The notes under the pieces are model-generated. The model ran no database searches. It worked only from the letters and a program-made list of their open reading frames with translations, and had not been told where the DNA came from. Shown here piece by piece: positions 1 to 64,000 of a stretch of 64,000 bases of DNA (position 1 is the stretch's first letter; the number at the start of each line of letters is the position of its first letter). Source of the stretch: an uncultured Gammaproteobacteria bacterium. Its GTDB lineage: Bacteria; Pseudomonadota; Gammaproteobacteria; UBA9214. Where the stretch lies: contig CAVVHS010000006.1 of NCBI GenBank assembly GCA_963748215.1, positions 339,259-403,258 of the forward strand, read 5' to 3'. The position numbers were made by a program, and so were the translations under genes.

Positions 1-332
1 ATCGAGCTGACCTTGCGGTAACCGAGCAGTTGCATGGTATGGGCTGCGAGCGCGCTGCGATTGCCGGAACGGCACACCACCACCACATCCAGATCCCGCG
101 CCTCGACCAGGCCCCGGATGGTGTCCTCGTAATTGTATTCGCACGCCGCTTCGAGTATGCCGCGCGGGACATGCAGCGATTCCTCGATGTGCATAGCGGC
201 GAACTCGTCCGCCTCGCGCACATCGAGGATCAGCGGCCTGCTGCCACCGCCAAGCAGGTCGGCGACATCCCAGGGGTAGACCTCGGTGATATCCGGCAGA
301 CAGGCGGCGATCAGGTCGGTAAAACGCTTCAA
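1..332 (-). CDS. Rhodanese-domain sulfurtransferase (C-terminal part truncated by window edge)
   Basis: Minus-strand translation gives ...ILDVREADEF..HI.ESLHVPRG...VVVVCRSGNRSA, a rhodanese active-site Cys loop (CRSGxRS). Probable TTG start near 330; gene runs off the window at position 1. The track ORF 30..548(+) is antisense to it. Confidence 0.55.
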   Translation of the reverse strand, partial: MKRFTDLIAACLPDITEVYPWDVADLLGGGSRPLILDVREADEFAAMHIEESLHVPRGILEAACEYNYEDTIRGLVEARDLDVVVVCRSGNRSALAAHTMQLLGYRKVSS

Positions 333-344
333 GAAATTACCTGC

Positions 345-1019
345 TCAGCTGCTATCTTCGCTGTCGTGGTTGCGTCCTGTGCGCATGCCCTGTTCGACTG
401 CGATGACCGCGGCCTCGACCCGCGAGTGCACACCGAGCTTGCGCAGGATGGACTTGACGTGCAGCTTGACCGTACCGTCCGAAATACCGAGGTTGCGTGC
501 GATGACCTTGTTGCTCTGGCCTTCGGCCAGCAGTGCCAGTATCTCTGACTCGCGTGGCGTCAGCTTGGCGAACGGGCTTTCGTCGGGCGGGCTGATGCTT
601 TCGCCCTGCACCACGCGGGCCAGTACCGGCGCCAGGTCGGGCGCCACCACCGTCTTGCCGGCCACGATGTCACGCAATGCCAGCACCAGCTGGTCGGGTT
701 CCATGTCCTTCAGCAGGTAGCCCTGCGCACCGCTGCGCAGCGATTCGACCAGGTCGCGCTCGTCGCTGCTGGTGGTGAGCATGGCAACCGGGTTCTTGAA
801 GCCGCTCTTGCGCAGCTGGCGCAGCACCTCCATGCCATCCATTTCCGGCATGCGCATGTCAAGCAGCACGACATCTGGCTTGAGCTCGTTGGCCAGGCGC
901 AGTCCTTCCTGGCCGCTGCCGACTGCCGCGAGTATGTTGATATTGCGCCGGCTCAGCAGGCCCTCGAGGCCCTCGCGAAACAGGGTGTGATCGTCGACCA
1001 GCAGTATATTAAGGCTCAT
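345..1019 (-). CDS. NarL/FixJ-family response regulator (REC + LuxR-type HTH)
   Basis: MSLNILLVDDHTLFREGL...DVVLLDMRMPEMDG receiver domain with a C-terminal LuxR HTH (LTPRESEILALLAEGQSNKVIARNLGISDGTVKLHVKSILRKLGV). Stop overlaps the start of the upstream kinase (1016-1019). Confidence 0.85.
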   Translation of the reverse strand: MSLNILLVDDHTLFREGLEGLLSRRNINILAAVGSGQEGLRLANELKPDVVLLDMRMPEMDGMEVLRQLRKSGFKNPVAMLTTSSDERDLVESLRSGAQGYLLKDMEPDQLVLALRDIVAGKTVVAPDLAPVLARVVQGESISPPDESPFAKLTPRESEILALLAEGQSNKVIARNLGISDGTVKLHVKSILRKLGVHSRVEAAVIAVEQGMRTGRNHDSEDSS

Positions 1020-2572
1020 GATTTCGTACCGCCCGGCGTTGGATTCCTGATTTCAAGGGTGACGCGCGTTCCTTCACCGGGTTCACTTTCGATGCGCAGG
1101 TCGCCGCCGATCTTGCTGGCGCGCTCGCGCATGATAGTCAGGCCGACGTGTTCGCCCGGCGATCCGTATACCTGCTTGTTGATACCGATACCGTCATCCT
1201 CGATCAGGATATGGCAGAACTCGGTGTTGGCCCCACGGAGCAGTATACGCACGGTCTTGGCCTGGCTGTGCTTGCGTATGTTCCACAACGCCTCCTGTAT
1301 TATACGCAGGATCTGCGTCTCGGTGTCCCTCGGAAAGGTACTGGCTGAACAGTCTTTCTGGATATAGGTCCGGATACGGGTCTCGTTGCGGAACTGGCTG
1401 ACCATCTGCTCGATGGCCTCGACCAGGCCACGCTGGTAGGCCGGTGCGCGGAAGTTCGCGATCAGGCCGCGCAGCTCGGTATTGGCCTCGTCGAGACTGT
1501 TCTCGATCCGCTCGAGCTGTTGCCAGGTGGTGGATTCGTCGCCCTGGTGCAGGGTTTCGTCCAGCACGCGCACCTGGAAACGCAGACTGGCCAGCGTTTG
1601 CGCCAGCGAATCGTGCAGCTCGTGGGCAATACGTATGCGTTCCTCCCTGATCAGGTGCGCACGGTTCTCCTCGTCGTTGTAATACCGCTCGATGGCGACG
1701 CTGAGGTGGTGTGCCACACTGGTCAGCAGGGGCTTGATAGCCTCGGCCTGCTCGAGTAACTCCGTATCGAGGAACAGGTTGATCACACCGGTGATCCTGC
1801 CGCGATAGCGCATGGGGACCGAGACCAGCCCGATGCCTTCCTGTTCGAACAGGCGGCGGCCGGCGATTCGCTCGCACTTGTCGAGGTTCTGTTCGATCCA
1901 GATCTTGCCCTCGGTCGCGGCGCGTTCGTACAGGCAACGCCTGAATTCGTGCCGGTTGGGCAGCAGCAGATCATCGTCGATACCACTGCTGGCGCCGAGT
2001 TCGGTCTGTTGCTGGTTATGATCGACCCAGATGGCCGCGCCATGCGCGCGCGTGATGCGCTTGACCGTGTACATAAAGCGCGTCAGCAGGTCATCGAGAC
2101 TGTGTGCGGTATTGATGCTCGACACCACATCGTAGAGGATCTTGAGCGAGTCGGCCTCGAGGTCTGCCTTGTCCAGGGGGACGGGCTGCCGGCTGTTATC
2201 GGACGAGGTCATGCGTTTGCCGATGATATTCAGGTCTTCCGCCAGTTCGCTGAAGACGCGATCGGGCGGCGCGACAATCGGATCGGTATGCCGTCCGTCG
2301 CGCAGGCTCGCGGCCCAGGCCCTGATTTCGCGCAGCGGGTTGAGCAGGTTGTTTTGCACCAGCGTGGCGATCGACAGTATCAGCAGGAACCCCGATGCCG
2401 CCAGCATCGCGGCGAGCAGCATCCTGTTCTGGCCTTTCTCGAGCAACGGCAAGTCGATACTGAAGCAACCCACGGCTGCCGCGAGTATCAGCAGCAATAG
2501 CGCCAGGCGTGCGAACAGGCGGCGGCGTAACGTCGTGTCCTTGCCAGGGCCATGCGGGGTTCGCCTGTTCAT
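1016..2572 (-). CDS. Sensor histidine kinase, 2TM-HAMP-GAF-HisKA_3-HATPase (NarX/UhpB-like)
   Basis: Two N-terminal TM helices, a HAMP-like linker, a central GAF-like region, the HisKA_3 H-box HELHDSLAQTLASLRFQ and a C-terminal HATPase (DDGIGI...GLTIMRERA). Lies directly downstream of dsrR on the same strand. Confidence 0.8.
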   Translation of the reverse strand: MNRRTPHGPGKDTTLRRRLFARLALLLLILAAAVGCFSIDLPLLEKGQNRMLLAAMLAASGFLLILSIATLVQNNLLNPLREIRAWAASLRDGRHTDPIVAPPDRVFSELAEDLNIIGKRMTSSDNSRQPVPLDKADLEADSLKILYDVVSSINTAHSLDDLLTRFMYTVKRITRAHGAAIWVDHNQQQTELGASSGIDDDLLLPNRHEFRRCLYERAATEGKIWIEQNLDKCERIAGRRLFEQEGIGLVSVPMRYRGRITGVINLFLDTELLEQAEAIKPLLTSVAHHLSVAIERYYNDEENRAHLIREERIRIAHELHDSLAQTLASLRFQVRVLDETLHQGDESTTWQQLERIENSLDEANTELRGLIANFRAPAYQRGLVEAIEQMVSQFRNETRIRTYIQKDCSASTFPRDTETQILRIIQEALWNIRKHSQAKTVRILLRGANTEFCHILIEDDGIGINKQVYGSPGEHVGLTIMRERASKIGGDLRIESEPGEGTRVTLEIRNPTPGGTKS

Positions 2573-2614
2573 CCTGCGCTACGGGTGCGGCATACGGCAG
2601 GCAGGCGGCCCTGC

Positions 2615-2929
2615 CTATTTGCCGGGCCTGATGTAATTGACATCATTCGGATTCAGGAAGATCAATTGCCAGCTGTCCGGTTCGATTTCCACGTAATCCA
2701 CCGTCATGCCGTCAACCAGGATCTGGCTGGATTCGCCTATGACGATATCGATGTCCTCGACACTGAGCCGGTGATCGCCATCCAGCCGGTTGTCGTCGAA
2801 TCCCAGGCCGTAGTGAATGCTGCCGTCCGGATCGCGGCGAGCGGCGATGCGCAGCGCAAGGCCTTGCATATTGCCCTCCGCTGCGGCGGCGCGGATCTGT
2901 TCGGCGGCAGCCGGGGTGATGGTAATCAT
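2615..2929 (-). CDS. dsrR: DsrR, IscA/HesB-like protein lacking the conserved cysteines
   Basis: 104 aa beginning MITITPAAAEQIR, a HesB/IscA fold signature, with no Cys residues. Sits after dsrN as in Allochromatium vinosum dsrNR. Confidence 0.7.
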   Translation of the reverse strand: MITITPAAAEQIRAAAAEGNMQGLALRIAARRDPDGSIHYGLGFDDNRLDGDHRLSVEDIDIVIGESSQILVDGMTVDYVEIEPDSWQLIFLNPNDVNYIRPGK

Positions 2930-2972
2930 GATAACTCCTTGATGTAGACGGGCATTATACCCGATGCGGGAT

Positions 2973-4346
2973 TCATTTGCCGTGCCTGCGGGTGGCGCGT
3001 ACGAAGCCGACGAAGCGCCTGGCCCAATGGTGCTGACCGGTATCGCGCATGTGGCTGTAGCAGGCGACCAGATTGTTGAGGATCAGCCCGTCGTGCCGGC
3101 TGTCAATCCCGGTGCCACGCACCACCTCGTAGGCATAGTCGAGGCCGGGTGGAACGTTTTCAAGGCTGGAGTAGTGGAACTCGTGTGCGGCGATGACACC
3201 GTCCGGGTGTGGTGCCGGCCAGGGTGACTTGCCGGTCTCGAGCAGCCGGACGTAACCGCGACCCTGCGGTCGTTCGTGCATGACCACGTCGCCCGGTATG
3301 GCGCCGACCATGTCGCAGCGTGCGCCATTCCAGCTCAGGCTGCGTGCGAGGTACATCAGGCCGCCGCACTCGGCATAGACAGGCAGACCGTTTGCAATGG
3401 CGTCCCTGATCCGGGCCCGCAGGGCGCTGTTCGCCTGCAGTTCCTGCATGCGGCTTTCGGGGAAGCCGCCGCCGATGAACAGGCCGTCGATGTCCGGCAG
3501 CTGTGCGTCGCGCAGGGTATCGATCGGCACCAGCTCCGCGCCGGCGCGCTGCAGGGCATCGAGGTCGTCCGGGTAGTAGAAACCGAAGGCGGCATCGCGG
3601 GCAATGCCGATGCGAACCGTATCGCCGCCGGCTTGCGCAGGCGGTACGGGATCGAAGGCGAGCGGTGTATTACCCGCCACCGCGAGCACCCGGTCCAGGT
3701 TGACCTGGGCGGCGATCAGCCGGCTGATATGGTCGATCTTGCCGCGTGCCGCGTTATCCTCGTTGCTCGGTATCAGTCCGAGGTGGCGTTCGACGATCTC
3801 CAGCTCCGCGGCGCGGTGCACGCCGCCGAGCACCGTCAGGTCGGTGTAGTGTTCGATGACCGCCCGCAGCTTGGCCTCGTGACGGCTGCCGCCGAGCTGG
3901 TTGAGAATCACGCCGGCGATACTGACTCGGGGATCGAATGCCTGGTAGCCGAGGATCAGGGGCGCGATACCGCGCGTCATGCCGCGCGCATCGAGTACCA
4001 GCACCACCGGAGTCTGCGTCAGCGTGGCCAGTGCGGCATTGCTGTTGCTGCCGTCCAGGTCGAGGCCGTCATACAGGCCCTTGTTGCCCTCGATCAGCGC
4101 GATATCGGCATCGGCCGAATAATGACCGACCGCGGTGAGGATCTCCGCGTGGGTCATGCAATGGAAATCCAGGTTGTGGCAGGGTCGCCCGGCCGCCTGC
4201 CCGAGCCACATCGGGTCGATGTAGTCAGGTCCCTTCTTGAAGGGTTGTACGACGAGGCCGCGTGCCGCGAGCGCTGCACACAGACCGATAGTCACGGTGG
4301 TCTTGCCGGACGATTTATGGGCTGCCGAAATCAGCAGGCGGGACAT
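2973..4346 (-). CDS. dsrN: DsrN, cobyrinic acid a,c-diamide synthase (CbiA/CobB) homolog; siroheme amidase in dsr clusters
   Basis: 457 aa with the N-terminal P-loop ISAAHKSSGKTTV, a CbiA-family AAA domain and a C-terminal glutamine amidotransferase domain. Position between dsrP and dsrR. Confidence 0.8.
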   Translation of the reverse strand: MSRLLISAAHKSSGKTTVTIGLCAALAARGLVVQPFKKGPDYIDPMWLGQAAGRPCHNLDFHCMTHAEILTAVGHYSADADIALIEGNKGLYDGLDLDGSNSNAALATLTQTPVVLVLDARGMTRGIAPLILGYQAFDPRVSIAGVILNQLGGSRHEAKLRAVIEHYTDLTVLGGVHRAAELEIVERHLGLIPSNEDNAARGKIDHISRLIAAQVNLDRVLAVAGNTPLAFDPVPPAQAGGDTVRIGIARDAAFGFYYPDDLDALQRAGAELVPIDTLRDAQLPDIDGLFIGGGFPESRMQELQANSALRARIRDAIANGLPVYAECGGLMYLARSLSWNGARCDMVGAIPGDVVMHERPQGRGYVRLLETGKSPWPAPHPDGVIAAHEFHYSSLENVPPGLDYAYEVVRGTGIDSRHDGLILNNLVACYSHMRDTGQHHWARRFVGFVRATRRHGK

Positions 4347-4396
4347 GTTGTCAGCAGTCCCCGGGAGTGCTCCGCGTTGCCGGTCCTGGTGACGGC

Positions 4397-5611
4397 TCAG
4401 GCAGCATCCGCGGCAGCGTGATGGGGATCCACCTGGTCGTCGGCCAGGCTGACCGGCAGGAAGCGCAGGACGCGTGTGCCCACCACGGTGGCGGCGAGTG
4501 CCAGCGCGACGCCGCCGATGCCGAGCATGAACTCGGGCAGGCTGGGTTTATAGCTCGCGACGACGCCATCAAAGAAGGAACTGCTTACCTCCTTGCCGGG
4601 GAACAGTTCCATCGGATAGGCCTGGCCGCCGATGATGATGACGTACATCTGGGCGAGTCCGCCAACGATGACCAGCAGGCAGGCAATGCCGATCCACAGC
4701 CGTGACTTGCCGGCCGGTCCGTACAGCAGGGCGAGTGGCAGCAGGCTGCCCAGGCCGATCTGCACAAACCAGAACAGTGTGGTGTAAATGCCGCCATCGA
4801 GCAGGATGAAACGTTCCACACCGTGGTTTTCCGTGATGTAGAGGTTGGTCAGGTGGTAGGCCAGTACGAAATACAGCACGCCGGCGATAAATACACCGAG
4901 CAGGTTTTTCAGGCGGAACAGGACGGCATCGCCGAGCGGGCGTTGCGACCAGTTGTACAGGCCCATCAGCACGAGGATGAAGATCGCCAGTCCGAACGAG
5001 AACGACATGACGATGAACATGGGCGCCATGATGGCGGCATCGTAGGCCTCGCGTGCAACGAGGAAGCCGAAGATGGAGCCGGTACCGGTGGTCAGGATCA
5101 GGCGCCAGATGAACGCAGACATGCCGGCGGGCCGGGTGAAGTCGTTCATCTTGCGCTCCATCATCATCCACAGGTACACGGCGACGATCGCCATGAAGCC
5201 GGTATAGAGCATGATGTTCCAGGCAAAGATGGACTTGAAGTTGTAATAGGTCATGGCCACGATCAGCCGGTCCGGATGACCGAGGTCGAGTACCAGCACG
5301 GCCAGGCCGCCGACCAGCAGGGTAATGGCGAGCAGGCCGGACAGGCGCGCGAGCGGCTTGTACAGGGTCTTGCCGAACACCGAGCTGATGGATGCGACAT
5401 TGAGTGCGCCGGAGGCGGCGACGATCAGGAACACGGCGAACACGTGCGGCGTGCCCCAGACGACCTGGTTGTTCATGCCGGTGACCCAGTGTCCGTTGTG
5501 TTCCATGTAATACGCGGCACCCAGGCCGGCAAGTACGAATACGCCGATCGCGGCAACCAGCATGTAGAACGGCCGGCCGCCATCGATTTCCCTGTAATCT
5601 AGTGGTTTCAT
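4397..5611 (-). CDS. dsrP: DsrP, NrfD/PsrC-like polytopic membrane subunit of the DsrMKJOP complex
   Basis: 404 aa, about 10 predicted TM helices, NrfD-like. Start overlaps the dsrO stop at 5611. Confidence 0.75.
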   Translation of the reverse strand: MKPLDYREIDGGRPFYMLVAAIGVFVLAGLGAAYYMEHNGHWVTGMNNQVVWGTPHVFAVFLIVAASGALNVASISSVFGKTLYKPLARLSGLLAITLLVGGLAVLVLDLGHPDRLIVAMTYYNFKSIFAWNIMLYTGFMAIVAVYLWMMMERKMNDFTRPAGMSAFIWRLILTTGTGSIFGFLVAREAYDAAIMAPMFIVMSFSFGLAIFILVLMGLYNWSQRPLGDAVLFRLKNLLGVFIAGVLYFVLAYHLTNLYITENHGVERFILLDGGIYTTLFWFVQIGLGSLLPLALLYGPAGKSRLWIGIACLLVIVGGLAQMYVIIIGGQAYPMELFPGKEVSSSFFDGVVASYKPSLPEFMLGIGGVALALAATVVGTRVLRFLPVSLADDQVDPHHAAADAA

Positions 5612-6357
5612 CAGATCCCCCGGTAACGTACGCCGGTATTAAGCTGCAAGTCGGCACGAATCTGCTGCGAACTGTGCTGCTTCAGTGCCCTGGAAATGTC
5701 GCTGGCCGGATCGTTCAGGTCGCCGAACACCATGGCATTATGGTTTTCGGCGGTGCAGGCCTCGACGCAGGCCGGTGTGCGGCCGCTGTCGACACGATGG
5801 ACACAGAAGTTACAGGACTCGACGGTGCCCTTGCCGCGTGGTGTGTCCGGCAACTGGTCTGTCAGGTCTTCGTGAATGAAGGAGCGGGCCTTGTACGGGC
5901 AGGCCATCATGCAGTAGCGACAGCCGATACAGATGTGCTTGTCGACCAGCACGATGCCATCGGCACGCTTGAACGAAGCGCCGGTCGGGCAGACATCCAC
6001 GCAGGGCGGATGCTCGCAGTGCTGGCACAGCAGGGGCAGTGTCTGGGCATGACCGGTCTGCTTGTCCTTGAGCTTGACCTTGCGTATCCATTGCGCGTCG
6101 GTTTCCGGCCGGTCGAAGCCGGTCAGGCCGTGTTCGTCATTGCAGGCCGTGACGCAGTCGTCACAGCCCTCGGCGCATTTGCCGGAGTCTATCAGCATGC
6201 CCCAGCGTACCGCACTGGTGACAGCCTCTTTGGCCGGTTTTGCATGACCGATTTCGTGCAGGAACAACCCCGGTACGACGGCCATGCCGGCCGCTGCCCT
6301 GGCAGTCCCGCTGAGGAAGCGGCGACGATAGGTGTCGATGCCTGTTTCTTCACTCAT
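5611..6357 (-). CDS. dsrO: DsrO, periplasmic (Tat) 4Fe-4S ferredoxin-like subunit
   Basis: Tat motif RRRFLSGTARAAAGMAV and multiple CxxCxxCxxxCP ferredoxin motifs. The track ORF extends to 6552; the likely real start is the Met of MSEETGIDTYRRRFL. Confidence 0.75.
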   Translation of the reverse strand: MSEETGIDTYRRRFLSGTARAAAGMAVVPGLFLHEIGHAKPAKEAVTSAVRWGMLIDSGKCAEGCDDCVTACNDEHGLTGFDRPETDAQWIRKVKLKDKQTGHAQTLPLLCQHCEHPPCVDVCPTGASFKRADGIVLVDKHICIGCRYCMMACPYKARSFIHEDLTDQLPDTPRGKGTVESCNFCVHRVDSGRTPACVEACTAENHNAMVFGDLNDPASDISRALKQHSSQQIRADLQLNTGVRYRGI

Positions 6358-6805
6358 GAGCAATACCCTCTCTGGCCATGACATGCGGCTGGTCGGTGCT
6401 GCCGGCAGACACGGTCTGGCGCTGGCCGGGTTTGACCGGCCGGTCTGCGTGACACTGGAAACAGTCGATATGCACTGCCGCGTAGCTGTGGCAGCTATTG
6501 CAGAAATGCTCCTCGCTGCTGACGCGGGGTGCGTCAGGCGCATCGCTGACATGGCATTTGATGCATTCCTTCAGGCTGTGGCGGCTGCCGCGAATGCCCT
6601 CGTGCACGGTTTCATCGCGCTCGTGCAGGATGTATTTCATGTGGTTCTTGCGCATGTCCGCGGTGGGTTCCACACAACCCTGGGCTTCGCTGAAGCGCGC
6701 CTGGGCCGCGGGTATCTCCGGGAGCAGGGAATCACCGGCCCGACCTGGCACTGCAAGGCCGGCGGTGATTGCCATTAGCAGGATGATGAGACTGTGTTTC
6801 AGCAT
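6350..6805 (-). CDS. dsrJ: DsrJ, triheme c-type cytochrome
   Basis: Three CxxCH motifs (CIKCH, CNSCH, CFQCH) after a signal peptide MLKHSLIILLMAITAGLAV. The track ORF is 5'-extended to 6976. Confidence 0.8.
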   Translation of the reverse strand: MLKHSLIILLMAITAGLAVPGRAGDSLLPEIPAAQARFSEAQGCVEPTADMRKNHMKYILHERDETVHEGIRGSRHSLKECIKCHVSDAPDAPRVSSEEHFCNSCHSYAAVHIDCFQCHADRPVKPGQRQTVSAGSTDQPHVMAREGIAHE

Positions 6806-6836
6806 GACTGTGTCGTGTCCGCCATTTTGTATCCGG

Positions 6837-8807
6837 TTAGTGATCGCCCATGGCCATATCGATATAGCCGGTGGGGCAGACGTCCGAGCAGATATGACAG
6901 CCGATGCACTTGTCATAGTCGGTATCGACGTAGCGGCCCATGGTCGCCTGGTCCTTCTTGACACGGAAGATGGCATCCTGCGGACAGTAGATCACGCAGT
7001 TGTCGCACTCGAAGCACATGCCGCAGCTCATGCAGCGCTCGGCCTCGCTGACGGCCTGCTCGGGAGTCAGGCCGATGCCGCGTTCCTCGAAATGCCCCAG
7101 CACTTCCTCGGCACTCGGCCCCTTGGCGGAACGCTTGTTGCGCGGGGTGAACGGGAAGTGGCCAAGGAACAGGCGATCGGAGGAAATGATTTCCGAGCTG
7201 GAGCGGTCCTCGTAGTTGTGAACCGCGAACTGGGCATGATCGGTACCACGCATGTCGCCCATTTCATCCGCCTTGAACGGGGCCGGCGCATGGTTGGTCT
7301 CCTGGAGTTTCTTGAGCAGCTCGAAGTGGTGCACGTCGACCTTCGGGCGCTTCTTCTGCTCTTTCTGCTTCAGGTAGTGATCGATGCTCTCGACGGCAAT
7401 GGAGGCCTGACCGATGGCGGTGGTCAGCAGGTGCGGACGGATGATATCGCCGGCGACGAAATGGCCCTTGCGGCCCGGGACCTGGTAGAAGGCATCGGCG
7501 TCGATCAGGCCGCGGCCGTTGTCCAGGGACTCGAGCCCCTGGGACAGGTCGCCGCCCTGGCCGATGGCGGAGACGATGAGATCGCATTCGACCTCGAATT
7601 CGGTGCCTTCAACCGGGTTCGGACGTCCGTCCTTCATCTCGCACTTGGCCATCTTCAGGGCGCAGGCGCGGCCTTCGTCATTGACTACGACTTCGATCGG
7701 CATGACACCGTTCAGGATCGTGACACCTTCGCGCAGCGCGTCCTCGACCTCGTGTTCGGTGGCGGTCATTTCCTCGCGTTCGAACAGCGAGGTCAGTGTC
7801 ACCTCGGCACCCTCGCGGGCGGCCGCAAAGGCCGAGTCATGTGCGACATATCCGCCAATGACCTGTTCCGGACGGACTTCCTTGTTGATCTTGCTGATCT
7901 TGCCGAGGCGGCGTGCGACGGACACGACGTCGATGGAGGTATCACCGCCACCCACGCAGACCACCTTGTCGGCGGTGACCTGCAGGGTGCCCTTGTTGAA
8001 GGCTTCCAGGAAGGCAACGCCGGACACGCAGTTGGGCGCGTCGCTGTTGGGTACCGGCAGTTTCCGGCCCGATCTTGCAACCCATGGCCCAGAGAATGGC
8101 GTCGAATTCCTTTTCGATCTGCTCGATGCTGATGTCCTTGCCGACGCGGGTATTCATGCGCAGTTCGATGTCGCCCATGTCGACGATGCGCTGGCATTCA
8201 TGGTTGAGCACGTCGCGCGGGGTACGGTAGCCGGGGATGCCGTAGCGCATCATGCCGCCGAGTTCCTCGTGATCGTCGAAGATGGTGCTGGCATGGCCGA
8301 TGACGGCGCAGCTGGTAGGCGGCTGCCATGCCGGCCGGGCCGCCGCCGATGATGGCGATCTTTTTGCCGGTGAGCTTGGCGCGCTGCCTCGAAGGTGAAT
8401 TTCTTCTCGAAGGCGGAGTCGCCGATGAACTGCTCGACGGCGTTGATACCGACGAAATCCTCGACATTGTTACGGTTGCAGCCGTCTTCACACGGCGCCG
8501 GGCAGACGCGGCCCATCATGGACGGGAACGGGTTGGCGTCGGTGGAGCGGCGGAACGCATATTCTTCCATGCTCATGTCACCGGTCGGCTTCTCGATGCC
8601 GCGCACGATCTGCAGCCAGCCACGGATGTCTTCGCCGGACGGGCAGCTGCCCTGGCAGGGCGGCGTGCGGTGCACATAGGTCGGGCACTTGTGGGACGTG
8701 TCTTCATTGAAGATGTCGTCACCGATACGCGAATAGGTGTAGTCGCCATCCTTGAACCGACGGAAAGAGAGCTTGTCTTTTGCCATGTCTTCTTTTGAAG
8801 TTGCCAT
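6837..8807 (-). pseudogene. dsrL: DsrL (NAD(P)H:acceptor oxidoreductase, GltD-like Fe-S flavoprotein); reading frame interrupted by >=3 frameshifts in this sequence
   Basis: DsrL-like pieces lie in four different minus-strand ORFs: 8250-8807 (MATSKEDMAKDKLSF...), 8198-8491 (LTGKKIAIIGGGPAGMAAAYQLRR), 7942-8253 (MMRYGIPGYRTPRDVLNHE...) and 6837-8027 (C-terminal ferredoxin domain CIGCHICSDVCP). Frame changes fall near 8400, 8310 and 8050. Total span is 657 codons, matching full-length DsrL. Confidence 0.75.
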
Positions 8808-8857
8808 GCCTGTTCTCCTGTTATCTGATCAGGTGTTACCTGAGCAAAACTCAAAAA

Positions 8858-10348
8858 TTACTGTTTGTTGCCGAGCACGATCGCGTTGCTGACCAGCTGG
8901 TGCACGCTGACGATGCTGTCCATCTTGAAGCCGTAGTAGGGCAGGACCTTGGCGAACTGGCTCTTGCAGATGGCACAGATTGCGGCCATGTGGGTCACGC
9001 CATGGTTTTCGACCACGTGCTTCAGGGCCTCCATGCGCGGCAGGGCGCCCTTGACGCGCAGTTCCATCAGGTCGTCGGTCAGCAGGCCGCCGCCACCGCC
9101 ACAGCAGAAGGTGGCGTCGTGGATGGTGTCCTGCGGCATGTCGTAAAAGTGATTGCAGCTGGCCTTGATCACCTCGCGCGGCATGATGAACTGCCCGCCC
9201 GGCATCGGCCCCATGCGCGAGGCACGGGCGACGTTGCAGGAGTCGTGATAGGTCAGCACCATATCGTCATTGGCCGACTTGTCCAGCGTGATCGCGTTGC
9301 GCTGGATCAGGTCATAGGTGAATTCCAGATGTGCTGCGGTACCGGGTATTTCGGATCGAGGAAATCGAACGGCCCGGCCAGGGTGTTCAGGAAGCTGTAG
9401 GCAACACGCCAGGCATGACCGCATTCACCGAAGACGATGCGCTTTACACCGAGATCGAGCGCGGCCTCGCGGATGCGCAGCGACACCTTGCGCATGTTCT
9501 CGTAGCTGCCGATGAACATGCCGAAGTTGGCGGCCTCGCTGGCATGCGAACTCAGCGTCCAGCTGATGCCGGCCTCGTGGAATACCTTGGCGTAGCCCAT
9601 CAGGCCGTCGACGTGCGGCTCGGCGAAGAAGTCCGCCGACGGGGTCACCAGCAGTATGTCGGCGCCTTTCTCGTCCAGCGGCAGGCGCACCTTGACGCCG
9701 GTGTCGTCCTCGACGTCCTCTTCCAGGCCTTCCAGGGTGTCTGCCAGGGCCGGTTCCGGCAGGCCGAGGTTGTTGCCGATCTTGTAGACCTTGCCGATGA
9801 TTTCGTTGCAGTACTTCTGGCCGACACCGACGGAATCCATGATCTCGCGCGCTGCCATGGAGATTTCGGCGGTGTCGATGCCGTAGGGGCAGAACACCGA
9901 GCAGCGCCGGCACTGCGAACACTGGTGGAAGTAGCTGTACCAGTCGTCCAGCACTTCCTTGGTCAGGTCGGTCGCGCCAACCAGCTTGGGAAAATACTTG
10001 CCGGCGAAGGTGAAGTAACGGCGATAGACCTTGCGCAACAGATCCTGGCGCGCAACCGGCATGTTTTTCGGATCGGTGGTGCCGAGGTAGTAGTGGCACT
10101 TGTCGGTGCAGGCGCCGCACTTGACGCAGGAGTCCAGGAATACCTGCAGCGAGCGGTATTTGCCGTAGCAGCTCTTCCATCTTGTCGATGGCGACCTGCT
10201 GCCAGTTGTCGACCAGCTCGCCCGGGAAGCCCAGCTGCTGCTGGAACTCTTCCTTCGCCACAAACGGCTTGCTGTGCGCCATCACCCCTTCGTGAAGGGT
10301 CGGGATGACGGGATATTCTTTCAGCTCCGGTACTTCGAAATCAGCCAC
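8858..10348 (-). pseudogene. dsrK: DsrK (HdrD-like catalytic subunit, CCG domains); frame interrupted by 2 frameshifts
   Basis: N-terminus MADFEVPELKEYPVIPTLHEG in ORF 9425-10348; the middle (CVKCGACTDKCHYY ... GECGHAWRVAYSFLNTLAG) in ORF 9307-10263; the C-terminus (HDSCNVARASRMG ... CCGGGGG ... CAICKSQF) in ORF 8858-9424. Near 10180 the sequence ctgctAcggcaaa looks like a 1-nt insertion that is not in a homopolymer. Confidence 0.75.
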
Positions 10349-10381
10349 GCTCTGCTCCTGGTACGATCGTTATGCCGGTGG

Positions 10382-11110
10382 TTATTTCTCGAGTTCTGCC
10401 GCCCACGGTGCCAGGTGGCGCTGTTCGCGCGGGTTGTCCACCTGGTTGCGCGTCGGGCTGAAGAATACACCCGGTGCATGCAGCAGTTTGCTGATCGGGA
10501 AGATGATCATCAGCGTGGCGACCAGCCCGAGATGCACCAGCAACAGCGGATCTTCGGGAATGGGCTGCCAGTTGAAATACATCAGGCCCAGGAAAAAGGC
10601 CTTGAGCGACACGATGTCGGTGTGCGAAATGTAATCCATGCTCAATCCGGTCAGTGCAATACCCATCAGCAGTGCCAGCATCAGGTGATCGGACAGGGCG
10701 GAGATATAGCGCACCCGGTCCACCAGCACGCGGCGCGCCCACAGGCCGGCCAGTCCGGCGACCATGGCGAAGGCGGCATACAGGCCGAACGGCTGGATGA
10801 GCTCGACCCAGGTCCAGACCGGGTTGGTGAAATAACGCAGGTGGCGTGCCAGCACCAGGAACATGCCGAAGTGAAACAGGTAGCCGAAAATCCAGATCCA
10901 CTTGTTGGAACGGAACAGGCTCTCGAAGAACGCCACTTCCCGGAACATGCGCAGCACGACGCCCTGGCGCGTGACCGGTGCCGGGGTGGTCGGAATCTTC
11001 AAGGGTGCCGGTGTTTTTGCATACTTGCTGATCCTGTAGGCCAGGCCGCCGATCAGCAGGGCGGTGGCAACATAGAACAGAAGTGCATACACAATGGTCC
11101 AGAACGGCAT
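10382..11110 (-). CDS. dsrM: DsrM, NarI-like dihaem cytochrome b membrane subunit
   Basis: 242 aa, five TM helices, conserved His ligands, NarI-like; intact. Confidence 0.8.
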   Translation of the reverse strand: MPFWTIVYALLFYVATALLIGGLAYRISKYAKTPAPLKIPTTPAPVTRQGVVLRMFREVAFFESLFRSNKWIWIFGYLFHFGMFLVLARHLRYFTNPVWTWVELIQPFGLYAAFAMVAGLAGLWARRVLVDRVRYISALSDHLMLALLMGIALTGLSMDYISHTDIVSLKAFFLGLMYFNWQPIPEDPLLLVHLGLVATLMIIFPISKLLHAPGVFFSPTRNQVDNPREQRHLAPWAAELEK

Positions 11111-11186
11111 GCTACCTGGCTCCTGTTAGGGTTGTAAGATTCAGAAGGGCTGCAGGGGATGTCCCCTGCAGCCTTCGGTTGTTGCG

Positions 11187-11522
11187 TCAGACGCAGCCGG
11201 TCGGCTTCGGCAGACCGGCGTACTTGCAGGCCTGCTTGGCGGGACCGTACGGGAACAGCTCGTACAGGTACTTGCTGTTGCCCTTGTCCTTGCCCAGCTT
11301 CTTGCCGATGGCCTTGGTCAGCACGCGAACGGCCGGGGCGATCTGGTATTCCTCGTAGTATTCACGCAGGAAATTGATCACTTCCCAGTGGTTCTCGGTC
11401 AGCTCACAGTCGTCGAGCTTGGCCATGACATCCGCCACGTCCTTGTCCCATGTATTCAGGTCAGCCAGGTAACCTTCTTCGTCAGTTTCGTAAGTCTTGC
11501 CGTTCGCTTCAATTGTACCCAT
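11187..11522 (-). CDS. dsrC: DsrC sulfur-carrier protein
   Basis: 111 aa ending ...PAKQACKYAGLPKPTGCV, with both conserved C-terminal-arm cysteines present; intact. Confidence 0.9.
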   Translation of the reverse strand: MGTIEANGKTYETDEEGYLADLNTWDKDVADVMAKLDDCELTENHWEVINFLREYYEEYQIAPAVRVLTKAIGKKLGKDKGNSKYLYELFPYGPAKQACKYAGLPKPTGCV

Positions 11523-11566
11523 GTGAGGTCTCCTCGTTGGATGACGCTAATCAAAAAAAATGAAAA

Positions 11567-11863
11567 TCAGAGCCAGGACTGTACCTTGTCGTTGGCTGTA
11601 ACCAGATCGACGAACCCGCCGTAATCGATGACGTCGACGCCATCCAGCAGCTTGTCTTCCGTGATGCCGCGCGCGGCCAGGTCCGGCCCGAGCACGGCGA
11701 CCTTGAGGCCTTTCAGCAGGCTTGCCGCCTTGCCGTTTTTCATCGCTCCGTAAATACCATCCTCGATGAGCAGCAACTGGTCGCCATCCTTCATGATGGT
11801 CGATGCCGTGTTCAGGCTGCCGGTGTCGTAGGGTGACTTGTTTACCAGGTGTAACATTGCCAT
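11567..11863 (-). CDS. dsrH: DsrH (TusB-like)
   Basis: 98 aa beginning MAMLHLVNKSPYDT, DsrH/TusB fold; position after dsrF. Confidence 0.75.
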   Translation of the reverse strand: MAMLHLVNKSPYDTGSLNTASTIMKDGDQLLLIEDGIYGAMKNGKAASLLKGLKVAVLGPDLAARGITEDKLLDGVDVIDYGGFVDLVTANDKVQSWL

Positions 11864-11881
11864 TATTCCGGGCTCCCTGTA

Positions 11882-12292
11882 CTAGAAGTTGAACAGCACG
11901 TCTTGCTCGGCGAGCACGTCTGCCATTTCCGCGCGTGTGACCAGGCGGATGGAATCCTTTTCCGCGTAGTCCTCGTCCTCGTCTTCCCAGACCAGGTGTT
12001 GCAGGTCATCCAGGGTCAGGCCGCGTTCCTCGAGGGATTCCTTCTCGACGTAGATCTTGTTGACCTCGTAGTCACCCAGCGCGGCGTAGGTGGGCGAGAA
12101 GTTTTTCATGCCGATGCCCGCGGTGTCCTGGCCCTTGACGAGCTGGTACACACCGTCGTCCAGGAAGGCCATGCTGACGTCCTGTTCGAAGGCGGCGCCG
12201 ATCAGTACCACTTCCAGCGATTCCCACGCATAGATCGTCCCGTAGGGCGCCCTGCGGTTGATGTACATCATTTTCTTGGATTCTTCAGACAT
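11882..12292 (-). CDS. dsrF: DsrF (TusC-like)
   Basis: 136 aa, DsrF/TusC family; position between dsrE and dsrH. Confidence 0.75.
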   Translation of the reverse strand: MSEESKKMMYINRRAPYGTIYAWESLEVVLIGAAFEQDVSMAFLDDGVYQLVKGQDTAGIGMKNFSPTYAALGDYEVNKIYVEKESLEERGLTLDDLQHLVWEDEDEDYAEKDSIRLVTRAEMADVLAEQDVLFNF

Positions 12293-12306
12293 TGCCGCTC
12301 TCCCGC

Positions 12307-12700
12307 TCAGTCGCCGAACACGACCAGTCGATCGCTCTGGACGCCACCTTCGATCAGCTGACCCAGTCCGGAAATGCGGAAGCCGGGGGCGATGTTGGTT
12401 GCGTCCTTGCCGTTACGCTGCGCCTCGCCCTCGTCGACGATGCCGCGCCGCTGGGCGGCAGCCACGCACACCACCATGTCGATGTTGTGTGCCTGTCCCA
12501 GTTCACTCCAGCGCTTGACGATATTGCGATCGTCCTGCGGCGGTGTGGTCAGGCGCGTGCCGTTGTTGACGCCGTCGTGGTAGAAAAAGATACGAAAGAT
12601 CTCGTGTCCCTTTTCCAATGGCCGCCTTGGCGAAAAAGTAGGCCGTGTCCGCGGCCTGGTGCTGGTAGGGCCCCTCGTTAACCTGGATTGTAAGCTTCAT
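12307..12700 (-). pseudogene. dsrE: DsrE (TusD-like sulfurtransferase); 1 frameshift
   Basis: N-terminus MKLTIQVNEGPYQHQAADTAYFFAKAAI is in ORF 12503-12700; the rest (EKGHEIFRIFFYHDGVNN ... CVAAAQRRG ... RLVVFGD) is in ORF 12307-12618. At the junction attgGaaaaggg reads as a 1-nt insertion. Confidence 0.75.
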
Positions 12701-12715
12701 TCACATACCCTCTGA

Positions 12716-13793
12716 TCAGAAACGGATATGGGTTGAAGCGTTCAGGCTTGCACGGGCACCACGCCAGTTGTCGATGTGGTACTTGGTGAACGGCAGCCCG
12801 GTCTTCTCGAAGAAACGCGGCCAGCCGATACGCTCGATCCAGTCGTTGATACGCTCCCAGTCCTTGGCGTCTTCCTTGTAGACCTTGAGGATCTTCTTGA
12901 CGACGGCGGTGGCTTCCGGCCAGCGCGGCGGGTTGTTCGGGATGCCGGAGGCGACCAGCTTCTGGAAGGTCGGCTTGCCGCGGGCATTGGAGTGGTTGCC
13001 GCCCACCCAGATGGCCAGCTTGGAGTGCTCGGCGTCGTTGATCTGCATCGGCGGGCAGGGCGGGTAAGCAGGCACCGCAGCAGATGCACTTCTTCTCGTC
13101 GACTTCCAGCGACGGCTTGCCGTTGACCAGTGCCGGGCGAATGGCCGCGACCGGGCAGCGTGCCACGACCGACGGACGCTCGCAGACGTTGGACAACCAG
13201 GTCGTGGTTGATCTTCGGCGGCTTGGTGTGCTGCACGTTGATGGCGATGTCGCCCTGGCCGCCGCAGTTGATCTGGCAGCAGGAGGTGGTCATGTGCACG
13301 CGGTTCGGCATGTTCGCAGCCTTTGAACTCGTCGATCAGCTCGTCCATCATCGACTTGACCACGCCGGAGGCGTCGGTGCCCGGGATGTCGCAGTGCAGC
13401 CAGCCCTGGGTGTGCGACATCATGGCGACGGAGTTGCTGGGTACCGCCGACGACGAAGCCGGCATCTGTCAGCGCCTTGATCAGCGGCTCGACCTTGGCC
13501 TCGTCGGACACCATGTATTCGATGTTGCTGCGAATGGTGAAGCGCACATAACCCTCGCCGTAGGTGTCACCGATTTCGCACAGCTTGCGCAGGGTGAACA
13601 GGTCGAGGATACGCTGGGTGCCGGCGCGCACGGTCCAGATCTTGTCGCCATTGTTGGCAACGTGCAGCAGGACGCCGGGCTGCGGATCTTCGTGATAGGC
13701 CCACTGCCCGTAGTTCTTGCGCATTACCGGGTGCATGTACTGGAATCCGTCAGGACATCCGGATTCGATCGGCGAACGCATTTCTTGTGCCAT
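12716..13793 (-). pseudogene. dsrB: DsrB, dissimilatory sulfite reductase beta subunit; >=4 frameshifts
   Basis: DsrB segments alternate between three minus-strand frames: 13290-13793 (N-terminus), 12716-13465 (SNSVAMMSHTQGWLHCDIPGTDASG, and again the C-terminus INDAEHSKLAIWVGGNHSN...), 12742-13311 (MTTSCCQINCGGQGDIAINVQHTKPPKI) and 12678-13196 (VDEKKCICCGAC). Shift points fall near 13440, 13320, 13200 and 13055. Confidence 0.8.
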
Positions 13794-13880
13794 GTGATTC
13801 TCCTGAAAATCTCTTCAAGTTTTTGAACAAATCCCGGCGTTTGTACGCCGGGGTTGTCATATATGAACGGGTTGACCGGC

Positions 13881-15147
13881 TTACGCGGAGGCAGCCTGCT
13901 CCTCGGCCTTGCGCTCGAACCACTTCTCGGCTTCTTCGTCCCAGCCGTCCATGCGGACGTAGGAAGACTGGCGCGGGTTGCTGACCATGTTCGGGTCCAC
14001 CTCGACGCCGATGCCTTCGAGGAAGTTGACCAGACCGATACGCTCGATCATTTCACCGCAGCGCTCGTGCTCCAGGCCGTTCTCGGCCCAGAAGTCGATG
14101 ATCTCCTCGGCCATTTCACTGCAGGCTTTCGTAGTCTTCCTCGGTTTCCAGCTTCTTGAACGGGACCACCACGGTACCCATCAGGTCGCCGATCTTCAGC
14201 GTGCGCTTGCCGCCGATCAGGATGGTGACGCCCTTGTCGTCGCCCGGGTGCAGCGCCTTCGGCATGACGTTCAGGCAGTGCATGCAGCGCACGCAGTTCG
14301 TGGTTGTCGACGGTCGATGGTGTCGTCGTCGTTCAGGGTCAGGGCCTTGGTCGGGCAGCGGGTGATGACGTTGTCGATCACGTACTGACGGCCTTTCTTG
14401 CCGACGTAGTCCTTGACTTCTTCCTGGTCGACCTTCATGTCGTCGCGCCAGGTGCCGATGACGGCGAAGTCGGCGCGCTCGATGGCGTTCTGGCAGTCAT
14501 TCGGGCAACCGGAGACCTTGAACTTGAACTTGTAGGGCAGGGCCGGACGGTGCACGTCGTCGGTGAAGTTGTTCACCAGCCAGCGCTGGATGCCGTGCTC
14601 GTTGGCAGCAGGACATTTCGCAGCGCGCCGCACCGACACAGGACATGGCGGTACGCACGCACGGGCCGGCACCACCGAGATCCCAGCCGTACTCGTTGAT
14701 TTCGTCGAAGAAGTGCTGGGTGTTTTCGGTGGTGGTACCGATAAACATGATGTTGCCGGTCTGGCCGTGGAAGGTCACCAGGCCGGAACCCCATTTTTCC
14801 CAGCTGTCGCCGAGCTGGCGCAGCATGTCGGTGGTGTAGTAGTTGCCGGCCGGCGGCTGCACGCGCAGGGTGTGGAATTCCTTCGATTCCGGGAAGGCCT
14901 TGCCGACTTCGGAGAAGCGCGGGATGATGCCGCCGCCATAGCCGTAGACACAGACGGTGCCGCCTTTCCAGTAACCCTTGCGGGTTTCGTAGGAGTGCTC
15001 GAGCTGACCCAGCAAACCGTTGGTGACGTCGTTGATGCGTTCGTCCGGGTGCTCGTCACGCAGCCGCTTGATGCCGGTGATGAAGCTCGGCCAGGGGCCG
15101 TTCTCGAGTTCGTCCAGCATGGGAGTCGGGTAGGTGTTCTTGGCCAT
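13881..15147 (-). pseudogene. dsrA: DsrA, dissimilatory sulfite reductase alpha subunit; >=3 frameshifts
   Basis: N-terminus in ORF 14497-15147 (MAKNTYPTPMLDELENGPW ... SCVGAARCE), the middle in ORF 14271-14675 (KFKFKVSGCPNDCQNAIERADFAVIGTW), the C-terminus in ORF 13881-14114 (IIDFWAENGLEHERCGEMIERIGL). Total span 422 codons, matching full-length DsrA. Confidence 0.85.
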
Positions 15148-15507
15148 GGCAATAATCTCCTGGATTGTTTTCTACACCAATTGGTTTGCTACTGATGACA
15201 GCGCGCGCTGTCGCCCTGCCGGGCAACTGGAAATCAGCGAGTTATACGGAATTACAACAGCGTAACTCTCAGTTGAGCGCATTGTAGAAAGGCTCTGCGG
15301 GTATACATATCCTACCCTTGGGGTGGCGCCTATATGGGCCCGTATCCCGAACGGGGTATTGGCAGAATATTGATTTAATTTCCGGTAGTTATCAGAGTTG
15401 CCCGGATTTACTAATGCGTACAGAACTTTTTCTTATATTAACGCGCACTTAAGTAACCCTTTCTCAACCGGAGAAACGGGATTGCCGGTGTGATTTCAGC
15501 TATTTAG

Positions 15508-15524
15508 ATGAGAATCACTCTCAT
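15508..15524. promoter_or_regulatory. Perfect 6-5-6 inverted repeat ATGAGA-N5-TCTCAT in the divergent dsrA / dioxygenase promoter region
   Basis: Read directly from the sequence in the AT-rich 480-bp intergenic region between dsrA (15147, -) and the 15633 (+) gene. Confidence 0.25.
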
Positions 15525-15632
15525 TAGCAATTGGCCGCCGGCAGCGCAGGCAAGTCCCGGCCCCATGTATTAAACATTTAAGTGTGACCGTAAGATACAG
15601 GCTCCTGAAAAACCGGCCCGTCGCACAACTCC

Positions 15633-16577
15633 ATGATACACAGTCCAGACAGCTTTCGACCCTTTGACCTTGCCGGCGATGCCGACTACCGGGTCTGGCG
15701 CGCGTGGAAGCTGGATGGCTACCCCGTGGCCGCCGCCGACCTGATTGTGGACGTCGGCGATCCGGCGCACCTGTCAGCGGCCGAGCATGCGGCGATCCTG
15801 GCGCGCTGCCGCAAGGCCAATATGGCGATTTATGCCGTCCGGGGTGGTGGTAGCGCGGACAAGGAGGCGGTGCGCGCACTGGGCAGGCAGTTCGGGCTGG
15901 AACGTCTGGACATGAACCTGCGCGCCGACGAGGACAGCATCACCGCGTTGCGGGTGGTACCGGAATCGGCGGGGACCCGTTACATCCCCTACACCAACCG
16001 GCCGCTGAACTGGCATACCGACGGTTACTACAACACGCTCGACGAACAGGTGCGGGCCATCCTGATGCACTGCGTGTCCGCCGCGGCCAGCGGCGGCGAG
16101 AGTGTGCTGTTCGATCACGAACTCGCCTACCTGTTGCTGCGTGACGAGAATCCGGATTACATTCGCGCGCTCATGCAGCCGGACGCCATGACCATCCCGG
16201 CCAACATAGAGGACGGCCGGCAGATCCGCGGCGCGCAATCCGGTCCGGTCTTTACGGTTGAAAAGGGTAGCAACGCCCTCCATATGCGTTATACGGCACG
16301 CACCCGCAGTATCGAGTGGAAGGACGACCGGGACGTGCGCAATGCCATCGAATTCCTGCGTGAATTGCTGGACAGCGACCTGCCCTGGATCTTCCGGCAC
16401 CGGCTGCAGGCCGGACAGGGCATTATCTGCAATAATGTACTGCACAGGCGCGATGCCTTTGACGACGCGGCGGGTGACGGACAGGCCCGGCTGCTGTACC
16501 GGGCGCGTTATCACGACCGGATCCGCGCGACCGTCGCCGACAATGATTTTTATGGAGACAGGCAATGCTGTGGTTGA
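15633..16577 (+). CDS. TauD/TfdA-family Fe(II)/2-oxoglutarate-dependent dioxygenase-like protein
   Basis: 314 aa with a His-x-Asp motif in NWHTDGYYN and overall TauD-like spacing; divergent from dsrA. Confidence 0.6.
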   Translation: MIHSPDSFRPFDLAGDADYRVWRAWKLDGYPVAAADLIVDVGDPAHLSAAEHAAILARCRKANMAIYAVRGGGSADKEAVRALGRQFGLERLDMNLRADEDSITALRVVPESAGTRYIPYTNRPLNWHTDGYYNTLDEQVRAILMHCVSAAASGGESVLFDHELAYLLLRDENPDYIRALMQPDAMTIPANIEDGRQIRGAQSGPVFTVEKGSNALHMRYTARTRSIEWKDDRDVRNAIEFLRELLDSDLPWIFRHRLQAGQGIICNNVLHRRDAFDDAAGDGQARLLYRARYHDRIRATVADNDFYGDRQCCG

Positions 16578-16756
16578 GCGAAGTGCTGATACAGCAGCAT
16601 GACATCGAGTCCTTCGAGGCCCTGAAGCAGGCCATCAGCGCGCGTGCGCGCGGCGGCGAGATCCATTTCCGCATGGATGTGCGTCCGCCGTTTCCCGATA
16701 CACCCGAAGACTGGGAAGACCGGCTGGAAGCGGCCTTCTACTCGACAGGCAATTAA
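16565..16756 (+). CDS. Small hypothetical protein (63 aa), translationally coupled
   Basis: Start overlaps the preceding stop by 13 nt and the next gene starts 13 nt after its stop; coding-like codon usage. Confidence 0.35.
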   Translation: MLWLSEVLIQQHDIESFEALKQAISARARGGEIHFRMDVRPPFPDTPEDWEDRLEAAFYSTGN

Positions 16757-16768
16757 CCCCGGCGGTCA

Positions 16769-17467
16769 ATGACAAGCATGTTCTGGAACGACGAAAAGCA
16801 GAAAGCACCGGACTTCGTGATCCCGGATGACGTCGTCGACCTGGCGTTCAGGATCGGCTGCCCGACACTGCCGCTGGATCACGCCCATGCCCTGTCGCGA
16901 GCCCTGCTCGAGGTCCTGCCCTGGCTGGATGACGAGCCGCATGCCGGCGTCCACCTGATTCACGGTGCCGCCTCCGGTAACGGCTGGTATCGCCCCGAGG
17001 ATGCCGCCAGCGAGCTGCTGCACCTGTCGCGGCGTACCCGCATGCGCCTGCGTGTGCCCAGGCATCGCCTGGAGGATGCGCGCAAGCTGACCGGCCGGCG
17101 GCTCGATATCGGCGGCCATCCGCTCGAAGTCGGCGACTCGGAGGTTTTCCTGCTGAGCAGCCTGTCGACGCTGTTCTCGCGCTACGTCATGACCGGGGCC
17201 GACACCGATGAACAGGCCTTCCTGGAGGAGGCCACGCGTGGGCTGCAGGCCATCGATATCGATTGCCGCAAAATGCTGGGGGGCATCAGCCATGCTCTGC
17301 AGTTCCCGGACGGACCGGTACACACCCGCAGCCTGATGGTGGCGGATCTCGAGCCGGAGCAGTCGGTGCGACTGCAGCAGCTCGGACTGGGCGAGGGGCG
17401 CAGCATCGGCTGCGGCCTGTTCCTGCCGCACAAGGGCATCAAGCCGGTCAACGACGCAAAGGAATAG
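16769..17467 (+). CDS. Hypothetical protein with a Cas6f(Csy4)-like Gly-rich C-terminal motif (EGRSIGCGLFLPHKGIKP)
   Basis: 232 aa. The C-terminus resembles the Csy4 G-rich loop (EGGFTCYGLSKGGFVP) and the N-terminus DLAFRIGCPTLPLDHAHAL resembles DIRLRPDPEFPPAQL. There is no CRISPR array or other cas gene in the window, and the family assignment is not verified. Confidence 0.45.
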   Translation: MTSMFWNDEKQKAPDFVIPDDVVDLAFRIGCPTLPLDHAHALSRALLEVLPWLDDEPHAGVHLIHGAASGNGWYRPEDAASELLHLSRRTRMRLRVPRHRLEDARKLTGRRLDIGGHPLEVGDSEVFLLSSLSTLFSRYVMTGADTDEQAFLEEATRGLQAIDIDCRKMLGGISHALQFPDGPVHTRSLMVADLEPEQSVRLQQLGLGEGRSIGCGLFLPHKGIKPVNDAKE

Positions 17468-17694
17468 CCTTGTCGGTCAGGCGCTGTCCCGGGCGAGGCC
17501 TGCCATTCCGGTGTTGCGCGATAAATACCTGCCCGCGCGGCTGAGACCCGCCAGGACAGCCGGCAAACCGTCGTATAAGGAAACGCACTTCGGCCGGCTT
17601 CCCATATGGGATATGTTCGGTGCTCGGGCAACTGGCTATAGTTGCGCTTATTCAATAATTTACAACGACTTGACTCGCATCCGGAGAGAAGATC

Positions 17695-17898
17695 ATGAGC
17701 AATAAACAGGAACTGATCGCCAAACTGCTGGAAATGCAGAAGAAATTCATCGATTACGAGCATGCCAATGGCGTGGAGATGAAGGACTACTTCGCCGCCG
17801 ATGAAGGCCATCCACTGAAGGGCTTCCGCCAGGAATACACGGACCTGGCTAACCAGCTGGTCGACATCGCGCACACCGAAAAGGGTTCGCATCGCTAG
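17695..17898 (+). CDS. Small hypothetical protein (67 aa)
   Basis: ORF with an upstream AT-rich promoter-like region, followed by a strong terminator. Confidence 0.4.
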   Translation: MSNKQELIAKLLEMQKKFIDYEHANGVEMKDYFAADEGHPLKGFRQEYTDLANQLVDIAHTEKGSHR

Positions 17899-17914
17899 TC
17901 AGGCGTAATAGCAA

Positions 17915-17951
17915 TAAAAAGCCGCATTCCGAAAGGGTGCGGCTTTTTTTT
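17915..17951 (+). terminator. Rho-independent terminator
   Basis: Hairpin aaaaaGCCGCAttccgaaagggTGCGGCtttttttt. Confidence 0.6.
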
Positions 17952-18187
17952 GGCGTGACCTCTAAGGCCAGTAGCGGCCACAGAGGGCACAGAGTACACA
18001 GAGAAAAATCAAATCAGAAAATGCCTGGCCGACACTCGGCACCTTTGTCTGCAGGCGGCCGGGTTACCACCGGAATCCCGTGCCTTGCACCGCTGGTGAC
18101 AGCTTACGCGGAAGATATGAAATAATTCTGTGAGCTCCGTGTTCTCTGTAGCGACTGTTTATTGAATGACGGCTTGCCCGTCCGGAG

Positions 18188-18532
18188 TCAGTACCCGCCC
18201 TTGCGCAGGATGAATGGCAGACCGGCGATCCGGTTACCCTGCTTGCTGGGGGCGAAGGGGAACAGTTCAAAGAGTTCCTTGCTGCTGACTTTCTTGTCCC
18301 AGATCTTGGCCATGCTCTTGTTGATCACCCGCTCCATGGGCTGTGAGCCGTTGTTATCGAAGTATTCCGAGCGCAGGTAATTCAGTACATCGAAATGCGC
18401 CTCGGTCAGCTCGATACCTTCCTTGGCGGCCAGTGCTTTCGCAACATCCTCATCCCAGGCGGTCGGGTCGGTGAGATTGCCGTTCTCATCCAGTTCGATG
18501 CTCTTGCCGTTTACGTCCAGTGCCATTTTCAT
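18188..18532 (-). CDS. DsrC/TusE-family paralog lacking both conserved cysteines
   Basis: 114 aa: MKMALDVNGKSIELDENGNLTDPTAWDEDVAKALAAKEGIELTEAHFDVLNYLR... aligns with DsrC along its length, but the C-terminus is SKQGNRIAGLPFILRKGGY rather than AKQACKYAGLPKPTGCV. Confidence 0.7.
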   Translation of the reverse strand: MKMALDVNGKSIELDENGNLTDPTAWDEDVAKALAAKEGIELTEAHFDVLNYLRSEYFDNNGSQPMERVINKSMAKIWDKKVSSKELFELFPFAPSKQGNRIAGLPFILRKGGY

Positions 18533-18740
18533 GCTCCTGATTCAACTTGAGAAAAGAATTTTGAGGCGGAATTGTATTGCAATACAGCCGTCATCGGAAG
18601 AGGTGCGAACACGACCCGGTATGCATTTTACAGGCATTCCACAGGGTATTTTCCCGTGCCACAACGCCTGGACGATGTCTTCAGGGAAGCCGGATGTGCG
18701 GATAAAATACCCGTTCCGAAAATTGATCGATGGCTGACAC

Positions 18741-19250
18741 ATGCGTATTCGGGAATTCACCCTGCCAGACCCGGCGGCACTCAACGAGCGTCTGTATGCC
18801 CGGTTTCTGGAATTATCCGGCACCGACCGGATCAGGCAGACCCATCATTTTGCCGGCCGTTTCGAGAACACCTACATCGCCGCGGCTGACATACCGGAGA
18901 TTGCCGCGGTTCTGGATGTGTTCCGGCAGCAGGCCGCGCAGTGGCTGGACGTTGCCGCGGATACGCTGAAGGCCGGGTTCTGGTTTAACGCCATGGGACC
19001 GGGGCACGTGACTTCACCGCATCACCACGACGAGAACGACGAGCTCCTTTCGGCGGTGTACTACATCCGCGTACCCGCAAACTCCGGCGAGTTGATCCTG
19101 TACGACGACGATACGCCGGTCACCGTGCGGCCGGAAGAAGGCAAGCTGGTGATGTTCGGTCCTGATGTGATGCACGAGGTGACGGTCAACAACAGCCCGG
19201 AGCTGCGCCTGTCTGTCGGCATGAACATCGGGCCGGCTGATGCGGAATAG
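18741..19250 (+). CDS. 2OG-Fe(II) oxygenase superfamily protein (TIGR02466-like cupin)
   Basis: 169 aa with HHHDENDELLSAVYYIRVP ... MHEV, a H-x-D...H facial-triad pattern. Confidence 0.5.
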   Translation: MRIREFTLPDPAALNERLYARFLELSGTDRIRQTHHFAGRFENTYIAAADIPEIAAVLDVFRQQAAQWLDVAADTLKAGFWFNAMGPGHVTSPHHHDENDELLSAVYYIRVPANSGELILYDDDTPVTVRPEEGKLVMFGPDVMHEVTVNNSPELRLSVGMNIGPADAE

Positions 19251-19337
19251 CCGGTTGGTCAAAATCTCTCACGGCGATTTCGTCACTAACGCCCAACCCA
19301 GGCAACGGGAAAATATTTCACCTGTTTGGTATGGGCG

Positions 19338-20057
19338 CTATTTCTTTCCTCCCTCCAGTCGCCCCCCCTGCTGAAGCCATTGGGCCACCAGCCAGCAGGC
19401 GGCGGCCCAGGCCGCTCCGGCCGCCCAGCCGGCCAATACATCGCTTGGCCAGTGAACCCCGAGATAGACGCGACTGACACCGACCAGCAACGTAGCCAGC
19501 ACAGAGCAGCCGATCAGGTAGATCCGTACCCTGCGCGCGGCGTGTGCCACCGCCAGCAAGGCGCCGCCGGTGAGATAAACCACCGCCGACAGCATCGAAT
19601 GGCCGCTGGGAAAACTGGATGTATAGATCATCGAACCGTGAGCCACCAGGTCCGGGCGTGGCCGGTCAAAACCGTTCTTGAGTGCCAGGCTCAGCAGCAG
19701 GCCACCCAGTATCGCCGACAGTACGAACAACGCGACCCGCGGCAGACCCTGTAGCCAGAGGTAGCCTATCGAAACCAGGGTGAGCAGGCCGAGCACCCCG
19801 ATACCCCCCAGGGCCGTGAAGTCACGGAACATTTCCTCCACCCAGGCAGGGCCCAGCGGGTCGCCGGGGTCCCCTGGTACGCGCGTCGCCAGCAGCAGCC
19901 ATCGGTCGAGCCGCGCGGTGTCGCCTTCCAGCATCTCATCGGCGATGCCGATAAAGGCGAATAATCCAAAGCCGAAAATCAATAGTGCCAGCGAGGCAAA
20001 ATGATGCCGGGCGAATAGTCTGGGAGAGACAGAAGCCGTTTTTTGCTTAGCACTCAC
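19338..20057 (-). CDS. PAP2-family membrane phosphatase
   Basis: KxxxxxxRP (GFDRPRPD), PSGH and SRVYLGVHWPSD motifs with several TM helices. Confidence 0.7.
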   Translation of the reverse strand: MSAKQKTASVSPRLFARHHFASLALLIFGFGLFAFIGIADEMLEGDTARLDRWLLLATRVPGDPGDPLGPAWVEEMFRDFTALGGIGVLGLLTLVSIGYLWLQGLPRVALFVLSAILGGLLLSLALKNGFDRPRPDLVAHGSMIYTSSFPSGHSMLSAVVYLTGGALLAVAHAARRVRIYLIGCSVLATLLVGVSRVYLGVHWPSDVLAGWAAGAAWAAACWLVAQWLQQGGRLEGGKK

Positions 20058-20188
20058 CTGGCATTACCCCTGAAATAAAAGGGCCAGAAACATTTTCTGA
20101 ATTGGCATCAGTAAAATTCTGTGTGCTCTGTGCACTCTGAGGCAGGTTATTTGTATTTTCCCTGCGCCTCCGCGCGAGACAGGGTTTC

Positions 20189-20860
20189 TCAGACATCCGA
20201 CCACATGCGCACCAGGTTGATGTAGGACTGGTTGACCTGCACGGTTTCCGCTGCGTCCGGTCTATCATGCAACAATACCTCGCGTGCCTGGTTCAGGTCG
20301 TGCAGCAGCGCGCGGCGGTCGGGTTCGCGCACCAGGCTCTGTATCCAGCTCACGGCGACCAGGCGTTCGCCGCGGGTGACTTCGGCGACGCGGTGGATGC
20401 TGGAGGAGGGGTAGATCACGGCGTCGCCGGCCGACAGCTTGACCTGCTGGTCGCCGAACGGGGTCTGGATGCATAGCTCGCCGCCATCGTAGTCCTGCGG
20501 TTCATTCAGGAAGATCGTTACCGACACATCGGACCGGTACAGGTCACCCTGGCCCATGATCGGGTCGTCGACATGATTACCGTAGGCCATGCCGGGCAGG
20601 TAGCGGGCGTAGTAGGGCGTGGCGGTCTTGCGTGGCATGGCTGCGCTGCGGAATACCGCATGCCGGACCAGGCTGCCCATCACCAGGTTGTTGAGTTCGC
20701 TCATGCGTGCCGGGTCCAGCGCCAGTTCCTCGTTCAGCTTGACGCGCCGTGCCGCCGTACCGGCAGAGCCGCGGCCGTCACCGAAGCGTCCGCCGGCGAT
20801 CAGCCGTTCGACGGTATTGAGTTGCGAGCGGTCGAGCACGCCCTCTATACGGGTGAGCAT
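20189..20860 (-). CDS. PKHD-type hydroxylase (YbiX-like Fe(II)/2OG oxygenase)
   Basis: 223 aa; MLTRIEGVLDRSQL start and HxD...H motifs typical of YbiX/PiuC. Confidence 0.7.
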   Translation of the reverse strand: MLTRIEGVLDRSQLNTVERLIAGGRFGDGRGSAGTAARRVKLNEELALDPARMSELNNLVMGSLVRHAVFRSAAMPRKTATPYYARYLPGMAYGNHVDDPIMGQGDLYRSDVSVTIFLNEPQDYDGGELCIQTPFGDQQVKLSAGDAVIYPSSSIHRVAEVTRGERLVAVSWIQSLVREPDRRALLHDLNQAREVLLHDRPDAAETVQVNQSYINLVRMWSDV

Positions 20861-20941
20861 GAATCAGTCCTGCAGCCGGTGGCGGGTATGCGGTAACATA
20901 AACACGATACAGTCAGTGTAACCAAAATCAGGGCGCTAATC

Positions 20942-21265
20942 ATGATTCTGAACGTGGTGGTGGAGGAACAGGTCTATCCGGTCAAGGTGCCGGATATGCT
21001 GATCAACGAGGCAGGTGACTTCTTCGACAAGATGGATGCCGACATGGATAAGGGCTGGCAGATGAGTCGCGACTGGGTGGATAACCCGACCCTGGAACAA
21101 CGCTGCCAGATCGTCGGTGACAAGATGCTCACCGCCATGCACCAGGACAACAAGAAGATGCTGCTGCTGCTGTCCGCCTACATCCTCGCGCGGGCGCCGG
21201 GCGTGACCGGCATCCGTATCGATAGCAATGGCGAGATGCTGGAAACCGAGCTGGTGACGGACTGA
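20942..21265 (+). CDS. Hypothetical protein (107 aa)
   Basis: ORF only. Confidence 0.4.
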   Translation: MILNVVVEEQVYPVKVPDMLINEAGDFFDKMDADMDKGWQMSRDWVDNPTLEQRCQIVGDKMLTAMHQDNKKMLLLLSAYILARAPGVTGIRIDSNGEMLETELVTD

Positions 21266-21292
21266 GTGCACTGACTGCCGCGTAGACTGCCC

Positions 21293-21676
21293 ATGGCCGA
21301 CCTGTTTTCCGTTACCGCGCCCTTACTGATCCGTTATCCCGATGGCCACCGGCACATCATGCTGGAACGCTTCGCGTATGGCCCGGGCCATGCCCGTAAT
21401 AATGGCTCGGCTTCTCCGGCGGGACTGGTCTATTTCCGACCGTTCTGGGACCGGCTGGGTGAGGAGGGCATTTGCCTGGTGCAGGGCGAACTGCGCGGTG
21501 ACGGGCCATGGAAGGTCGGTGCCGCGGTGATCACGGTGCTGGGCTGCCACGGCAGCGATCCCGTCGAGGCTGCCGAGTACGCCGACTGGCTGCTGCATCG
21601 CGAGCAGCTCGCCGACAACTACCCGGATCGTGAAACGCTACGGGACATGGCACGCAGTGCCGGTTACCTGCCCTGA
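21293..21676 (+). CDS. Hypothetical protein (127 aa)
   Basis: ORF only; paired with the preceding gene. Confidence 0.4.
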   Translation: MADLFSVTAPLLIRYPDGHRHIMLERFAYGPGHARNNGSASPAGLVYFRPFWDRLGEEGICLVQGELRGDGPWKVGAAVITVLGCHGSDPVEAAEYADWLLHREQLADNYPDRETLRDMARSAGYLP

Positions 21677-22119
21677 GCGGTGCTGCCGCCGAACCGCTTG
21701 CTCATTTTCACGTGGGCGATACGGTTGAACAGCGTGTGTCCGGCGCCATCCACCGCATAACCCTGCTTGCGATAGAAGCCAAGCGCGGTTTCCCGTGCAT
21801 CCAGTACGATGCGTGCGGCGCCCAGTGCGCACGCCCTGTGCTCGAGCGCATGGAGCAGCCGGCTGCCGAGACCGCTGCGCTGCTGCGCTACCTCGACCGC
21901 CATGAAGCGGATCTGCGCCTCGCGGATGGTGTTGAAATGCAGGCGTCCCACGGCCAGCGGCTTGCCGCCGTCATCGACCAGCATGAGATGGGTGCTGCCG
22001 GCATCCTGCGCATCGCACTCGCTGCCGCGTGGCTGGTCCCAGGGCGCGCGCAGGATGCGCCAGCGCAGGTCGTAGTATCGCCGGTACTCGTCGGCGCTGG
22101 TCGGCTCGATGAGGCGCAT
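21664..22119 (-). CDS. GNAT-family N-acetyltransferase
   Basis: QRSGLGSRLL...GFYRKQGY acetyl-CoA-binding motif. Confidence 0.7.
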   Translation of the reverse strand: MRLIEPTSADEYRRYYDLRWRILRAPWDQPRGSECDAQDAGSTHLMLVDDGGKPLAVGRLHFNTIREAQIRFMAVEVAQQRSGLGSRLLHALEHRACALGAARIVLDARETALGFYRKQGYAVDGAGHTLFNRIAHVKMSKRFGGSTAQGR

Positions 22120-22139
22120 GCCGGGCCGGGTGCGGTTGC

Positions 22140-22752
22140 TCAGGCGAACACGACCCAGGTAGTGGCGATGTACTTGACGCCCTGCTCGAGTCTGGCGCCA
22201 CGGTGTTCGTGGGTCCAGAACGGCGGAAACAGCAGCAGCTTGCCGGCCTCGGGCTGAATCTGGACGTCCTGGCAGGAAAACTCGGTGGCCCCGCCGGGGC
22301 CGGGCACATCGTTCAGGTACCAGACCGCCACCAGCTGGCGCTGGCTGAAATCGTGGCTGCCGCCGTCGATGTGCCAGTGATAGAACTCGCCGGGCAGGGT
22401 GCGCTGGATGGCATAGCCGCTGTCCTTGAATGGGCCGCCGAAAAAGGGATAGGCATTGCGGAATTCCTGGATGGCCCGTCCCAGCGACCGAAACAGCTCG
22501 CGATCGATGTCCTGCCAGTGTTCCTTGCCGCTGACCACCAGGTCGGTCGAGCGCTTGATGTCGCGTTCCTGCTGCACGGTCTGGCCGACGCGGCCGGGAT
22601 ACTGTTCATCCGTGCGTTCCTCGAAGCGGCGGATCATCTCGTTGCATATGTCGAGCGGCAATGCGCGTGGCTTCTCGAAGATGAAACTCAGCGGCTTTAC
22701 CTCGCGGAGAGTGGTCAGTGGCGCGGTCGGTGCCGTAGCGGATTGTTTCATG
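22140..22752 (-). CDS. 2OG-Fe(II) oxygenase superfamily protein (TIGR02466-like), second copy
   Basis: FYHWHIDGGSHDF ... FPPFWTHEH. The track ORF runs to 22817; the likely start is MKQSATAP. Confidence 0.55.
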
Positions 22753-22771
22753 ACAGTCGGTGTCTGCGTGG

Positions 22772-23857
22772 TCAGAGCTGGTTCGATTCGATGGTGGCGA
22801 TGAGTTGCTGCCGGCACCCGGTGCCTTGCCGGTCGAACAGGTCAAGCAGCTCGCCGGCCAGTGTCGTCCAGTGCGCCGCCGAGCGGTCAGAGAGTTGCTC
22901 GAGTTCACGGGTATTCCCGGTAATCGTCCAGATCTCGTAGGCGGCGAGCAGTTGCGGAAACAGTTCCTTGCGCATGCTGGACAGGCTGCCGATGTAGCAA
23001 TGCAGTGTCGCCGGGTTGTTCTCCGCCAGCAGGCCGGGCAGCGTCGAAAGCGCGTCCGCCAGGTGATCGCGCACGGCGCGCAGCATGATCTCCTCCCTGC
23101 TGTGGCCGAGTCTCACCAGCATGTCTTCCCAGCCGGGACCGAGCAGTTTGCCGGCCTGCACCTCGCCGATCTCGTGCAGCATCACCGTGTTCAGCTCGCT
23201 GTCGGTCATCGCCTCGAGCGATTCGTCCGGTGCGTTCTCGAAGTCATAGCACTCGAGGGCGTGCTGCATGGCATTGGCCGGGCGGTTCCAGCGCCATTCC
23301 TCGAGTCGTTCCCACAGCATCCTGCGCAGCGACTCGCGACGGATGAAGATGGTGCCGTCCAGGCTCATGGCCGGCGGCGCAGCGAGGTCGCGCGCCAGCT
23401 CCCGGCCGGATACCAGCAACTGGTAATCATCACGTTGCCGGTGGACCTCGAGCGTGCCCATGAAGAACACCGGCTTCATGCCGGGACCGTAGCCGCTGCT
23501 GTAGACATACCCGAGCGGATTCAGCACGGCATTGATCGCGGCGCTATCGAAAGGACTGAAGCGTTCATTGCCGACCGGTATATTCTCGAAGCGGCTGTGC
23601 TCGAGGCTGTCCCAGTGCGTCTCGCGCCGGGTCAGCCAGTCGGTCAGCTGGTCGTGCGGCAAGGCGGCCCCGAACGGCAGGCCGTGTTCCCAGCGAAAGT
23701 ACTCGCGCATCTTGAGCAGGTAGACGCACAGGGTGTAGTTGGTGGCGAATTGCGCATCGGAGATATGGCAGTTGGTGCGCACAGCACCGAGCGTCGGCAT
23801 CAGTGCGCTGATGTCGGCTGCTGCTGCGAATGGACTGGGTCTGCCGTTGGTCTTCAC
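22772..23857 (-). CDS. Hypothetical protein (361 aa)
   Basis: Long ORF with coding-like composition; overlaps the downstream gene start (translational coupling). Confidence 0.5.
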   Translation of the reverse strand: MKTNGRPSPFAAAADISALMPTLGAVRTNCHISDAQFATNYTLCVYLLKMREYFRWEHGLPFGAALPHDQLTDWLTRRETHWDSLEHSRFENIPVGNERFSPFDSAAINAVLNPLGYVYSSGYGPGMKPVFFMGTLEVHRQRDDYQLLVSGRELARDLAAPPAMSLDGTIFIRRESLRRMLWERLEEWRWNRPANAMQHALECYDFENAPDESLEAMTDSELNTVMLHEIGEVQAGKLLGPGWEDMLVRLGHSREEIMLRAVRDHLADALSTLPGLLAENNPATLHCYIGSLSSMRKELFPQLLAAYEIWTITGNTRELEQLSDRSAAHWTTLAGELLDLFDRQGTGCRQQLIATIESNQL

Positions 23858-23900
23858 ACTCGTTACCCTGATAATTCCGCTGTTTTTTCTATGCTAGCAT

Positions 23901-24521
23901 GTGACATTATGCCTCGCCATTATCATCGTCTGGCAGCCAGGACGGGGCGGCAGGAGAGCCGGTGTGAGAGTCAAGAGCAAGTGGAATATCAAGGAACGGG
24001 AACGCAGTCTGGCCGAGATCGGCGGCGCGGCAGCGTTTATCCTGTGGCGCATTGCGCAGCAGGGTACGCTCAACCTCGAGAACGAGGGCTTCCAGACCGA
24101 CACCAACGCCCAGCGCCTGGATATCATCGCGGAGTTTGTGGCTTTTCTGGTGCACATGGCCGACCGGCTGAAGGCCACGGAGCTGGACCAGACGCAACGC
24201 CAGGAATTCATCACTTCGCTGGCGCGTCACCTGGCGGACCAGGTGCAGGACAACCGTACCGATGCGCAGGGCAAGGGAGAATACCGGCAGGCGTTTATCG
24301 AACTGCTCAACTCACGTACCGCGGACTACGCCGAATTTACCATGGTGGATGGCGAGCCCGGCTACGCCCTGAAACGCTACTTCGGGGAGAACGTGCGCGC
24401 CGTGATGGGCGAGAAGGACAACAAGTGGATCACCGACCAGGTGATGGAAATCGAGTTGCCCGAGGCGATGACACCGCTGCGCAAGGCGCTGCGCGAGCTG
24501 TTTGCGCGCCCGGAGACATAA
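23901..24521 (+). CDS. Hypothetical protein (~190-206 aa)
   Basis: ORF; possible GTG start near 23961; followed by a terminator. Confidence 0.45.
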   Translation: MTLCLAIIIVWQPGRGGRRAGVRVKSKWNIKERERSLAEIGGAAAFILWRIAQQGTLNLENEGFQTDTNAQRLDIIAEFVAFLVHMADRLKATELDQTQRQEFITSLARHLADQVQDNRTDAQGKGEYRQAFIELLNSRTADYAEFTMVDGEPGYALKRYFGENVRAVMGEKDNKWITDQVMEIELPEAMTPLRKALRELFARPET

Positions 24522-24549
24522 AAAAAGGCGGGGCAGGCCCGCCTTTTTC
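24519..24549. terminator. Bidirectional rho-independent terminator between convergent genes
   Basis: aaaaaaAGGCGGGgcagGCCCGCCTttttc. Confidence 0.55.
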
Positions 24550-24567
24550 AGTTCGACCCCGCGGGGT

Positions 24568-24762
24568 CTATTTTTTCCACTCGCCGAAGTTGTCGGCGTT
24601 GTGCGCCTTGCCGTCTTCGTAGCCGGCGGAGTAGGCGTCGGTGACACGCTGCTCTTCACGCTCCGGGTTCAGCAGGTAACCGCCCTGCCAGCCCTGGATG
24701 TAATCCGGGTCGACGCCATTTTCTTCCATCTTGGTGACTGCGTTGTAGTATTCCTGGTTCAT
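24568..24762 (-). CDS. Small hypothetical protein (64 aa)
   Basis: ORF ending at the bidirectional terminator. Confidence 0.35.
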   Translation of the reverse strand: MNQEYYNAVTKMEENGVDPDYIQGWQGGYLLNPEREEQRVTDAYSAGYEDGKAHNADNFGEWKK

Positions 24763-24820
24763 CGTTGCTTCCTCGTCTCGGTCTATGTTTGGGTTGAAAG
24801 GGTTGCCGCCGCGCGCCTGT

Positions 24821-25951
24821 TCAGCCGCGTGCCGCCGTAAAGTGTGACAGTGCTGCCCCCGAATCGATTGCCGCTGCTACCGCTGCCGCCGCGTCCTCGA
24901 GGGTGGCGTGGCGGCGCAGGTGATGCAGCATGATGGCGGCGCCGTAGACCAGGCTGTCACGTGCCGCGCCCGGTATTCCCTGCAGTGCGGACAGGCCGGC
25001 CGCTGCCGCAGCCTGCGCCGCTGCCGCGCTGTCGAATGCTGCTGTGTCACTGCCTTCGATGGTGTCCGGTGCATTGTCCTGCGGGAGCGGGACAGTGCGG
25101 GTCTGCTGCACGATACCGATCATTTCGGGGTGTACTTCCTGCGGGTATTCCGCGCCGCCGTCATGATAGCAGAATACCAATGCCGGTTGTTTCAGCGAGG
25201 GAATGACGCCGCCCTCGACGCCGCGAATGATGGCCGCCGAGGCGAAGCCGGCGTGGCGCGCCAGCTGCGCATAGACCGGCGGATAGGCCTTGTGCACATA
25301 GCCGGTCATCAGATGGGTACGTGCGGCACCGCGCACCGGTCCGGTCAGCGTTTCGACCGTGGTCAGGACCGGTCGCTTCACGATGCGGGTGCGCAGCGGG
25401 ATCAGGTCATGCAGGCGGGGCGCGGAGTGCTTCTGGTCCACGTAGCCCCAGCCGATGGCGGGGTCGGCGATCCGGGCGGCAGCCTGTTGCGGGGAGAGGT
25501 CGACCTCGACGCCGGCGGCACGCAGTACCTTGCGGTGCGTGACGCCATACTTCGGGCCGACGGCTTCCAGGCCGTGCGTGACGGCCGGTACACCGCAGGC
25601 GGCAAATACAGCCGGCAGGAAGGGCGACATCGGCAGTCCACGCGTGTAACCGTCATAGGGATCGGCCACGTCGATGAGTTCGTCGACGGCGGCGGTGACC
25701 GGGTTCATGGTGTCGAGAATGGCCTGCAGTACGCCGGCGTTCTCCGCGTCGGTCTCGCGCTTCATGCGCAGGGCGATCAGCAGCACGGCCGCCTGAACCG
25801 GATCCGATTTTCCTTCCAGGATGTGACGCATGGCGGCATAGGCCTCATCGAAGGGCAGGTCCTTGCTGAACTCCGGGCCGGTCGCCACCTTCTGGATGCA
25901 GCTACGCATCAACAGGTCGGTGTCGCTCCCGCTTATCATCCGTGCCGCCAT
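24821..25951 (-). CDS. TrpD2/YbiB-family protein (anthranilate phosphoribosyltransferase-like, glycosyl transferase family 3 fold)
   Basis: 376 aa with TrpD-like N-terminal helical and alpha/beta domains. Not in a trp operon context. Confidence 0.65.
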   Translation of the reverse strand: MAARMISGSDTDLLMRSCIQKVATGPEFSKDLPFDEAYAAMRHILEGKSDPVQAAVLLIALRMKRETDAENAGVLQAILDTMNPVTAAVDELIDVADPYDGYTRGLPMSPFLPAVFAACGVPAVTHGLEAVGPKYGVTHRKVLRAAGVEVDLSPQQAAARIADPAIGWGYVDQKHSAPRLHDLIPLRTRIVKRPVLTTVETLTGPVRGAARTHLMTGYVHKAYPPVYAQLARHAGFASAAIIRGVEGGVIPSLKQPALVFCYHDGGAEYPQEVHPEMIGIVQQTRTVPLPQDNAPDTIEGSDTAAFDSAAAAQAAAAAGLSALQGIPGAARDSLVYGAAIMLHHLRRHATLEDAAAAVAAAIDSGAALSHFTAARG

Positions 25952-26193
25952 AATACTTCGCTAGCTTGTTGTTTCAATTGGATTTACAGTCGAGTCGAGG
26001 AGTATACAGGAGGGTAAATTGACCCCGTATATCCCGATGGAGAGAGTAATGGCAGTCCTGAGTTGCGTTGTATCCATATGAAAATCGTAGACATTCTCTC
26101 TTTAGAGGTATTCGATACCGAGCTGCGAATGACTAGCATAGACACTCTCTCATCCCGGTGCGTCCGGGAAATCCACGACCCAAGAGGCAGTGC

Positions 26194-26628
26194 ATGGCAG
26201 ACGAGCTGAACAGTTCCGACTATAGCAGTGGAGTGGCCGCATTCGAGGCCAAGAATTTTTCCCAGGCGATGCGGCTGCTGTCGCCGCTGGCGGATGCCGG
26301 CGATGCCGATGCGCAGCACCGCGTGGCGATCATGTGCCAGAACGGTCTCGGCATGGTGCGTAACGAACTCCGCGCCTACAAGATGATGAAGGCCGCTGCC
26401 GAGCAGGGTTACGCGATCGCCCAGCACGGTCTCGGCTTCATGTACCTGGAGGGCGAGTGCGTCGAGCAGGACAGTGCCAGGGCGGCCGAGTGGTTTCGCA
26501 AGGCGGCCGACCAGGGGCTGGCGGGTTCGCTCACGACCCTGGCCCTGATGTACGAACAGGGTAACGGTGTCGAGAAAGACCCGGATGAGGCGAAGCGGCT
26601 CTATGCCAGGGCCGGGTTTGACCTCTGA
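26194..26628 (+). CDS. Sel1-like (TPR-like) repeat protein
   Basis: Repeated AQxxLGxMYxxGxGVxxDxxxAxxWxxKAA Sel1 motifs. Confidence 0.6.
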   Translation: MADELNSSDYSSGVAAFEAKNFSQAMRLLSPLADAGDADAQHRVAIMCQNGLGMVRNELRAYKMMKAAAEQGYAIAQHGLGFMYLEGECVEQDSARAAEWFRKAADQGLAGSLTTLALMYEQGNGVEKDPDEAKRLYARAGFDL

Positions 26629-26637
26629 CGCGGCCGC

Positions 26638-27792
26638 TTGCTGAGCGGAGCGGCCTACATGGACCTGACGGCGGAAGACGACCTGCGGGTGAACGTACTG
26701 CTGGCCGGCACGCTCAAGGCCGTGCGCATCGACGAATCCAAGATGACGCTGCATGCGCTGTCCGACAAGGGTGAAGCGAAGATCCAGCTGAATCCGAACT
26801 GTCGCGACGAATCCTACCTGCGGCGCGTGCGTGAGACCCTGTCCAGCCACGTGCTGGGTTCGCCGGGCGGATACCCGGTTTACCTGAAGCGCTGGACGCG
26901 CATGGGCCAGGCGCGTGACAGCATCCTCGAATCGCTGTTGCTGCTGGGCGAGCCCGAGGCGGTGGTGGCCGTGGTCAATGCACCGGGTATTACCGATGAA
27001 ATCGCCAGTCGCGCCTGGTGGGCGTCGCAGAATTCCGAGAACGCGCGCTGCATGCTGCGCCAGGAGGCGGTGATGGAGGGGCGCATGGGGCCGGTACTGG
27101 CGCAGTTTCTGCTCGAATTCCTGCCGTTCGAGGAAGAGGCGCGGGATCAGATCCGCTCGGTGCAGCTGGTGCTGCAGGGGGAGCTGATCGATGCCGCGGA
27201 ACGGCAGTGCCTGTGGGAAAAGGGCAAACACCGCAACGCGTTCCACGTCGGCTTCCTGCAGGCCCTGCCTGATGATCTGCCGGACGAACAGGCGCCCGGC
27301 CCGGCCTGGGAGCAGGTGGGACGGGCAGTAGCGGCTCTCATGCCGGTGGGCAATCCGTTCGCCATGCAGTTGTGCCGCCTGCTTGGCCCGGCGGGTCAGG
27401 CGTTTCTTGCCACTGTCGAGAGTGTGCTGAAGAAACCGTCCAATCAGGACGTCGTGGTCGAGTTGATGCACGCACTGGCAGCCCATGCGCGCGACCTGCC
27501 TGTCCCGCGAACGCGATTCACCCGTGTCGATGAAATCAGCGCGGTCGTGGATCAACTGCTCGCCGCTGCCGGGCAGGGCGATCCCGCATGGCGGGATCTC
27601 GCGGACGTATTGCAGGAATTGCCAGGCAATGTGCATCATATCCGTGCGATGCTGTTTCTTGGACTGCTGGATGAGCCGCTGCTCGATCCGGTGTTCGCGG
27701 GGACCGACGCGATCGGTTCGGTCATGCGCAAGAAGCTCGAACCGGTCACCGGGCCCATGCTGCAGCAGATCGCAGTTCTCAGGGGTTTGTAA
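26638..27792 (+). CDS. Hypothetical protein (384 aa)
   Basis: ORF. The antisense track ORF 25984-27639(-) is judged spurious. Confidence 0.5.
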   Translation: MLSGAAYMDLTAEDDLRVNVLLAGTLKAVRIDESKMTLHALSDKGEAKIQLNPNCRDESYLRRVRETLSSHVLGSPGGYPVYLKRWTRMGQARDSILESLLLLGEPEAVVAVVNAPGITDEIASRAWWASQNSENARCMLRQEAVMEGRMGPVLAQFLLEFLPFEEEARDQIRSVQLVLQGELIDAAERQCLWEKGKHRNAFHVGFLQALPDDLPDEQAPGPAWEQVGRAVAALMPVGNPFAMQLCRLLGPAGQAFLATVESVLKKPSNQDVVVELMHALAAHARDLPVPRTRFTRVDEISAVVDQLLAAAGQGDPAWRDLADVLQELPGNVHHIRAMLFLGLLDEPLLDPVFAGTDAIGSVMRKKLEPVTGPMLQQIAVLRGL

Positions 27793-27810
27793 TCAACAAG
27801 GGAATGCCAG

Positions 27811-28071
27811 ATGGTAGATATACGTATGTACTGCACCGCCTTTTGTCCCTATTGCGTGCGTGCGGAGATGTTGCTCAAGTCAAAGGGCGTGATGGATATC
27901 GACAAGATCTTCATCGACAACATGCCGGACGGGTTCCAGGAACTGTCCAGGCTGACCGGGCGCAGGACGGTGCCGCAGATCTACATCGGCGAGCAGCATA
28001 TCGGTGGCTATGATGATCTCGCCGCGCTGGACAAGCGTGGCGGGCTGGATCCGCTGCTGGCGACGGACTGA
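27811..28071 (+). CDS. grxC: Glutaredoxin (Grx3-type, CPYC active site)
   Basis: YCTAFCPYC ... TVPQIYIGEQHIGGYDDL. Confidence 0.8.
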   Translation: MVDIRMYCTAFCPYCVRAEMLLKSKGVMDIDKIFIDNMPDGFQELSRLTGRRTVPQIYIGEQHIGGYDDLAALDKRGGLDPLLATD

Positions 28072-28095
28072 TTCACCGCGCGGACGCAGAACAAC

Positions 28096-29496
28096 ATGGA
28101 TTACCTGCCGATTTTCCTGAAAGTCAGAGAGCGTCCCTGCCTGGTGGTGGGGGGAGGCAAGGTGGCCGCGCGCAAGGTGGCCCTGTTGCTCAGGGCCGGC
28201 GCCCGTGTCACGGTCGTGTCGCCGGAATCCTGCGCCGAGGTCGCCTCGCAGACGGCCGGGAGCAACGTGACCTGCGTGGAACGCACGTTCCAGCCGGCTG
28301 ATATCAGCGGCATGGTGCTGGCGATCGCGGCTACCAACGACGTGGCGGTCAACCGCCACGTGTATGAGCTGGCCACGCAGCAGGGGATTCCGGTCAACGT
28401 GGTCGACAATCCCGCCTTGTGCAGTTTCATCGTGCCCTCGATCATCGATCGCTCGCCGGTCCAGGTGGCGGTATCCACCGGCGGGGCGTCGCCGGTGCTG
28501 GCGCGCCTGTTGCGGGCCCGCCTGGAGAGTTTCATCCCGTCCGCCTATGGCAGGCTGGCGCGCCTGGTCGATGAATACCGCCAGCGTGTCAAGCTGCGCT
28601 TTCCAGGTGCCGGTCAAAGGCGCTACTTCTGGGAAAGCATCCTGCAGGGGCGTGTTGCCGAGCTGCTGTTTGCCGGCCAGGAGGACAAGGCGCGCGCGGC
28701 CTTGCAGGAGGCCATCGACGACACCAGTGAAAACTACGACAGCGGCGGCGAGGTCTACCTGGTCGGTGCCGGTCCGGGTGATCCCGACCTGATCACCTTT
28801 CGCGCGCTGCGGCTGATGCAACAGGCCGACGTGGTGGTGTACGACCGGCTGGTCGCACAGCCGATCCTGGACATGGTGCGACGCGATGCCGACCTGATCT
28901 ATGCAGGCAAGGAACGTGACAAGCATACGCTTAGCCAGGAAAGCATCAACGAGCTGCTGGTGCGGCTGGCCAGGGAAGGCAAGCGGGTGCTGCGGCTGAA
29001 AGGGGGTGACCCCTTCATCTTCGGGCGCGGCGGCGAGGAGATCGAGACCCTGGCGCAGGAGGGGATACCCTTCCAGGTGGTGCCAGGGATTACCGCCGCT
29101 TCCGGCTGTGCGTCATATGCCGGTATCCCGCTGACGCACCGCGACCATGCGCAATCCTGCATCTTCGTGACCGGGCACCTGAAAGATGGCAGTGTCAATC
29201 TCGACTGGGAGCGATTGGCGAAACCGTCACAGACCATCGTGTTCTACATGGGCATGTACAGCATAGCCGCGATCAGCAGGGAGTTGATTGCCCACGGCTT
29301 GCCGCCGGATACGCCGGTGGCCCTCGTGCAGCAGGGTACCACCCCGCAGCAGCGCGTCTATATCGAGACGCTGGCGTCCCTGCCGAGCCTCGGCGAACGT
29401 CACGAGGTCAAGCCACCGACCATCATTATCGTGGGTTCGGTTGTCAGCCTGCACAGCAAGCTCGAGTGGTTCCGCAGCGCCTCGACGGGGCAATAA
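28096..29496 (+). CDS. cysG: Siroheme synthase CysG (precorrin-2 dehydrogenase/ferrochelatase + uroporphyrinogen-III C-methyltransferase)
   Basis: 466 aa with an N-terminal NAD-binding GGGKVAARK motif and a C-terminal SAM methyltransferase domain ([15 protein letters not shown]). Confidence 0.9.
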
Positions 29497-29639
29497 CCTA
29501 CCAATACTGCATGGTATGGATTCTGCTTTCTGTAGGAATTTTCCTATTTTCCGTAAATTTCCCGATCGCTAGCCTCACTCGTGTAAAAGTGGTATTAGGG
29601 AAAAACAAATAACTTATGGATGATAGAGGAGGGGGGAAG

Positions 29640-30287
29640 ATGATCAATGTCATGCTGGTTGATGATCACGGGCTGGTAAGAAACGGTATCAAGCGTATCC
29701 TCGACGATGTCGACGGCATTGCCGTCGTTGCCGAGGCGGAAAATGGCGAGCAGGCTATCAGGCAGGTGAGAAAGCAACCGCCTGATGTCATCCTCATGGA
29801 CATCAGTATGCCGGGTATCGGTGGCCTGGAGGCTACCCGAAAAATCGCGCAGTCCCTGCCGGGTGTCAAGATCATTGCCGTGACGATTCACGATGATGAC
29901 CCGTTCCCGGCACGCTTGCTGGAAGCCGGGGCGGTCGGTTATCTGACCAAGGGTTGCGATGTGCGGGAAATCATCAGCGCGATTCGTTCCGTGCATACCG
30001 GCAAGCAGTACATTACACCGGCGGTTGCCCAGAAGCTCGCGCTGTCCTTTATCAACAATGGTGAGAAATCGCCCATCGACAGGCTGACCCAGCGCGAGAC
30101 ACAGGTCATGCTCATGATTGTGAAAGGCAACACGAACAAGGAAATCTCGGAAAAGCTCTGCCTGAGCCCCAAGACCACCAGCACCTACCGTTACCGGCTG
30201 TTTGACAAGCTGGGCGTGTTCAACGAGGTTGAACTGACACGCTTCGCCATTCGCTACGGGCTCATCAAGGAAAATATCTCGCATTGA
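29640..30287 (+). CDS. uvrY: UvrY/GacA-type response regulator (REC + LuxR HTH)
   Basis: MINVMLVDDHGLVRNG ... Upstream of uvrC, matching the uvrY(gacA)-uvrC arrangement. Confidence 0.8.
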   Translation: MINVMLVDDHGLVRNGIKRILDDVDGIAVVAEAENGEQAIRQVRKQPPDVILMDISMPGIGGLEATRKIAQSLPGVKIIAVTIHDDDPFPARLLEAGAVGYLTKGCDVREIISAIRSVHTGKQYITPAVAQKLALSFINNGEKSPIDRLTQRETQVMLMIVKGNTNKEISEKLCLSPKTTSTYRYRLFDKLGVFNEVELTRFAIRYGLIKENISH

Positions 30288-30458
30288 TCGACACATGCCG
30301 TGCCGGCAGCCTGACCGGGCTGCCGGCCGACCGATGTGCCTGTGCACGGATTTGAGACGTTCATCAGAGTCTTGCCGGCTCTCCCTGCTAGGCTGTTCCA
30401 GGTTGAGCTTCCCAGTCGTCCTTCGGGAAGCTGAAATTATCCAGGGCAGGAGTGCGAG

Positions 30459-31907
30459 ATGTCTGCGGTACATAGCCGTGCACCGGCGTTTCCCGGTGGA
30501 CTCGAGTGGTTCAATATTGACGGAACGGTCAAGATGTCGGAACAGCGCGGCAAGATCGTGCTGATTGATTTTGGCAGCTATTGTTCGGTCCATTGCCGGC
30601 ATGCCCTGGCGGATCTCCGTAGACTGCAAGGCAAGTACCGGGACGACCTTGTCATTATCGGTGTCCATGCGCCCAGATTTCGCAGTGAATTGCGGCGCAC
30701 GCACGTGCAGAAGTCAATCAATCGGCATAACGTCGAATTTCCGGTCATCCACGATGCCGACCAAAAGCTGAGGAAGCTGTATGGCATCAGGATCCTGCCG
30801 ACCCGGGTGCTGATCGATCATGAAGGCTACATCGTGGGCTCGCTGTCGGGCGATGGCAAGGCCGTGCGGCTGGATCAGGTCATCGCCAGTCTGCTCGGCA
30901 AACGCACGGGAGCTGTCGCAAACCCGGCCAGTTCTTTCAGGCTCAAGTCCTGTCCGGAGCCGAAGGGTGTGCTGAATTTCCCGGGACACATCGTTGCCGC
31001 CAGAGACCGTGTATACATTGTTGACAGCGGGAATCACCGTATCCTGGTGACATCGGCAAGCGGTCATGTATTGCGTCAGTATGGCGGCGAGGGGCCGGGA
31101 TTCCTGGATGGCACAGGCGCGTCGGCCGCATTCAACAATCCGCAGGGGATTGCGGTGAACGATGATTTCCTGTTTGTGGCCGACGAGGGAAATCATGCGA
31201 TACGGCGCATCAATCTGCGCACGGACGAGGTAGTGACGATAGCCGGCACCGGCAGGCAGGGTGGTCTGCAGGCCGGGCCAGGTGACGTGCCGCGGAAAAC
31301 GGCGCTGAATTCGCCGACGGATATCGTGTTTCATAACGGCGATCTGTTTATTGCGATGGCGGGCGCGCACCAGGTCTGGCGCCTGTCCCTGTTGCAGAAC
31401 ACGCTGGAGGTGCTTTCAGGCAGTGGCTGCGAAGGGCTGACGGATGGTCCGCCAGGCACGGCGTCGTTTGCCCAGCCGACCGGCCTGACGGTATGCGGTG
31501 GCAAGTTGTACACCGTCGACGCGATGGCATCCGCGGTACGCTGCGTGGATCCGGAAACGGGATACGTCACAACCCTGGTCGGCGAGGGGCTGTTCGCATT
31601 TGGCGAAGAGGACGGCATCGGGCTGGCCGCGCGGCTGCAGTACCCGCTCGATATCAAGGCTGACCAGAGCCAGAACATGCTCTGGGTGGCTGACACGTAC
31701 AATAACAAGATCAGGAGAATCGGCGTGAAAACCCGGCATGTGTCCAGCGTGCTGCTTGACCGGCGGCTGGATGAGCCGGGCGGACTGGCGTTTAGCAACA
31801 ATACCCTTTACATTGCCAATACCAATGCGCACGAAGTGCTGCGCCTGAACACGAACAATGGCCAGACCGAAGCCCTGAATGTCACCGAAGAGTACATCGA
31901 AATTTAA
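30459..31907 (+). CDS. Redoxin (thioredoxin-like)-NHL-repeat beta-propeller protein
   Basis: N-terminal AhpC/TSA-redoxin-like domain followed by repeated NHL-type blades (GIAV..D..FVAD.GNH.IRRI). Confidence 0.65.
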   Translation: MSAVHSRAPAFPGGLEWFNIDGTVKMSEQRGKIVLIDFGSYCSVHCRHALADLRRLQGKYRDDLVIIGVHAPRFRSELRRTHVQKSINRHNVEFPVIHDADQKLRKLYGIRILPTRVLIDHEGYIVGSLSGDGKAVRLDQVIASLLGKRTGAVANPASSFRLKSCPEPKGVLNFPGHIVAARDRVYIVDSGNHRILVTSASGHVLRQYGGEGPGFLDGTGASAAFNNPQGIAVNDDFLFVADEGNHAIRRINLRTDEVVTIAGTGRQGGLQAGPGDVPRKTALNSPTDIVFHNGDLFIAMAGAHQVWRLSLLQNTLEVLSGSGCEGLTDGPPGTASFAQPTGLTVCGGKLYTVDAMASAVRCVDPETGYVTTLVGEGLFAFGEEDGIGLAARLQYPLDIKADQSQNMLWVADTYNNKIRRIGVKTRHVSSVLLDRRLDEPGGLAFSNNTLYIANTNAHEVLRLNTNNGQTEALNVTEEYIEI

Positions 31908-32547
31908 CCCTGACTGCAGACTCTGTCCCCGGCTGGCCGGCTTTCTCGACCAGGTTTCCGTAAAACACCCCGATTATCACGCCCGACCGGTAGCGGCCTT
32001 CGGAGATTCGCAGGCACGCTTGCTGATCGTAGGCCTGGCGCCCGGCATGCATGGCGCCAATGCCACGGGACGTCCCTTCACCGGCGACTATGCCGGTATC
32101 CTGCTGTACGAGACACTGTACAAGTTCGGCTACAGCAACAAGCCCGTGTCGGTGGCGCGCAACGACGGCCTGGAACTGAGCGGCTGCAGGATAACCAACG
32201 CGGTCAAGTGCCTGCCGCCGCAGAACAAGCCGCTGCTCGAGGAAGTCAGGAACTGCAACCGCTTTCTGCATAAGGAGCTGCACAGCTTGCCGGATGACGC
32301 GGTCGTCATCGCGCTGGGCAGACTGGCGCACGATGCCGTACTGCGCGCGCTGGGGCTGCGGCTTTCCGGGTACGCGTTCGGACATGCCGCGATCCACGGG
32401 TTGGCGGATGGACTGCGCATGGTGGATTCCTACCACTGCAGCCGCTACAACACGCAAACCCGCCGCCTCACGCCCGAGATGTTCCACAAGGCGTTCCGGC
32501 TTGCAGGAAATATGCTCTCCGGCAGGCCACGCCGGGTGTCGGCCTGA
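31879..32547 (+). CDS. Uracil-DNA glycosylase, family 4/5 type (Fe-S)
   Basis: CRLCPRL...IVGLAPGMHGAN motif A with a C-terminal HCSRYN. Confidence 0.75.
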   Translation: MSPKSTSKFNPDCRLCPRLAGFLDQVSVKHPDYHARPVAAFGDSQARLLIVGLAPGMHGANATGRPFTGDYAGILLYETLYKFGYSNKPVSVARNDGLELSGCRITNAVKCLPPQNKPLLEEVRNCNRFLHKELHSLPDDAVVIALGRLAHDAVLRALGLRLSGYAFGHAAIHGLADGLRMVDSYHCSRYNTQTRRLTPEMFHKAFRLAGNMLSGRPRRVSA

Positions 32548-32556
32548 CCTGCCAGG

Positions 32557-34387
32557 CATGAATAAAACCGGCACAGCATTCGATTCGCGCGGATTCCTGA
32601 AAACACTGGCGGTACGGCCGGGTGTCTACCGCATGCTCGATGCCGGCGGCAATGTGCTCTATGTCGGCAAGGCCGGCAACCTCAGGAAGCGGGTCGCCAG
32701 CTATTTCAGGAAATCAGGCCTGTCAGCCAGGACAGCCGCACTGGTGGAACAGATCGCTGCCATCGAGGTGACGGTTACGCATACGGAAGGCGAGGCCCTG
32801 CTGCTGGAAAGCAATCTCATCAAGCAACTGCAGCCGCGCTATAACGTGCTGCTGCGTGATGACAAGAGCTATCCCTATATCTACCTGTCGGACACGCAGG
32901 AATACCCGCGGCTGGCATTGCATCGTGGTGCGCGTCGTGCCTCCGGCCGCTATTTCGGTCCGTATCCGAATGCCGGTTCAGTGCGCGAAAGCCTGCATCT
33001 CCTGCAGAAACTGTTCAGGGTCAGGCAGTGCGAGGACAGCTTTTTCAGCAACCGCAGCCGGCCCTGCCTGCAATACCAGATCAAGCGTTGCACGGCGCCA
33101 TGTGTCGAGCTGGTCAGCGCGCAGGATTATGCACGCGATGTGGAAAACACGGTGCTGTTCCTGGAGGGTAAAAGCAGCCAGGTGATCGATGGCCTGGTTA
33201 AACGCATGGAAGAGGCAGCGACGCTGCAGGATTACGAGCAGGCCGCGATATTCCGCGACCAGATAATCAGCTTGCGCCATGTGCAGGAAAAGCAGTACAT
33301 CAGCACCGAACACGGCGACCTGGACATCATCGCGTGTGTGACGGAAAAGGGCAGTGCCTGCGTGCAGGTGTTTTTCGTGCGCGGTGGCAGGAATCTCGGC
33401 AATGCGGTGTTTTACCCGAAGGTGCCGATGGAGCAGGGGCCGGACGAGGTACTGTCCGCGTTTATACCCCAGTATTACCTCGGCAAGGATATCCCGCCCG
33501 AATTGCTGCTCAGCCACGAGCTGCAGGACGGCGAGGTCATCGGACAGGCCTTGAGCCAGCACGCTGCCCACGGGGTCGAGCTGCGTTCCAGGGTGCGCGG
33601 CAACCGGGCACGCTGGGTGAAAATGGCCCGCGAAAATGCCGGTCATGCGCTCCATGCGCAACTCAACACGCGCCGGGGATTTGCCGTGCGCCTGCAGGCC
33701 CTGGCCGATGCACTGCAGCTGCCCGACGTGCCGGAGCGGCTCGAGTGCTTCGATATCAGCCATACAGCTGGCGAGTCGACAGTTGCCTCCTGTGTTGTGT
33801 TCGGGCTTGAGGGCCCTTTAAAATCGGATTACCGGCGCTTCAATATCCGTGACATCGAGCCCGGCGACGATTATGCGGCAATGGATCAGGCCATCAGCCG
33901 GCGCTACACACGGCTGAAGAAGGGTGAGGGACGTATGCCCGACCTGCTGCTGATCGATGGCGGAAAGGGCCAGGTGGCCGCGGTCTGCAGGGCGCTCGAG
34001 GAACTGCAGGTGACCGACCTGCGGGTGCTCGGCGTGGCCAAGGGGCCGGGACGGAAGCCGGGGCTTGAAGTGCTGCACCTGCCGGATCGCAAGGCCGCGC
34101 TGGTATTGCCGCCGGATTCACCCGCATTGCACCTGATCCAGCAGATCAGGGACGAGGCGCACCGTTTCGCCATCACCGGCCACCGTCAGCGGCGTGCGCG
34201 GCAGCGGAATGTGTCACCGCTGGAGAGCATCCCGGGGGTTGGTGCCAAGCGGCGCCAGCAACTGCTGCAACAGTTCGGTGGACTGAGGGAAGTGACGCGT
34301 GCCGGCGTGGAGGATCTTTCCCGCGTCAAGGGGATCAACCGAACGCTGGCTCAGCAGATATATGACGCATTGCACGGGGACGTGTAA
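32557..34387 (+). CDS. uvrC: Excinuclease ABC subunit C
   Basis: 610 aa with GIY-YIG (YRMLDAGGNVLYVGKAGNLRKR), UvrBC, endonuclease V-like and HhH domains. The track ORF is 5'-extended to 32294 into another gene's frame. Confidence 0.9.
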
Positions 34388-34402
34388 AAGAGGCTTTCCA
34401 CC

Positions 34403-34987
34403 ATGAAATGGACATGGCCAAATATCCTGACCCTGCTGCGTATCAGCATGATACCGGTGCTGGTGGTCGTCTTCTACCTGCCCGGAAAATTGATGCCGCT
34501 GCTGTGTGCCGCGATTTTCGGACTGGCTGCCGTGACTGACTGGCTGGACGGCTATCTTGCGCGGCGCCTGAAGCAGCAATCGGTATTCGGCGCCTTTCTG
34601 GACCCGGTCGCAGACAAGCTGATGGTGGCGGTCGCGCTCGTCCTGCTGGTCGAGTCCAACGGCGACCTGTTCTTCACCATACCCGTTGCGGTCATCATCG
34701 GCAGGGAAATCGCCATTTCGGCATTGCGTGAATGGATGTCGGAGATCGGTGAGCGCGCCACCGTGGCTGTCTCGATCATTGGCAAGGTCAAGACTACGGC
34801 ACAGATGGTCGCGATCCTGCTGCTGCTCTATGACACACCTGTCGGGCTGTTCCCTACGCACGAGGTGGGACTGGTGCTGCTCTACGTGGCTGCCGTCCTG
34901 ACGCTCTGGTCGATGCTGATCTACATGCGGGCGGCCTGGCCGGTCATCTTCGGCAGGACCGGGGCGCCGGGAGAGGGGGATGCTTGA
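34403..34987 (+). CDS. pgsA: CDP-diacylglycerol--glycerol-3-phosphate 3-phosphatidyltransferase
   Basis: MKWTWPNILTLLRISMIPVL... CDP-alcohol phosphatidyltransferase motif; position uvrC-pgsA-tRNAs. Confidence 0.85.
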   Translation: MKWTWPNILTLLRISMIPVLVVVFYLPGKLMPLLCAAIFGLAAVTDWLDGYLARRLKQQSVFGAFLDPVADKLMVAVALVLLVESNGDLFFTIPVAVIIGREIAISALREWMSEIGERATVAVSIIGKVKTTAQMVAILLLLYDTPVGLFPTHEVGLVLLYVAAVLTLWSMLIYMRAAWPVIFGRTGAPGEGDA

Positions 34988-35011
34988 CAGTATCCCGCCA
35001 GTCTATAAAAT
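34984..35011 (+). promoter_or_regulatory. Candidate sigma70 promoter for the tRNA Gly-Cys-Leu operon
   Basis: TTGACA (34984-34989), a 16-nt spacer, TAAAAT (35006-35011), about 15 nt before tRNA-Gly. Confidence 0.35.
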
Positions 35012-35026
35012 GGCGGTTTGCTGTGT

Positions 35027-35102
35027 GCGGGAATAGCTCAGTTGGTAGAGCACAACCTTGCCAAGGTTGGGGTCGCGAGTTCGAATCTCGTTTCCCGCTC
35101 CA
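35027..35102 (+). tRNA. tRNA-Gly (GCC)
   Basis: GCGGGAATAGCTCAGTTGGTAGAGCACAACCTTGCCAAGGTTGGGGTCGCGAGTTCGAATCTCGTTTCCCGCTCCA; near-identical to E. coli glyW. Confidence 0.9.
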
Positions 35103-35162
35103 TCTTTTTTCAGCCCTGGTCTCCGGGGTTTTTCCTGTCAGGGTGCCGGTTACCCGATCCAT

Positions 35163-35236
35163 GGCTGGGTGGCAGAGTGGTTATGCAGCGGCCTGCAAAG
35201 CCGTGTACGCCGGTTCGATTCCGGCCTCAGCCTCCA
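35163..35236 (+). tRNA. tRNA-Cys (GCA)
   Basis: GGCTGGGTGGCAGAGTGGTTATGCAGCGGCCTGCAAAGCCG...GGTTCGATTCCGGCCTCAGCCTCCA; 7-bp acceptor stem with one G-U pair. Confidence 0.85.
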
Positions 35237-35290
35237 ACTAATCCTCTACATCCCCGGTATGTCTCTGTAAAATCGCCCGGGCGCCTGTTG

Positions 35291-35377
35291 GCCCGGGTGG
35301 CGAAATTGGTAGACGCAAGGGACTTAAAATCCCTCGGTGGCAACACCGTGCCGGTTCGATTCCGGCCCCGGGCACCA
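35291..35377 (+). tRNA. tRNA-Leu (TAA), long variable arm
   Basis: GCCCGGGTGGCGAAATTGGTAGACGCAAGGGACTTAAAATCCC... ending GGGCACCA; the E. coli leuZ equivalent. Confidence 0.85.
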
Positions 35378-35619
35378 TCTGACGCGCCTGTTGCACCAGT
35401 CGGTCACGGGCCTGCAGGTACTCCGCTGAAAACAATCGCGCCAACAACGATCCGAAATTTCAAGAGAACTTCGTATATGCAGCCTGCGGCCTGTCCGGGC
35501 CCTGCCCGGTGCGGACCTGGACTTGCGATATACAGGGACGTACGAGTGTCATGGCGGCAGGGATGCCGTGAGCGACCGGTATGCCGGCTACGGGTGCAAT
35601 TGACGGGTTAAGCCCTTCA

Positions 35620-36030
35620 TCAGCCGCTCATGATGCGCGGCCAGCGGGCATGGATCGCTTCCGCGAGTTCCGGCTCGATGGTGACCACGTAGATGCGCCG
35701 TTCATGCCGGTCGCGTGCCACCAGCCCCTGGATCCATTGACCCCGGGTCAGGTCGTACCAGCGGCTGTGACCTTCAAGGTCTTTTTCCATGAAGCTTCTG
35801 ACCGGTATCTTGACCGGTACCGGGAACCAGCGATCCCAGCGACCGGCATAGATGCCGTCCAGCCGTGCCCAGCCGCCCAGCGGCAGGCTGCCGGCCTGTT
35901 CATGTCGGCGTCCCCATGCCAGACGGCGGGTGCCGCCGCCCCGGGCCATGACCGGCAATTGCGCCTTCGGGTTGGGGAAGTACACCCGGATATCCTGACC
36001 GTTTGCCGTGTAGTAGACGCCGTCGCACAT
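35620..36030 (-). CDS. Short SRAP (SOS response-associated peptidase, YedK/DUF159)-like protein, 136 aa
   Basis: Starts MCDG..., with RRLAWGRR resembling RWGLVPxW and RRIYVVTIEPELAEAIHARWPRIM resembling SFTILTTEAN...IHDRMPVIL. Start overlaps the end of dinB by 8 nt. Shorter than canonical SRAP (~220 aa). Confidence 0.4.
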   Translation of the reverse strand: MCDGVYYTANGQDIRVYFPNPKAQLPVMARGGGTRRLAWGRRHEQAGSLPLGGWARLDGIYAGRWDRWFPVPVKIPVRSFMEKDLEGHSRWYDLTRGQWIQGLVARDRHERRIYVVTIEPELAEAIHARWPRIMSG

Positions 36031-36199
36031 GGGAGTTCAGATTGTCTGGCGGTGTCCGAACGGCTTCCAGGACGGCGCAATGACGTTTGGCATGCTGGAG
36101 CGGTTGAGCAGCCGGGCAGGGGCCAGCACCAGCTCGCCGTAGCGCCGGTTGACGGCGTCCATGACCTCGTTGGCCTCGCGCCGCGCCGCGTCTTCACTG

Positions 36200-37282
36200 T
36201 CAAACAGCTCGAGCTGGCCGCCGGCGGGAACGGGAGTCCAGGGCGGTGACCTGCACCTGGTGTACACCCTCGTCGTGCCAGGCCTCGTCGATAACGCGGC
36301 GGCACAGTACCATGATGTCCCTGCCATCACTGGTGGGCAGCATACTGCGCAGCTTGCCGCCCACCCAGCCGTCGCCGGTGCGCAGGCCGATGAAAAAGGT
36401 CTGTGCCTGCAACCGGTGGCGTCGTAGCCGTGCACCGACCTTGGTGCTCATGTGCAGCAGCCAGGTCAGCAGCAGTTCCCGGTCGCGCGTGCCGGGTGGG
36501 ACGACCTTGCCGTGACCGATGGATCCGGGTGCCGGGACATCCAGCTGCAGGCCTGCCGGGTCCTGGCCCTGGCACATGTACCAGATGCGACGTCCCGGGT
36601 TGCCGAAGCGCCGCGCCAGTACGCTGATCGGCAGGCGTCCGACCTCGCCGCAGGTGTGTACGCCATGTTCGGCCAGGAACCCGCCGATGCCTGCGGCGAT
36701 GCCGCACAGCGCGGTTACCGGGACATCGTGCAGGTGCTGCGCCGCTTCCCAGGGCAGGATCACGGTCAGGCCATCCGGCTTGTCCAGCTTGGCGGCGAAC
36801 TTGGCAGTGGTCTTGTCGCCGCTGACGCCGATCGAGCACAGGATGCCCGAGGCCTCGAATACCTTGCGCTTGACCAGCCGGGCGATACGTGCCGGCGTGC
36901 CGAGCAGCCGCTGGCAACGGGTGATGTCCAGAAAGGCCTCGTCGACTGAAAATATCTCGATATCCGGAGTGATGTCCTGTAGCGCCGCCATGATGGCGGC
37001 AGAGGTGGTTGCATAGCGTTCCGGGTGTGCCGGGCACTGGATCAGCTCCGGGCACAGTTGGTGTGCGCGTTTCAGGCGCATGCCGGTCCTGATGCCATAG
37101 GCGCGTGCCTCGTAGGAGCAGGTGATGATGCAGGTACCCTTGAGGCCGTTGGTGATTGCCACCGGGCGCCCGCGCCACTCGGGGCGGTCCCGTTGCTCGA
37201 TCGAGGCGAAGAAGGCATTCATATCAACCAGCGCTATGGCGCGTGGCCAGACGATGTCGACAGTTCCTGTAGGACAATTCAT
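36200..37282 (-). CDS. dinB: DNA polymerase IV; C-terminal ~45 codons continue in another frame to 36037 (1 frameshift near 36250)
   Basis: Y-family polymerase motifs (VDMNAFFASIEQRD, SIGVSGDKTTAKFAAKLDKPDG). The C-terminal tail PAGGQLELFDSEDAARREANEVMDAVNRRYGELVLAPARLL appears in ORF 36037-36435 after a frame change in ctggactcccgttcccgcc. Confidence 0.8.
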   Translation of the reverse strand: MNCPTGTVDIVWPRAIALVDMNAFFASIEQRDRPEWRGRPVAITNGLKGTCIITCSYEARAYGIRTGMRLKRAHQLCPELIQCPAHPERYATTSAAIMAALQDITPDIEIFSVDEAFLDITRCQRLLGTPARIARLVKRKVFEASGILCSIGVSGDKTTAKFAAKLDKPDGLTVILPWEAAQHLHDVPVTALCGIAAGIGGFLAEHGVHTCGEVGRLPISVLARRFGNPGRRIWYMCQGQDPAGLQLDVPAPGSIGHGKVVPPGTRDRELLLTWLLHMSTKVGARLRRHRLQAQTFFIGLRTGDGWVGGKLRSMLPTSDGRDIMVLCRRVIDEAWHDEGVHQVQVTALDSRSRRRPARAV

Positions 37283-37283
37283 A

Positions 37284-37303
37284 TACTGTAATTATATACA
37301 GTA
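37284..37303. promoter_or_regulatory. LexA (SOS) box TACTGTaattatatACAGTA upstream of dinB
   Basis: Perfect CTGT-N8-ACAG palindrome matching the gammaproteobacterial LexA consensus, immediately 5' of the dinB coding region. Confidence 0.7.
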
Positions 37304-37408
37304 TGTGGCCGGAATGGCTGAATTGTGGTTTGTAACGCAATGGTGTATACGAATCTGCCGATTGACCGTGCGGGATATTCGAGGACTGTAAAGGCCGGGG
37401 GTGTTGTG

Positions 37409-39133
37409 ATGAGGCTTAAGAGGCTATTTTCTTTAAAGAAAGACAGGAATCTGGAGCTTGAACAGGCGTTTATGCGTCTAATTCTTGTTGTAGTTGCAGT
37501 TGCCTATGGTGTAACGATTTCGACGATGGATGTTTTTGAGAAAGGTGTTCTGGATAAGATCGTAGTGCTTGGATATTTTTACATAGCCGTGTCATGTGTG
37601 AGTGTGCTGCAAGTTTATTTATGGCCTGACGGTAGCAAACGGCGGCATAGCATATATATGTTCTTTGATGTGTTGGTGACTAGTATTGTTATGCATAATT
37701 TTGGTAAATATGGAATTCCTTACTTTGTGCTCTATATGTGGTTAACAGTAGGAAACGGATTCAGGTATGGTTATCGTGAGCTAATATTTTGCTCCGGACT
37801 ATCCCTGTTAGGTTTTATTGCTGTTTGCTTAACAACACAGTTCTGGATAGATGAATATCTTATATCTCTTACGTGTGTGATGTTGTTATCCATAATACCA
37901 ACATATGTCGCAGTAATGTTAAAAAGACTCCAAGACGCAAAAGAACGTGCTGAAACCGCGAGCATTGAGAAATCAAGGTTTATCGCGAATATCAGTCATG
38001 AAATCAGAACTCCGCTAAACGCTATCGTCGGATTCAGCGGCATGATGAGCAAGGTTGATGATGTGACCCAGCAGCGTCAGATGACAGTACGCATCAAGGA
38101 AGCATCGGACAGCCTCATGGACCTGATCGAGGGTGTGCTTGATTTCGCCAGGATTGAATCCGGGCACGTTAAACTGAAGCCGGTTTTGACCGATCTGCGT
38201 GTCTTGCTGGAGTCGATCGAGGGCATGTTTTCCCTGCAGGCACAGAGCAAGGGCATAAAATATTCGACATCTGTGGAGCACCACATACCGCAACAGTTTA
38301 TATGCGACAAGCAACGATTGCGTCAGGTGCTCGTCAACCTGATCGGTAATGCGCTCAAGTTTACAGACAAGGGTCGAATCGACGTGTCTGTCAGTCTTGT
38401 AAGTCCAACGGCCGATACTCGCCAACTCAGGTTTGATGTGATCGATACTGGAAAAGGGATAAAGAAGGAATTTCATGATCATATCTTCGATCGGTTCAGG
38501 CAGGCCGATGATTCCGCACAACGCCAGCATGGTGGTACAGGGCTGGGAACGGCGATCGCCAGGAATCTGGTGGAACTGATGGGTGGGCAAATCGGCATGG
38601 AAAGTCACTATGGATTCGGTAGCCGGTTCTGGTTCATCGTTCCACTTGTCGTGCCAACAGAAGCACAGCTGGGGCGGCAATCTTCTATCAAGAAAAGTCG
38701 CTCCTTGCTGGAGGCCGCGAGTACTTCAGATGGCGAATCCAGCATACTTATCGCTGAAGACAGTGATATCAACCGGTATGTCTATTCGACCATGTTCAAC
38801 TATCTGGGCGTGAGAATCGAGTTTGCCGAAACCGGTGAGATTGCGCTCGACAGGCTGAAGCACTCGAATTACGACCTGCTGATTGTGGATATGCAGATGC
38901 CCGGCATGTCGGGTATCGATATCATCAACAAATATTATGAATTCACGCCGCCATCGCAAAGGCTGCCTATTGCAATGATCACCGGTGATGCAACCGCTGA
39001 CATCGAGCAGAATTGCGAGCAGCTGGGTGTGAAGGTATTCCTGGCCAAGCCTGTCACGCTGGAGAAATTGCACGATCTGGCCAGCGCATACGTGTCGGCG
39101 CCCCTGGCCGGTGTCGTGGGACTGGAAGGGTGA
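37409..39133 (+). CDS. Orphan hybrid sensor histidine kinase (multi-TM N-domain, HisKA, HATPase, C-terminal REC) on a low-GC islet
   Basis: About six or seven N-terminal TM helices with no large periplasmic domain, H-box FIANISHEIRTPLNAIVGFSGMM, HATPase (GTGLGTAIARNLVELMGGQIG) and a receiver (ILIAEDSDINR...LLIVDMQMPGMSGID). Local GC is about 40% against about 63% in the flanks. The track ORF starts at 37325. Confidence 0.8.
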   Translation: MRLKRLFSLKKDRNLELEQAFMRLILVVVAVAYGVTISTMDVFEKGVLDKIVVLGYFYIAVSCVSVLQVYLWPDGSKRRHSIYMFFDVLVTSIVMHNFGKYGIPYFVLYMWLTVGNGFRYGYRELIFCSGLSLLGFIAVCLTTQFWIDEYLISLTCVMLLSIIPTYVAVMLKRLQDAKERAETASIEKSRFIANISHEIRTPLNAIVGFSGMMSKVDDVTQQRQMTVRIKEASDSLMDLIEGVLDFARIESGHVKLKPVLTDLRVLLESIEGMFSLQAQSKGIKYSTSVEHHIPQQFICDKQRLRQVLVNLIGNALKFTDKGRIDVSVSLVSPTADTRQLRFDVIDTGKGIKKEFHDHIFDRFRQADDSAQRQHGGTGLGTAIARNLVELMGGQIGMESHYGFGSRFWFIVPLVVPTEAQLGRQSSIKKSRSLLEAASTSDGESSILIAEDSDINRYVYSTMFNYLGVRIEFAETGEIALDRLKHSNYDLLIVDMQMPGMSGIDIINKYYEFTPPSQRLPIAMITGDATADIEQNCEQLGVKVFLAKPVTLEKLHDLASAYVSAPLAGVVGLEG

Positions 39134-39228
39134 TCCGTTCACCTGCAAACAGCTGTGTCGCAGGAGCTATATATCAGGAGGGGTCGCGGTATATAATCCC
39201 GGGCTCGATTTCCGGATGTGATTGAACA

Positions 39229-40638
39229 ATGAGTGTAAAAACACGATTTGCACCCAGCCCGACAGGCTACCTGCATGTCGGCGGTGCAAGAACTGCGTTG
39301 TTTTCATGGCTGTATGCCCGCAAGCACGGCGGCAAGTTCGTATTGCGCATCGAGGATACCGACCTTGAGCGGTCTACCCAGGAATCCATCAATGCCATTC
39401 TGGAGGGGATGACCTGGCTTGGGCTGGAGTATGACGACGGGCCGTTTTATCAGACGCACCGGTTTGACCGGTATAACAAGATAATCGACGATCTGATCGG
39501 CGGGGGGCTGGCCTATCGATGTAATTGTTCCAGAGATCGTCTCGATGCGTTGCGCGAGTCCCAGATGCAGCACAAGCTCAAGCCCCGATACGATGGACAC
39601 TGCCGGAAGCATTCCGTCTCGCCCGATGAGCCTCATGTGGTTCGGTTCTGTAATCCGGCGGATGGCAGCGTAGTCGTCGACGACCAGATCCGCGGCAAGG
39701 TCATTTTCAGCAATGACGAGCTCGATGATCTGATCATACGCAGGACTGATGGCTCGCCCACCTACAACCTGACCGTGGTGGTGGATGACATGGATATGGA
39801 GATTACACATGTCATTCGTGGCGACGACCATCTCAACAACACGCCGCGGCAGATCAATATTCTACGGGCACTCGGTGCCCAGCAGCCCGTGTATGCGCAT
39901 GTGCCTATGATTCTTGGCGATGACGGCATGCGCCTGTCCAAGCGTCACGGCGCAGTGAGCGTGATGGAATACCGGAATCAGGGGATACTCCCCGAGGCCT
40001 TGCTTAACTACCTGGTTCGACTGGGCTGGTCGCATGGCGACAGGGAAATATTCACGCTCGAGGAGATGGTCGAGTTGTTCGACATCAAGGATGTCAACAA
40101 GGCAGCTTCCGCATTCAACAGCGAGAAACTGCTGTGGCTGAACCAGTGCTACATTAAGGGGTCGGAGCCGGCCAGGATTGCCCGGCTCCTGAGCCCGCAC
40201 ATCGGGCAATTGGGTATCGATCCTGCCTGTGGTCCGGATCTGGTGGCAGTTGCCGAGGTGCAGCGGGAAAGGGCAAAGACACTGGTGGAAATGGCGGAAA
40301 TCAGTGCATTCTTTTATCGTGATTTCGAAGACTTCGATGCAGATGCGGCTGGCAAGTTTCTCAAGCTCGCAGCCCGCGAACCACTGCAGAAACTGCGTGA
40401 TGCCCTGGCAACAGTGCCAGAATGGGAGCCGGATGCCCTGCATCAGGTTGTCAAGGACGTCGCGGAGCTTCTGGATCTGAAGCTTGGCAAGGTTGCCCAG
40501 CCACTGCGGGTCGCCGTCGTGGGGCGGGCGGCCTCGCCCGGTATCGATGTGACCCTGCATCTGGTCGGGCGTGAGGCCTGTCTGCGCAGGATCGACAAGG
40601 CGCTTGATTATATCTTGCAACGGAGCAGTGAGGCCTGA
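39229..40638 (+). CDS. gltX: Glutamate--tRNA ligase
   Basis: [29 protein letters not shown] (HIGH) and KLSKRHG (KMSKS); 469 aa. Confidence 0.95.
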
Positions 40639-40641
40639 TTA

Positions 40642-42336
40642 ATGAATGATCTTGATATTGTGGCAGGCGGAAACTTCATACGCCAGACCATTGATGCAGA
40701 TATCGCCGCCGGAAAAAATGACGGGCGGGTCGTTACGCGGTTTCCGCCCGAGCCGAACGGTTACCTGCACATCGGGCATGCAAAATCCATTTGCCTGAAC
40801 TTTGGTATCGCGGAAGACTACAAGGGCAGCTGCAACCTGCGTTTCGATGACACCAATCCGCACAAGGAAAACGTCGAGTATATCGAGGCGATCAAGGCCG
40901 ATGTGCGCTGGCTGGGTTTCGAGTGGGACAGCCTGTACTTTGCGTCAGACTATTTCGAGCATTTGTACGAATTTGCCGTCGGGCTTATCAAGGCGGGCAA
41001 GGCCTACGTGTGTGACCTGTCTGCGGAACAGATACGTGAATATCGCGGTACGCTGACAGAGCCGGGTCGGCAGAGTCCCTATCGAAACCGCAGTGTGGGT
41101 GAAAATCTGGACCTGTTCGGGCGTATGCGTGCGGGCGAGTTCGAGGATGGCAAGCGCGTCCTGCGCGCGAAAATCGACATGGCATCGCCAAATATCAACA
41201 TGCGTGATCCCGCCCTGTACCGGATTCGTCACGGCGTGATCCATCATCAGACCGGTGCGGAGTGGTGTATTTACCCGATGTATGATTACACCCATCCCAT
41301 ATCGGATGCTCTAGAGGGGATTACACACTCGATCTGTACTCTGGAGTTTGCCGACCATCGTCCATTGTACAACTGGATACTGGATAACATACCGGCACCC
41401 TGTCACCCGCAGCAGATCGAGTTTTCCAGGCTCAATCTCGAGTATACCGTCATGAGCAAGCGCAAGCTGACCGAACTGGTCGGCGAGGGTTATATGGAAG
41501 GCTGGGACGACCCGCGCATGCCGACGATAGCGGGTCTGCGACGCCGGGGATACACGCCGGCATCGATCCGTGATTTCTGCGCGCGAATCGGCGTCAGCAA
41601 ATCGGAGAACACGGTCGAAATGGGCGTGCTGGAGAATTGCATTCGCGAAGACCTCAATATGAATGCGCCACGCCGGATGGCCGTTTTACATCCACTGAAG
41701 GTGATAATTACCGATTATCATTCGGCTCGAATCGAGCATATCGAGGTGGCAAATCATCCGCAGAACGACACCATGGGTACCCGCGCGCTTGCCTTCACCA
41801 GTGAACTCTATATCGACAGGAGTGATTTCCTGGAAGATCCGCCGAAGGGCTTCAAACGGCTGATTCCCGGTGGCGAGGTGCGATTGCGTAATGCCTACGT
41901 TATCCGCTGCAACGAAATCATCCGGGACACGCACGGGGAGATCATTGAATTGCACTGCAGTCACGATCCCGCCACGCTTGGCGCCAACCCGGAAGGTCGC
42001 AAGGTGAAAGGAGTGATTCACTGGGTATCGGCCCGTTCAGGCGTGACGGCGGAGATCCGCCTGTATGACCGCCTGTTCAGTCATCCCGTGCCGGATGCAG
42101 CCAGGGAAGGAGGGGACTACAAGGACTGCCTCAATCCGGATTCGTTGCGGACGCTTACTGGGTGTATTGTTGAGGCGTCGCTCGCGACTGCTGCCTGCGG
42201 CGAGAGCTTTCAGTTCGAGCGGGAAGGCTATTTTTGTGTCGAGTCAAGGCATTCAACAACACATGCACTGGTATTCAACCGGACCGTAACGCTGCGGGAT
42301 TCCTGGGCGAAAATCGAACGGGCGCAGAATGGCTGA
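40642..42336 (+). CDS. glnS: Glutamine--tRNA ligase
   Basis: [23 protein letters not shown] (HIGH) and VMSKR; 564 aa. Confidence 0.95.
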
Positions 42337-42403
42337 CAAGCCGGATTTTCCCCTACGTCAACTGCTTAGGCTGCTCGTGAGTAACTAAATCTTTTTTGTG
42401 ATC

Positions 42404-42432
42404 TTGACATGCAAGGGCGTCTAACGTAAATT
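42404..42432 (+). promoter_or_regulatory. Candidate sigma70 promoter for the tRNA Ala-Glu operon, with GC-rich discriminator
   Basis: TTGACA (42404-42409), a 17-nt spacer, TAAATT (42427-42432), then gcgcgc before the tRNA at 42448. Confidence 0.45.
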
Positions 42433-42447
42433 GCGCGCTTCGTTTTC

Positions 42448-42523
<76 letters not shown>

Positions 42524-42565
42524 AAATTGTCCCGGGCGCCCGTGTTGCCCTGGTCAGCGTCACAG

Positions 42566-42642
42566 GTCCCCATCGTCTAGTCGGCCTAGGACACCGCCCT
42601 TTCACGGCGGTAACAGGGGTTCGAATCCCCTTGGGGACGCCA
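42566..42642 (+). tRNA. tRNA-Glu (TTC)
   Basis: GTCCCCATCGTCTAGTCGGCCTAGGACACCGCCCTTTCACGGCGGTAACAGGGGTTCGAATCCCCTTGGGGACGCCA. Confidence 0.9.
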
Positions 42643-43130
42643 TAAACCAAAAGGCCCGCTATTGCGGGTCTTTTGGTTTATCACCTCGGGAGGGGATGAG
42701 AACCCCGGGTTCGAGCCGAGCCACGCCAGGCGTGGCGAGACAACAACGCCGCAGGCGTTGGCCCCGCAGGGGTGAGGCGCGCAGCGACGAATAATCCCCT
42801 TGGGGACGCCATAAACCAAAAGGCCCGCTATTGCGGGTCTTTTGGTTTATCACCTCGGGAGGGGATGAGAACCCCGGGTTCGAGCCGAGCCACGCCAGGC
42901 GTGGCGAGACAACAACGCCGCAGGCGTTGGCCCCGCAGGGGTGAGGCGCGCAGCGACGAATAATCCCCTTGGGGACGCCATAAACCAAAAGGCCCGCTCT
43001 TGCGGGTCTTTTGTTTATCACCTCGCGAGGGGATGAGAACCCCGGGTTCGAGCCGAGCCATGCCAGGTGTGACAGGACAGCAACGCTTCAGGCGTGGCCC
43101 GGCAGGGATGAACTCTGGCTCGAAACACTA
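42621..43130. repeat. Tandem repeat, 3 copies of a ~170-bp unit that starts with the last ~22 nt of tRNA-Glu (att-core-like) and includes the terminator hairpin
   Basis: Units begin at 42621, 42791 and 42961. Copies 1 and 2 are identical; copy 3 is degenerate (ctcttgcgggtcttttgtttat ... catgccaggtgtgacagg). The period also shows as repeated peptide strings in the overlapping track ORFs. Confidence 0.75.
42643..42682 (+). terminator. Strong bidirectional rho-independent terminator hairpin after tRNA-Glu (first of three copies)
   Basis: AAACCAAAAGGCCCGCtattGCGGGTCTTTTGGTTT, a 16-bp stem. Confidence 0.6.
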
Positions 43131-44441
43131 CTTCTGCCTGAATATCCAGACGTCCTTGATGCCGAGCTCCTGCTTGACGGTTCCGGCATGCTTCTTGGCG
43201 GCGGCGTAACTTTCAAAACCGGCTATCTGCAGTCGCCAGTATTGCCTGCCATTCACCGTCGCGCTGTTCAGTTCGGCATTCTGTTTTGCGGCGCCGCTGT
43301 TTCTGCTGAAACGTTCAACGTAGGCCTTGTCAGGAGAGGAAAGCAGATTGATGACCCATGGGCCAGTGCTCGACGCAGGTTTGTCTGCCGTCATCAAAGC
43401 TTGAGAAGCTTCGGGGGCAGCTTTGCTTCCCGTGTCTTCGCGGACGGGCGTCGGCGGAGCAGTCCTGGTGATCGCGGCAACCGCATCTCCGGCAACCGGG
43501 GGTTTCGATGGCCTGGTTGCCGGTTGTGTGACCGTGCCTGCCATACCGGGACTGCTGCGCCCCGGCAGGTCAGGCTGGGCAGGTTCCTGATCGATGGCGT
43601 CGTCAGCAGCGGCTGTTGCAGGTCTGCTGGCCGCTGCAGGTATTTCCGGCTCCCTGGCAGGGCTGTCTGGTTTCCGCGCCTCTCGCGCTGGTGTGCTCGC
43701 GGAAGGCGGGATAACCTGGCCCAGTCTGCTAGCGAGATTGGCGAATGCCTCGTTCAGCGCAGTCATCCGGGCGTTGAGCGACGCATACCTGCCTTCCTGC
43801 AAGCTGGCGCTGAATACACGACTCTGTATGTCAGCGAGTTCTGTCGATTGCCGCTTGCTTAGCGTTTCGAGGGTACTGATGCGGCTGTCGATACTGGCGG
43901 TATAGACATAACCCCCGGTAATCACGCAGACGGCAAATACCGTGGCAAGAATAACTGAATAGAATGGCCGGTTATTCTGTTTCTGTGCGTGCTTTGTTGC
44001 CTGCCCGGAGAGCTTTTCATTAATGAGATTTGCGGTTGCCCTGCTGCTTGTGCCTCTCCTGTCCAGGCGGCCAAGCGAGGCTTCGAGTTTATGCTGTTCG
44101 CTGACCCGATAGGATTCAATCAGGTCCACCAGTACGGGGTCGGGCTTGTGAAATTCAACGTCGATGCTGTCCGCTTCGACATGTCGAACCCAGGAAGGGA
44201 TGGCAATTTTCCTTGTCTTGCCCTCATGCTTTATGGTCAGGTGAACATCGACGCTGTCGCCGTCCTTGAAGGTCAGCAGGCGTCCATCGGCATCACATTG
44301 CAGCTGCATGCCGTTCTGGCTGACATTCATGACGCGGCAGCCTTTTGGAACGGTTTTTTCGCCGATAAGGAGGGCGTTGATATTGACCGGCGTTCGCGCT
44401 TGACTTCTACGTTCCATAGCTCTGCTTGATAAGCTCCGCAA
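43128..44441 (-). CDS. PilZ-TM-coiled-coil-SPOR domain protein
   Basis: N-terminal PilZ c-di-GMP-binding motifs (RRSQAR = RxxxR; NVSQNG = N/DxSxxG), one TM helix (FYSVILATVFAVCVITGGYVY), a Pro/Ala-rich linker and a C-terminal SPOR-like peptidoglycan-binding domain (WVINLLSS...YWRLQIAGFESYAAAKK). Confidence 0.6.
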   Translation of the reverse strand: MRSLSSRAMERRSQARTPVNINALLIGEKTVPKGCRVMNVSQNGMQLQCDADGRLLTFKDGDSVDVHLTIKHEGKTRKIAIPSWVRHVEADSIDVEFHKPDPVLVDLIESYRVSEQHKLEASLGRLDRRGTSSRATANLINEKLSGQATKHAQKQNNRPFYSVILATVFAVCVITGGYVYTASIDSRISTLETLSKRQSTELADIQSRVFSASLQEGRYASLNARMTALNEAFANLASRLGQVIPPSASTPAREARKPDSPAREPEIPAAASRPATAAADDAIDQEPAQPDLPGRSSPGMAGTVTQPATRPSKPPVAGDAVAAITRTAPPTPVREDTGSKAAPEASQALMTADKPASSTGPWVINLLSSPDKAYVERFSRNSGAAKQNAELNSATVNGRQYWRLQIAGFESYAAAKKHAGTVKQELGIKDVWIFRQK

Positions 44442-44596
44442 GCTGGCAGCTGATCCGTTGATTCGTTCTGGGTTGCCCGGCGTGTGTCGGGTTGACGTGA
44501 ACTATACGATCATTAATGCAGAACGTCCATGCCTGTGTCAGGCAGGATTCTCCCGTGGTCGCCGACCGACCGGTGCCCGATGGAATATGTCGATAC

Positions 44597-45766
44597 TCAG
44601 TCTCTTCGGAGCTTGGCGTTGACGGTGATCGGGGTGGGGTAATTGAGCATGATCAGGTACGAGGAGGCTACAAAGGTGAGCAGTGTGGTCGCCTGGATGA
44701 GGTACGAGGCCCGGGAACTGATCGCGCCGGCATTCAGGGCCAGGACGGCTATCATAAGGGAAAATTCACTGACCTGGCCGAGCCGGACTCCCGCCTCGAG
44801 CGAGAGCTTGTGCTGTTCGCCGGAGTAACGGAGTAATCTCGAAAACACCAACGGTTTGGCGGCGAGCATGACGGTTGCGATGACTGCGGCAGGAATGAAG
44901 ACATCCGCCAGAACCGTGATATTGAAACCGGCGCCGAGCGAAAAGAAAAACATAATCAGGAAGAAATCGCGCAGCGGTTTGAAACTCTCGGCGATGAACA
45001 GTGATATCGGGTTCGTGGCCAGCGCCACGCCGGCAATGAAGGCGCCTGTCTCGTAGGAAAGGCCTGCCGTTTCCGCCAGCTGGGCCATGCCCAGGCACCA
45101 GCCGATCGCGGTAAGGAAAACATACTCCTGGATGGTATCAAAGCGCAGGATCAGTGGCTGCAGGACATAGCGTTCGAACAGAAAGGCGACTGTTATCAGG
45201 ACTGGAATCGCCAGCGCCAGTATTCCTATGCGCTGCCACTCGATGGCTGACTGCGAGAATGCGTCCAGAAAGACGAGAATAAATATCGCGAGGATATCCT
45301 GCAGCAGCAGGATGCTGACCATGACCTGGCCCATATGGCGGTGGTGCAGTGCCGTCGTGGGCAGCAGTTTCAGTCCGATGATGGTGCTCGAGAACATCAT
45401 GACAGCACCGATTATCAGGCTGTCGAAGGAACTGAACCCGAAAGCCCTGCCGATCAGGTAACCGGCCGCGCAAAAGGCGAGCGAGCTGACGGCAGTAACG
45501 ACCAGGGCCTCCCTGAACATCCGTGCAAGTTGCGAGGGCTGCAGGTTGAGTCCCAGCAGGAACAGCAGGAAGATGATGCCGATGTGGCCGATCTGCTGGA
45601 TTACCGAGGCGTCGGTTACCAGCTGCAGGCCCCATGGTCCGACAAGTCCGCCGAGCAGGATATATGCAACCAGCAATGATTGTCTGGCAAACAGCGCCAG
45701 GGCGGCGAGTACAGCAGCGCCGGTGAATATCAGGAATATGGAAAAGATGATCGAATGGTCAGGCAT
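44597..45766 (-). CDS. Monovalent cation:proton antiporter (CPA2/Na+-H+ exchanger family) membrane protein
   Basis: 389 aa, about 12 TM helices, CPA-type fold; no C-terminal RCK domain. Confidence 0.75.
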   Translation of the reverse strand: MPDHSIIFSIFLIFTGAAVLAALALFARQSLLVAYILLGGLVGPWGLQLVTDASVIQQIGHIGIIFLLFLLGLNLQPSQLARMFREALVVTAVSSLAFCAAGYLIGRAFGFSSFDSLIIGAVMMFSSTIIGLKLLPTTALHHRHMGQVMVSILLLQDILAIFILVFLDAFSQSAIEWQRIGILALAIPVLITVAFLFERYVLQPLILRFDTIQEYVFLTAIGWCLGMAQLAETAGLSYETGAFIAGVALATNPISLFIAESFKPLRDFFLIMFFFSLGAGFNITVLADVFIPAAVIATVMLAAKPLVFSRLLRYSGEQHKLSLEAGVRLGQVSEFSLMIAVLALNAGAISSRASYLIQATTLLTFVASSYLIMLNYPTPITVNAKLRRD

Positions 45767-46402
45767 GACTTATCGTATAGCCGGCGTCCTGCAAAATAAA
45801 GGCGCTCCGTACTGGTCACCTGGCGGGGCCATGCCAGTATGAGGGCGCCAGGGCGCGATTGCCTGTTGCCTGGCGGTGTGGCTGTGTGCTGTTACAGAAT
45901 GGTGTTGGCCTGCCCGGGTAGCGAAAGCTCGAGTGCCCGGACCCGCTTGCCGGCCCCGTCGAGGGCCCTGCCGGCGGCGAACATGACATCATGACTGCCG
46001 GCTATGTGCTTCTGTTCGCCTGTAACATCTGTCGTTTGGCTGGTCGACAGGGTTGTGCAGGGTATGCTGGCCGATGCTGAATTGTTTGCGGCAGGGCTGC
46101 TATCCGTGGCTGCTGGCATCAAGCTGACCCCTGACGGAATCGGCCATGAGGTTGATGCGATCCAGTGCCGCTTGCCGGTGTCGCCGCATTCCCGGGTTTG
46201 CCAGTGGCTCGAGGTTGTCGGTTGCCAGCGGGGACGGTTTATCCGACATCAGGACATCGAGGTGGGCTTCGCCGACCCTGAGGCGAAGCATATCCGTCGT
46301 ACTGTATTTGTCGCAGGCGTGGGATTACACCCGGACGCGATGTCGCCGGAACGGGTCACCCCGTGCTAGTCGGCAACAGTCTCCTGTCATTATGATGATG
46401 TT

Positions 46403-47071
46403 TCAGGATATTTCGCTGAAGAAGAGCGCAAGGTTGAGCCGATTCTCTATTTCCAGTTTTCTGAAAATAGCGCTCAGGTGTGCCTTGACAGTGCGCTCCG
46501 AGATGTCGAGTTCGCGTGCAATCATTTTATTGTTGCCGCCGAGATGAACCATGCGTGCGACTTGCAGCTCTCTCGGCGTCAGGGTTCTGACCAGTGAATT
46601 GTCGAAATTGCTGTGCTGTAAGGGCACATTGCCCTCGCTGGCCAGTTCGCTGATCATCTCGGTGATCAGTTTTCTCTGTATCCAGTATTCTCCCTCGAGT
46701 ACCAGATTTACGGCGCGCGCAAGCAGTGCGGGCGTGATGTCATCCTTGCAGAAACCGCGTGCGCCGGCCTTGAACAGGCTGCGCTGGTCAACCAGCCTGT
46801 CAGATTGATTGTCGATGATGACCACGAAAATACCCGACAGTTTTCTTATCAGGCTGGTCAGGAATTCCGTCGTGTTATCCGCACAGACATGTGGATCGAT
46901 AAAGAGCAGGGTAGGTCTTTCGCTTGCGACGCAGGAATGCATGGCGGGCAGGGAAGTTATCCGCCGGGTTTCGTATTTTTTCCCCAGAACGCCGGTATAA
47001 CGGCCCGTGACAATATCGTCGCGACTGACAATCAGGATATAGTCATTTGCCGGTGATGCACTTGCTGCCAT
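46403..47071 (-). CDS. LuxR-family regulator with an atypical receiver-like N-domain (solo)
   Basis: C-terminal LuxR HTH (LTPRELQVARMVHLGGNNKMIARELDISERTVKAHLSAIFRKL). The N-domain is receiver-like with no cognate kinase adjacent. Confidence 0.7.
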   Translation of the reverse strand: MAASASPANDYILIVSRDDIVTGRYTGVLGKKYETRRITSLPAMHSCVASERPTLLFIDPHVCADNTTEFLTSLIRKLSGIFVVIIDNQSDRLVDQRSLFKAGARGFCKDDITPALLARAVNLVLEGEYWIQRKLITEMISELASEGNVPLQHSNFDNSLVRTLTPRELQVARMVHLGGNNKMIARELDISERTVKAHLSAIFRKLEIENRLNLALFFSEIS

Positions 47072-47759
47072 TGGCCCATTCCGCTGTCTGCCGTTCTGTG
47101 AGTGCTCATTCCCCTGCGCAGGACCGGTTTCAGCAGATAGTCAAGGACTGTTATTACGCCCATGAGGATATCAACCAACGTGTCTTGCCAGGATCGATTT
47201 CCGGTGGGTCCGCTTCAGTGTCCAGATAGCCGTGTTCAATCCTGAACCGGATCAGCAACAAGCCCTCACCGTTCCCATGTGTGATGGTATCGGCACTGAT
47301 GCGTTCTAGTTTAGCCGGCGATATACCGTAAATAGCGAGATCATATGCAGTTAATTTGACCAGGGCGGACTATTCCGGGCGCAGTAAGGCAATATCGGCG
47401 GGTCTGGTATGGGCCGTTGAAGGGATACGGCCTTCCAGGGGTACGATTTGATGCGGGAGCATTACCGGTCTGGATGATGCCACCTGTGTGTCGATCTTGA
47501 CCTGATCGATTCTTTGCGGACCGGCGTCCGGCTCACCCTGTAGCGTCGCCTGTCAGTCAGACGATCCTGGCTATCGAGGATCTGGCCGATCTGTTGATCG
47601 GGTCGCAGGTTGTCCCGCTTGGTGACCTCCCGGAAACGTCACAGCGAAATCTGACCGTGCGGCAAGGTATGCGTGACGAGGTCAACACGACGGCGAATCT
47701 CATAGCCGGAGTAGAGGACACATTCTCGATCCGGGCGCCTTGCACTCGGCCTCACGTTA

Positions 47760-49748
47760 TTATCGCGTCAGGCTGGCACTGGCCGATTCCTGAGCCAATT
47801 CCGGCCTGCCGGTCAGATACCCTTGCAAACCATCGATATTCAGGCCTGTCAGTGTGTCGCGCTCGGCAGCGGTTTCCACGGACTGTGCGATTACCTGGAT
47901 ATCGAGACTGTGCAGGGTATCCGTGAGCGCCTGTACGAAGAACCGGTTGTCGCTGTTGCTGTCGATACCGCGTATGTAACTGCTGTCGATCTTTACAAAA
48001 CTGATATCCATGCTGCGCAGGTAGCCGAACGATGCGAACCCCTTGCCAAAATGATCAATGCCGCTCCTGCAACCCAGTGTATTCAGGCGTTCGACGAGGT
48101 TGCGGGCATTCTGGATGTTTGCAAGGACCGCGTACTCTGGGAATTCAACCAGTATATGTTTCGCTAGCGTGGGGGCATTGCCAAGTGTGCTGGATAACCA
48201 CTGGATGAAGACTGCGTCATGCAGGGATGTCGATGAAAGGTTGACGGCAAAAAGGGTTGACGGATCGGGGTTCTGTGCGAGGTATTCGAGCAGTCGTGTG
48301 ACAGCCAGCTTGTCAAGCTGGCTGGCGAGACCGAAACGTTCAGCCAGTGGTACGAATATGCCGGCATTGACACCGTTGTTGCTTTTGTCATCGATGCGTG
48401 CGAGTACTTCTTTGTGCAGCATGCCGCTACCCTGCGCTTTGGTTTGGTATACCGCTTGCATGTACAGCCTGATGGCGCCTTTGTCGATGACCTCGCGTAA
48501 TCGCTTGCGCCAGTTTTGCATGCTGTGTATCTCGGGCTGGTTGGCTGCCGGAGCCTGATAGCGCTGCCAGATGTTCTGGCCGCTTGCCTGGGCAGAACGC
48601 AGTGCCATGTCGGCCTCGGACAGCAATTCCGGCAGCGTATTGCCATGCCGCCACATTGCAATGCCGATATGACCGATGTCATTTGAATCGGCAAGGCCGT
48701 CAGCGCGGAGCTGCAGGAGATCCCTGCAAAGTGTCGCAGCGAGTGCGTCGGCGCTGCTGACCGGAAGACCGGTGACGACAATGCCGAAGCCGGCGCCCGA
48801 TATGCGGGCGGCAAAGCTGTTCTCAAGATAGGAAAGTTGCGACTTTATCAGCTCGCCCGTTCTTTTCAGCAGCATGTCTCCTGCCGTGTAACCGCTACGT
48901 TCGTTGACCCTCGATAAGTCGCGCAACTCGAGCAACAGCAGCGCACCCTGCGAGACTTCGTCCCTGCTATCCAGCATTGCACCGAACTGACAGTCGAAAT
49001 AGCGCCGGTTGCCAAGGCCGGTGACGGTATCCTGGTAGGCCTGCTCGCGCAGGCGCTCCGTCAGTGCAGACTGTTCGGTAAAGATTTCACCGACCTTCTC
49101 GGAAAGCCTGTTCATTGCCAGAACGACGCTGCGCAGTTCGGCGGTACGCGGCAGGCGTCTCTGGATCATGTACGAACGGTTACGTATGGCATCCGCCTGT
49201 AACTTAACCCTCGCCAGTGGACGCAGCAGGAACCTGACAGCGACAGTTGCGAGTACCAGGGTGACGACCGCGGCGACCAGGTACAGCATCAATGTATCCA
49301 TTGTCGTGGCCCATAGCTGATTGTAGGCGCGCCCGGTATTGCTGGTAACATGAATCCGGCCGGCCTGGCTCCAGCCGGACATGACCAGTGCCTCCATGGC
49401 AGGCGCTTGCAGGGTAATCGCTTTCACGAACCACTCCGGCGCGGCACCGGTGTCTGGCGGTACGCTCTTTTCGACCAGCGTGTCTCCATCAGCCGAGATC
49501 AGCGCAATACGCTGGTATTCGCCACGGTCAAATACGGCGCCGATCATGGTCGAAATCACCGGTATGTCCGGCGGTTGCACATACGGAGACAGCGACAGAC
49601 CCAGTGATGTTGCGGTATCCCGCGCATGTGTCTCGAGCTGCGCGGTCATGAACGTGCGCAGGTTTTGTGTGCTGATAGCGACTGTTGCGATGAAGCCGGC
49701 AATCAGTATCAGCACAATCCCCGTCGAGATCTGTCTGTAAAGTGTCAT
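47760..49748 (-). CDS. lapD: LapD-like inner-membrane c-di-GMP receptor (LapD/MoxY N-domain, HAMP, degenerate GGDEF, EAL)
   Basis: 662 aa: TM-periplasmic-TM, HAMP, a GGDEF-like domain whose signature is degenerate (RISGAGFGIV), and a C-terminal EAL-like domain. Directly adjacent to a LapG-type protease. Confidence 0.7.
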   Translation of the reverse strand: MTLYRQISTGIVLILIAGFIATVAISTQNLRTFMTAQLETHARDTATSLGLSLSPYVQPPDIPVISTMIGAVFDRGEYQRIALISADGDTLVEKSVPPDTGAAPEWFVKAITLQAPAMEALVMSGWSQAGRIHVTSNTGRAYNQLWATTMDTLMLYLVAAVVTLVLATVAVRFLLRPLARVKLQADAIRNRSYMIQRRLPRTAELRSVVLAMNRLSEKVGEIFTEQSALTERLREQAYQDTVTGLGNRRYFDCQFGAMLDSRDEVSQGALLLLELRDLSRVNERSGYTAGDMLLKRTGELIKSQLSYLENSFAARISGAGFGIVVTGLPVSSADALAATLCRDLLQLRADGLADSNDIGHIGIAMWRHGNTLPELLSEADMALRSAQASGQNIWQRYQAPAANQPEIHSMQNWRKRLREVIDKGAIRLYMQAVYQTKAQGSGMLHKEVLARIDDKSNNGVNAGIFVPLAERFGLASQLDKLAVTRLLEYLAQNPDPSTLFAVNLSSTSLHDAVFIQWLSSTLGNAPTLAKHILVEFPEYAVLANIQNARNLVERLNTLGCRSGIDHFGKGFASFGYLRSMDISFVKIDSSYIRGIDSNSDNRFFVQALTDTLHSLDIQVIAQSVETAAERDTLTGLNIDGLQGYLTGRPELAQESASASLTR

Positions 49749-49808
49749 ATATCGTTCCGTGCCGTTACTGCAGCAGAATTCACCCTGTATACGATGGTGT
49801 GTGGTTGC

Positions 49809-50507
49809 TCAGCGCGGCAGGGCAAGCTGTTCGTCGCTGATCCGGGCGATAACTTCCTTCCAGCGGCTCAGTCGTTCCGGATCCCCAACGTGCTGGTCCA
49901 TGCCGCGTGCCTTTACCAGCCACAACCCGTTACCGTTGAAACTATACACCGGTAACAGGTCGGTCCTGCTGGACGATGTGCGAATTTCCATAACCAGGTT
50001 ATCGAGTACCAGGGGGTCCGCATCGGATGTACTGTAATACGTTAACACCATATGCGCCTGCTCGAGCTCAAGTGCCTTGACATAGGTAAGCCGCATACGC
50101 TCGGCGGGTATGCCCATCTGGCGGAGCGTGAAATATTTCGCGATGGAGAAATCCTCGCAGTCACCGCCGTTCGATGCCAGCATCTGCAGGGGGGTCGCCC
50201 AGTAGTCCTCCTTGCCCCAGTGATCGATATCGCTGATGAAGGTAACCTTGTTGAAAAAATCGTTGGTCCTTTGCAATTTCTGCATGTCATCCAGCCCGTT
50301 GCTGGCCCGGATCATATCCTGCCAGTCGCTGATCCGCTGCAGTGCATGTTCGCCATACGTCTCCCTGATTCCTGCCAGTGATTCGACTGCCAGCGTAAAT
50401 TCCTCGCCATTGCACGGTGCAATGCCGGCAAGGCTCAGTATGCCCGCCAGCAGGATGCACAGCAGGGGAGAGGCGGTCGCGAGCGGACGTGCTGCGGACG
50501 CTGACAT
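49809..50507 (-). CDS. lapG: LapG-like periplasmic transglutaminase-like cysteine protease (BTLCP)
   Basis: Signal peptide plus ...NGGDCEDFSIAKYF...H...D, the Cys-His-Asp triad context of BTLCP/DUF920. Confidence 0.7.
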   Translation of the reverse strand: MSASAARPLATASPLLCILLAGILSLAGIAPCNGEEFTLAVESLAGIRETYGEHALQRISDWQDMIRASNGLDDMQKLQRTNDFFNKVTFISDIDHWGKEDYWATPLQMLASNGGDCEDFSIAKYFTLRQMGIPAERMRLTYVKALELEQAHMVLTYYSTSDADPLVLDNLVMEIRTSSSRTDLLPVYSFNGNGLWLVKARGMDQHVGDPERLSRWKEVIARISDEQLALPR

Positions 50508-50707
50508 CAGGCAGTCGTTGCGGATGTTTGTGGCATACGAATGCCTATCGGCACCGGTCGCAACCGACTTGTGAAATCAGGCTATAAATGAATGACCTGT
50601 CGTTGCATCACTACGGCCGGCGGGTGGCCCGGTGCGTGGTACCTAGGTCCAATTGCGCCGCCGACGGCCCGCCTCTAGACTCTTTAAAACCATAAAAACA
50701 AAGGCTT

Positions 50708-51196
50708 ATGAAAAAAATAAAAGTCACTATTGTCGCGACGGCCGCGGAGGAATATCCGGGATGCGCAGACATCCTGGGCGCCTGTCCTGAATTCGAAATC
50801 GTTGTCCGCTCCGGCGGGCTGTGCGAGACGGGTGGCTGGTCGGCCATTTCCACTTCCGACGTGCTGGTGTTTGACGAGGCAGCACTGGTGCAGGAAGGCC
50901 CAACCGGGCTGCGCGATATTCAGTACTACCACCCCTTGCTCAAGCTCTTGCTTGTTCTCGAAAATCACAATGAAAACAAAATAATGGAGGCTCTTGCCCT
51001 GGGATTTTCCGGAATTATCGAACGTGCCTCGCTGCGTTCCATGCTGCGCCGGTCCATCCCGGCGTTGTACTCGGGCGATGCCTGGGTGTCGCGCCAGCTT
51101 GTTCAGTCGCTGCGCACCCGGCTGTTGCACCTGGACGGCGACAACGTGCCAGGGATGTCGGTACGCACCGGCAAAAACCATGGAAAACTCAATTGA
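50708..51196 (+). CDS. Hypothetical protein (162 aa), possible receiver-like fold
   Basis: ORF only. Confidence 0.35.
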   Translation: MKKIKVTIVATAAEEYPGCADILGACPEFEIVVRSGGLCETGGWSAISTSDVLVFDEAALVQEGPTGLRDIQYYHPLLKLLLVLENHNENKIMEALALGFSGIIERASLRSMLRRSIPALYSGDAWVSRQLVQSLRTRLLHLDGDNVPGMSVRTGKNHGKLN

Positions 51197-51814
51197 TTGA
51201 TGTGCTTAAGTCGCATCGACGGGTGATTGCTGGCGTGTGACAGGCAAGTTGTCCGTGATCACTGTCTGTCTGCGTTACCGCGGGCAGGCAGGGTGACTGC
51301 CGTTGCCAGAAACCTGAATCCGCTGGCAGGCAGGAAATCATCATGCCCGATCAGCTGATCGGCACTACCGGGACAAGCGACAGGAGTGCAACCGTCGTTC
51401 ATCCGAGCGGAGCGACCGGGTCGCTTGCCGATGCTGCTGCTGTGGTCGTTGCGTCCATCAGTACAGCCGTCCGGATCGAGGGCGAGTAACGCGGGTCCGG
51501 GATGGACAGACCGTCAGTCTGGCGGCAGCGGGGCGGACATCCATATCCGGTCGCAGGGCAAGTCCGGGTTCGGCCGGGAGATCGATTTCAATAGCACGGA
51601 AGCGGACGCGCTTGACCTTGCCGATCTGCTGGCGGGCGAGAGCAACCCGACGGCCCTGGAACCGGACAATGGCAACCCGGGCATTGCCTCGGGCACCGAT
51701 ACCACCATCACCATCTTCGACGTCGCGGCAAATCGATAGCCATGTGAAACTTGCGCTCCGGCTGTGTAATAATCCCCCCCTCCTGATTGCCCCGGAGGGG
51801 GAACTGCCGCACCC

Positions 51815-53062
51815 ATGTTTAGACCACTTGAGCTGTTTGTCGGTCTGCGCTACACGCGCACCAAGCGGCGTACCCACTTCATCTCGTTCATCACACTGAC
51901 CTCCATGCTCGGCATTGCGCTGGGTGTGACGGCACTGATTACCGTGTTGTCGGTAATGAACGGCTTCGAGACCGAGTTGCGCACGCGCATCCTGGGCATG
52001 GCGTCACACGCCACCATCTCCCGCTATGACGGCCGGCTCGATGACTGGCAGTCGCTGGCGTCGCTTGTCGAAAACCAGCCGCACGTGCTGGCCTCGGCCC
52101 CCTATGTCAGCGGCGAATCCATGCTCAGCAACGGCCAGCAGGTGAGTGGCGCCATCCTGCGCGGCGTGGATCCGGCGCTGGAAGGCCGTGTGTCCGACGT
52201 GGTCGATCACATTCGCGGCGGTGACATCGCGCAACTCAGTCCCGGCGGCTACGGCATTATCCTGGGCAGCGAGCTGGCCGCGGCACTCGGTGTGGGTGCC
52301 GGCGATGCAATCACCGTGGTTTCCCCCCAGATTACGATTGCACCGACCGGTGTACTGCCGCGACTGCGACGCTTTACCGTGCTGGCGACCTTCGAGGTCG
52401 GCATGTACGAGTACGACCGGGGTGTCGCGCTGGTGCACCTGCAGGATGCCGCCAAACTGTTCCGGCTCGATGGTGCCGTCAGCGGGCTGCGCCTGAAAAT
52501 CGACGATGTGTTCGATGCGCCCATGGTGGTGCGCCAGCTGGCTGCGGAGTTGCCGGGTGATTACCGGCTCGAGGACTGGTCGCGCAAACACGCCAACTTC
52601 TTCCGCGCGGTGAAGACCGAGAAGCGCGTCATGTTCATTATTCTTACGCTGATTGTCGCCGTTGCCGCATTCAATATCGTGTCCACCCTGATTATGGTGG
52701 TAACCGACAAGCGTTCGGATATCGCGATCCTCAGGACGCTGGGCGTCACGCCGCGCTCGATCATGATGATCTTCATCATCCAGGGCGTCGTGATCGGCGT
52801 GCTGGGCACGGCGCTGGGCGTGGCCGGCGGGGTGGGGCTGGCCCTGAACATCGAGTCCATCGTGCCGGCTATCGAGCGGCTGTTCAACGTGCAGTTCCTG
52901 GCGGCGGATGTGTACTACATCAGCGAGGTACCCTCCGAGCTGCACTGGAACGACGTGTGGATCATGGCCTCGGTGGCATTGCTGCTGAGCCTGCTGGCGA
53001 CGCTGTACCCGGCCTGGCGCGCGGCGCGCACACACCCGGCCGAGGCATTGCGCTATGAGTGA
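51815..53062 (+). CDS. lolC: Lipoprotein-releasing system permease LolC/LolE
   Basis: [19 protein letters not shown]..., MacB-like periplasmic domain and FtsX TM domain; 415 aa. Confidence 0.85.
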
Positions 53063-53726
53063 GGTACTGCGTTGCGAGGGTCTGGGCAAGACTTTCAGGG
53101 AAGGCAGTGAGGCCCTGAAAATCCTGCATGACATCGATTTTACGGTCGCGACCGGCGAGCGCATCGCGATCACGGGTGCCTCGGGCAGTGGCAAGAGCAC
53201 CCTGCTGCACCTGCTCGGCGGGCTGGACCAGCCCACGACAGGTCGGGTCATCCTGGCGGGCAAACCACTCGCCAGCCTGACGGCGGCGCAGCTCGGACGA
53301 TTGCGCAACCACGAACTGGGCTTCGTTTACCAGTTTCACCACCTGTTGCCCGAGTTCACGGCGCTGGAGAACGTGGCCATGCCGCTGCTGGTGCGCGGCC
53401 TGGCGCCGGCGCAGGCGCGGCAGCAGGCCGCCGCCATGCTGGAGCGGGTCGGCCTGTCCGCGCGCCTGGGACACAAGCCCGGCGAGTTGTCGGGCGGTGA
53501 ACGACAGCGGGCGGCCGTGGCGCGCGCCCTGGTGACGCAACCGCATTGCGTGCTGGCCGACGAGCCGACCGGCAACCTGGATCGCCGGAATGCCGACCAG
53601 GTCTATGCGCTGATGCTGGAGCTCAACCGGGAACTGGGTACCAGCCTGCTGGTGGCGACCCACGATGCCGCGATTGCCGAACGCATGGAACGGGTTGTGC
53701 AACTGGAGGATGGTCGCCTGGTCTAG
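53055..53726 (+). CDS. lolD: Lipoprotein-releasing ABC ATPase
   Basis: Walker [10 protein letters not shown], signature LSGGERQR, Walker [12 protein letters not shown]. Confidence 0.9.
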
Positions 53727-53800
53727 CCGCACCGCAAAACATGGGTCCTCCATGATCGACGCGCCGGCTCACCCGGTTTCTTCGAAGATCATGGAAGACA

Positions 53801-56092
53801 ATGTATTTAATAACAATATCGTTTGTCATCGGGGTCTGCAGCCTGTTCTGGCTCAGCGCGCTGCCGGTCACGGCGGCCGCGCTGCTGCTGCCCGCGGCGC
53901 TGGCTGCGCTGCGCTGGCCAGGGCTGCGCCCGCCGGCACTGCTGGCACTGGGTTTTGCCTGGGCGGTATTGCATGCGGCCCAGGCCCAGTCGCCGGCGCT
54001 GGACCGGTCCGTCGAGGGGCGTACCGTCCTGGTCGAGGGCACGGTCGCCAGTCTGCCGGATCGGCGCAGCGGTCGGTTGCAGCGCTTTATCTTCCACGTC
54101 GAACGCCTGGACGACGGGTCGGGCTGGAGCGACTTCGACGGCAAGGTCAGGCTGGGCTGGTACGGTGATGGCGGCGATCCCGATGCCGGTGAGCGCTGGC
54201 AACTTGCCGTGCGACTGAAGCGTCCGTACGGCATGGCCAACCCGGGCGCTTTCGATTATGAACGCTGGTTGTTCCAGCAGCGTATTCATGCCACGGGCTA
54301 CGTGCGCGAGGATCCGCGTAACCGGCGCCTGTCGAAGGGGAGGCTGTCACCGATTGCCACCTACCGCATCCGCCTGCTGCGCGCCTTCGCCGTCGAGGGT
54401 GAGACGCCCGGTACGGCGTTCGTCCAGGCGCTGACCGTCGGCGAGCGCGGTGCGATCGGCGCCGCGCAGTGGCAGGTGCTCAACGCGACCGGCACCAGCC
54501 ACCTGATGGCGATTTCCGGCCTGCATATCAGCCTGGTGGCCGGTCTGGGATTCTGGCTGGTACGGCGCGGCTGGCCGCATTTCGGTCCTGTGGCCAGCCG
54601 CCTGCCGGCGCCGCGTGCGGCGGCCATCGCTGCCATAACCGTCGCCGTGCTGTATGCCATGCTGGCCGGCTTCGGCATCCCGGCGCGGCGTGCCCTGGTG
54701 ATGGTCTGTGTGCTGATGCTGGCCATTCTTTCCGATCGATATTCATCCTTTGCACAGGTCATATGCCTGGCCGCGATGTGCACGCTGCTGCTGGATCCGC
54801 TGTCAGTACTGTCGGCCGGCTGGTGGCTGTCGTTCCAGGCGGTCATTATCATCGCCTGGCTGGCCACCGGACGCCACGGGATGCCGGGGCGGGGGCGCCG
54901 CATGCTCATGCACGTGGCGCTGGCGTTCTGTATGGTACCGATGCTGTTGTTGTTTTTTCAGCAGGCCTCGCTGCTGGCCCCGATCGCGAACGTGATCGCC
55001 GTACCGTTCGTCGGCCTGCTGATCGTGCCGCTGGCCTTGCTGGGTTGTGTGCTGTTCGCCGTCAACGAGACGCTGGGTATGCAGCTGCTCGGGATGGCCG
55101 CGGATTTGCTGGAACTGGCCTGGCCCATGCTGGAATGGCTGGCCGGCACCGGCATGGCTGCCTGGACCCGACATCAACCGCCGGCGTGGACGGTGCTGCC
55201 TGCGCTGGCCGGACTGGCACTGCTGTTCATGCCGCGCGGCATGCCCGGCCGCTGGGCCGGTGGTGTGTTGTTGCTGCCGATGCTGCTTGTGCACCCGCCA
55301 GCCCCGCCGCCGGGTGCGGCCTGGATTACTCTGCTGGATGTCGGGCAGGGTCTGTCGGCCGTGGTGCGGACGGCACGGCATACCCTCGTCTACGATACCG
55401 GTCCACGCTACAGCCCCGATTTCGACACCGGCCAGGCGGTGGTGATCCCGTTCCTGCGCCGGCAGGGTATAACCCGGCTCGATACCCTGGTGGTCAGTCA
55501 CGGCGATAACGACCATATCGGTGGTGCCGATTCGCTGCTGGCCGCCTTTCCGGCGGATGCCGTCTACAGCAGCGTACCGGACCGGTTGCCGGGCGGTGGT
55601 GCGCTGCGCTGTCGAAAAGGCCAGCACTGGCAATGGGACGGCGTCTCGTTCACGCTGCTGCATCCGGAGCCGGCAGGCGGACTGAGCGGTAACAATAACT
55701 CCTGTGTGCTGCTCGTCGAGACGACGAACGGCCAGCGCCTGCTGTTGCCTGGCGATATCGAGCGCCCCGCGGAACGACGCCTGGTCGAAACACAGCGCGG
55801 CCGGCTGCCTGCACAGGTACTGGTGGCCCCACACCACGGCAGCGCCACGTCCTCGTCGCCGGCCTTTATCGAGGCTGTCGATCCGGATGTGGTGATAATC
55901 CCGGCAGCCTGGATGAATCGCTACCGCTTCCCGAAGCGTGACGTGGTCGAACGCTACCGCGCCGCCGGTGCGCGGATACTGGACACCGGCCGCAGCGGCG
56001 CGCTCAGCGTCAAGCTTTCATCCTCGACAGCACAACCGGAGATCGCCGTCTGGCGGGACCGGTACCGGCATGTCTGGAGCTGGCAGGAATAA
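53801..56092 (+). CDS. comEC: DNA internalization-related competence protein ComEC/Rec2 (with metallo-beta-lactamase domain)
   Basis: Multi-TM competence domain plus a C-terminal MBL motif (VVSHGDNDHIGG); 763 aa. Confidence 0.8.
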   Translation: MYLITISFVIGVCSLFWLSALPVTAAALLLPAALAALRWPGLRPPALLALGFAWAVLHAAQAQSPALDRSVEGRTVLVEGTVASLPDRRSGRLQRFIFHVERLDDGSGWSDFDGKVRLGWYGDGGDPDAGERWQLAVRLKRPYGMANPGAFDYERWLFQQRIHATGYVREDPRNRRLSKGRLSPIATYRIRLLRAFAVEGETPGTAFVQALTVGERGAIGAAQWQVLNATGTSHLMAISGLHISLVAGLGFWLVRRGWPHFGPVASRLPAPRAAAIAAITVAVLYAMLAGFGIPARRALVMVCVLMLAILSDRYSSFAQVICLAAMCTLLLDPLSVLSAGWWLSFQAVIIIAWLATGRHGMPGRGRRMLMHVALAFCMVPMLLLFFQQASLLAPIANVIAVPFVGLLIVPLALLGCVLFAVNETLGMQLLGMAADLLELAWPMLEWLAGTGMAAWTRHQPPAWTVLPALAGLALLFMPRGMPGRWAGGVLLLPMLLVHPPAPPPGAAWITLLDVGQGLSAVVRTARHTLVYDTGPRYSPDFDTGQAVVIPFLRRQGITRLDTLVVSHGDNDHIGGADSLLAAFPADAVYSSVPDRLPGGGALRCRKGQHWQWDGVSFTLLHPEPAGGLSGNNNSCVLLVETTNGQRLLLPGDIERPAERRLVETQRGRLPAQVLVAPHHGSATSSSPAFIEAVDPDVVIIPAAWMNRYRFPKRDVVERYRAAGARILDTGRSGALSVKLSSSTAQPEIAVWRDRYRHVWSWQE

Positions 56093-56179
56093 CCTGCAGT
56101 ATTGTTTGGCTGTGGTTGCAAATACAGTATGATTCGCTGCGGCTGGTGATTACACAACTGTACAAAGGATGGTGATGGT

Positions 56180-56800
56180 GTGCTGGAACTGGTAGAAGCT
56201 GGCGGCTGGCTGATGCTGCCCATTATCGCGTGTTCGGTGATTGCGATGGCAATCATAGCCGAACGCCTCTGGTCATTGCGGGTAGGCCGGGTCCTGCCCA
56301 AGCACCTGGTCGCGCAGGTATGGCGCTGGGAGAAGATCAACCAGCTTGATGACCAGCACATGAAAGAACTGCAGGCCAGTTCGCCGCTGGGCGCCATCCT
56401 TGCGGCCGGTATCATCAATCGCGACAAGAGTCGCGATTATATGAATGAGAGCATCGAGGATACCGGGCGGCACGTAGTACACGAACTCGAGCGCTTCCTG
56501 AACTCCCTGGGTACGATCGCTGCCATCACGCCGCTGCTGGGACTGCTCGGCACCGTGATCGGCATGATCAAGGTGTTCGCCACCATCACCACGCAGGGCG
56601 TGGGCGATCCCGGTGCGCTGGCAGGAGGCATCTCCGAGGCACTCATCACCACGGCGGCCGGTTTGTCGGTCGCCATTCCGACACTGATGTTCTACCGCTA
56701 TTTTCGCGGGCGTGTCAGGATGCTGGTGCTGCGCATGGAAAAGGAAGCCATGCTGATGGTCGAGATCATGCACGGCACCCACAAACGGCGCGACGACTAG
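56180..56800 (+). CDS. exbB: MotA/TolQ/ExbB-family proton channel
   Basis: 206 aa, three TM helices, ExbB-like. Confidence 0.8.
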   Translation: MLELVEAGGWLMLPIIACSVIAMAIIAERLWSLRVGRVLPKHLVAQVWRWEKINQLDDQHMKELQASSPLGAILAAGIINRDKSRDYMNESIEDTGRHVVHELERFLNSLGTIAAITPLLGLLGTVIGMIKVFATITTQGVGDPGALAGGISEALITTAAGLSVAIPTLMFYRYFRGRVRMLVLRMEKEAMLMVEIMHGTHKRRDD

Positions 56801-56812
56801 GAGGGTGTACGC

Positions 56813-57232
56813 ATGAACCTGCAGCCAGGCAGCGAGGACGAACCCGATGTCAACCTGACACCGCTGATCGACGTGGTGTTCCTGTTGCTGATTTTCTTCA
56901 TGGTGTCGACCACCTTCGAACAGCAGTCCCGCATCCAGATCGAACTGCCCGAGGCAACGGCCGATGCGACAGCGCAGGAGGACGACACGCTGGAAATCCT
57001 GGTCGACGCGCAGGGGCGCTACTTCATTGGCGACCAGCAGGTCATCAACTCGGAACTCAAGACACTGAAGACCGCGATTCGCAAGGCGGCAGGCAACCGA
57101 GGCGAACTGCCCGTGACCATACGCGCTGACGCGAACACCCCGCACCAGGCCGTGATCCGGGTGCTGGATGCGACCAGCCAGCTGGGCCTGACGCATATTT
57201 CGCTGGCGACATCGAAAATCGAGGAACAGTAA
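56813..57232 (+). CDS. exbD: ExbD/TolR-family protein
   Basis: NLTPLIDVVFLLLIFFMV TM helix followed by a periplasmic domain. Confidence 0.8.
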   Translation: MNLQPGSEDEPDVNLTPLIDVVFLLLIFFMVSTTFEQQSRIQIELPEATADATAQEDDTLEILVDAQGRYFIGDQQVINSELKTLKTAIRKAAGNRGELPVTIRADANTPHQAVIRVLDATSQLGLTHISLATSKIEEQ

Positions 57233-57244
57233 GCGCATCACCAG

Positions 57245-58279
57245 ATGAAGGGCCTTAACTATTACTGGTATTCGCGTAGCCCCTGGCTCGTCCTGCTGAC
57301 ACCCCTGTCACTGCTGTTTCGTATCCTCGTCCGGCTGCGGCGGTCAGCCTATCGCACGGGCCTGCTGCGCAGTCACCGCATCGAGGCACCGGTCATTGTG
57401 GTCGGCAATATTACCGTTGGCGGCACCGGCAAGACCCCGCTGGTGGCCTGGCTTGCCGGTTATCTCGGGGAGCAGGGTTTCAAGCCCGGCATTGTCGCGC
57501 GCGGGTACGGGGGCAGGGCGGCATCGTGGCCGCAACAGGTGCGTGCTGACAGCGATCCTGCCGTGGTCGGCGACGAGGCCGTGCTGCTGGCCAACCTGAC
57601 AGGCTGTCCGCTGGCAGTCGGTCCCGATCGCGTGGCCACGGCCGAGGCACTGATCAAGTACAATGACTGTAACCTGGTCATCAGCGACGACGGACTGCAG
57701 CATTATGCCCTGCGGCGCGATATCGAAATCATCGTGATCGACGGGGTGCGCCGCTTCGGTGTCGGTTTCATGCTGCCGGCCGGGCCGCTGCGTGAACCGG
57801 TCAGCCGCTTGCGCGAGGCGGACCTGCTGGTGGTCAACGGTATCGGTGGCGCGGGTGAATACCCCATGAAGCTGAAATCGGGTGACGTGCATAACCTGCG
57901 CGATGACAGCGTGATGAAAAAACTGTCGGATTTCAGGGGCGGCAAAGTGCACGCCGTGGCCGGGATCGGCAACCCGGAGCGGTTTTTCCAGTCCCTGCGT
58001 CAGGTCGTCCGCCACGTCGATGAGCATGCATTTCCGGACCATCATCGCTACCGGGCCGGTGATCTGCGTTTTGATGATGATGCGCCGGTACTCATGACAG
58101 CGAAGGATGCGGTCAAGTGTCGCCGATTTGCCAGCGGCAACGAATGGTATATTCCGGTCAGGGCCGAAATGTCGAGGGATTTTCAGGCGCGGCTGAATGC
58201 GTTGCTGGAGTCTCGCGGTTGTCGTGCGGAGATATGTGCTGCAGGCGCAGATTTGCCACCAGGAGTACAATGTGGATAA
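57245..58279 (+). CDS. lpxK: Tetraacyldisaccharide 4'-kinase
   Basis: P-loop [14 protein letters not shown]. Confidence 0.85.
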
Positions 58280-58451
58280 AAAATTGCTGGATATTCTTGC
58301 CTGCCCTGTATGCAAGGGGGCGCTGCTTTATCGCAAGGATGAAGAGGAACTGGTTTGCAAGGTCGACCGGCTGGCGTACCCGATCAGGAACGATATACCC
58401 GTCATGCTGGTCGACGAGGCCAGGCAACTCGCCGCTGACGAGGAAGTCTGA
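58272..58451 (+). CDS. ycaR: Trm112/YcaR-family (UPF0434) small protein
   Basis: GTG start with an AGGAG RBS; (V)[17 protein letters not shown]...; the lpxK-ycaR-kdsB arrangement. Confidence 0.7.
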
Positions 58452-58459
58452 ATTTTCGC

Positions 58460-59215
58460 ATGGCCGGTACCGGGTTCAGGGTCATCATACCCGCACGCTA
58501 TGCCTCGACCCGGCTGCCCGGCAAGCCACTGCTGCCGATCGCCGGGCGTCCCATGCTGCAGCACGTGTATGAGCGGGCGCTGGCGTGCGGTGCAAGTGAT
58601 GTTGTGATCGCCACGGATGATGAACGCATTGCGCAGGTCGCAGCCGGGTTCGGCGCACCCGTGTGCATGACCGCGATCGACCATGCATCAGGCACCGAGC
58701 GTCTCGCCGAGGTGGTGGAACTGCACGGCTGGTCCGCGGACAGCATCGTGGTGAACGTCCAGGGTGACGAGCCACTGATCGAGCCGGCGCTGATACGGCA
58801 GGTCGCGGACGATCTTGCCGCTTACCCGGAGGCCGCCATGGCAACGCTGGCCTATCCGCTTGCATCGCCTGCCATGCTGAACGACCCGAATGTGGTGAAG
58901 GTTGTGCTCGACAGGGAAGGTTATGCCCTGTATTTCAGTCGTGCACCGATTCCATTCGTTCGTGATGCGGCTGCGGGCGATGGCGCCGAAGGCTTGCGTC
59001 ACATCGGCCTGTACGGCTACCGGGCCGGCTTCCTTGGCCGTTACCGTCAGCTCGAGACCGCCCCCTGCGAACAACTGGAGAAGCTTGAGCAGTTGCGCGT
59101 GCTGTGGCACGGCATGAAGATCCACGTCAGTATCGCTGCGCGCATGCCCGGTCCCGGCGTCGATACCCATGAAGACCTGCAGCGGGTCGAGGGCCTGATG
59201 GCTGACGCCGGGTGA
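58460..59215 (+). CDS. kdsB: 3-deoxy-manno-octulosonate cytidylyltransferase (CMP-KDO synthetase)
   Basis: [24 protein letters not shown]...; 251 aa. Confidence 0.9.
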
Positions 59216-59232
59216 GCGCCGCAGGTGTGTCG

Positions 59233-59646
59233 CTACAGCCGCCCGGTCTGCGAGGCGACCTGTTGCATGTAGTTTTCGATGCCGCGGATATCGGTATCGC
59301 GCAAGGCAATGAACTGGGCGCCGACTGTGAAGCTGTCCTGGGACAGACGTTCGGTATAGATGAGCCGGGCCTGTGCCCGGACCGACAGGGGTTTCTTTCT
59401 GCCCGCAGCGTGCAACTGGAAATATATCTCGATTTCGACACCGCTGACCTGTCCGGGGATTCTCTGGTCTTCCGGCAGCAGCAGGTTGAATACCGCGCGA
59501 TTGCAGGTGAATTTCAGGCCACCCGCCGACAGGTTGATAATGATGACGTTTTTTCTGTTCCCACCGACCGGGCGCACCTGGCAGGGTATCTCGGTGGTGA
59601 TCCGTTCATGTTCGCGGTCAATCCAGAAATGCTGTTTATTTGTCGC
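59233..59646 (-). CDS. PilZ-domain protein (stand-alone)
   Basis: REHERITTE ... NLSAGGLKF motifs. The track ORF is extended to 59691. Confidence 0.55.
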   Translation of the reverse strand, partial: ATNKQHFWIDREHERITTEIPCQVRPVGGNRKNVIIINLSAGGLKFTCNRAVFNLLLPEDQRIPGQVSGVEIEIYFQLHAAGRKKPLSVRAQARLIYTERLSQDSFTVGAQFIALRDTDIRGIENYMQQVASQTGRL

Positions 59647-59900
59647 CATTGTTATCCTGGAGCCGGCTCTGGCTGTCACTGTAACGCGCATCTCATGGCG
59701 CGTGCATCATAGTATGTTAAGCGTACGGTGTCATAATATAGAGCGTCCGAAGCCGGGCCATAAGCGGCGCGCAACACCGCCGGAGGGTGGTTTGCGGGAG
59801 CGACGGAGTGCCTGTCAGGTGTAACAAGGTCGTGGGTGTTGATTATTTGACGCACATTTAAACAATAACTTGGTAATATTTCAATGACTCTGGATTATCC

Positions 59901-60665
59901 ATGAAAAGCTACATAAAGGAATTGCTGTACCTGGTGCTGTGGATTTTAGCCGGCTGTTTGCTGATGCCGCCGGTTTTCTGGTGGCTGGGCAGCCAGGGAA
60001 TCCTGACTGTACCCGATATGGAGTTCGGGACGCTGCGGGCAACCTACCTGGATGTCGTCGCCAGACTGCGCGAGCCGCTGTGGCTGATTGCCATGAGCTT
60101 TCCTTATCTGATCTTCAGCGCGGTGCGGATGTTGCGCGGGAGTCTGGGCCCGTCAGGGTCGACCGAGCTGGGCCTCGCCGTGACCCGGGGCGAACCGGCC
60201 CTGGTGCAGCAACTCATCGAGCAGGGACAGGACCTGAACCAGGGCAATGCCGCCGGTGAAACGCCCTTGCACCTTGCAGTCATGCGCGGTGACATGAGCA
60301 TGACCTGGATGTTGCTGGAGGGCGGGGCCGATTTCAACGCAACCGATCAGGCGGTCGGTTACAGTCCGCTGCAAATCGCCGCGTTGCAGGGACACAGTGA
60401 AATCTGTGAAGCGTTGATTCGCTACGGCGCCGGTGTGGATGCACTGACCTCAAGGCATGAAACGGCCCTGCATCTGGCAGCACGGGCCGGGCATGGCGCG
60501 GTCGTAGCGGTATTGCTTAAGTACCGGACCAATACCGGTATCAGAAACAACGCGGGACAGACGGCACGGCAGATCGCGGAACAGCAAGGGCATGTCGAAC
60601 TGGTCAGCCTGATGGATCAGCACGCCAGCAGTGAGTGGCCCTATCTCAGATTGTCGAATGGCTGA
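59901..60665 (+). CDS. Ankyrin-repeat protein with N-terminal TM/signal segment
   Basis: Four ankyrin repeats (GETPLHLAVMRGD...LLEGGADFN, GYSPLQIAALQGH, ETALHLAARAGH...). Confidence 0.65.
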   Translation: MKSYIKELLYLVLWILAGCLLMPPVFWWLGSQGILTVPDMEFGTLRATYLDVVARLREPLWLIAMSFPYLIFSAVRMLRGSLGPSGSTELGLAVTRGEPALVQQLIEQGQDLNQGNAAGETPLHLAVMRGDMSMTWMLLEGGADFNATDQAVGYSPLQIAALQGHSEICEALIRYGAGVDALTSRHETALHLAARAGHGAVVAVLLKYRTNTGIRNNAGQTARQIAEQQGHVELVSLMDQHASSEWPYLRLSNG

Positions 60666-60715
60666 CGGTCGTTCATCGCTCAAACAGTTTTTCAAACTCC
60701 TGTATATTACGTGCC

Positions 60716-61198
60716 ATGGAAACTGTAAAAGTCCTGTTTGTCTGCATGGGCAATATCTGTCGTTCTCCGACAGCGCAGGGTGTGTTCACCCGGCATGTCG
60801 AGGAGACGAACCTGTCCGATGTCATACTGATCGATTCGGCCGGCACCCATGCCTATCATGTCGGTGAGCCGCCGGACAGCCGGGCGAGCGCCGCCGCGCT
60901 GCGCCGCGGCATCGACCTGTCCAGTCAGAAGGCACGCCGGGTGCAGGAGGCGGATTTCGAAGTATTCGATTATGTGCTGGCAATGGACCAGAGCAATTAC
61001 GAGGCTCTCGCGAGCCTCTGCCTGCCTGAACAGCGTTCCAGGCTGCACCTGTTCCTGGACTTCGCCCCCGAACTGGGTACCCGTGATGTCCCCGATCCCT
61101 ACTATGGCGGCACGACCGGCTTCGAACGGGTACTGGACCTGATCGATGCGGCGTCAATCGGCTTGCTGGCGAACATCCGCAAGCAGCACGGAATCTGA
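60716..61198 (+). CDS. Low-molecular-weight protein-tyrosine phosphatase
   Basis: VLFVCMGNICRSPTAQ P-loop (CX5R) and a downstream DPYY motif. Confidence 0.8.
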   Translation: METVKVLFVCMGNICRSPTAQGVFTRHVEETNLSDVILIDSAGTHAYHVGEPPDSRASAAALRRGIDLSSQKARRVQEADFEVFDYVLAMDQSNYEALASLCLPEQRSRLHLFLDFAPELGTRDVPDPYYGGTTGFERVLDLIDAASIGLLANIRKQHGI

Positions 61199-61208
61199 CA
61201 CCCGGCCG

Positions 61209-63605
61209 TTATTCGGCGGCCACCTTTGCCTTGGGTTGTTCGGGAGGCGTACCGGAATCGCCGCCGCTGTTGTCGTGTGCGGCCGGTGGTTTCGGCTGCG
61301 ACGGTTCCCTGGTTGCGGGTGCGTCGCCGGCCGGTTTCTTCGCGGCCTCGGTTGTCGGTGACGTGGCATTAGCAGCAGCGGTGCGGGCCCCGGATGTCTC
61401 GCGCGTGTTGCCACTGCCTGTGGCGGCCGCTGCAGCACCCGATGTGCGCTTGCCATCCTCGGTGCCGGTTGAAGTCTTTTCCTTCGAATCACTCGCCGCA
61501 GGCGCGTTGCCGGATGCGGCCTGGTTACCTGCAGTGCCCGCTGCGTTATCCTGGGTGCGGGTTTGTGTGCTGCGCCGGCGCCCGCCGCGGCGCCCGCGCC
61601 GGGAACTGCGTCGCGGTGTCGTCTGGCTGTCGTCCTGCGCGGGAGTGCCTGACTCTGCGGCTTGTGCATCGGGCTTGACTGCAGGCTGCGCGGTTTTCCG
61701 GGTGTCGCCCTGGCGTGCCTGGGCGGTCTTGCCCTGGCGGCTGGTGCGGCTGCCCTGGCGTTCATCCGGCCGCCGGCCGGTGCTGCGCCGGCTGCTGCTG
61801 CCGCTGCGGGTGCCATCGCGGCCGCTCTCACGCTGACGTGTGACCGGGCGGCTGCGTTCCGTTTCGCGCTGGCCACCTTGCTTCGGCTGTTCCGTATCAC
61901 CGCTGCTGCCGAACAGGCTGCCGAATACCCGTTTCAGCAGGCCGGGTTTCGCTTCTGCCCCGGGTGCTGCCGGTACCGGAGCGGGAGCCGGTGCGGGTGT
62001 TGGCGGCGCCACGGACTGCACGGCAGGTACTTCCGCTTCCGCCCGTACCTCCTCAAACGGCGCCTGAGTCTCGACGTCCTCACGTGTCAGCGCCAGGTCG
62101 TAGCTGGCCTGCTGCCGTACGGTGCCGACCTCGTCGGCGCGGATACGCTGGATATCGAAATTCGGTGTTTCGAGTGCCGGTGTCGGGATCAGCATGACAG
62201 CAATCTTGTGACGTGCTTCCAGCATCGCCAGCAGGTCGCGCTTTTCGTTGAGCAGGAAGGTGCCGACATCGACCGGTACGTGTGCGATCACGCGTGCCGT
62301 GTTCTCCTTCATGACTTCTTCCTCGATCACGCGCAGTACGGACAGCGACAGTGATTCGACACCGCGAATGGTGCCCTGGCCGGTGCAGCGCGGGCAGACG
62401 ATCTGGCTGGATTCGCCGAGCGACGGTCGCAGGCGCTGACGTGACATCTCCAGCAGGCCGAAGCGCGAGATGCGGCCGATCTGAACCCGCGCGCGGTCCA
62501 GCTTGAGGGCGTCGCGCAGGCGGTTCTCCACTTCGCGCAAGTTGCGCGCCGGCTGCATGTCGATGAAATCGATCACTACCAGGCCACCAAGATCACGGAT
62601 GCGCAGCTGGCGGGCGACTTCGTCGGCCGCCTCCAGGTTGGTGTTCAGGGCAGTTTCCTCGATATCGCCACCCTTGGTGGCGCGCGCCGAGTTCACGTCG
62701 ATCGCGATCAGTGCCTCGGTGTGGTCGATGACCACCGCGCCGCCGGATGGCAGGCGCACCTCGCGCTTGAAGGCGGACTCGATCTGGGACTCGATCTGGA
62801 AGCGGTTGAACAGGGGGATGGTTTCCTGGTAAAGCTTCAGCTTGCTCAGGTTGTGCGGCATTACCCGTTCCATGAATTCCTTGGCCGTCTCGATGACTTC
62901 ATTGCTGTCGATGAGGATTTCGGCAACGTCGTTGCGCAGGTAGTCGCGCAGGGCGCGGATGATGACGTTGCTTTCCTGGTACACCAGAAACGGGGCGGGG
63001 CGTTCGGTGGCTGCGCTCTCGATGACACTCCACAGGTGGGTCAGGTAGTCGAGATCCCACTGCAGTTCCTCGCTGCTGCGCCCGATGCCGGCGGTTCGCA
63101 CGATCACGCCCATGCCCTCCGGGATGTTCATGGCGGCCATGGCCTCACGCACCAGGTCGCGATCCTCGCCCTGGATGCGCCGTGACACGCCACCGGCGCG
63201 CGGGTTGTTTGGCATCAGCACCATGTAGCGGCCGGCCAGGCTGATGAAAGTGGTCAGTGCGGCACCCTTGTTACCGCGCTCTTCCTTTTCGACCTGCACC
63301 ACCAGTTCCTGGCCTTCGTGGAGGGCATCCTTGATGCTGAGCCGGCCGCCCGCCTCGCGTGCGGATTCACTGAAATAGCTGCGTGCGATTTCCTTCAGCG
63401 GCAGGAAACCGTGCCGGTTGCCGCCGTAATCGATGAAGGCCGCCTCGAGACTGGGCTCGATGCGGGTTATCTTTCCCTTGTAGACATTGGACTTTTTCTG
63501 CCCGCGGGCGGGGACTTCTATATCAAGGTCGTAGAGTTTCTGGCCATCGACCATGGCAACACGCAATTCTTCGGGCTGCGTGGTGTTGATAAGCATTCTT
63601 TTCAT
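61209..63605 (-). CDS. rne: Ribonuclease E
   Basis: [30 protein letters not shown]... S1 and DNase I-like catalytic domains, with an Arg/Pro/Ala-rich low-complexity C-terminal scaffold. The track ORF starts 11 codons upstream. Confidence 0.9.
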
Positions 63606-64000
63606 GTTTTTTGTCTCTGTTGCGCTCGACCCGGTCACGCCGCAACCTTACCGGCCGGCTGGCCGGTACCGCGACACGCAGCCAGCCGGTACGGGGTATC
63701 GTGATACCCGCCAGCAGTGCCAGACTGTACGTGACGAACAGTAGTTCTACGTATTCCATGGGAGCGATTGTCATTAATCAGGATTTCTACAGCATCATGC
63801 TGAACAACTATGGAGATGCCTGGCCGGTATTGCGCCCACCATCACCATAAATAAACAGGTAACTTCGGCAATCGCCGGGCAGGCGTGCTGCCGGCCCGTA
63901 GCCTTCGCCGAGGCTGAACTATAGCAATGTTACCGAGCGCCCGCAAACAACTTCAACTGATACAAACAGGTGATTCCCTGTACAATTTCCGGTTGGAACC

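Follow-up and report, generated by a model that had tools for sequence, protein, structure and literature searches.

A cysteine-free DsrC-family protein with an RKGGY terminus, encoded beside dsrQ and a Cas6-like gene at a gammaproteobacterial dsr locus

The window, i.e., the whole 64-kb stretch of DNA analysed here, contains two DsrC-like genes (Table 1). The canonical dsrC fills the dsrH-dsrC-dsrM slot, and the second gene, coding for a protein that ends in RKGGY (hereafter the RKGGY protein), is found 6.7 kb away, past dsrAB and the dsrQ module. The first-pass annotation had placed the latter on the strand opposite to the dsr genes, but both genes are encoded on the minus strand, and only the TauD/Cas6-like genes run opposite to the RKGGY gene. 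Its description as being embedded among oxygenase genes is correct, as four Fe(II)/2OG genes are present around it. The conserved island in the window also holds cysG, a glutaredoxin gene and dsrN. In the lineage of the window, the genes for s67 and the RKGGY protein are convergent, and the hairpin between them likely acts as a bidirectional terminator.

Table 1. Features at the RKGGY locus, given in window coordinates
Feature	Coordinates	Strand	Evidence and remarks
Canonical DsrC, both cysteines (...KQACKYAGLPKPTGCV)	11187..11522	-	Between dsrH and dsrM; reference paralog in the window
dsrQ, TauD-family Fe(II)/2OG dioxygenase	15633..16577	+	Divergent from dsrA; 'dsrQ' of Lenk et al. 2012
s63, 63-aa acidic conserved protein, motif PSYPDTPPDWED	16565..16756	+	Between dsrQ and the Cas6-like gene
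Cas6-like protein	16769..17467	+	PF09559 E 1.8e-64; TIGR02807 Cas6/Cmx6 143 bits
s67, 67-aa conserved protein	17695..17898	+	Directly downstream of the dsrC-like gene, same strand, in most lineages
GC-rich hairpin, A-run and T-run flanks (AAAAAGCCGCATTCCGAAAGGGTGCGGCTTTTTTTT)	17916..17951	.	Sequence; weak Rfam hit
RKGGY DsrC-like CDS, cysteine-free	18188..18526	-	112 aa + stop; Pfam/NCBIfam match, homolog starts
C-terminal arm, residues 93-112, PSKQGNRIAGLPFILRKGGY	18191..18250	-	RKGGY codons 18191-18205
Shine-Dalgarno AGGAG	18534..18538	-	7 nt upstream of ATG 18526; kept in nearly all loci sharing the window gene order
Promoter-like element: -35 TTCCGA, 17-nt spacer, -10 TACAAT	18571..18599	-	Conservation
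2OG-Fe(II) oxygenase, PF13759/TIGR02466-like	18741..19250	+	Divergent pair with the dsrC-like gene in the window order
PKHD-type Fe(II) dioxygenase, YbiX-like	20189..20860	-	Conserved neighbour in 57/80 loci
2OG oxygenase	22140-22817		Among the Fe(II)/2OG genes around the RKGGY gene

The Cas6-like protein is a full-length Cas6 homolog that is related to the type I-B Cas6 8FCJ_B of the PDB (E 4e-19) and retains the G-rich loop GLGEGRSIGCGLF. A CRISPR array was considered as a reason for the presence of this gene, but neither an array nor a repeated hairpin was found in the 64-kb window. Similarly, no known RNA family was detected in 15000-21500, where the only Rfam match was a sub-threshold one on the terminator hairpin. 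The spacers that separate the Cas6-like from the dsrC-like gene vary by lineage and resemble a terminator followed by a promoter, so that a conserved structured RNA at this place was rejected. No credible Pfam or NCBIfam family was obtained for s63, s67, h107, h127, h206, h384, h234 and s64, and, dsrEFH aside, the window ORFs scanned with Pfam included neither TusBCD-type nor MnmA families.

The open reading frame that includes an upstream in-frame ATG covers 18188..18532 (-) and encodes 114 aa with the C-terminus SKQGNRIAGLPFILRKGGY. The gene reported at these positions in the first-pass annotation is real, but its start is probably shorter by two codons. The ATG at 18526 is probably the true start and the one at 18532 is probably unused, because AGGAG is located 7 nt upstream of the former and only 1 nt from the latter, and because nearly all homologs begin with MAL or MAI, while the first ATG is missing in other loci. 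The resulting 112-aa protein (C-terminus ...AGLPFILRKGGY) is acidic, with a pI of 4.99 and 18 D/E versus 14 K/R, and contains no cysteine at all.

The assignment of the promoter-like element upstream of the gene is based on its conservation. A 14-bp palindrome, TGTATTGCAATACA, overlaps its -10 hexamer, and the arrangement CTCTTCCGAT-N~10-ATTGCAATACAAT is conserved upstream of the dsrC-like gene in about 36 loci. Consensus scans for sigma-70 promoters and terminators around the RKGGY gene gave nothing above shuffled expectation. Promoter-like elements and a strong Shine-Dalgarno sequence are conserved upstream of the RKGGY gene in both gene orders, suggesting that the protein is probably abundant. 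dsrC likewise has its own promoter (PMC3368242). The intergenic DNA around the RKGGY gene contains many indels between close relatives. In many lineages, a terminator-like hairpin is found between the Cas6-like and the RKGGY genes. This hairpin, the putative promoter and the inversion of the gene in the lineage of the window indicate that co-transcription with the Cas6-like gene is not required.

DsrC is defined by CysA, a strictly conserved penultimate residue, and by CysB, located ~10 residues upstream, in the motif CxxxGxPxPxxC / AGLPKPTG-C (PMC8477390, PMC8190135). Both arm cysteines are absent from the RKGGY protein, as the first-pass annotation had stated from the sequence, and it therefore cannot carry sulfur as a DsrC-type persulfide or trisulfide. 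In an alignment with A. vinosum DsrC, the CysB-containing stretch KQACRFAGLP corresponds to KQGNRIAGLP, with Asn at the CysB position, and the CysA-containing tail KPTGCV corresponds to FILRKGGY, which is 2 residues longer and lacks CysA. Compared with the window's own DsrC (KQACKYAGLPKPTGCV), the arm of the RKGGY protein (KQGNRIAGLPFILRKGGY) is likewise devoid of the second-cysteine motif.

The dsr genes of the window carry many 1-nt insertions, and the RKGGY gene therefore had to be checked for artefacts. A frameshift or an assembly error was ruled out: the other two frames at the 3'-end do not encode KPTGCV, independent assemblies agree and the tail is conserved. The Illumina assembly L082, which matches the window at 99.6% over ~10.1 kb and has only one indel relative to it, located in dsrA, encodes the identical 112-aa protein, and the Logan assembly L083 shows a gap-free match of 99.98%. 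Thus, sequencing error as a cause of the missing cysteine codons is countered by two independent assemblies that carry the identical gene. Judged by its dN/dS values (0.05-0.22 versus 14 orthologs), the gene is under strong purifying selection.

The assignment to the DsrC family as a full-length paralog has held up against the Pfam match, the alignment to PDB DsrC entries and the fold comparison. The Pfam DsrC profile PF04358 matches with E 9.3e-32 and 110 bits (cut-off 24.9) over profile positions 2-101 of 107, and the unmatched part is only the Cys-bearing end. The score for TIGR03342 is 94.3 bits (cut-off 53.5), and DsrC entries of the PDB are matched with E 5e-20 by the single sequence and with 4e-35 by a profile. 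An AF2 model built from a 110-sequence alignment (pLDDT 92.5) shows the N-terminal beta-hairpin, the helical bundle and the extended C-terminal arm of the DsrC fold, and supersedes a poor earlier model from 19 close homologs (pLDDT 64.7). In a Foldseek search with this model, the top 8 matches are all DsrC/TusE structures, the best one being 1YX3 (A. vinosum DsrC) with a TM of 0.87, an rmsd of 1.6 A and 39% identity. The arm is the lowest-confidence part of both models; residues 93-112 are below 50 in the first one, and in the second one residues 101-109 reach ~80 and the last three are below 50. Structural matches of the model to winged-HTH regulators are insignificant (E 1.4-5, TM 0.3-0.4). 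By sequence and predicted fold, the RKGGY protein is a member of the DsrC family.

All 120 of the 120 best homologs end with [RK][IVM]AG[LS]..RKGGY. In two subgroups that are ~50% identical to each other, the RKGGY end is present in 120/120 and 119/120 best matches, and for close and distant clade members together, 239/240 combine the absence of CysA with the RKGGY end. Of the best 150 cluster representatives at 50% identity, ~17 carry RKGGY. Two queries gave ~650 and ~1,800 non-redundant database matches, of which the lower-ranked ones may include other DsrC-family proteins. The clade signature, NNxxQPxxR / LFPxxPSKQG plus the C-terminal RKGGY, is present in the window protein. The longest invariant run in the clade is LFP..PSKQG..AGLP...RKGGY, and conservation within the protein is highest in the flexible arm. 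In a tree calculated from an alignment without the tail, the RKGGY sequences remain a group of their own, distinct from 2-Cys DsrC and 1-Cys TusE, although the bootstrap for this short protein is low (36). The tree also bears on a possible grouping with canonical TusE, as it places the RKGGY protein away from the 1-Cys sequences. On the basis of these comparisons, the RKGGY proteins are a large and broad proteobacterial clade with an invariant tail and an arm that is 2 residues longer than in DsrC. At least one further Cys-less tail type exists, ...AGL(M/L)RT(R/K)GEH, and 'Cys-less' is therefore not a single clade.

When the co-occurrence with the neighbouring oxygenase genes was checked, the Cas6-like gene emerged as the tightest partner, followed by the TauD-like dsrQ. 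A Cas6-like gene is located within ~0.8 kb of the RKGGY gene in 66/80 species-level loci; in the window, it ends at 17467, 0.72 kb from the RKGGY stop codon. Of the 26 loci flanked by 7 kb or more of sequence in each direction, 24 have dsrA within 8 kb and 21 have TauD. The reverse test, starting from the Cas6-like protein, recovered an RKGGY gene in 37/37 metagenome loci, these being the loci with sufficient downstream DNA, and TauD is encoded upstream in 30/31 loci found in this way. The usual gene order is dsrQ(TauD)-s63-(h234)-cas6-like-dsrC-like-s67, divergent from oxidative-type dsrAB, and in the lineage of the window the dsrC-like gene is inverted relative to the module. The 18741-type oxygenase is the divergent partner of the RKGGY gene in about 37 loci, but the Chromatiaceae/Sedimenticolaceae arrangement lacks it. 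The module operon recurs in both the ESRRKGGY and the QSTRKGGY subgroup (L085, L090, L091). The module is not present at every RKGGY locus. In Rhodobacterales-type contigs (L084, L089), the gene lies between rnpA and yidD; in Roseiarcus (L086), it follows dsrN-cysG; in 9 Chromatiaceae-type loci, it is found close to glmM/folP/ftsH; and in L088, it stands alone. This distribution indicates that the function of the family does not strictly need the Cas6-like protein or DsrQ.

The RKGGY protein has, like DsrC, a flexible C-terminal arm after the hinge LFPxxPxKQxxxAGLP; it equals DsrC in length and is likewise linked to dsrAB. It differs by the tail (F/Y)(V/I)xRKGGY in place of KPTGCV and by a distinctive NNxxQPxER/INK region, and it displays none of the hallmarks of a bona fide DsrC, i.e., CysA, CysB and the dsrEFH-dsrC-dsrMK position. 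Annotation pipelines usually name RKGGY proteins TusE or 'tRNA 2-thiouridine synthesizing protein E'. The superfamily model TIGR03342 is indeed common to DsrC and TusE, but TusE keeps a penultimate Cys that accepts sulfur from TusD, while the RKGGY protein is without Cys and reaches only 75.4 bits with the TusE equivalog model NF008562 (cut-off 191). RspA-type proteins, as described by Venceslau et al. 2014 (cited in PMC8477390), are without both arm cysteines and without the AGLPKPTG-C motif. This description, by which alone the two were matched, also fits the RKGGY protein, which is thus a Cys-less ("RspA-type") DsrC in kind. That description does not include the invariant RKGGY end, the Cas6-like gene as a neighbour or the dsrQ module, all of which are also unmentioned in the literature searched.

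The gene dsrQ is described by Lenk et al. 2012, as relayed by Loffler et al. 2020, as a tauD-like gene that lies upstream of dsrA in sulfur oxidisers living as aerobic chemotrophs, and a role in sulfonate cleavage has been the subject of speculation there. The window's 15633-16577 is divergent from dsrA as in this description, with the RKGGY gene in the same gene string, but s63, h234 and the cas6-like, dsrC-like and s67 genes go undiscussed in the literature read on dsrQ. Neither the RKGGY tail nor the Cas6 pairing is described in the literature searched, and both appear to be undescribed. A search for the A. vinosum paralogs Alvin_0028/0345/0732/1508 gave nothing on the RKGGY clade, and a D. 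shibae match with 132 occurrences of 'DsrC' was irrelevant, as these actually read 'DsRC-LH1'.

The tentatively preferred reading, which is given slightly less than an even chance, is that the RKGGY protein is a functional cysteine-free DsrC fold serving as a non-redox docking adaptor or effector for the dsrQ-cas6-like module. It keeps the globular helical body, the hinge and the flexible arm of DsrC, and would dock on a partner and insert its arm into a pocket, in a manner that is mechanically DsrC-like but non-redox. In sulfur oxidisers, its dedicated partners would be the products of dsrQ-s63-(h234)-cas6-like-s67, with the Cas6-like protein as the closest one. Physical binding to the Cas6-like or DsrQ proteins is predicted, with the arm as the putative business end, and the module may serve the rDsr pathway under oxic conditions. 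This reading draws on the family and fold assignment, the conserved tail, the purifying selection, the two-way synteny and the signs of independent expression. The putative promoter of its own, the hairpin and the inversion in the lineage of the window, the RKGGY genes outside the module and the low bootstrap of the clade weigh against it.

Other functions have to be weighed against such an adaptor. The RKGGY protein could be a decoy or modulator of DsrAB (or DsrEFH/DsrMK) that occupies DsrC sites with a non-reactive arm and thereby gates, protects or allosterically tunes the reverse sulfite reductase of sulfur oxidisers that are exposed to oxygen, or it could help to load siroheme(amide). The proximity of dsrA in 24/26 well-flanked loci is consistent with this, as are the retained hinge residues common to true DsrC (H44, R52, P63, R66, K70, LFP, P93, K95, Q96 and GLP) and the siroheme genes, i.e., the dsrN-like gene and cysG preceding the Roseiarcus gene and cysG, glutaredoxin and dsrN in the window island. 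In DsrAB structures, basic residues line the substrate channel, where an arm with a charge of +2 should be disfavoured. The tightest reciprocal neighbour is the Cas6-like gene and not dsrAB, and RKGGY genes also reside on contigs without nearby dsr genes, e.g., beside rnpA. Although DsrD as presented in PMC8794893 offers a precedent for an accessory protein that tunes DsrAB, such a role is considered unlikely. An RNA-linked role is quite improbable. It would involve the domesticated Cas6, which has the fold of an RNA hairpin-binding endoribonuclease, in the processing of dsr-region mRNA or in tRNA handling, echoing TusE on MnmA-tRNA. The full-length Cas6-like partner with its G-rich loop, the reciprocal pairing in 37/37 loci and the location between rnpA, encoding the RNase P protein, and yidD speak for it. 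The window without CRISPR array or repeated hairpin, the flanking intergenic regions without Rfam family match, the spacers that are unconserved across lineages and the indel-rich intergenic DNA between close relatives speak against it.

The first-pass annotation had raised the possibility of a repurposed DNA- or protein-binding module. The protein is neither degenerate nor merely a repurposed HTH, as its arm is best conserved and has acquired a new invariant RKGGY terminus, which is not required for DNA binding. An RspA-type transcription factor, in which the HTH-like core binds DNA such as the dsrA/dsrQ divergent promoter and regulates sulfur oxidation, is accordingly very unlikely, although the location beside a divergent promoter region would fit and A. 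vinosum DsrC reportedly binds dsr promoter DNA (Grimm et al. 2010). The acidic character of the protein, the conservation of arm and terminus rather than helices, the signs of an abundant protein and the insignificant similarity to wHTH repressors all argue against it. The arm could also be a substrate, with DsrQ, the 18741 oxygenase or the PKHD enzyme hydroxylating Arg, Lys or Tyr of RKGGY as an O2-dependent switch. Protein hydroxylases use sites of this sort, with an invariant basic and aromatic tail on a disordered arm; four oxygenase genes are present around the RKGGY gene, with the 18741 type and the PKHD gene as recurrent neighbours. Still, no oxygenase is universal, as illustrated by the Chromatiaceae/Sedimenticolaceae arrangement, and DsrQ matches best to families of small-molecule enzymes (gamma-butyrobetaine/TMLD-like), in every case far below the cut-off. 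This proposal, which is drawn from gene context, is the most doubtful of those considered.

The non-redox adaptor can be extended to a wider proposal, which is possible, though on the unlikely side: the RKGGY protein, a domesticated Cas6, DsrQ and s63/s67/h234 would constitute a dedicated and hitherto undescribed oxidative-Dsr accessory machine in oxygen-exposed sulfur oxidisers. The RKGGY protein would be its cysteine-free plug or adaptor, with an arm that enters the Cas6-like protein or a dioxygenase, possibly on RNA or as the target of a hydroxylation.

Dissimilatory sulfur metabolism has DsrC as its central sulfur-carrying substrate, and cysteine-free relatives of DsrC have been noted, to our knowledge without a known function. 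The RKGGY clade is linked in both directions to a non-CRISPR Cas6 homolog and to dsrQ, beside reverse dsrAB. In place of a vague 'maybe regulatory', there is now a concrete module that can be tested, with named partners, an arm to mutate and named carrier organisms. The labels 'TusE / sulfur relay protein' and 'type I-MYXAN Cas6', which annotation pipelines give to the RKGGY proteins and to their partner, are misleading when metagenomes of sulfur oxidisers are surveyed for metabolism or CRISPR. If true, the proposed module would be the first to place Cys-less DsrC proteins in a functional context, and it would exemplify the recruitment of a Cas6 to a role other than CRISPR immunity.

An open reading frame at 18188..18532(-) is present as the first-pass annotation described it, with a 114-residue translation ending SKQGNRIAGLPFILRKGGY, but translation almost certainly begins at the second ATG (18526) and yields 112 residues. 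The AGGAG Shine–Dalgarno sequence stands 7 nt from this codon, against 1 nt for the first ATG, which is itself absent in other loci; database homologs begin with MAL or MAI. The assignment of this paralog to the DsrC family stands: it matches Pfam DsrC (E 9.3e-32, profile positions 2-101 of 107), scores above the TIGR03342 cut-off and falls within the DsrC/TusE/DsvC superfamily by the tests for membership. Against the TusE equivalog model it scores 75 bits, far under the cut-off of 191. It aligns to A. vinosum DsrC (PDB 1YX3) with E 5e-20. AF2 modelling from a 110-sequence alignment gave pLDDT 92.5, with confidence lacking only at the last three residues; TM to DsrC structures is 0.76-0.87, and a PDB structure search with this model returned no significant match outside DsrC structures. 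The DsrC body, hinge and flexible arm are retained. The protein (pI 4.99) contains zero cysteines; in the alignment with A. vinosum DsrC, the CysB context KQACRFAGLP reads KQGNRIAGLP, and the terminal KPTGCV is replaced by FILRKGGY, which is two residues longer. Both reactive arm cysteines are therefore missing, as had been noticed, and because the paralog lacks a thiol it is incapable of DsrC or TusE chemistry.

An artefact had to be considered because damage is evident in the dsr genes of the window: two or three frames are needed to read each of dsrA, dsrB, dsrK and dsrL, and dsrE lacks its N-terminal part. Comparison with near-identical assemblies places uncompensated 1-nt insertions on the minus strand at 14608, 14315, 14296, 14118, 13438, 13316, 13195, 12615, 10169, 8381 and 8301, within an affected stretch (8250-15147(-)) comprising dsrL, dsrK, dsrE, dsrB and dsrA. 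These insertions are missing in the relatives L081 and L082 (97-99.6% identity) and in L002, and the flanking non-dsr genes of the window show no comparable frameshifts. Two explanations fit this damage: errors of assembly clustered in this part of the sequence, or a recent decay of dsr into pseudogenes. For the paralog, the Illumina assembly L082 (99.6% identity over ~10.1 kb, sole indel in dsrA) encodes an identical 112-residue protein, and the Logan assembly L083 matches the window gap-free at 99.98%. The other frames at the 3' end encode no DsrC tail. The best homologs (75-100% identity) end …AGLP[FY][VI]xRKGGY in 120/120 cases, and dN/dS against 14 orthologs is 0.05-0.22. These comparisons show the paralog to be real and subject to strong purifying selection.

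The RKGGY terminus defines a wider family. When 1.84 billion cluster representatives were searched with a HMMER profile, 1796 matched as DsrC-family members, and among the best 150 the terminus occurs in ~17 clusters (50% identity), preceded by three variable residues: (F/Y)(V/I)x, ES(R/M/K) or QST. Starting from an ESRRKGGY member that shares just 50% identity with the window protein, a word-index search found 1834 matches, with the tail in 119/120 of the best; source names include Paracoccaceae, Sinisalibacter, Roseiarcus, Hyphomicrobiales, Chromatiales and Acidithiobacillales-like MAGs. Over 241 members, the longest invariant run is hinge plus arm (LFP..PSKQG..AGLP...RKGGY). As this sample was picked by its tail, conservation of the tail is independently supported by the 120/120 and 119/120 counts instead. 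Within the paralog, constraint is highest at the arm terminus. In a neighbour-joining tree without the tail columns, all RKGGY sequences form one group, separate from the 2-Cys DsrC and 1-Cys TusE groups, and hence are not placed with canonical TusE; the bootstrap is weak (36), as expected from only 104 columns. At least one other Cys-less tail type, …AGL(M/L)RT(R/K)GEH (L102 ~9471(-), P0217, P0232), was found once <4 kb from an RKGGY gene, and its existence means that Cys-less DsrC homologs are not one clade. Multi-domain DsrC-like proteins (P0121 with 541 residues, P0122, P0129, P0131, P0133-P0137) contain between two and five DsrC-like domains in tandem, or bear the DsrC domain at the C-terminal end of a 220-350-residue chain, and several lack the canonical cysteines.

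The paralog is embedded among oxygenase genes, as first described, and shares the minus strand with the dsr operon, contrary to the earlier placement on the opposite strand. Beyond the paralog, after the PKHD-type dioxygenase, lie two unknowns, GNAT, another 2OG oxygenase, DUF6866, a glycosyltransferase-3-like (GT3-like) protein, Sel1, glutaredoxin and CysG. Loffler et al. 2020 equate the TauD-like gene divergent from dsrA with dsrQ of Lenk et al. 2012.

Features around the cysteine-free DsrC paralog (window positions)
Feature	Position	Strand	Remarks
dsr operon dsrABEFHCMKLJOPN...	~15147 down to ~2973	-	
canonical dsrC	11187..11522	-	inside dsr operon; ends …KQACKYAGLPKPTGCV
TauD-family dioxygenase	15633-16577	+	between dsrA and paralog
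63-aa protein (s63)	16565-16756	+	between dsrA and paralog
Cas6-like protein	16769-17467	+	PF09559 E 1.8e-64; TIGR02807 above cut-off
67-aa protein (s67)	17695-17898	+	between dsrA and paralog
GC hairpin with A and T runs	17916-17951		between convergent genes
putative promoter	18571-18599	-	-35 TTCCGA, 17-nt spacer, -10 TACAAT; reading of conserved element
14-bp palindrome	18573-18586	-	perfect; overlaps putative -10
2OG oxygenase	18741-19250	+	beyond and divergent from paralog
PAP2 phosphatase	19338-20057	-	beyond paralog
PKHD-type dioxygenase	20189-20860	-	beyond paralog

A ~14-kb island (~15600-29500) beside dsrAB is kept across distant Gammaproteobacteria (also L085, L091). It comprises dsrQ, s63, cas6-like, s67, dsrC-like, 2-3 2OG oxygenases, h107, h127, GNAT, DUF6866, h206, s64, GT3-like, Sel1, h384, glutaredoxin and CysG, the majority without assigned function; L085 has extra rhodanese, KatG, thioredoxin and TauE. 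The PAP2 gene is an insertion (~920 bp in the window versus 42-84 bp in the close relatives L001/L002) that is also found in L081-L083.

Among 80 paralog-based loci (one genome per species), all proteobacterial by sequence with a few odd bin labels, 66 have the Cas6-like gene <~0.8 kb from the paralog: in 36 it lies upstream on the same strand, and the remaining 30 show the convergent layout of the window. Contig edges truncate five of the 14 others. Where at least 7 kb is available on both sides (n=26), Cas6-like and dsrA occur in 24 and TauD in 21. Conversely, among 80 metagenome loci retrieved via the Cas6-like protein, an RKGGY gene is present in 37/37 with at least 1.3 kb downstream, and TauD in 30/31 with enough upstream DNA. 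Most often the genes run dsrQ-s63-cas6L-dsrCL-s67, opposite the PKHD gene. The order dsrQ-s6x-(h23x)-cas6-like-dsrC-like, divergent from dsrAB, also occurs in the ESRRKGGY subgroup (L085, L091), and a short contig of the QSTRKGGY subgroup (L090) reads dsrQ-s64-cas6-like-dsrC-like before stopping ahead of dsrAB. The link between the paralog and its neighbours next to rDsr, the Cas6-like gene and dsrQ, is reciprocal. A check of co-occurrence, as proposed, ranks the Cas6-like gene first among the partners and the TauD-like dsrQ second. The window lineage has the dsrC-like gene inverted and paired with an extra 2OG oxygenase (18741-19250). Chromatiaceae, Sedimenticolaceae and Acidithiobacillales-like loci carry h234, a conserved acidic protein of 232-240 residues without a Pfam family, between s63 and the Cas6-like gene (L061 6433-7155, L085 7555-8259, L091 5469-6167); the window contains no homolog.

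The dependence is asymmetric: Cas6-like genes always accompany an RKGGY gene in the reverse-test sample, and RKGGY genes also occur without them. In nine Chromatiaceae-type loci (GC ~0.65) the RKGGY gene lies near glmM-folP-ftsH, 1.5 kb downstream of a canonical 2-Cys 98-aa DsrC/TusE. Rhodobacterales/Paracoccaceae-type contigs carry it between rnpA and yidD of rpmH-rnpA-yidD-yidC (L084 9001-9342, L089 7001-7378) or, in L087 (7001-7342), a few kb away from rpmH-rnpA-yidD. These contigs lack dsr, TauD and Cas6-like genes in its vicinity, and a PP-loop ATPase (PF01171, TtcA/TilS-like) follows 2-6 kb downstream. The RKGGY gene stands alone in L088, and on a Roseiarcus contig directly follows a GT3-like gene, dsrN-like and cysG.

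A conserved element of its own precedes the dsrC-like gene in both gene arrangements, with a strong AGGAG after the element. The window-type element is CTCTTCCGAT-N~10-ATTGCAATACAAT, with the ATTGCAATACAAT core kept in ~36 loci, and the Chromatiaceae/Sedimenticolaceae type is GGTTTAACAAAnnCTGATATTCAAATAnAATC plus a long leader. The palindrome, TGTATTGCAATACA, could double as an operator. Many metagenome loci have a terminator-like hairpin 3' of the Cas6-like gene. These signals suggest that the paralog, a conserved neighbour, is yet probably transcribed separately and at a high level, as reported for dsrC itself (PMC3368242).

The Cas6-like protein is, judged by its matches, a genuine full-length Cas6 homolog: residues 17-219 align with the type I-B Cas6 8FCJ_B (E 4e-19), the G-rich loop GLGxxRxxGCGxF is present, and Cys31, Cys215 and His38/62/65/221 are invariant. 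It has 2372 database homologs, and pipelines label the dsr-adjacent protein 'type I-MYXAN Cas6/Cmx6'. No CRISPR array occurs in the 64-kb window. An RNA-linked role of the paralog together with this protein seems rather improbable. The best reading, held tentatively at a little under even odds, is that the paralog would dock and insert its arm, mechanically like DsrC, and would serve the dsrQ/Cas6-like module in a non-redox capacity, as adaptor or effector.

A decoy or modulator of DsrAB/DsrEFH/DsrK, or a siroheme-loading helper, is unlikely, though the foremost alternative. A DNA-binding RspA-type regulator, close to the regulatory role first proposed, is slightly less probable than the RNA-linked role; the acidic pI, conservation centred on the arm and absence of significant wHTH similarity speak against it. 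That the neighbouring oxygenases use the RKGGY tail as their substrate is the least probable of these readings. The original observation is confirmed with corrections to start codon and strand, and its interpretation is partly supported.

Lacking the defining cysteines of DsrC and the defining cysteine of TusE, the paralog is neither; it agrees with the Cys-less "RspA" branch as that is described in the literature (PMC8477390). The literature searched, whose scope did not include Lenk 2012 and Venceslau 2014, mentions neither the RKGGY tail nor the Cas6 pairing nor the genes downstream of dsrQ. The paralog is of a known kind, the Cys-less DsrC paralogs, in an apparently uncharacterised variant, for which the RKGGY arm and the Cas6-like/dsrQ neighbourhood offer a testable handle.

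Follow-up and report, generated by a model that had tools for sequence, protein, structure and literature searches.

Bacteria change between motile and sessile life mainly through cyclic di-GMP (c-di-GMP), whose known PilZ effectors have flagella, pili, exopolysaccharide synthases, and transcription as their targets. Growth typical of biofilms includes chaining, filamentation, and aggregates. In Pseudomonas aeruginosa, Alg44 is the PilZ-transmembrane (TM)-periplasmic c-di-GMP receptor of alginate synthesis. Escherichia coli DamX, FtsN, and DedD are bitopic SPOR-domain division proteins; RlpA, for which SPOR structures with denuded glycan come from P. aeruginosa, is a lipoprotein lytic transglycosylase without a cytoplasmic part.

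A 2025 review of c-di-GMP effectors leaves peptidoglycan and the septum unmentioned, and our full-text literature search found no description of a PilZ-SPOR fusion, as the preliminary description of this locus had supposed. Such a fusion is encoded in the window (the whole stretch of 64,000 nucleotides, from an uncultured gammaproteobacterium, that was analyzed). We put about even chances on its product being a bitopic inner-membrane septal protein in the style of DamX and FtsN, whose cytoplasmic head is a PilZ c-di-GMP receptor that acts by the mechanism proposed below. A receptor tethered to septal peptidoglycan would link c-di-GMP directly to cell division, separation, or new-pole identity.

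Gene, start codon, and domain architecture

The mechanical open reading frame (ORF) at 43128..44441 on the minus strand yields 437 amino acids (aa) when counted from its first in-frame TTG (44441), the start adopted in the preliminary description. We place the start 24 nt downstream, most likely at ATG 44417 (MERR...), because of amino acid conservation in distant homologues: the equivalent Met is the start in 89 of 91. The most likely coding sequence is thus 43128..44417 (−), 429 aa plus stop codon. At the nucleotide level, comparison of the start region with L002, an 88%-identical locus, shows one synonymous change; the two sequences are very similar. A protein in one 90%-identity cluster with that of the window has 429 aa in its NCBI annotation, under the name PilZ domain-containing protein. 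Automatic gene calling hides the PilZ domain in some records: for P0001, identical in sequence, the start was set at Met38, giving 400 aa and cutting away the RxxxR motif. A σ70-like promoter candidate (TGGACG-17-TATAGT; 44501..44529, minus strand) sits in the 180-nt gap behind the upstream Na+/H+ exchanger gene; it is a consensus match only, and σ70-like sites in the region are no more numerous than in shuffles. A terminator-like hairpin, CCCGCAAGAGCGGG, followed by a T-run, occurs 122 nt past the stop codon (42993..43006, minus strand), inside the last RtT-like repeat unit, and recurs in each repeat unit.

Residue numbers given for features refer to the 429-aa protein, and all of them are encoded on the minus strand. 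The preliminary description had proposed a canonical PilZ module joined through a single TM helix, a coiled-coil, and a Pro/Ala-rich linker to a C-terminal SPOR domain, with PilZ on the cytoplasmic and SPOR on the periplasmic side; each of these elements stood up to our analysis, and neither outcome that it had named as refuting, a failed SPOR profile search or a topology with both domains in the cytoplasm, was observed. The domain architecture is well supported, and computed evidence also supports the topology. In the AF2 model, the PilZ barrel, the TM segment with its adjoining helices, and the SPOR fold are all confident. A variable cytoplasmic linker (residues 119-150; 43968..44063), with a majority-residue fraction of 0.29 and pLDDT below 50, leads from the PilZ domain to the TM helix (residues ~151-174; 43896..43967), which is identified by hydrophobicity and is a helix in the model. 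This segment, FYSVILATVFAVCVITGGYVYTA, is the only hydrophobic one (Kyte-Doolittle 19-residue maximum, 1.96), and exactly one is present in each of the 91 aligned relatives; because it is single, the PilZ and SPOR domains are placed on opposite sides of the membrane. No signal peptide precedes the 150-residue folded N-terminal domain, and the flank N-terminal to the segment is enriched in K/R residues (it has more than the C-terminal flank in 51 relatives and fewer in 12). Both features favor an N-in topology, so by prediction the PilZ domain should be cytoplasmic and the SPOR domain periplasmic.

Immediately beyond the membrane lies a conserved pair of helices (residues 175-236; 43710..43895) with the motif F-S-x-S-L-Q-E-G-R-Y-A-S-L-N-A-R-M-x-A-L. 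The model places helices at 151-207 and 211-235; conservation is 0.61 to 0.70, and the 3-4 spacing of hydrophobic residues, together with the two predicted helices, is consistent with a coiled-coil. Within the motif, "EGRYASLNAR" has no real motif match to FtsN "WRYIKEL," and its reading as an FtsN-like essential domain survives only as a speculative version of the septal role, taken up with the SPOR domain below. The Pro/Ala-rich periplasmic linker that follows (residues 237-350; 43368..43709) is disordered in the model (pLDDT ~35-40) and consists of 22% Ala and 18% Pro (measured over residues ~245-358 in the 437-aa numbering); its length among relatives varies from 60 to 179 residues.

PilZ head and SPOR domain

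The PilZ domain (44064..44414) comprises a six-stranded split β-barrel (residues ~24-92) and a C-terminal helix and strand (93-118). It matches PF07238 over residues 10-110 in the 437-aa numbering (E=1.9e-8; 35 bits, gathering score 22.5; profile positions 1-98 of 102), a profile that is also matched in 74 of the 91 relatives. Both c-di-GMP-binding motifs can be read from the sequence: RxxxR in the N-terminal tail (R4-S-Q-A-R8; 44394..44408) and NxSxxG (N31-V-S33-Q-N-G36; 44310..44327), which in the 437-aa numbering are R12-S-Q-A-R16 and N39-V-S41-Q-N-G44. The 23 residues that separate them equal the R21-to-D44 spacing of Alg44, where mutation of either residue abolishes c-di-GMP binding (residue numbers and mutations from the review of c-di-GMP effectors). 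The tail carrying RxxxR has low pLDDT, as expected for a flexible apo tail.

Across the family, the barrel is the most conserved region of the protein (majority-residue fraction of 0.77, versus 0.63 for the tail), with S33 kept in 89 of 91 aligned sequences and G36 in all 91. RxxxR is retained by 41 of 89 core-family members and by 37 of 50 PilZ+SPOR cluster representatives. It has been lost from the other 48 core members, in several clades and also sporadically (P0003, P0006, and P0110); in P0003, the closest full-length homologue, the break is R8Q. The Asn of NxSxxG is missing in one clade. Given these losses, c-di-GMP binding appears dispensable for the core function, whatever that is.

A c-di-GMP-independent protein could produce the same pattern: a SPOR-domain accessory of division or the cell wall, whose PilZ barrel is a head for protein-protein interaction and whose nucleotide binding is vestigial or irrelevant. 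The repeated loss of RxxxR and the better conservation of barrel than tail fit this explanation, and there is a precedent in the PilZ protein of the P. aeruginosa type IV pilus, in which critical residues are missing and c-di-GMP is not bound (review). It also gains from uncharacterized sister SPOR proteins of the same environmental lineages (such as P0159, P0161, P0163, and P0165) that have no PilZ domain: these keep the TM segment, the periplasmic LLEGKYASLNAR motif, and a Pro/Ala linker, and their SPOR domain is of the subtype seen in the window protein (GxWVINLLS...VKGR..WRVQITGF...KDVWIFK), but they carry a short, unrelated cytoplasmic tail of ~50 to 70 residues in place of PilZ. Against it, both motifs are intact in the window protein and in its closest relative, L002, and 34 of the 50 representatives, the most divergent subfamilies among them, keep both at the fixed 23-residue spacing, which is near-constant across the whole set; this argues for ligand binding that is ancestral and still widely selected. 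We consider a c-di-GMP-independent role unlikely. In sister clades the arginines for ligand binding, or PilZ altogether, have been lost while the remainder of the protein is kept; this is a natural experiment in which the core function should become distinguishable from its regulation by c-di-GMP.

The C-terminal SPOR domain (residues 351-429; 43131..43367) matches PF05036 over residues 359-430 in the 437-aa numbering (E=1.2e-5; 26 bits versus a gathering score of 21; profile positions 2-71 of 76), and 90 of the 91 relatives match at E≤0.01. When solved structures were searched by sequence, the SPOR domain alone, as a single sequence, matched no SPOR structure, and the family profile retrieved only low-complexity or coiled-coil noise; we therefore relied on fold comparison, in which the domain shows the β-α-β-β-α-β (RNP-like) arrangement. 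The most conserved glycan-contact residue of SPOR domains is a β1 Gln that touches NAM/NAG: RlpA Q270, FtsN Q251, and DamX Q351 (PMC6895207). At this position the family has an Asn, N357, invariant in 91 of 91 ("WVINLLSS" versus DamX "YTLQLSSS"), on sequence grounds a conservative amide-for-amide change. Other residues implicated in septal localization or glycan contact are DamX S354 and W416 and FtsN R285/P. aeruginosa RlpA R309 (PMC6895207). Three family-invariant residues, S360, W424, and R395, align with DamX S354, DamX W416, and the β3 Arg of E. coli RlpA "WRIQ," respectively; by way of RlpA, R395 would be the counterpart of FtsN R285. Because the alignment of the E. coli FtsN SPOR domain to the family profile is unreliable and sets FtsN β1 on family β3, we drew the FtsN equivalences solely by the indirect way of DamX, RlpA, and PMC6895207.

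A more specific version of the septal role would make the protein functionally analogous to FtsN or DamX but gated by a second messenger: the conserved juxtamembrane stretch F-S-x-S-L-Q-E-G-R-Y-A-S-L-N-A-R would act on a septal peptidoglycan synthase or hydrolase as the FtsN essential domain does, and c-di-GMP would switch this activity through the TM helix. We found no recognizable FtsN essential-domain motif in the window protein and no detectable similarity to FtsN, DamX, or DedD outside SPOR, and we regard this version as improbable. If true, c-di-GMP would directly control how the septal wall is made or how daughter cells separate, and signals would travel inside-out from c-di-GMP to the divisome; we found no description of such a route.

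Distribution and gene neighborhood

The PilZ+SPOR architecture recurs in at least 50 clusters at 50% identity, all of them from metagenomes or metagenome-assembled genomes (MAGs) of uncultured gammaproteobacteria. No cultured host appeared among 30 genome loci or in protein searches; the genome scan relied on core-family-specific patterns and may pass over more distant members in cultured species. The full-length architecture, with conserved residues across all modules, is present in more than 90 homologues that were assembled independently, and the fusion is kept in two lineages whose gene neighborhoods are unrelated. We count its retention in so many clusters and in both lineages, along with the strong conservation of the PilZ barrel, as selection for the fusion. 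A scan of the protein against NCBIfam gave no significant match (best E=0.024, far below cutoffs). JGI records automatically name some distant members "DedD," which we read as based on SPOR alone.

In the window, the gene lies beside a tRNA-Glu gene (42566-42642) and an array of 169-bp repeats (42624-43111), the location given in the preliminary description. Its setting is a housekeeping one, with gltX-glnS-tRNA on one side and the Na+/H+ exchanger on the other; in a distant subfamily, the setting is leuS-lptE-holA. The preliminary description had also pointed to the nearby c-di-GMP genes lapD (47760-49748) and lapG (49809-50507). These are indeed present 3.3 kb away on the same strand, separated from the PilZ-SPOR gene by the exchanger gene and a LuxR-family gene, but a conserved functional linkage did not emerge. 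The order LapG-LapD-LuxR-Na+/H+ exchanger-PilZ-SPOR, convergent with glnS-gltX, is kept in ~20 loci, where the neighbors are 75 to 90% identical; at that level of identity the genomes are close relatives, and the synteny reflects their kinship. Distant members have entirely different neighbors: a PAS histidine kinase and ATP sulfurylase; BipA and a GspH-like gene; or DUF1451/dsbB/leuS-lptE-holA. A functional link to lapD/lapG is thus unsupported. Among the close and distant loci compared, the gene has no conserved operon partner, is in no exopolysaccharide, pilus, or flagellar operon, and has no adjacent division gene; no synthase gene is near it in the window or related loci.

These neighborhoods bear on a different use of the same architecture, in which SPOR would hold the protein on denuded glycan that persists at the septum-derived pole (a "birth scar"), and the PilZ head would recruit or release polar machinery (pili, flagellum, or adhesin export) according to the c-di-GMP level. 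The layout suits a peptidoglycan-anchored scaffold with a cytoplasmic receptor head, and pili or flagella are the targets of many known PilZ proteins; YcgR, MotI, FimW, and PilZ are among the structural neighbors of the PilZ domain or appear in the review. A GspH-like pseudopilin gene also lies near one distant locus, L025. We nevertheless think a new-pole landmark improbable, as pilus, flagellar, and adhesin genes show no conserved linkage in either lineage and the strongly conserved periplasmic helical motif, superfluous for cytoplasmic recruitment, suggests a periplasmic or membrane partner.

The Alg44 layout invites another comparison: an N-terminal cytoplasmic PilZ domain, one TM segment, and a periplasmic part are common to both proteins, and the Alg44 PilZ domain is a structural neighbor. 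The window protein could then be a cofactor of a surface-polymer or adhesin system, such as the LapD/LapG module retained alongside it in ~20 related loci, with SPOR as a generic wall anchor. This is very unlikely in our judgment: the protein has neither a membrane-fusion/HlyD domain nor a glycosyltransferase partner, synteny with lapD/lapG is confined to close relatives, and the two intervening genes and a promoter-like site of its own separate the PilZ-SPOR gene from the module. Finally, an artifact of chance motif matches or of two genes joined by a frameshift or in assembly, to which the disagreement of gene callers over the start (P0001) and the apparent frameshift split of the L025 relative might point, is effectively refuted by the conservation of the full-length architecture among the homologues, by profile matches in relatives and scores of both HMMs above curated cutoffs, and by confident predicted folds.

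Proposed function and comparison with known systems

To return to the septal c-di-GMP receptor that we favor, its layout would run from a cytoplasmic PilZ head through the TM helix, the juxtamembrane periplasmic helical module, and the disordered Pro/Ala linker to the C-terminal SPOR domain. We infer its ligand binding, septal targeting, output, and functional coupling. As a member of its domain family, SPOR would bind the peptide-free ("denuded") glycan left by cell wall amidases and so concentrate the protein at constricting septa. The intact motifs and predicted fold suggest that the RxxxR tail and the NxSxxG hairpin of the barrel bind c-di-GMP. The further steps are speculative: with the ligand bound, the PilZ head might adopt another conformation or oligomeric state; this change might pass via the TM helix to the periplasmic helical pair or alter contact with a cytoplasmic partner; and a divisome or septal-peptidoglycan partner might thereby be modulated, so that the c-di-GMP level sets constriction or daughter-cell separation.

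Among the described systems, RlpA differs in its glycan-contacting Q270 (PMC6895207), which is replaced by Asn in the PilZ-SPOR family. Alg44 has a periplasmic membrane-fusion-protein domain and belongs to the alginate operon, whereas the window protein, in which no HlyD-like membrane-fusion Pfam domain was found, has helices, a disordered linker, and SPOR, and housekeeping neighbors. DamX, and more loosely FtsN and DedD, have the bitopic N-in layout, low-complexity linker, and C-terminal SPOR domain of the window protein; their E. coli contexts (ftsN-hslVU, aroKB-damX-dam [aroB-damX-dam], and folC-dedD-cvpA) are absent from the window locus, and the β1 Gln of DamX (Q351) and FtsN (Q251) is Asn in the window protein. 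None of these three division proteins has a PilZ head, whereas the window protein does.

Gene call, domains, and predicted topology

The mechanical open reading frame on the minus strand (43128..44441; 437 aa) is counted from its first in-frame TTG, the start adopted in the preliminary description. Alignments of 22 and 91 homologues point elsewhere: nearly all start at a Met equivalent to ATG 44417 (MERR...), and the residues after it are conserved down to ∼40% overall identity. We therefore take ATG 44417, rather than TTG 44441, as the most likely start, giving 429 aa; P0261 (MGB5473878.1), which shares the 90% cluster, has this length, and NCBI names it "PilZ domain-containing protein." A database protein of identical sequence (P0001) is called from Met38 of the 437-aa ORF (44328-44330, versus 44415-44417) and has 400 aa; this short call removes RxxxR, so the PilZ annotation is lost and the domain hidden, with SPOR alone among the Pfam matches of the record. 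A σ70-like site in the 180-nt upstream gap (44529..44501, minus strand) and a terminator-like hairpin 3′ of the stop codon (43006..42993, minus strand), both consensus matches only, would fit a monocistronic unit.

In the 437-aa numbering, Pfam-A places PilZ (PF07238) at residues 10-110 (E = 1.9e-8; 35 bits versus a gathering score of 22.5) and SPOR (PF05036) at residues 359-430 (E = 1.2e-5; 26 bits versus 21); an NCBIfam scan of the protein gave no meaningful match. Direct reading finds RxxxR as R12-SQA-R16 and NxSxxG as N39-VSQN-G44 (R4..R8 and N31..G36 in the 429-aa protein). The AlphaFold2 model, for which the 91-sequence alignment was the input, begins with a disordered tail bearing RxxxR (residues 1-23; pLDDT <50), as expected for apo PilZ, followed by a β-barrel with a C-terminal helix and strand (∼24-117; pLDDT mostly >90) and a disordered linker (121-149; pLDDT <50). 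A long helix that includes the transmembrane (TM) segment (151-207; 10-residue block means of 77 to 93) and a second helix (211-235; block means of 64 to 90) lead to another disordered linker (239-346; pLDDT ∼35 to 40) and a β-α-β-β-α-β domain (354-427; pLDDT ∼95). Foldseek matches in the PDB support both domain assignments: Alg44 PilZ with c-di-GMP (4xrn_B) and BcsA PilZ for the former, and RlpA SPOR with denuded glycan (6i09_A; TM 0.71), DedD, DamX, and CwlC for the latter. Ala and Pro make up 22% and 18% of the second linker, whose length in relatives ranges from 60 to 179 residues; the helical stretch past the TM segment has a regular 3-4 hydrophobic spacing when read from sequence. All of the architectural elements proposed in the preliminary description (PilZ with its motif pair, TM helix, coiled coil, Pro/Ala-rich linker, and SPOR) are present, and on computational grounds we hold the PilZ-TM-SPOR architecture to be nearly certain.

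A hydrophobicity scan found exactly one TM-grade segment (residues ∼151-174) in the query and in 91/91 relatives, and the window protein has no N-terminal signal peptide. A single TM segment puts PilZ and SPOR on opposite sides of the membrane, as had been suggested. The 150-residue folded domain that precedes it and the flanking K/R counts (higher on the N-terminal side in 51 relatives, equal in 28, and higher on the C-terminal side in 12) lead us to expect a cytoplasmic PilZ and a periplasmic SPOR.

Cys41 (44295-44297) and Cys27 (44337-44339), both on the minus strand, lie at the two ends of the NxSxxG β-hairpin. Across the 91 core-family members, C41 never varies and C27 is conserved in ≥90%; two distant PilZ-SPOR proteins (P0162 and P0168) lack the second Cys. 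Lying beside the ligand site, the pair may have a redox- or metal-related role.

Conservation of ligand residues and spread of the fusion

The family SPOR-region profile aligns end to end with the Escherichia coli DamX SPOR and partially with that of E. coli RlpA. Residues that matter in SPOR domains include Q351, S354, and W416 of DamX; Q251, S254, W283, R285, and I313 of FtsN; and Q270 and R309 of Pseudomonas aeruginosa RlpA, the Gln (DamX Q351 = FtsN Q251 = RlpA Q270) being the sole highly conserved polar contact residue (Alcorlo et al. 2019, PMC6895207). The counterparts of DamX S354 and W416 (S360 and W424) and of the RlpA β3 Arg (R395) are invariant in the family. The position of the Gln is occupied by an invariant Asn (N357), a conservative yet real departure in one of the features that define SPOR domains.

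A word-indexed search returned at least 205 relatives, mostly full length and annotated PilZ and/or SPOR, all from metagenomes or metagenome-assembled genomes (MAGs) named Gammaproteobacteria or Pseudomonadota. Among 1.84 billion cluster representatives, a profile search gave 2666 matches at E ≤1e-3, 626 at E ≤1e-10, and 97 at E ≤1e-30. We assigned architecture classes to the best 150 of the 2666 with sub-profiles: 50 carry PilZ plus SPOR, with exactly one TM segment in 47/50, and 90 lack PilZ but share the SPOR subtype. Among these 90, a sister group (P0159, P0161, P0163, and P0165) has, like the window protein, the TM segment and, in the periplasm, F(S/P)ASL(Q/L)EG(R/K)YASLNAR; the cytoplasmic tail of this group is short and unrelated.

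Both ligand motifs are kept in 34/50 PilZ+SPOR representatives, nearly all of which have a 23-residue spacing from RxxxR to [DN]xSxxG. This equals the distance between R21 and D44 of Alg44, mutation of which abolishes c-di-GMP binding (2025 review of c-di-GMP effectors). In the core family, RxxxR is kept in 41/89 and both motifs in 39/89; whole clades ("MAHPQHAK," "MEQHSQSG," and "MEQRAR") lack RxxxR, as does the closest full-length homologue, P0003 (R8Q). The majority-residue fraction is highest in the PilZ barrel (0.77), followed by periplasmic helix 2 (0.70) and SPOR (0.65). Such evolutionary lability of the ligand motif would suit an interaction head blind to c-di-GMP, but both motifs are kept here and in most divergent subfamilies, and we consider a blind head unlikely. 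In our reading, c-di-GMP binding is probably ancestral and retained in the window protein, adding regulation to a core function that can do without it.

One MAG (CAVWDM01) encodes, besides a PilZ-SPOR protein (locus L011), a second bitopic paralogue with the same SPOR subtype (locus L030, 7203-8495), whose cytoplasmic head differs (MERLKQQL...RKQRERL, in duplicate) and which also contains a long coiled coil. Heads of this kind are also seen in P0186 and P0188, suggesting that SPOR proteins with exchangeable cytoplasmic heads have expanded in this lineage.

Genomic neighborhood and the repeat array

On the plus strand lie gltX (39229-40638) and glnS (40642-42336), followed 3′ by tRNA-Ala, tRNA-Glu (42566-42642), and a tandem array (42624-43111) of a 169-bp unit (2.9 copies; 95% identity), the repeats noted earlier as lying beside the gene. 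Each unit opens with ∼19 nt that repeat the 3′ end of tRNA-Glu and also has a hairpin and a T-run. The Rfam model for RtT RNA (RF00391; gathering score, 45) matches two of the units at 61.2 bits (42675-42811 and 42844-42980) but gives no more than 21.5 bits for the third (43014-43142), which overlaps with the PilZ-SPOR stop codon. RtT is known from the E. coli tyrT operon, where it accompanies tRNA-Tyr, whereas here the array follows tRNA-Glu. Eight syntenic relatives conserve tRNA-Ala and tRNA-Glu and have no RtT at the gathering score.

On the minus strand are genes for a Na+/H+ exchanger (44597-45766), a LuxR-family regulator (46403-47071), a complete LapD (47760-49748; LapD_MoxY_N, GGDEF, and EAL; 662 aa), and LapG (49809-50507; Peptidase_C93; 232 aa). 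The lapD/lapG pair, 3.3 kb from the PilZ-SPOR gene and on the same strand, is kept in related MAG loci, and the window gene order in ∼20 loci from uncultured Gammaproteobacteria; since neighbors there are 75 to 90% identical, these loci are close relatives and their synteny carries little functional weight. In three loci (L018, L023, and L031), the gammaproteobacterial-type gene and synteny occur in MAGs labeled "uncultured Halobacteria archaeon" (MFD03551 bins); glnS, gltX, and LapD there are 75 to 78% identical to those of the window, so the labels look wrong or the bins contaminated.

Distant members have other neighbors: a PAS histidine kinase and ATP sulfurylase, or BipA and a GspH-like gene. 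One distant subfamily has its own conserved context (leuS-lptE-holA, then DUF1451, PilZ-SPOR, and dsbB). In its loci L036, L038, and L040, the PilZ-SPOR gene is always preceded, at a distance of ∼90 nt, by a codirectional DUF1451 gene (PF07295; ∼172 aa), which could encode a partner specific to this lineage; dsbB lies downstream in convergent orientation, and leuS-lptE-holA upstream in divergent orientation. We found no universal partner gene across the core-type and distant loci compared. Proximity to lapD/lapG, correctly reported in the preliminary description as to position, is therefore not evidence for a shared pathway. In both lineages, housekeeping genes surround the PilZ-SPOR gene, not clusters for polysaccharides, pili, or flagella. 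A landmark of the new pole, recruiting polar machinery, is somewhat less probable than a c-di-GMP-blind head, an Alg44- or Lap-linked surface-polymer role is improbable, and an artefact is scarcely credible.

A candidate septal c-di-GMP effector

Both domains show most of the features that define their families, and the protein falls outside the FtsN, DamX, DedD, and Alg44 orthologous groups. Public automatic names are "PilZ domain-containing protein," "SPOR domain-containing protein," "PilZ domain/SPOR domain," and "cell division septation protein DedD." In agreement with the preliminary description, we found no PilZ-SPOR fusion, or PilZ protein tied to septal peptidoglycan, in open-access or bioRxiv full text, although a domain census in a subscription journal may exist; peptidoglycan and septum are both absent from the 2025 review of c-di-GMP effectors. 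What is new can be seen from either side: a PilZ receptor whose localization or output module is undescribed, or a SPOR protein whose signaling head is. This clean, recurrent, and suggestive architecture makes direct c-di-GMP action at the septum testable; interest is tempered by a predicted function, a labile ligand motif, and hosts that are all uncultured.

With moderate confidence, we propose a septum-targeted c-di-GMP effector. By binding denuded glycan, SPOR would gather the protein at constriction sites, while the RxxxR tail and NxSxxG hairpin would bind c-di-GMP; we infer both activities from family membership and conserved residues. A resulting change in the head might pass through the TM segment to the conserved pair of periplasmic helices, or else reach a cytoplasmic partner; more speculatively, the output might be to tune septal wall synthesis, hydrolysis, or cell separation.

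Our proposal derives from the layout of bitopic SPOR division proteins (cytoplasmic head, TM segment, conserved juxtamembrane periplasmic segment, disordered linker, and SPOR), which this protein shares, combined with an Alg44-like head. DamX is the closest bitopic SPOR protein, by SPOR sequence and by its sizeable cytoplasmic part, and for transmission of c-di-GMP occupancy across the inner membrane by a bitopic PilZ protein, the precedent is Alg44.
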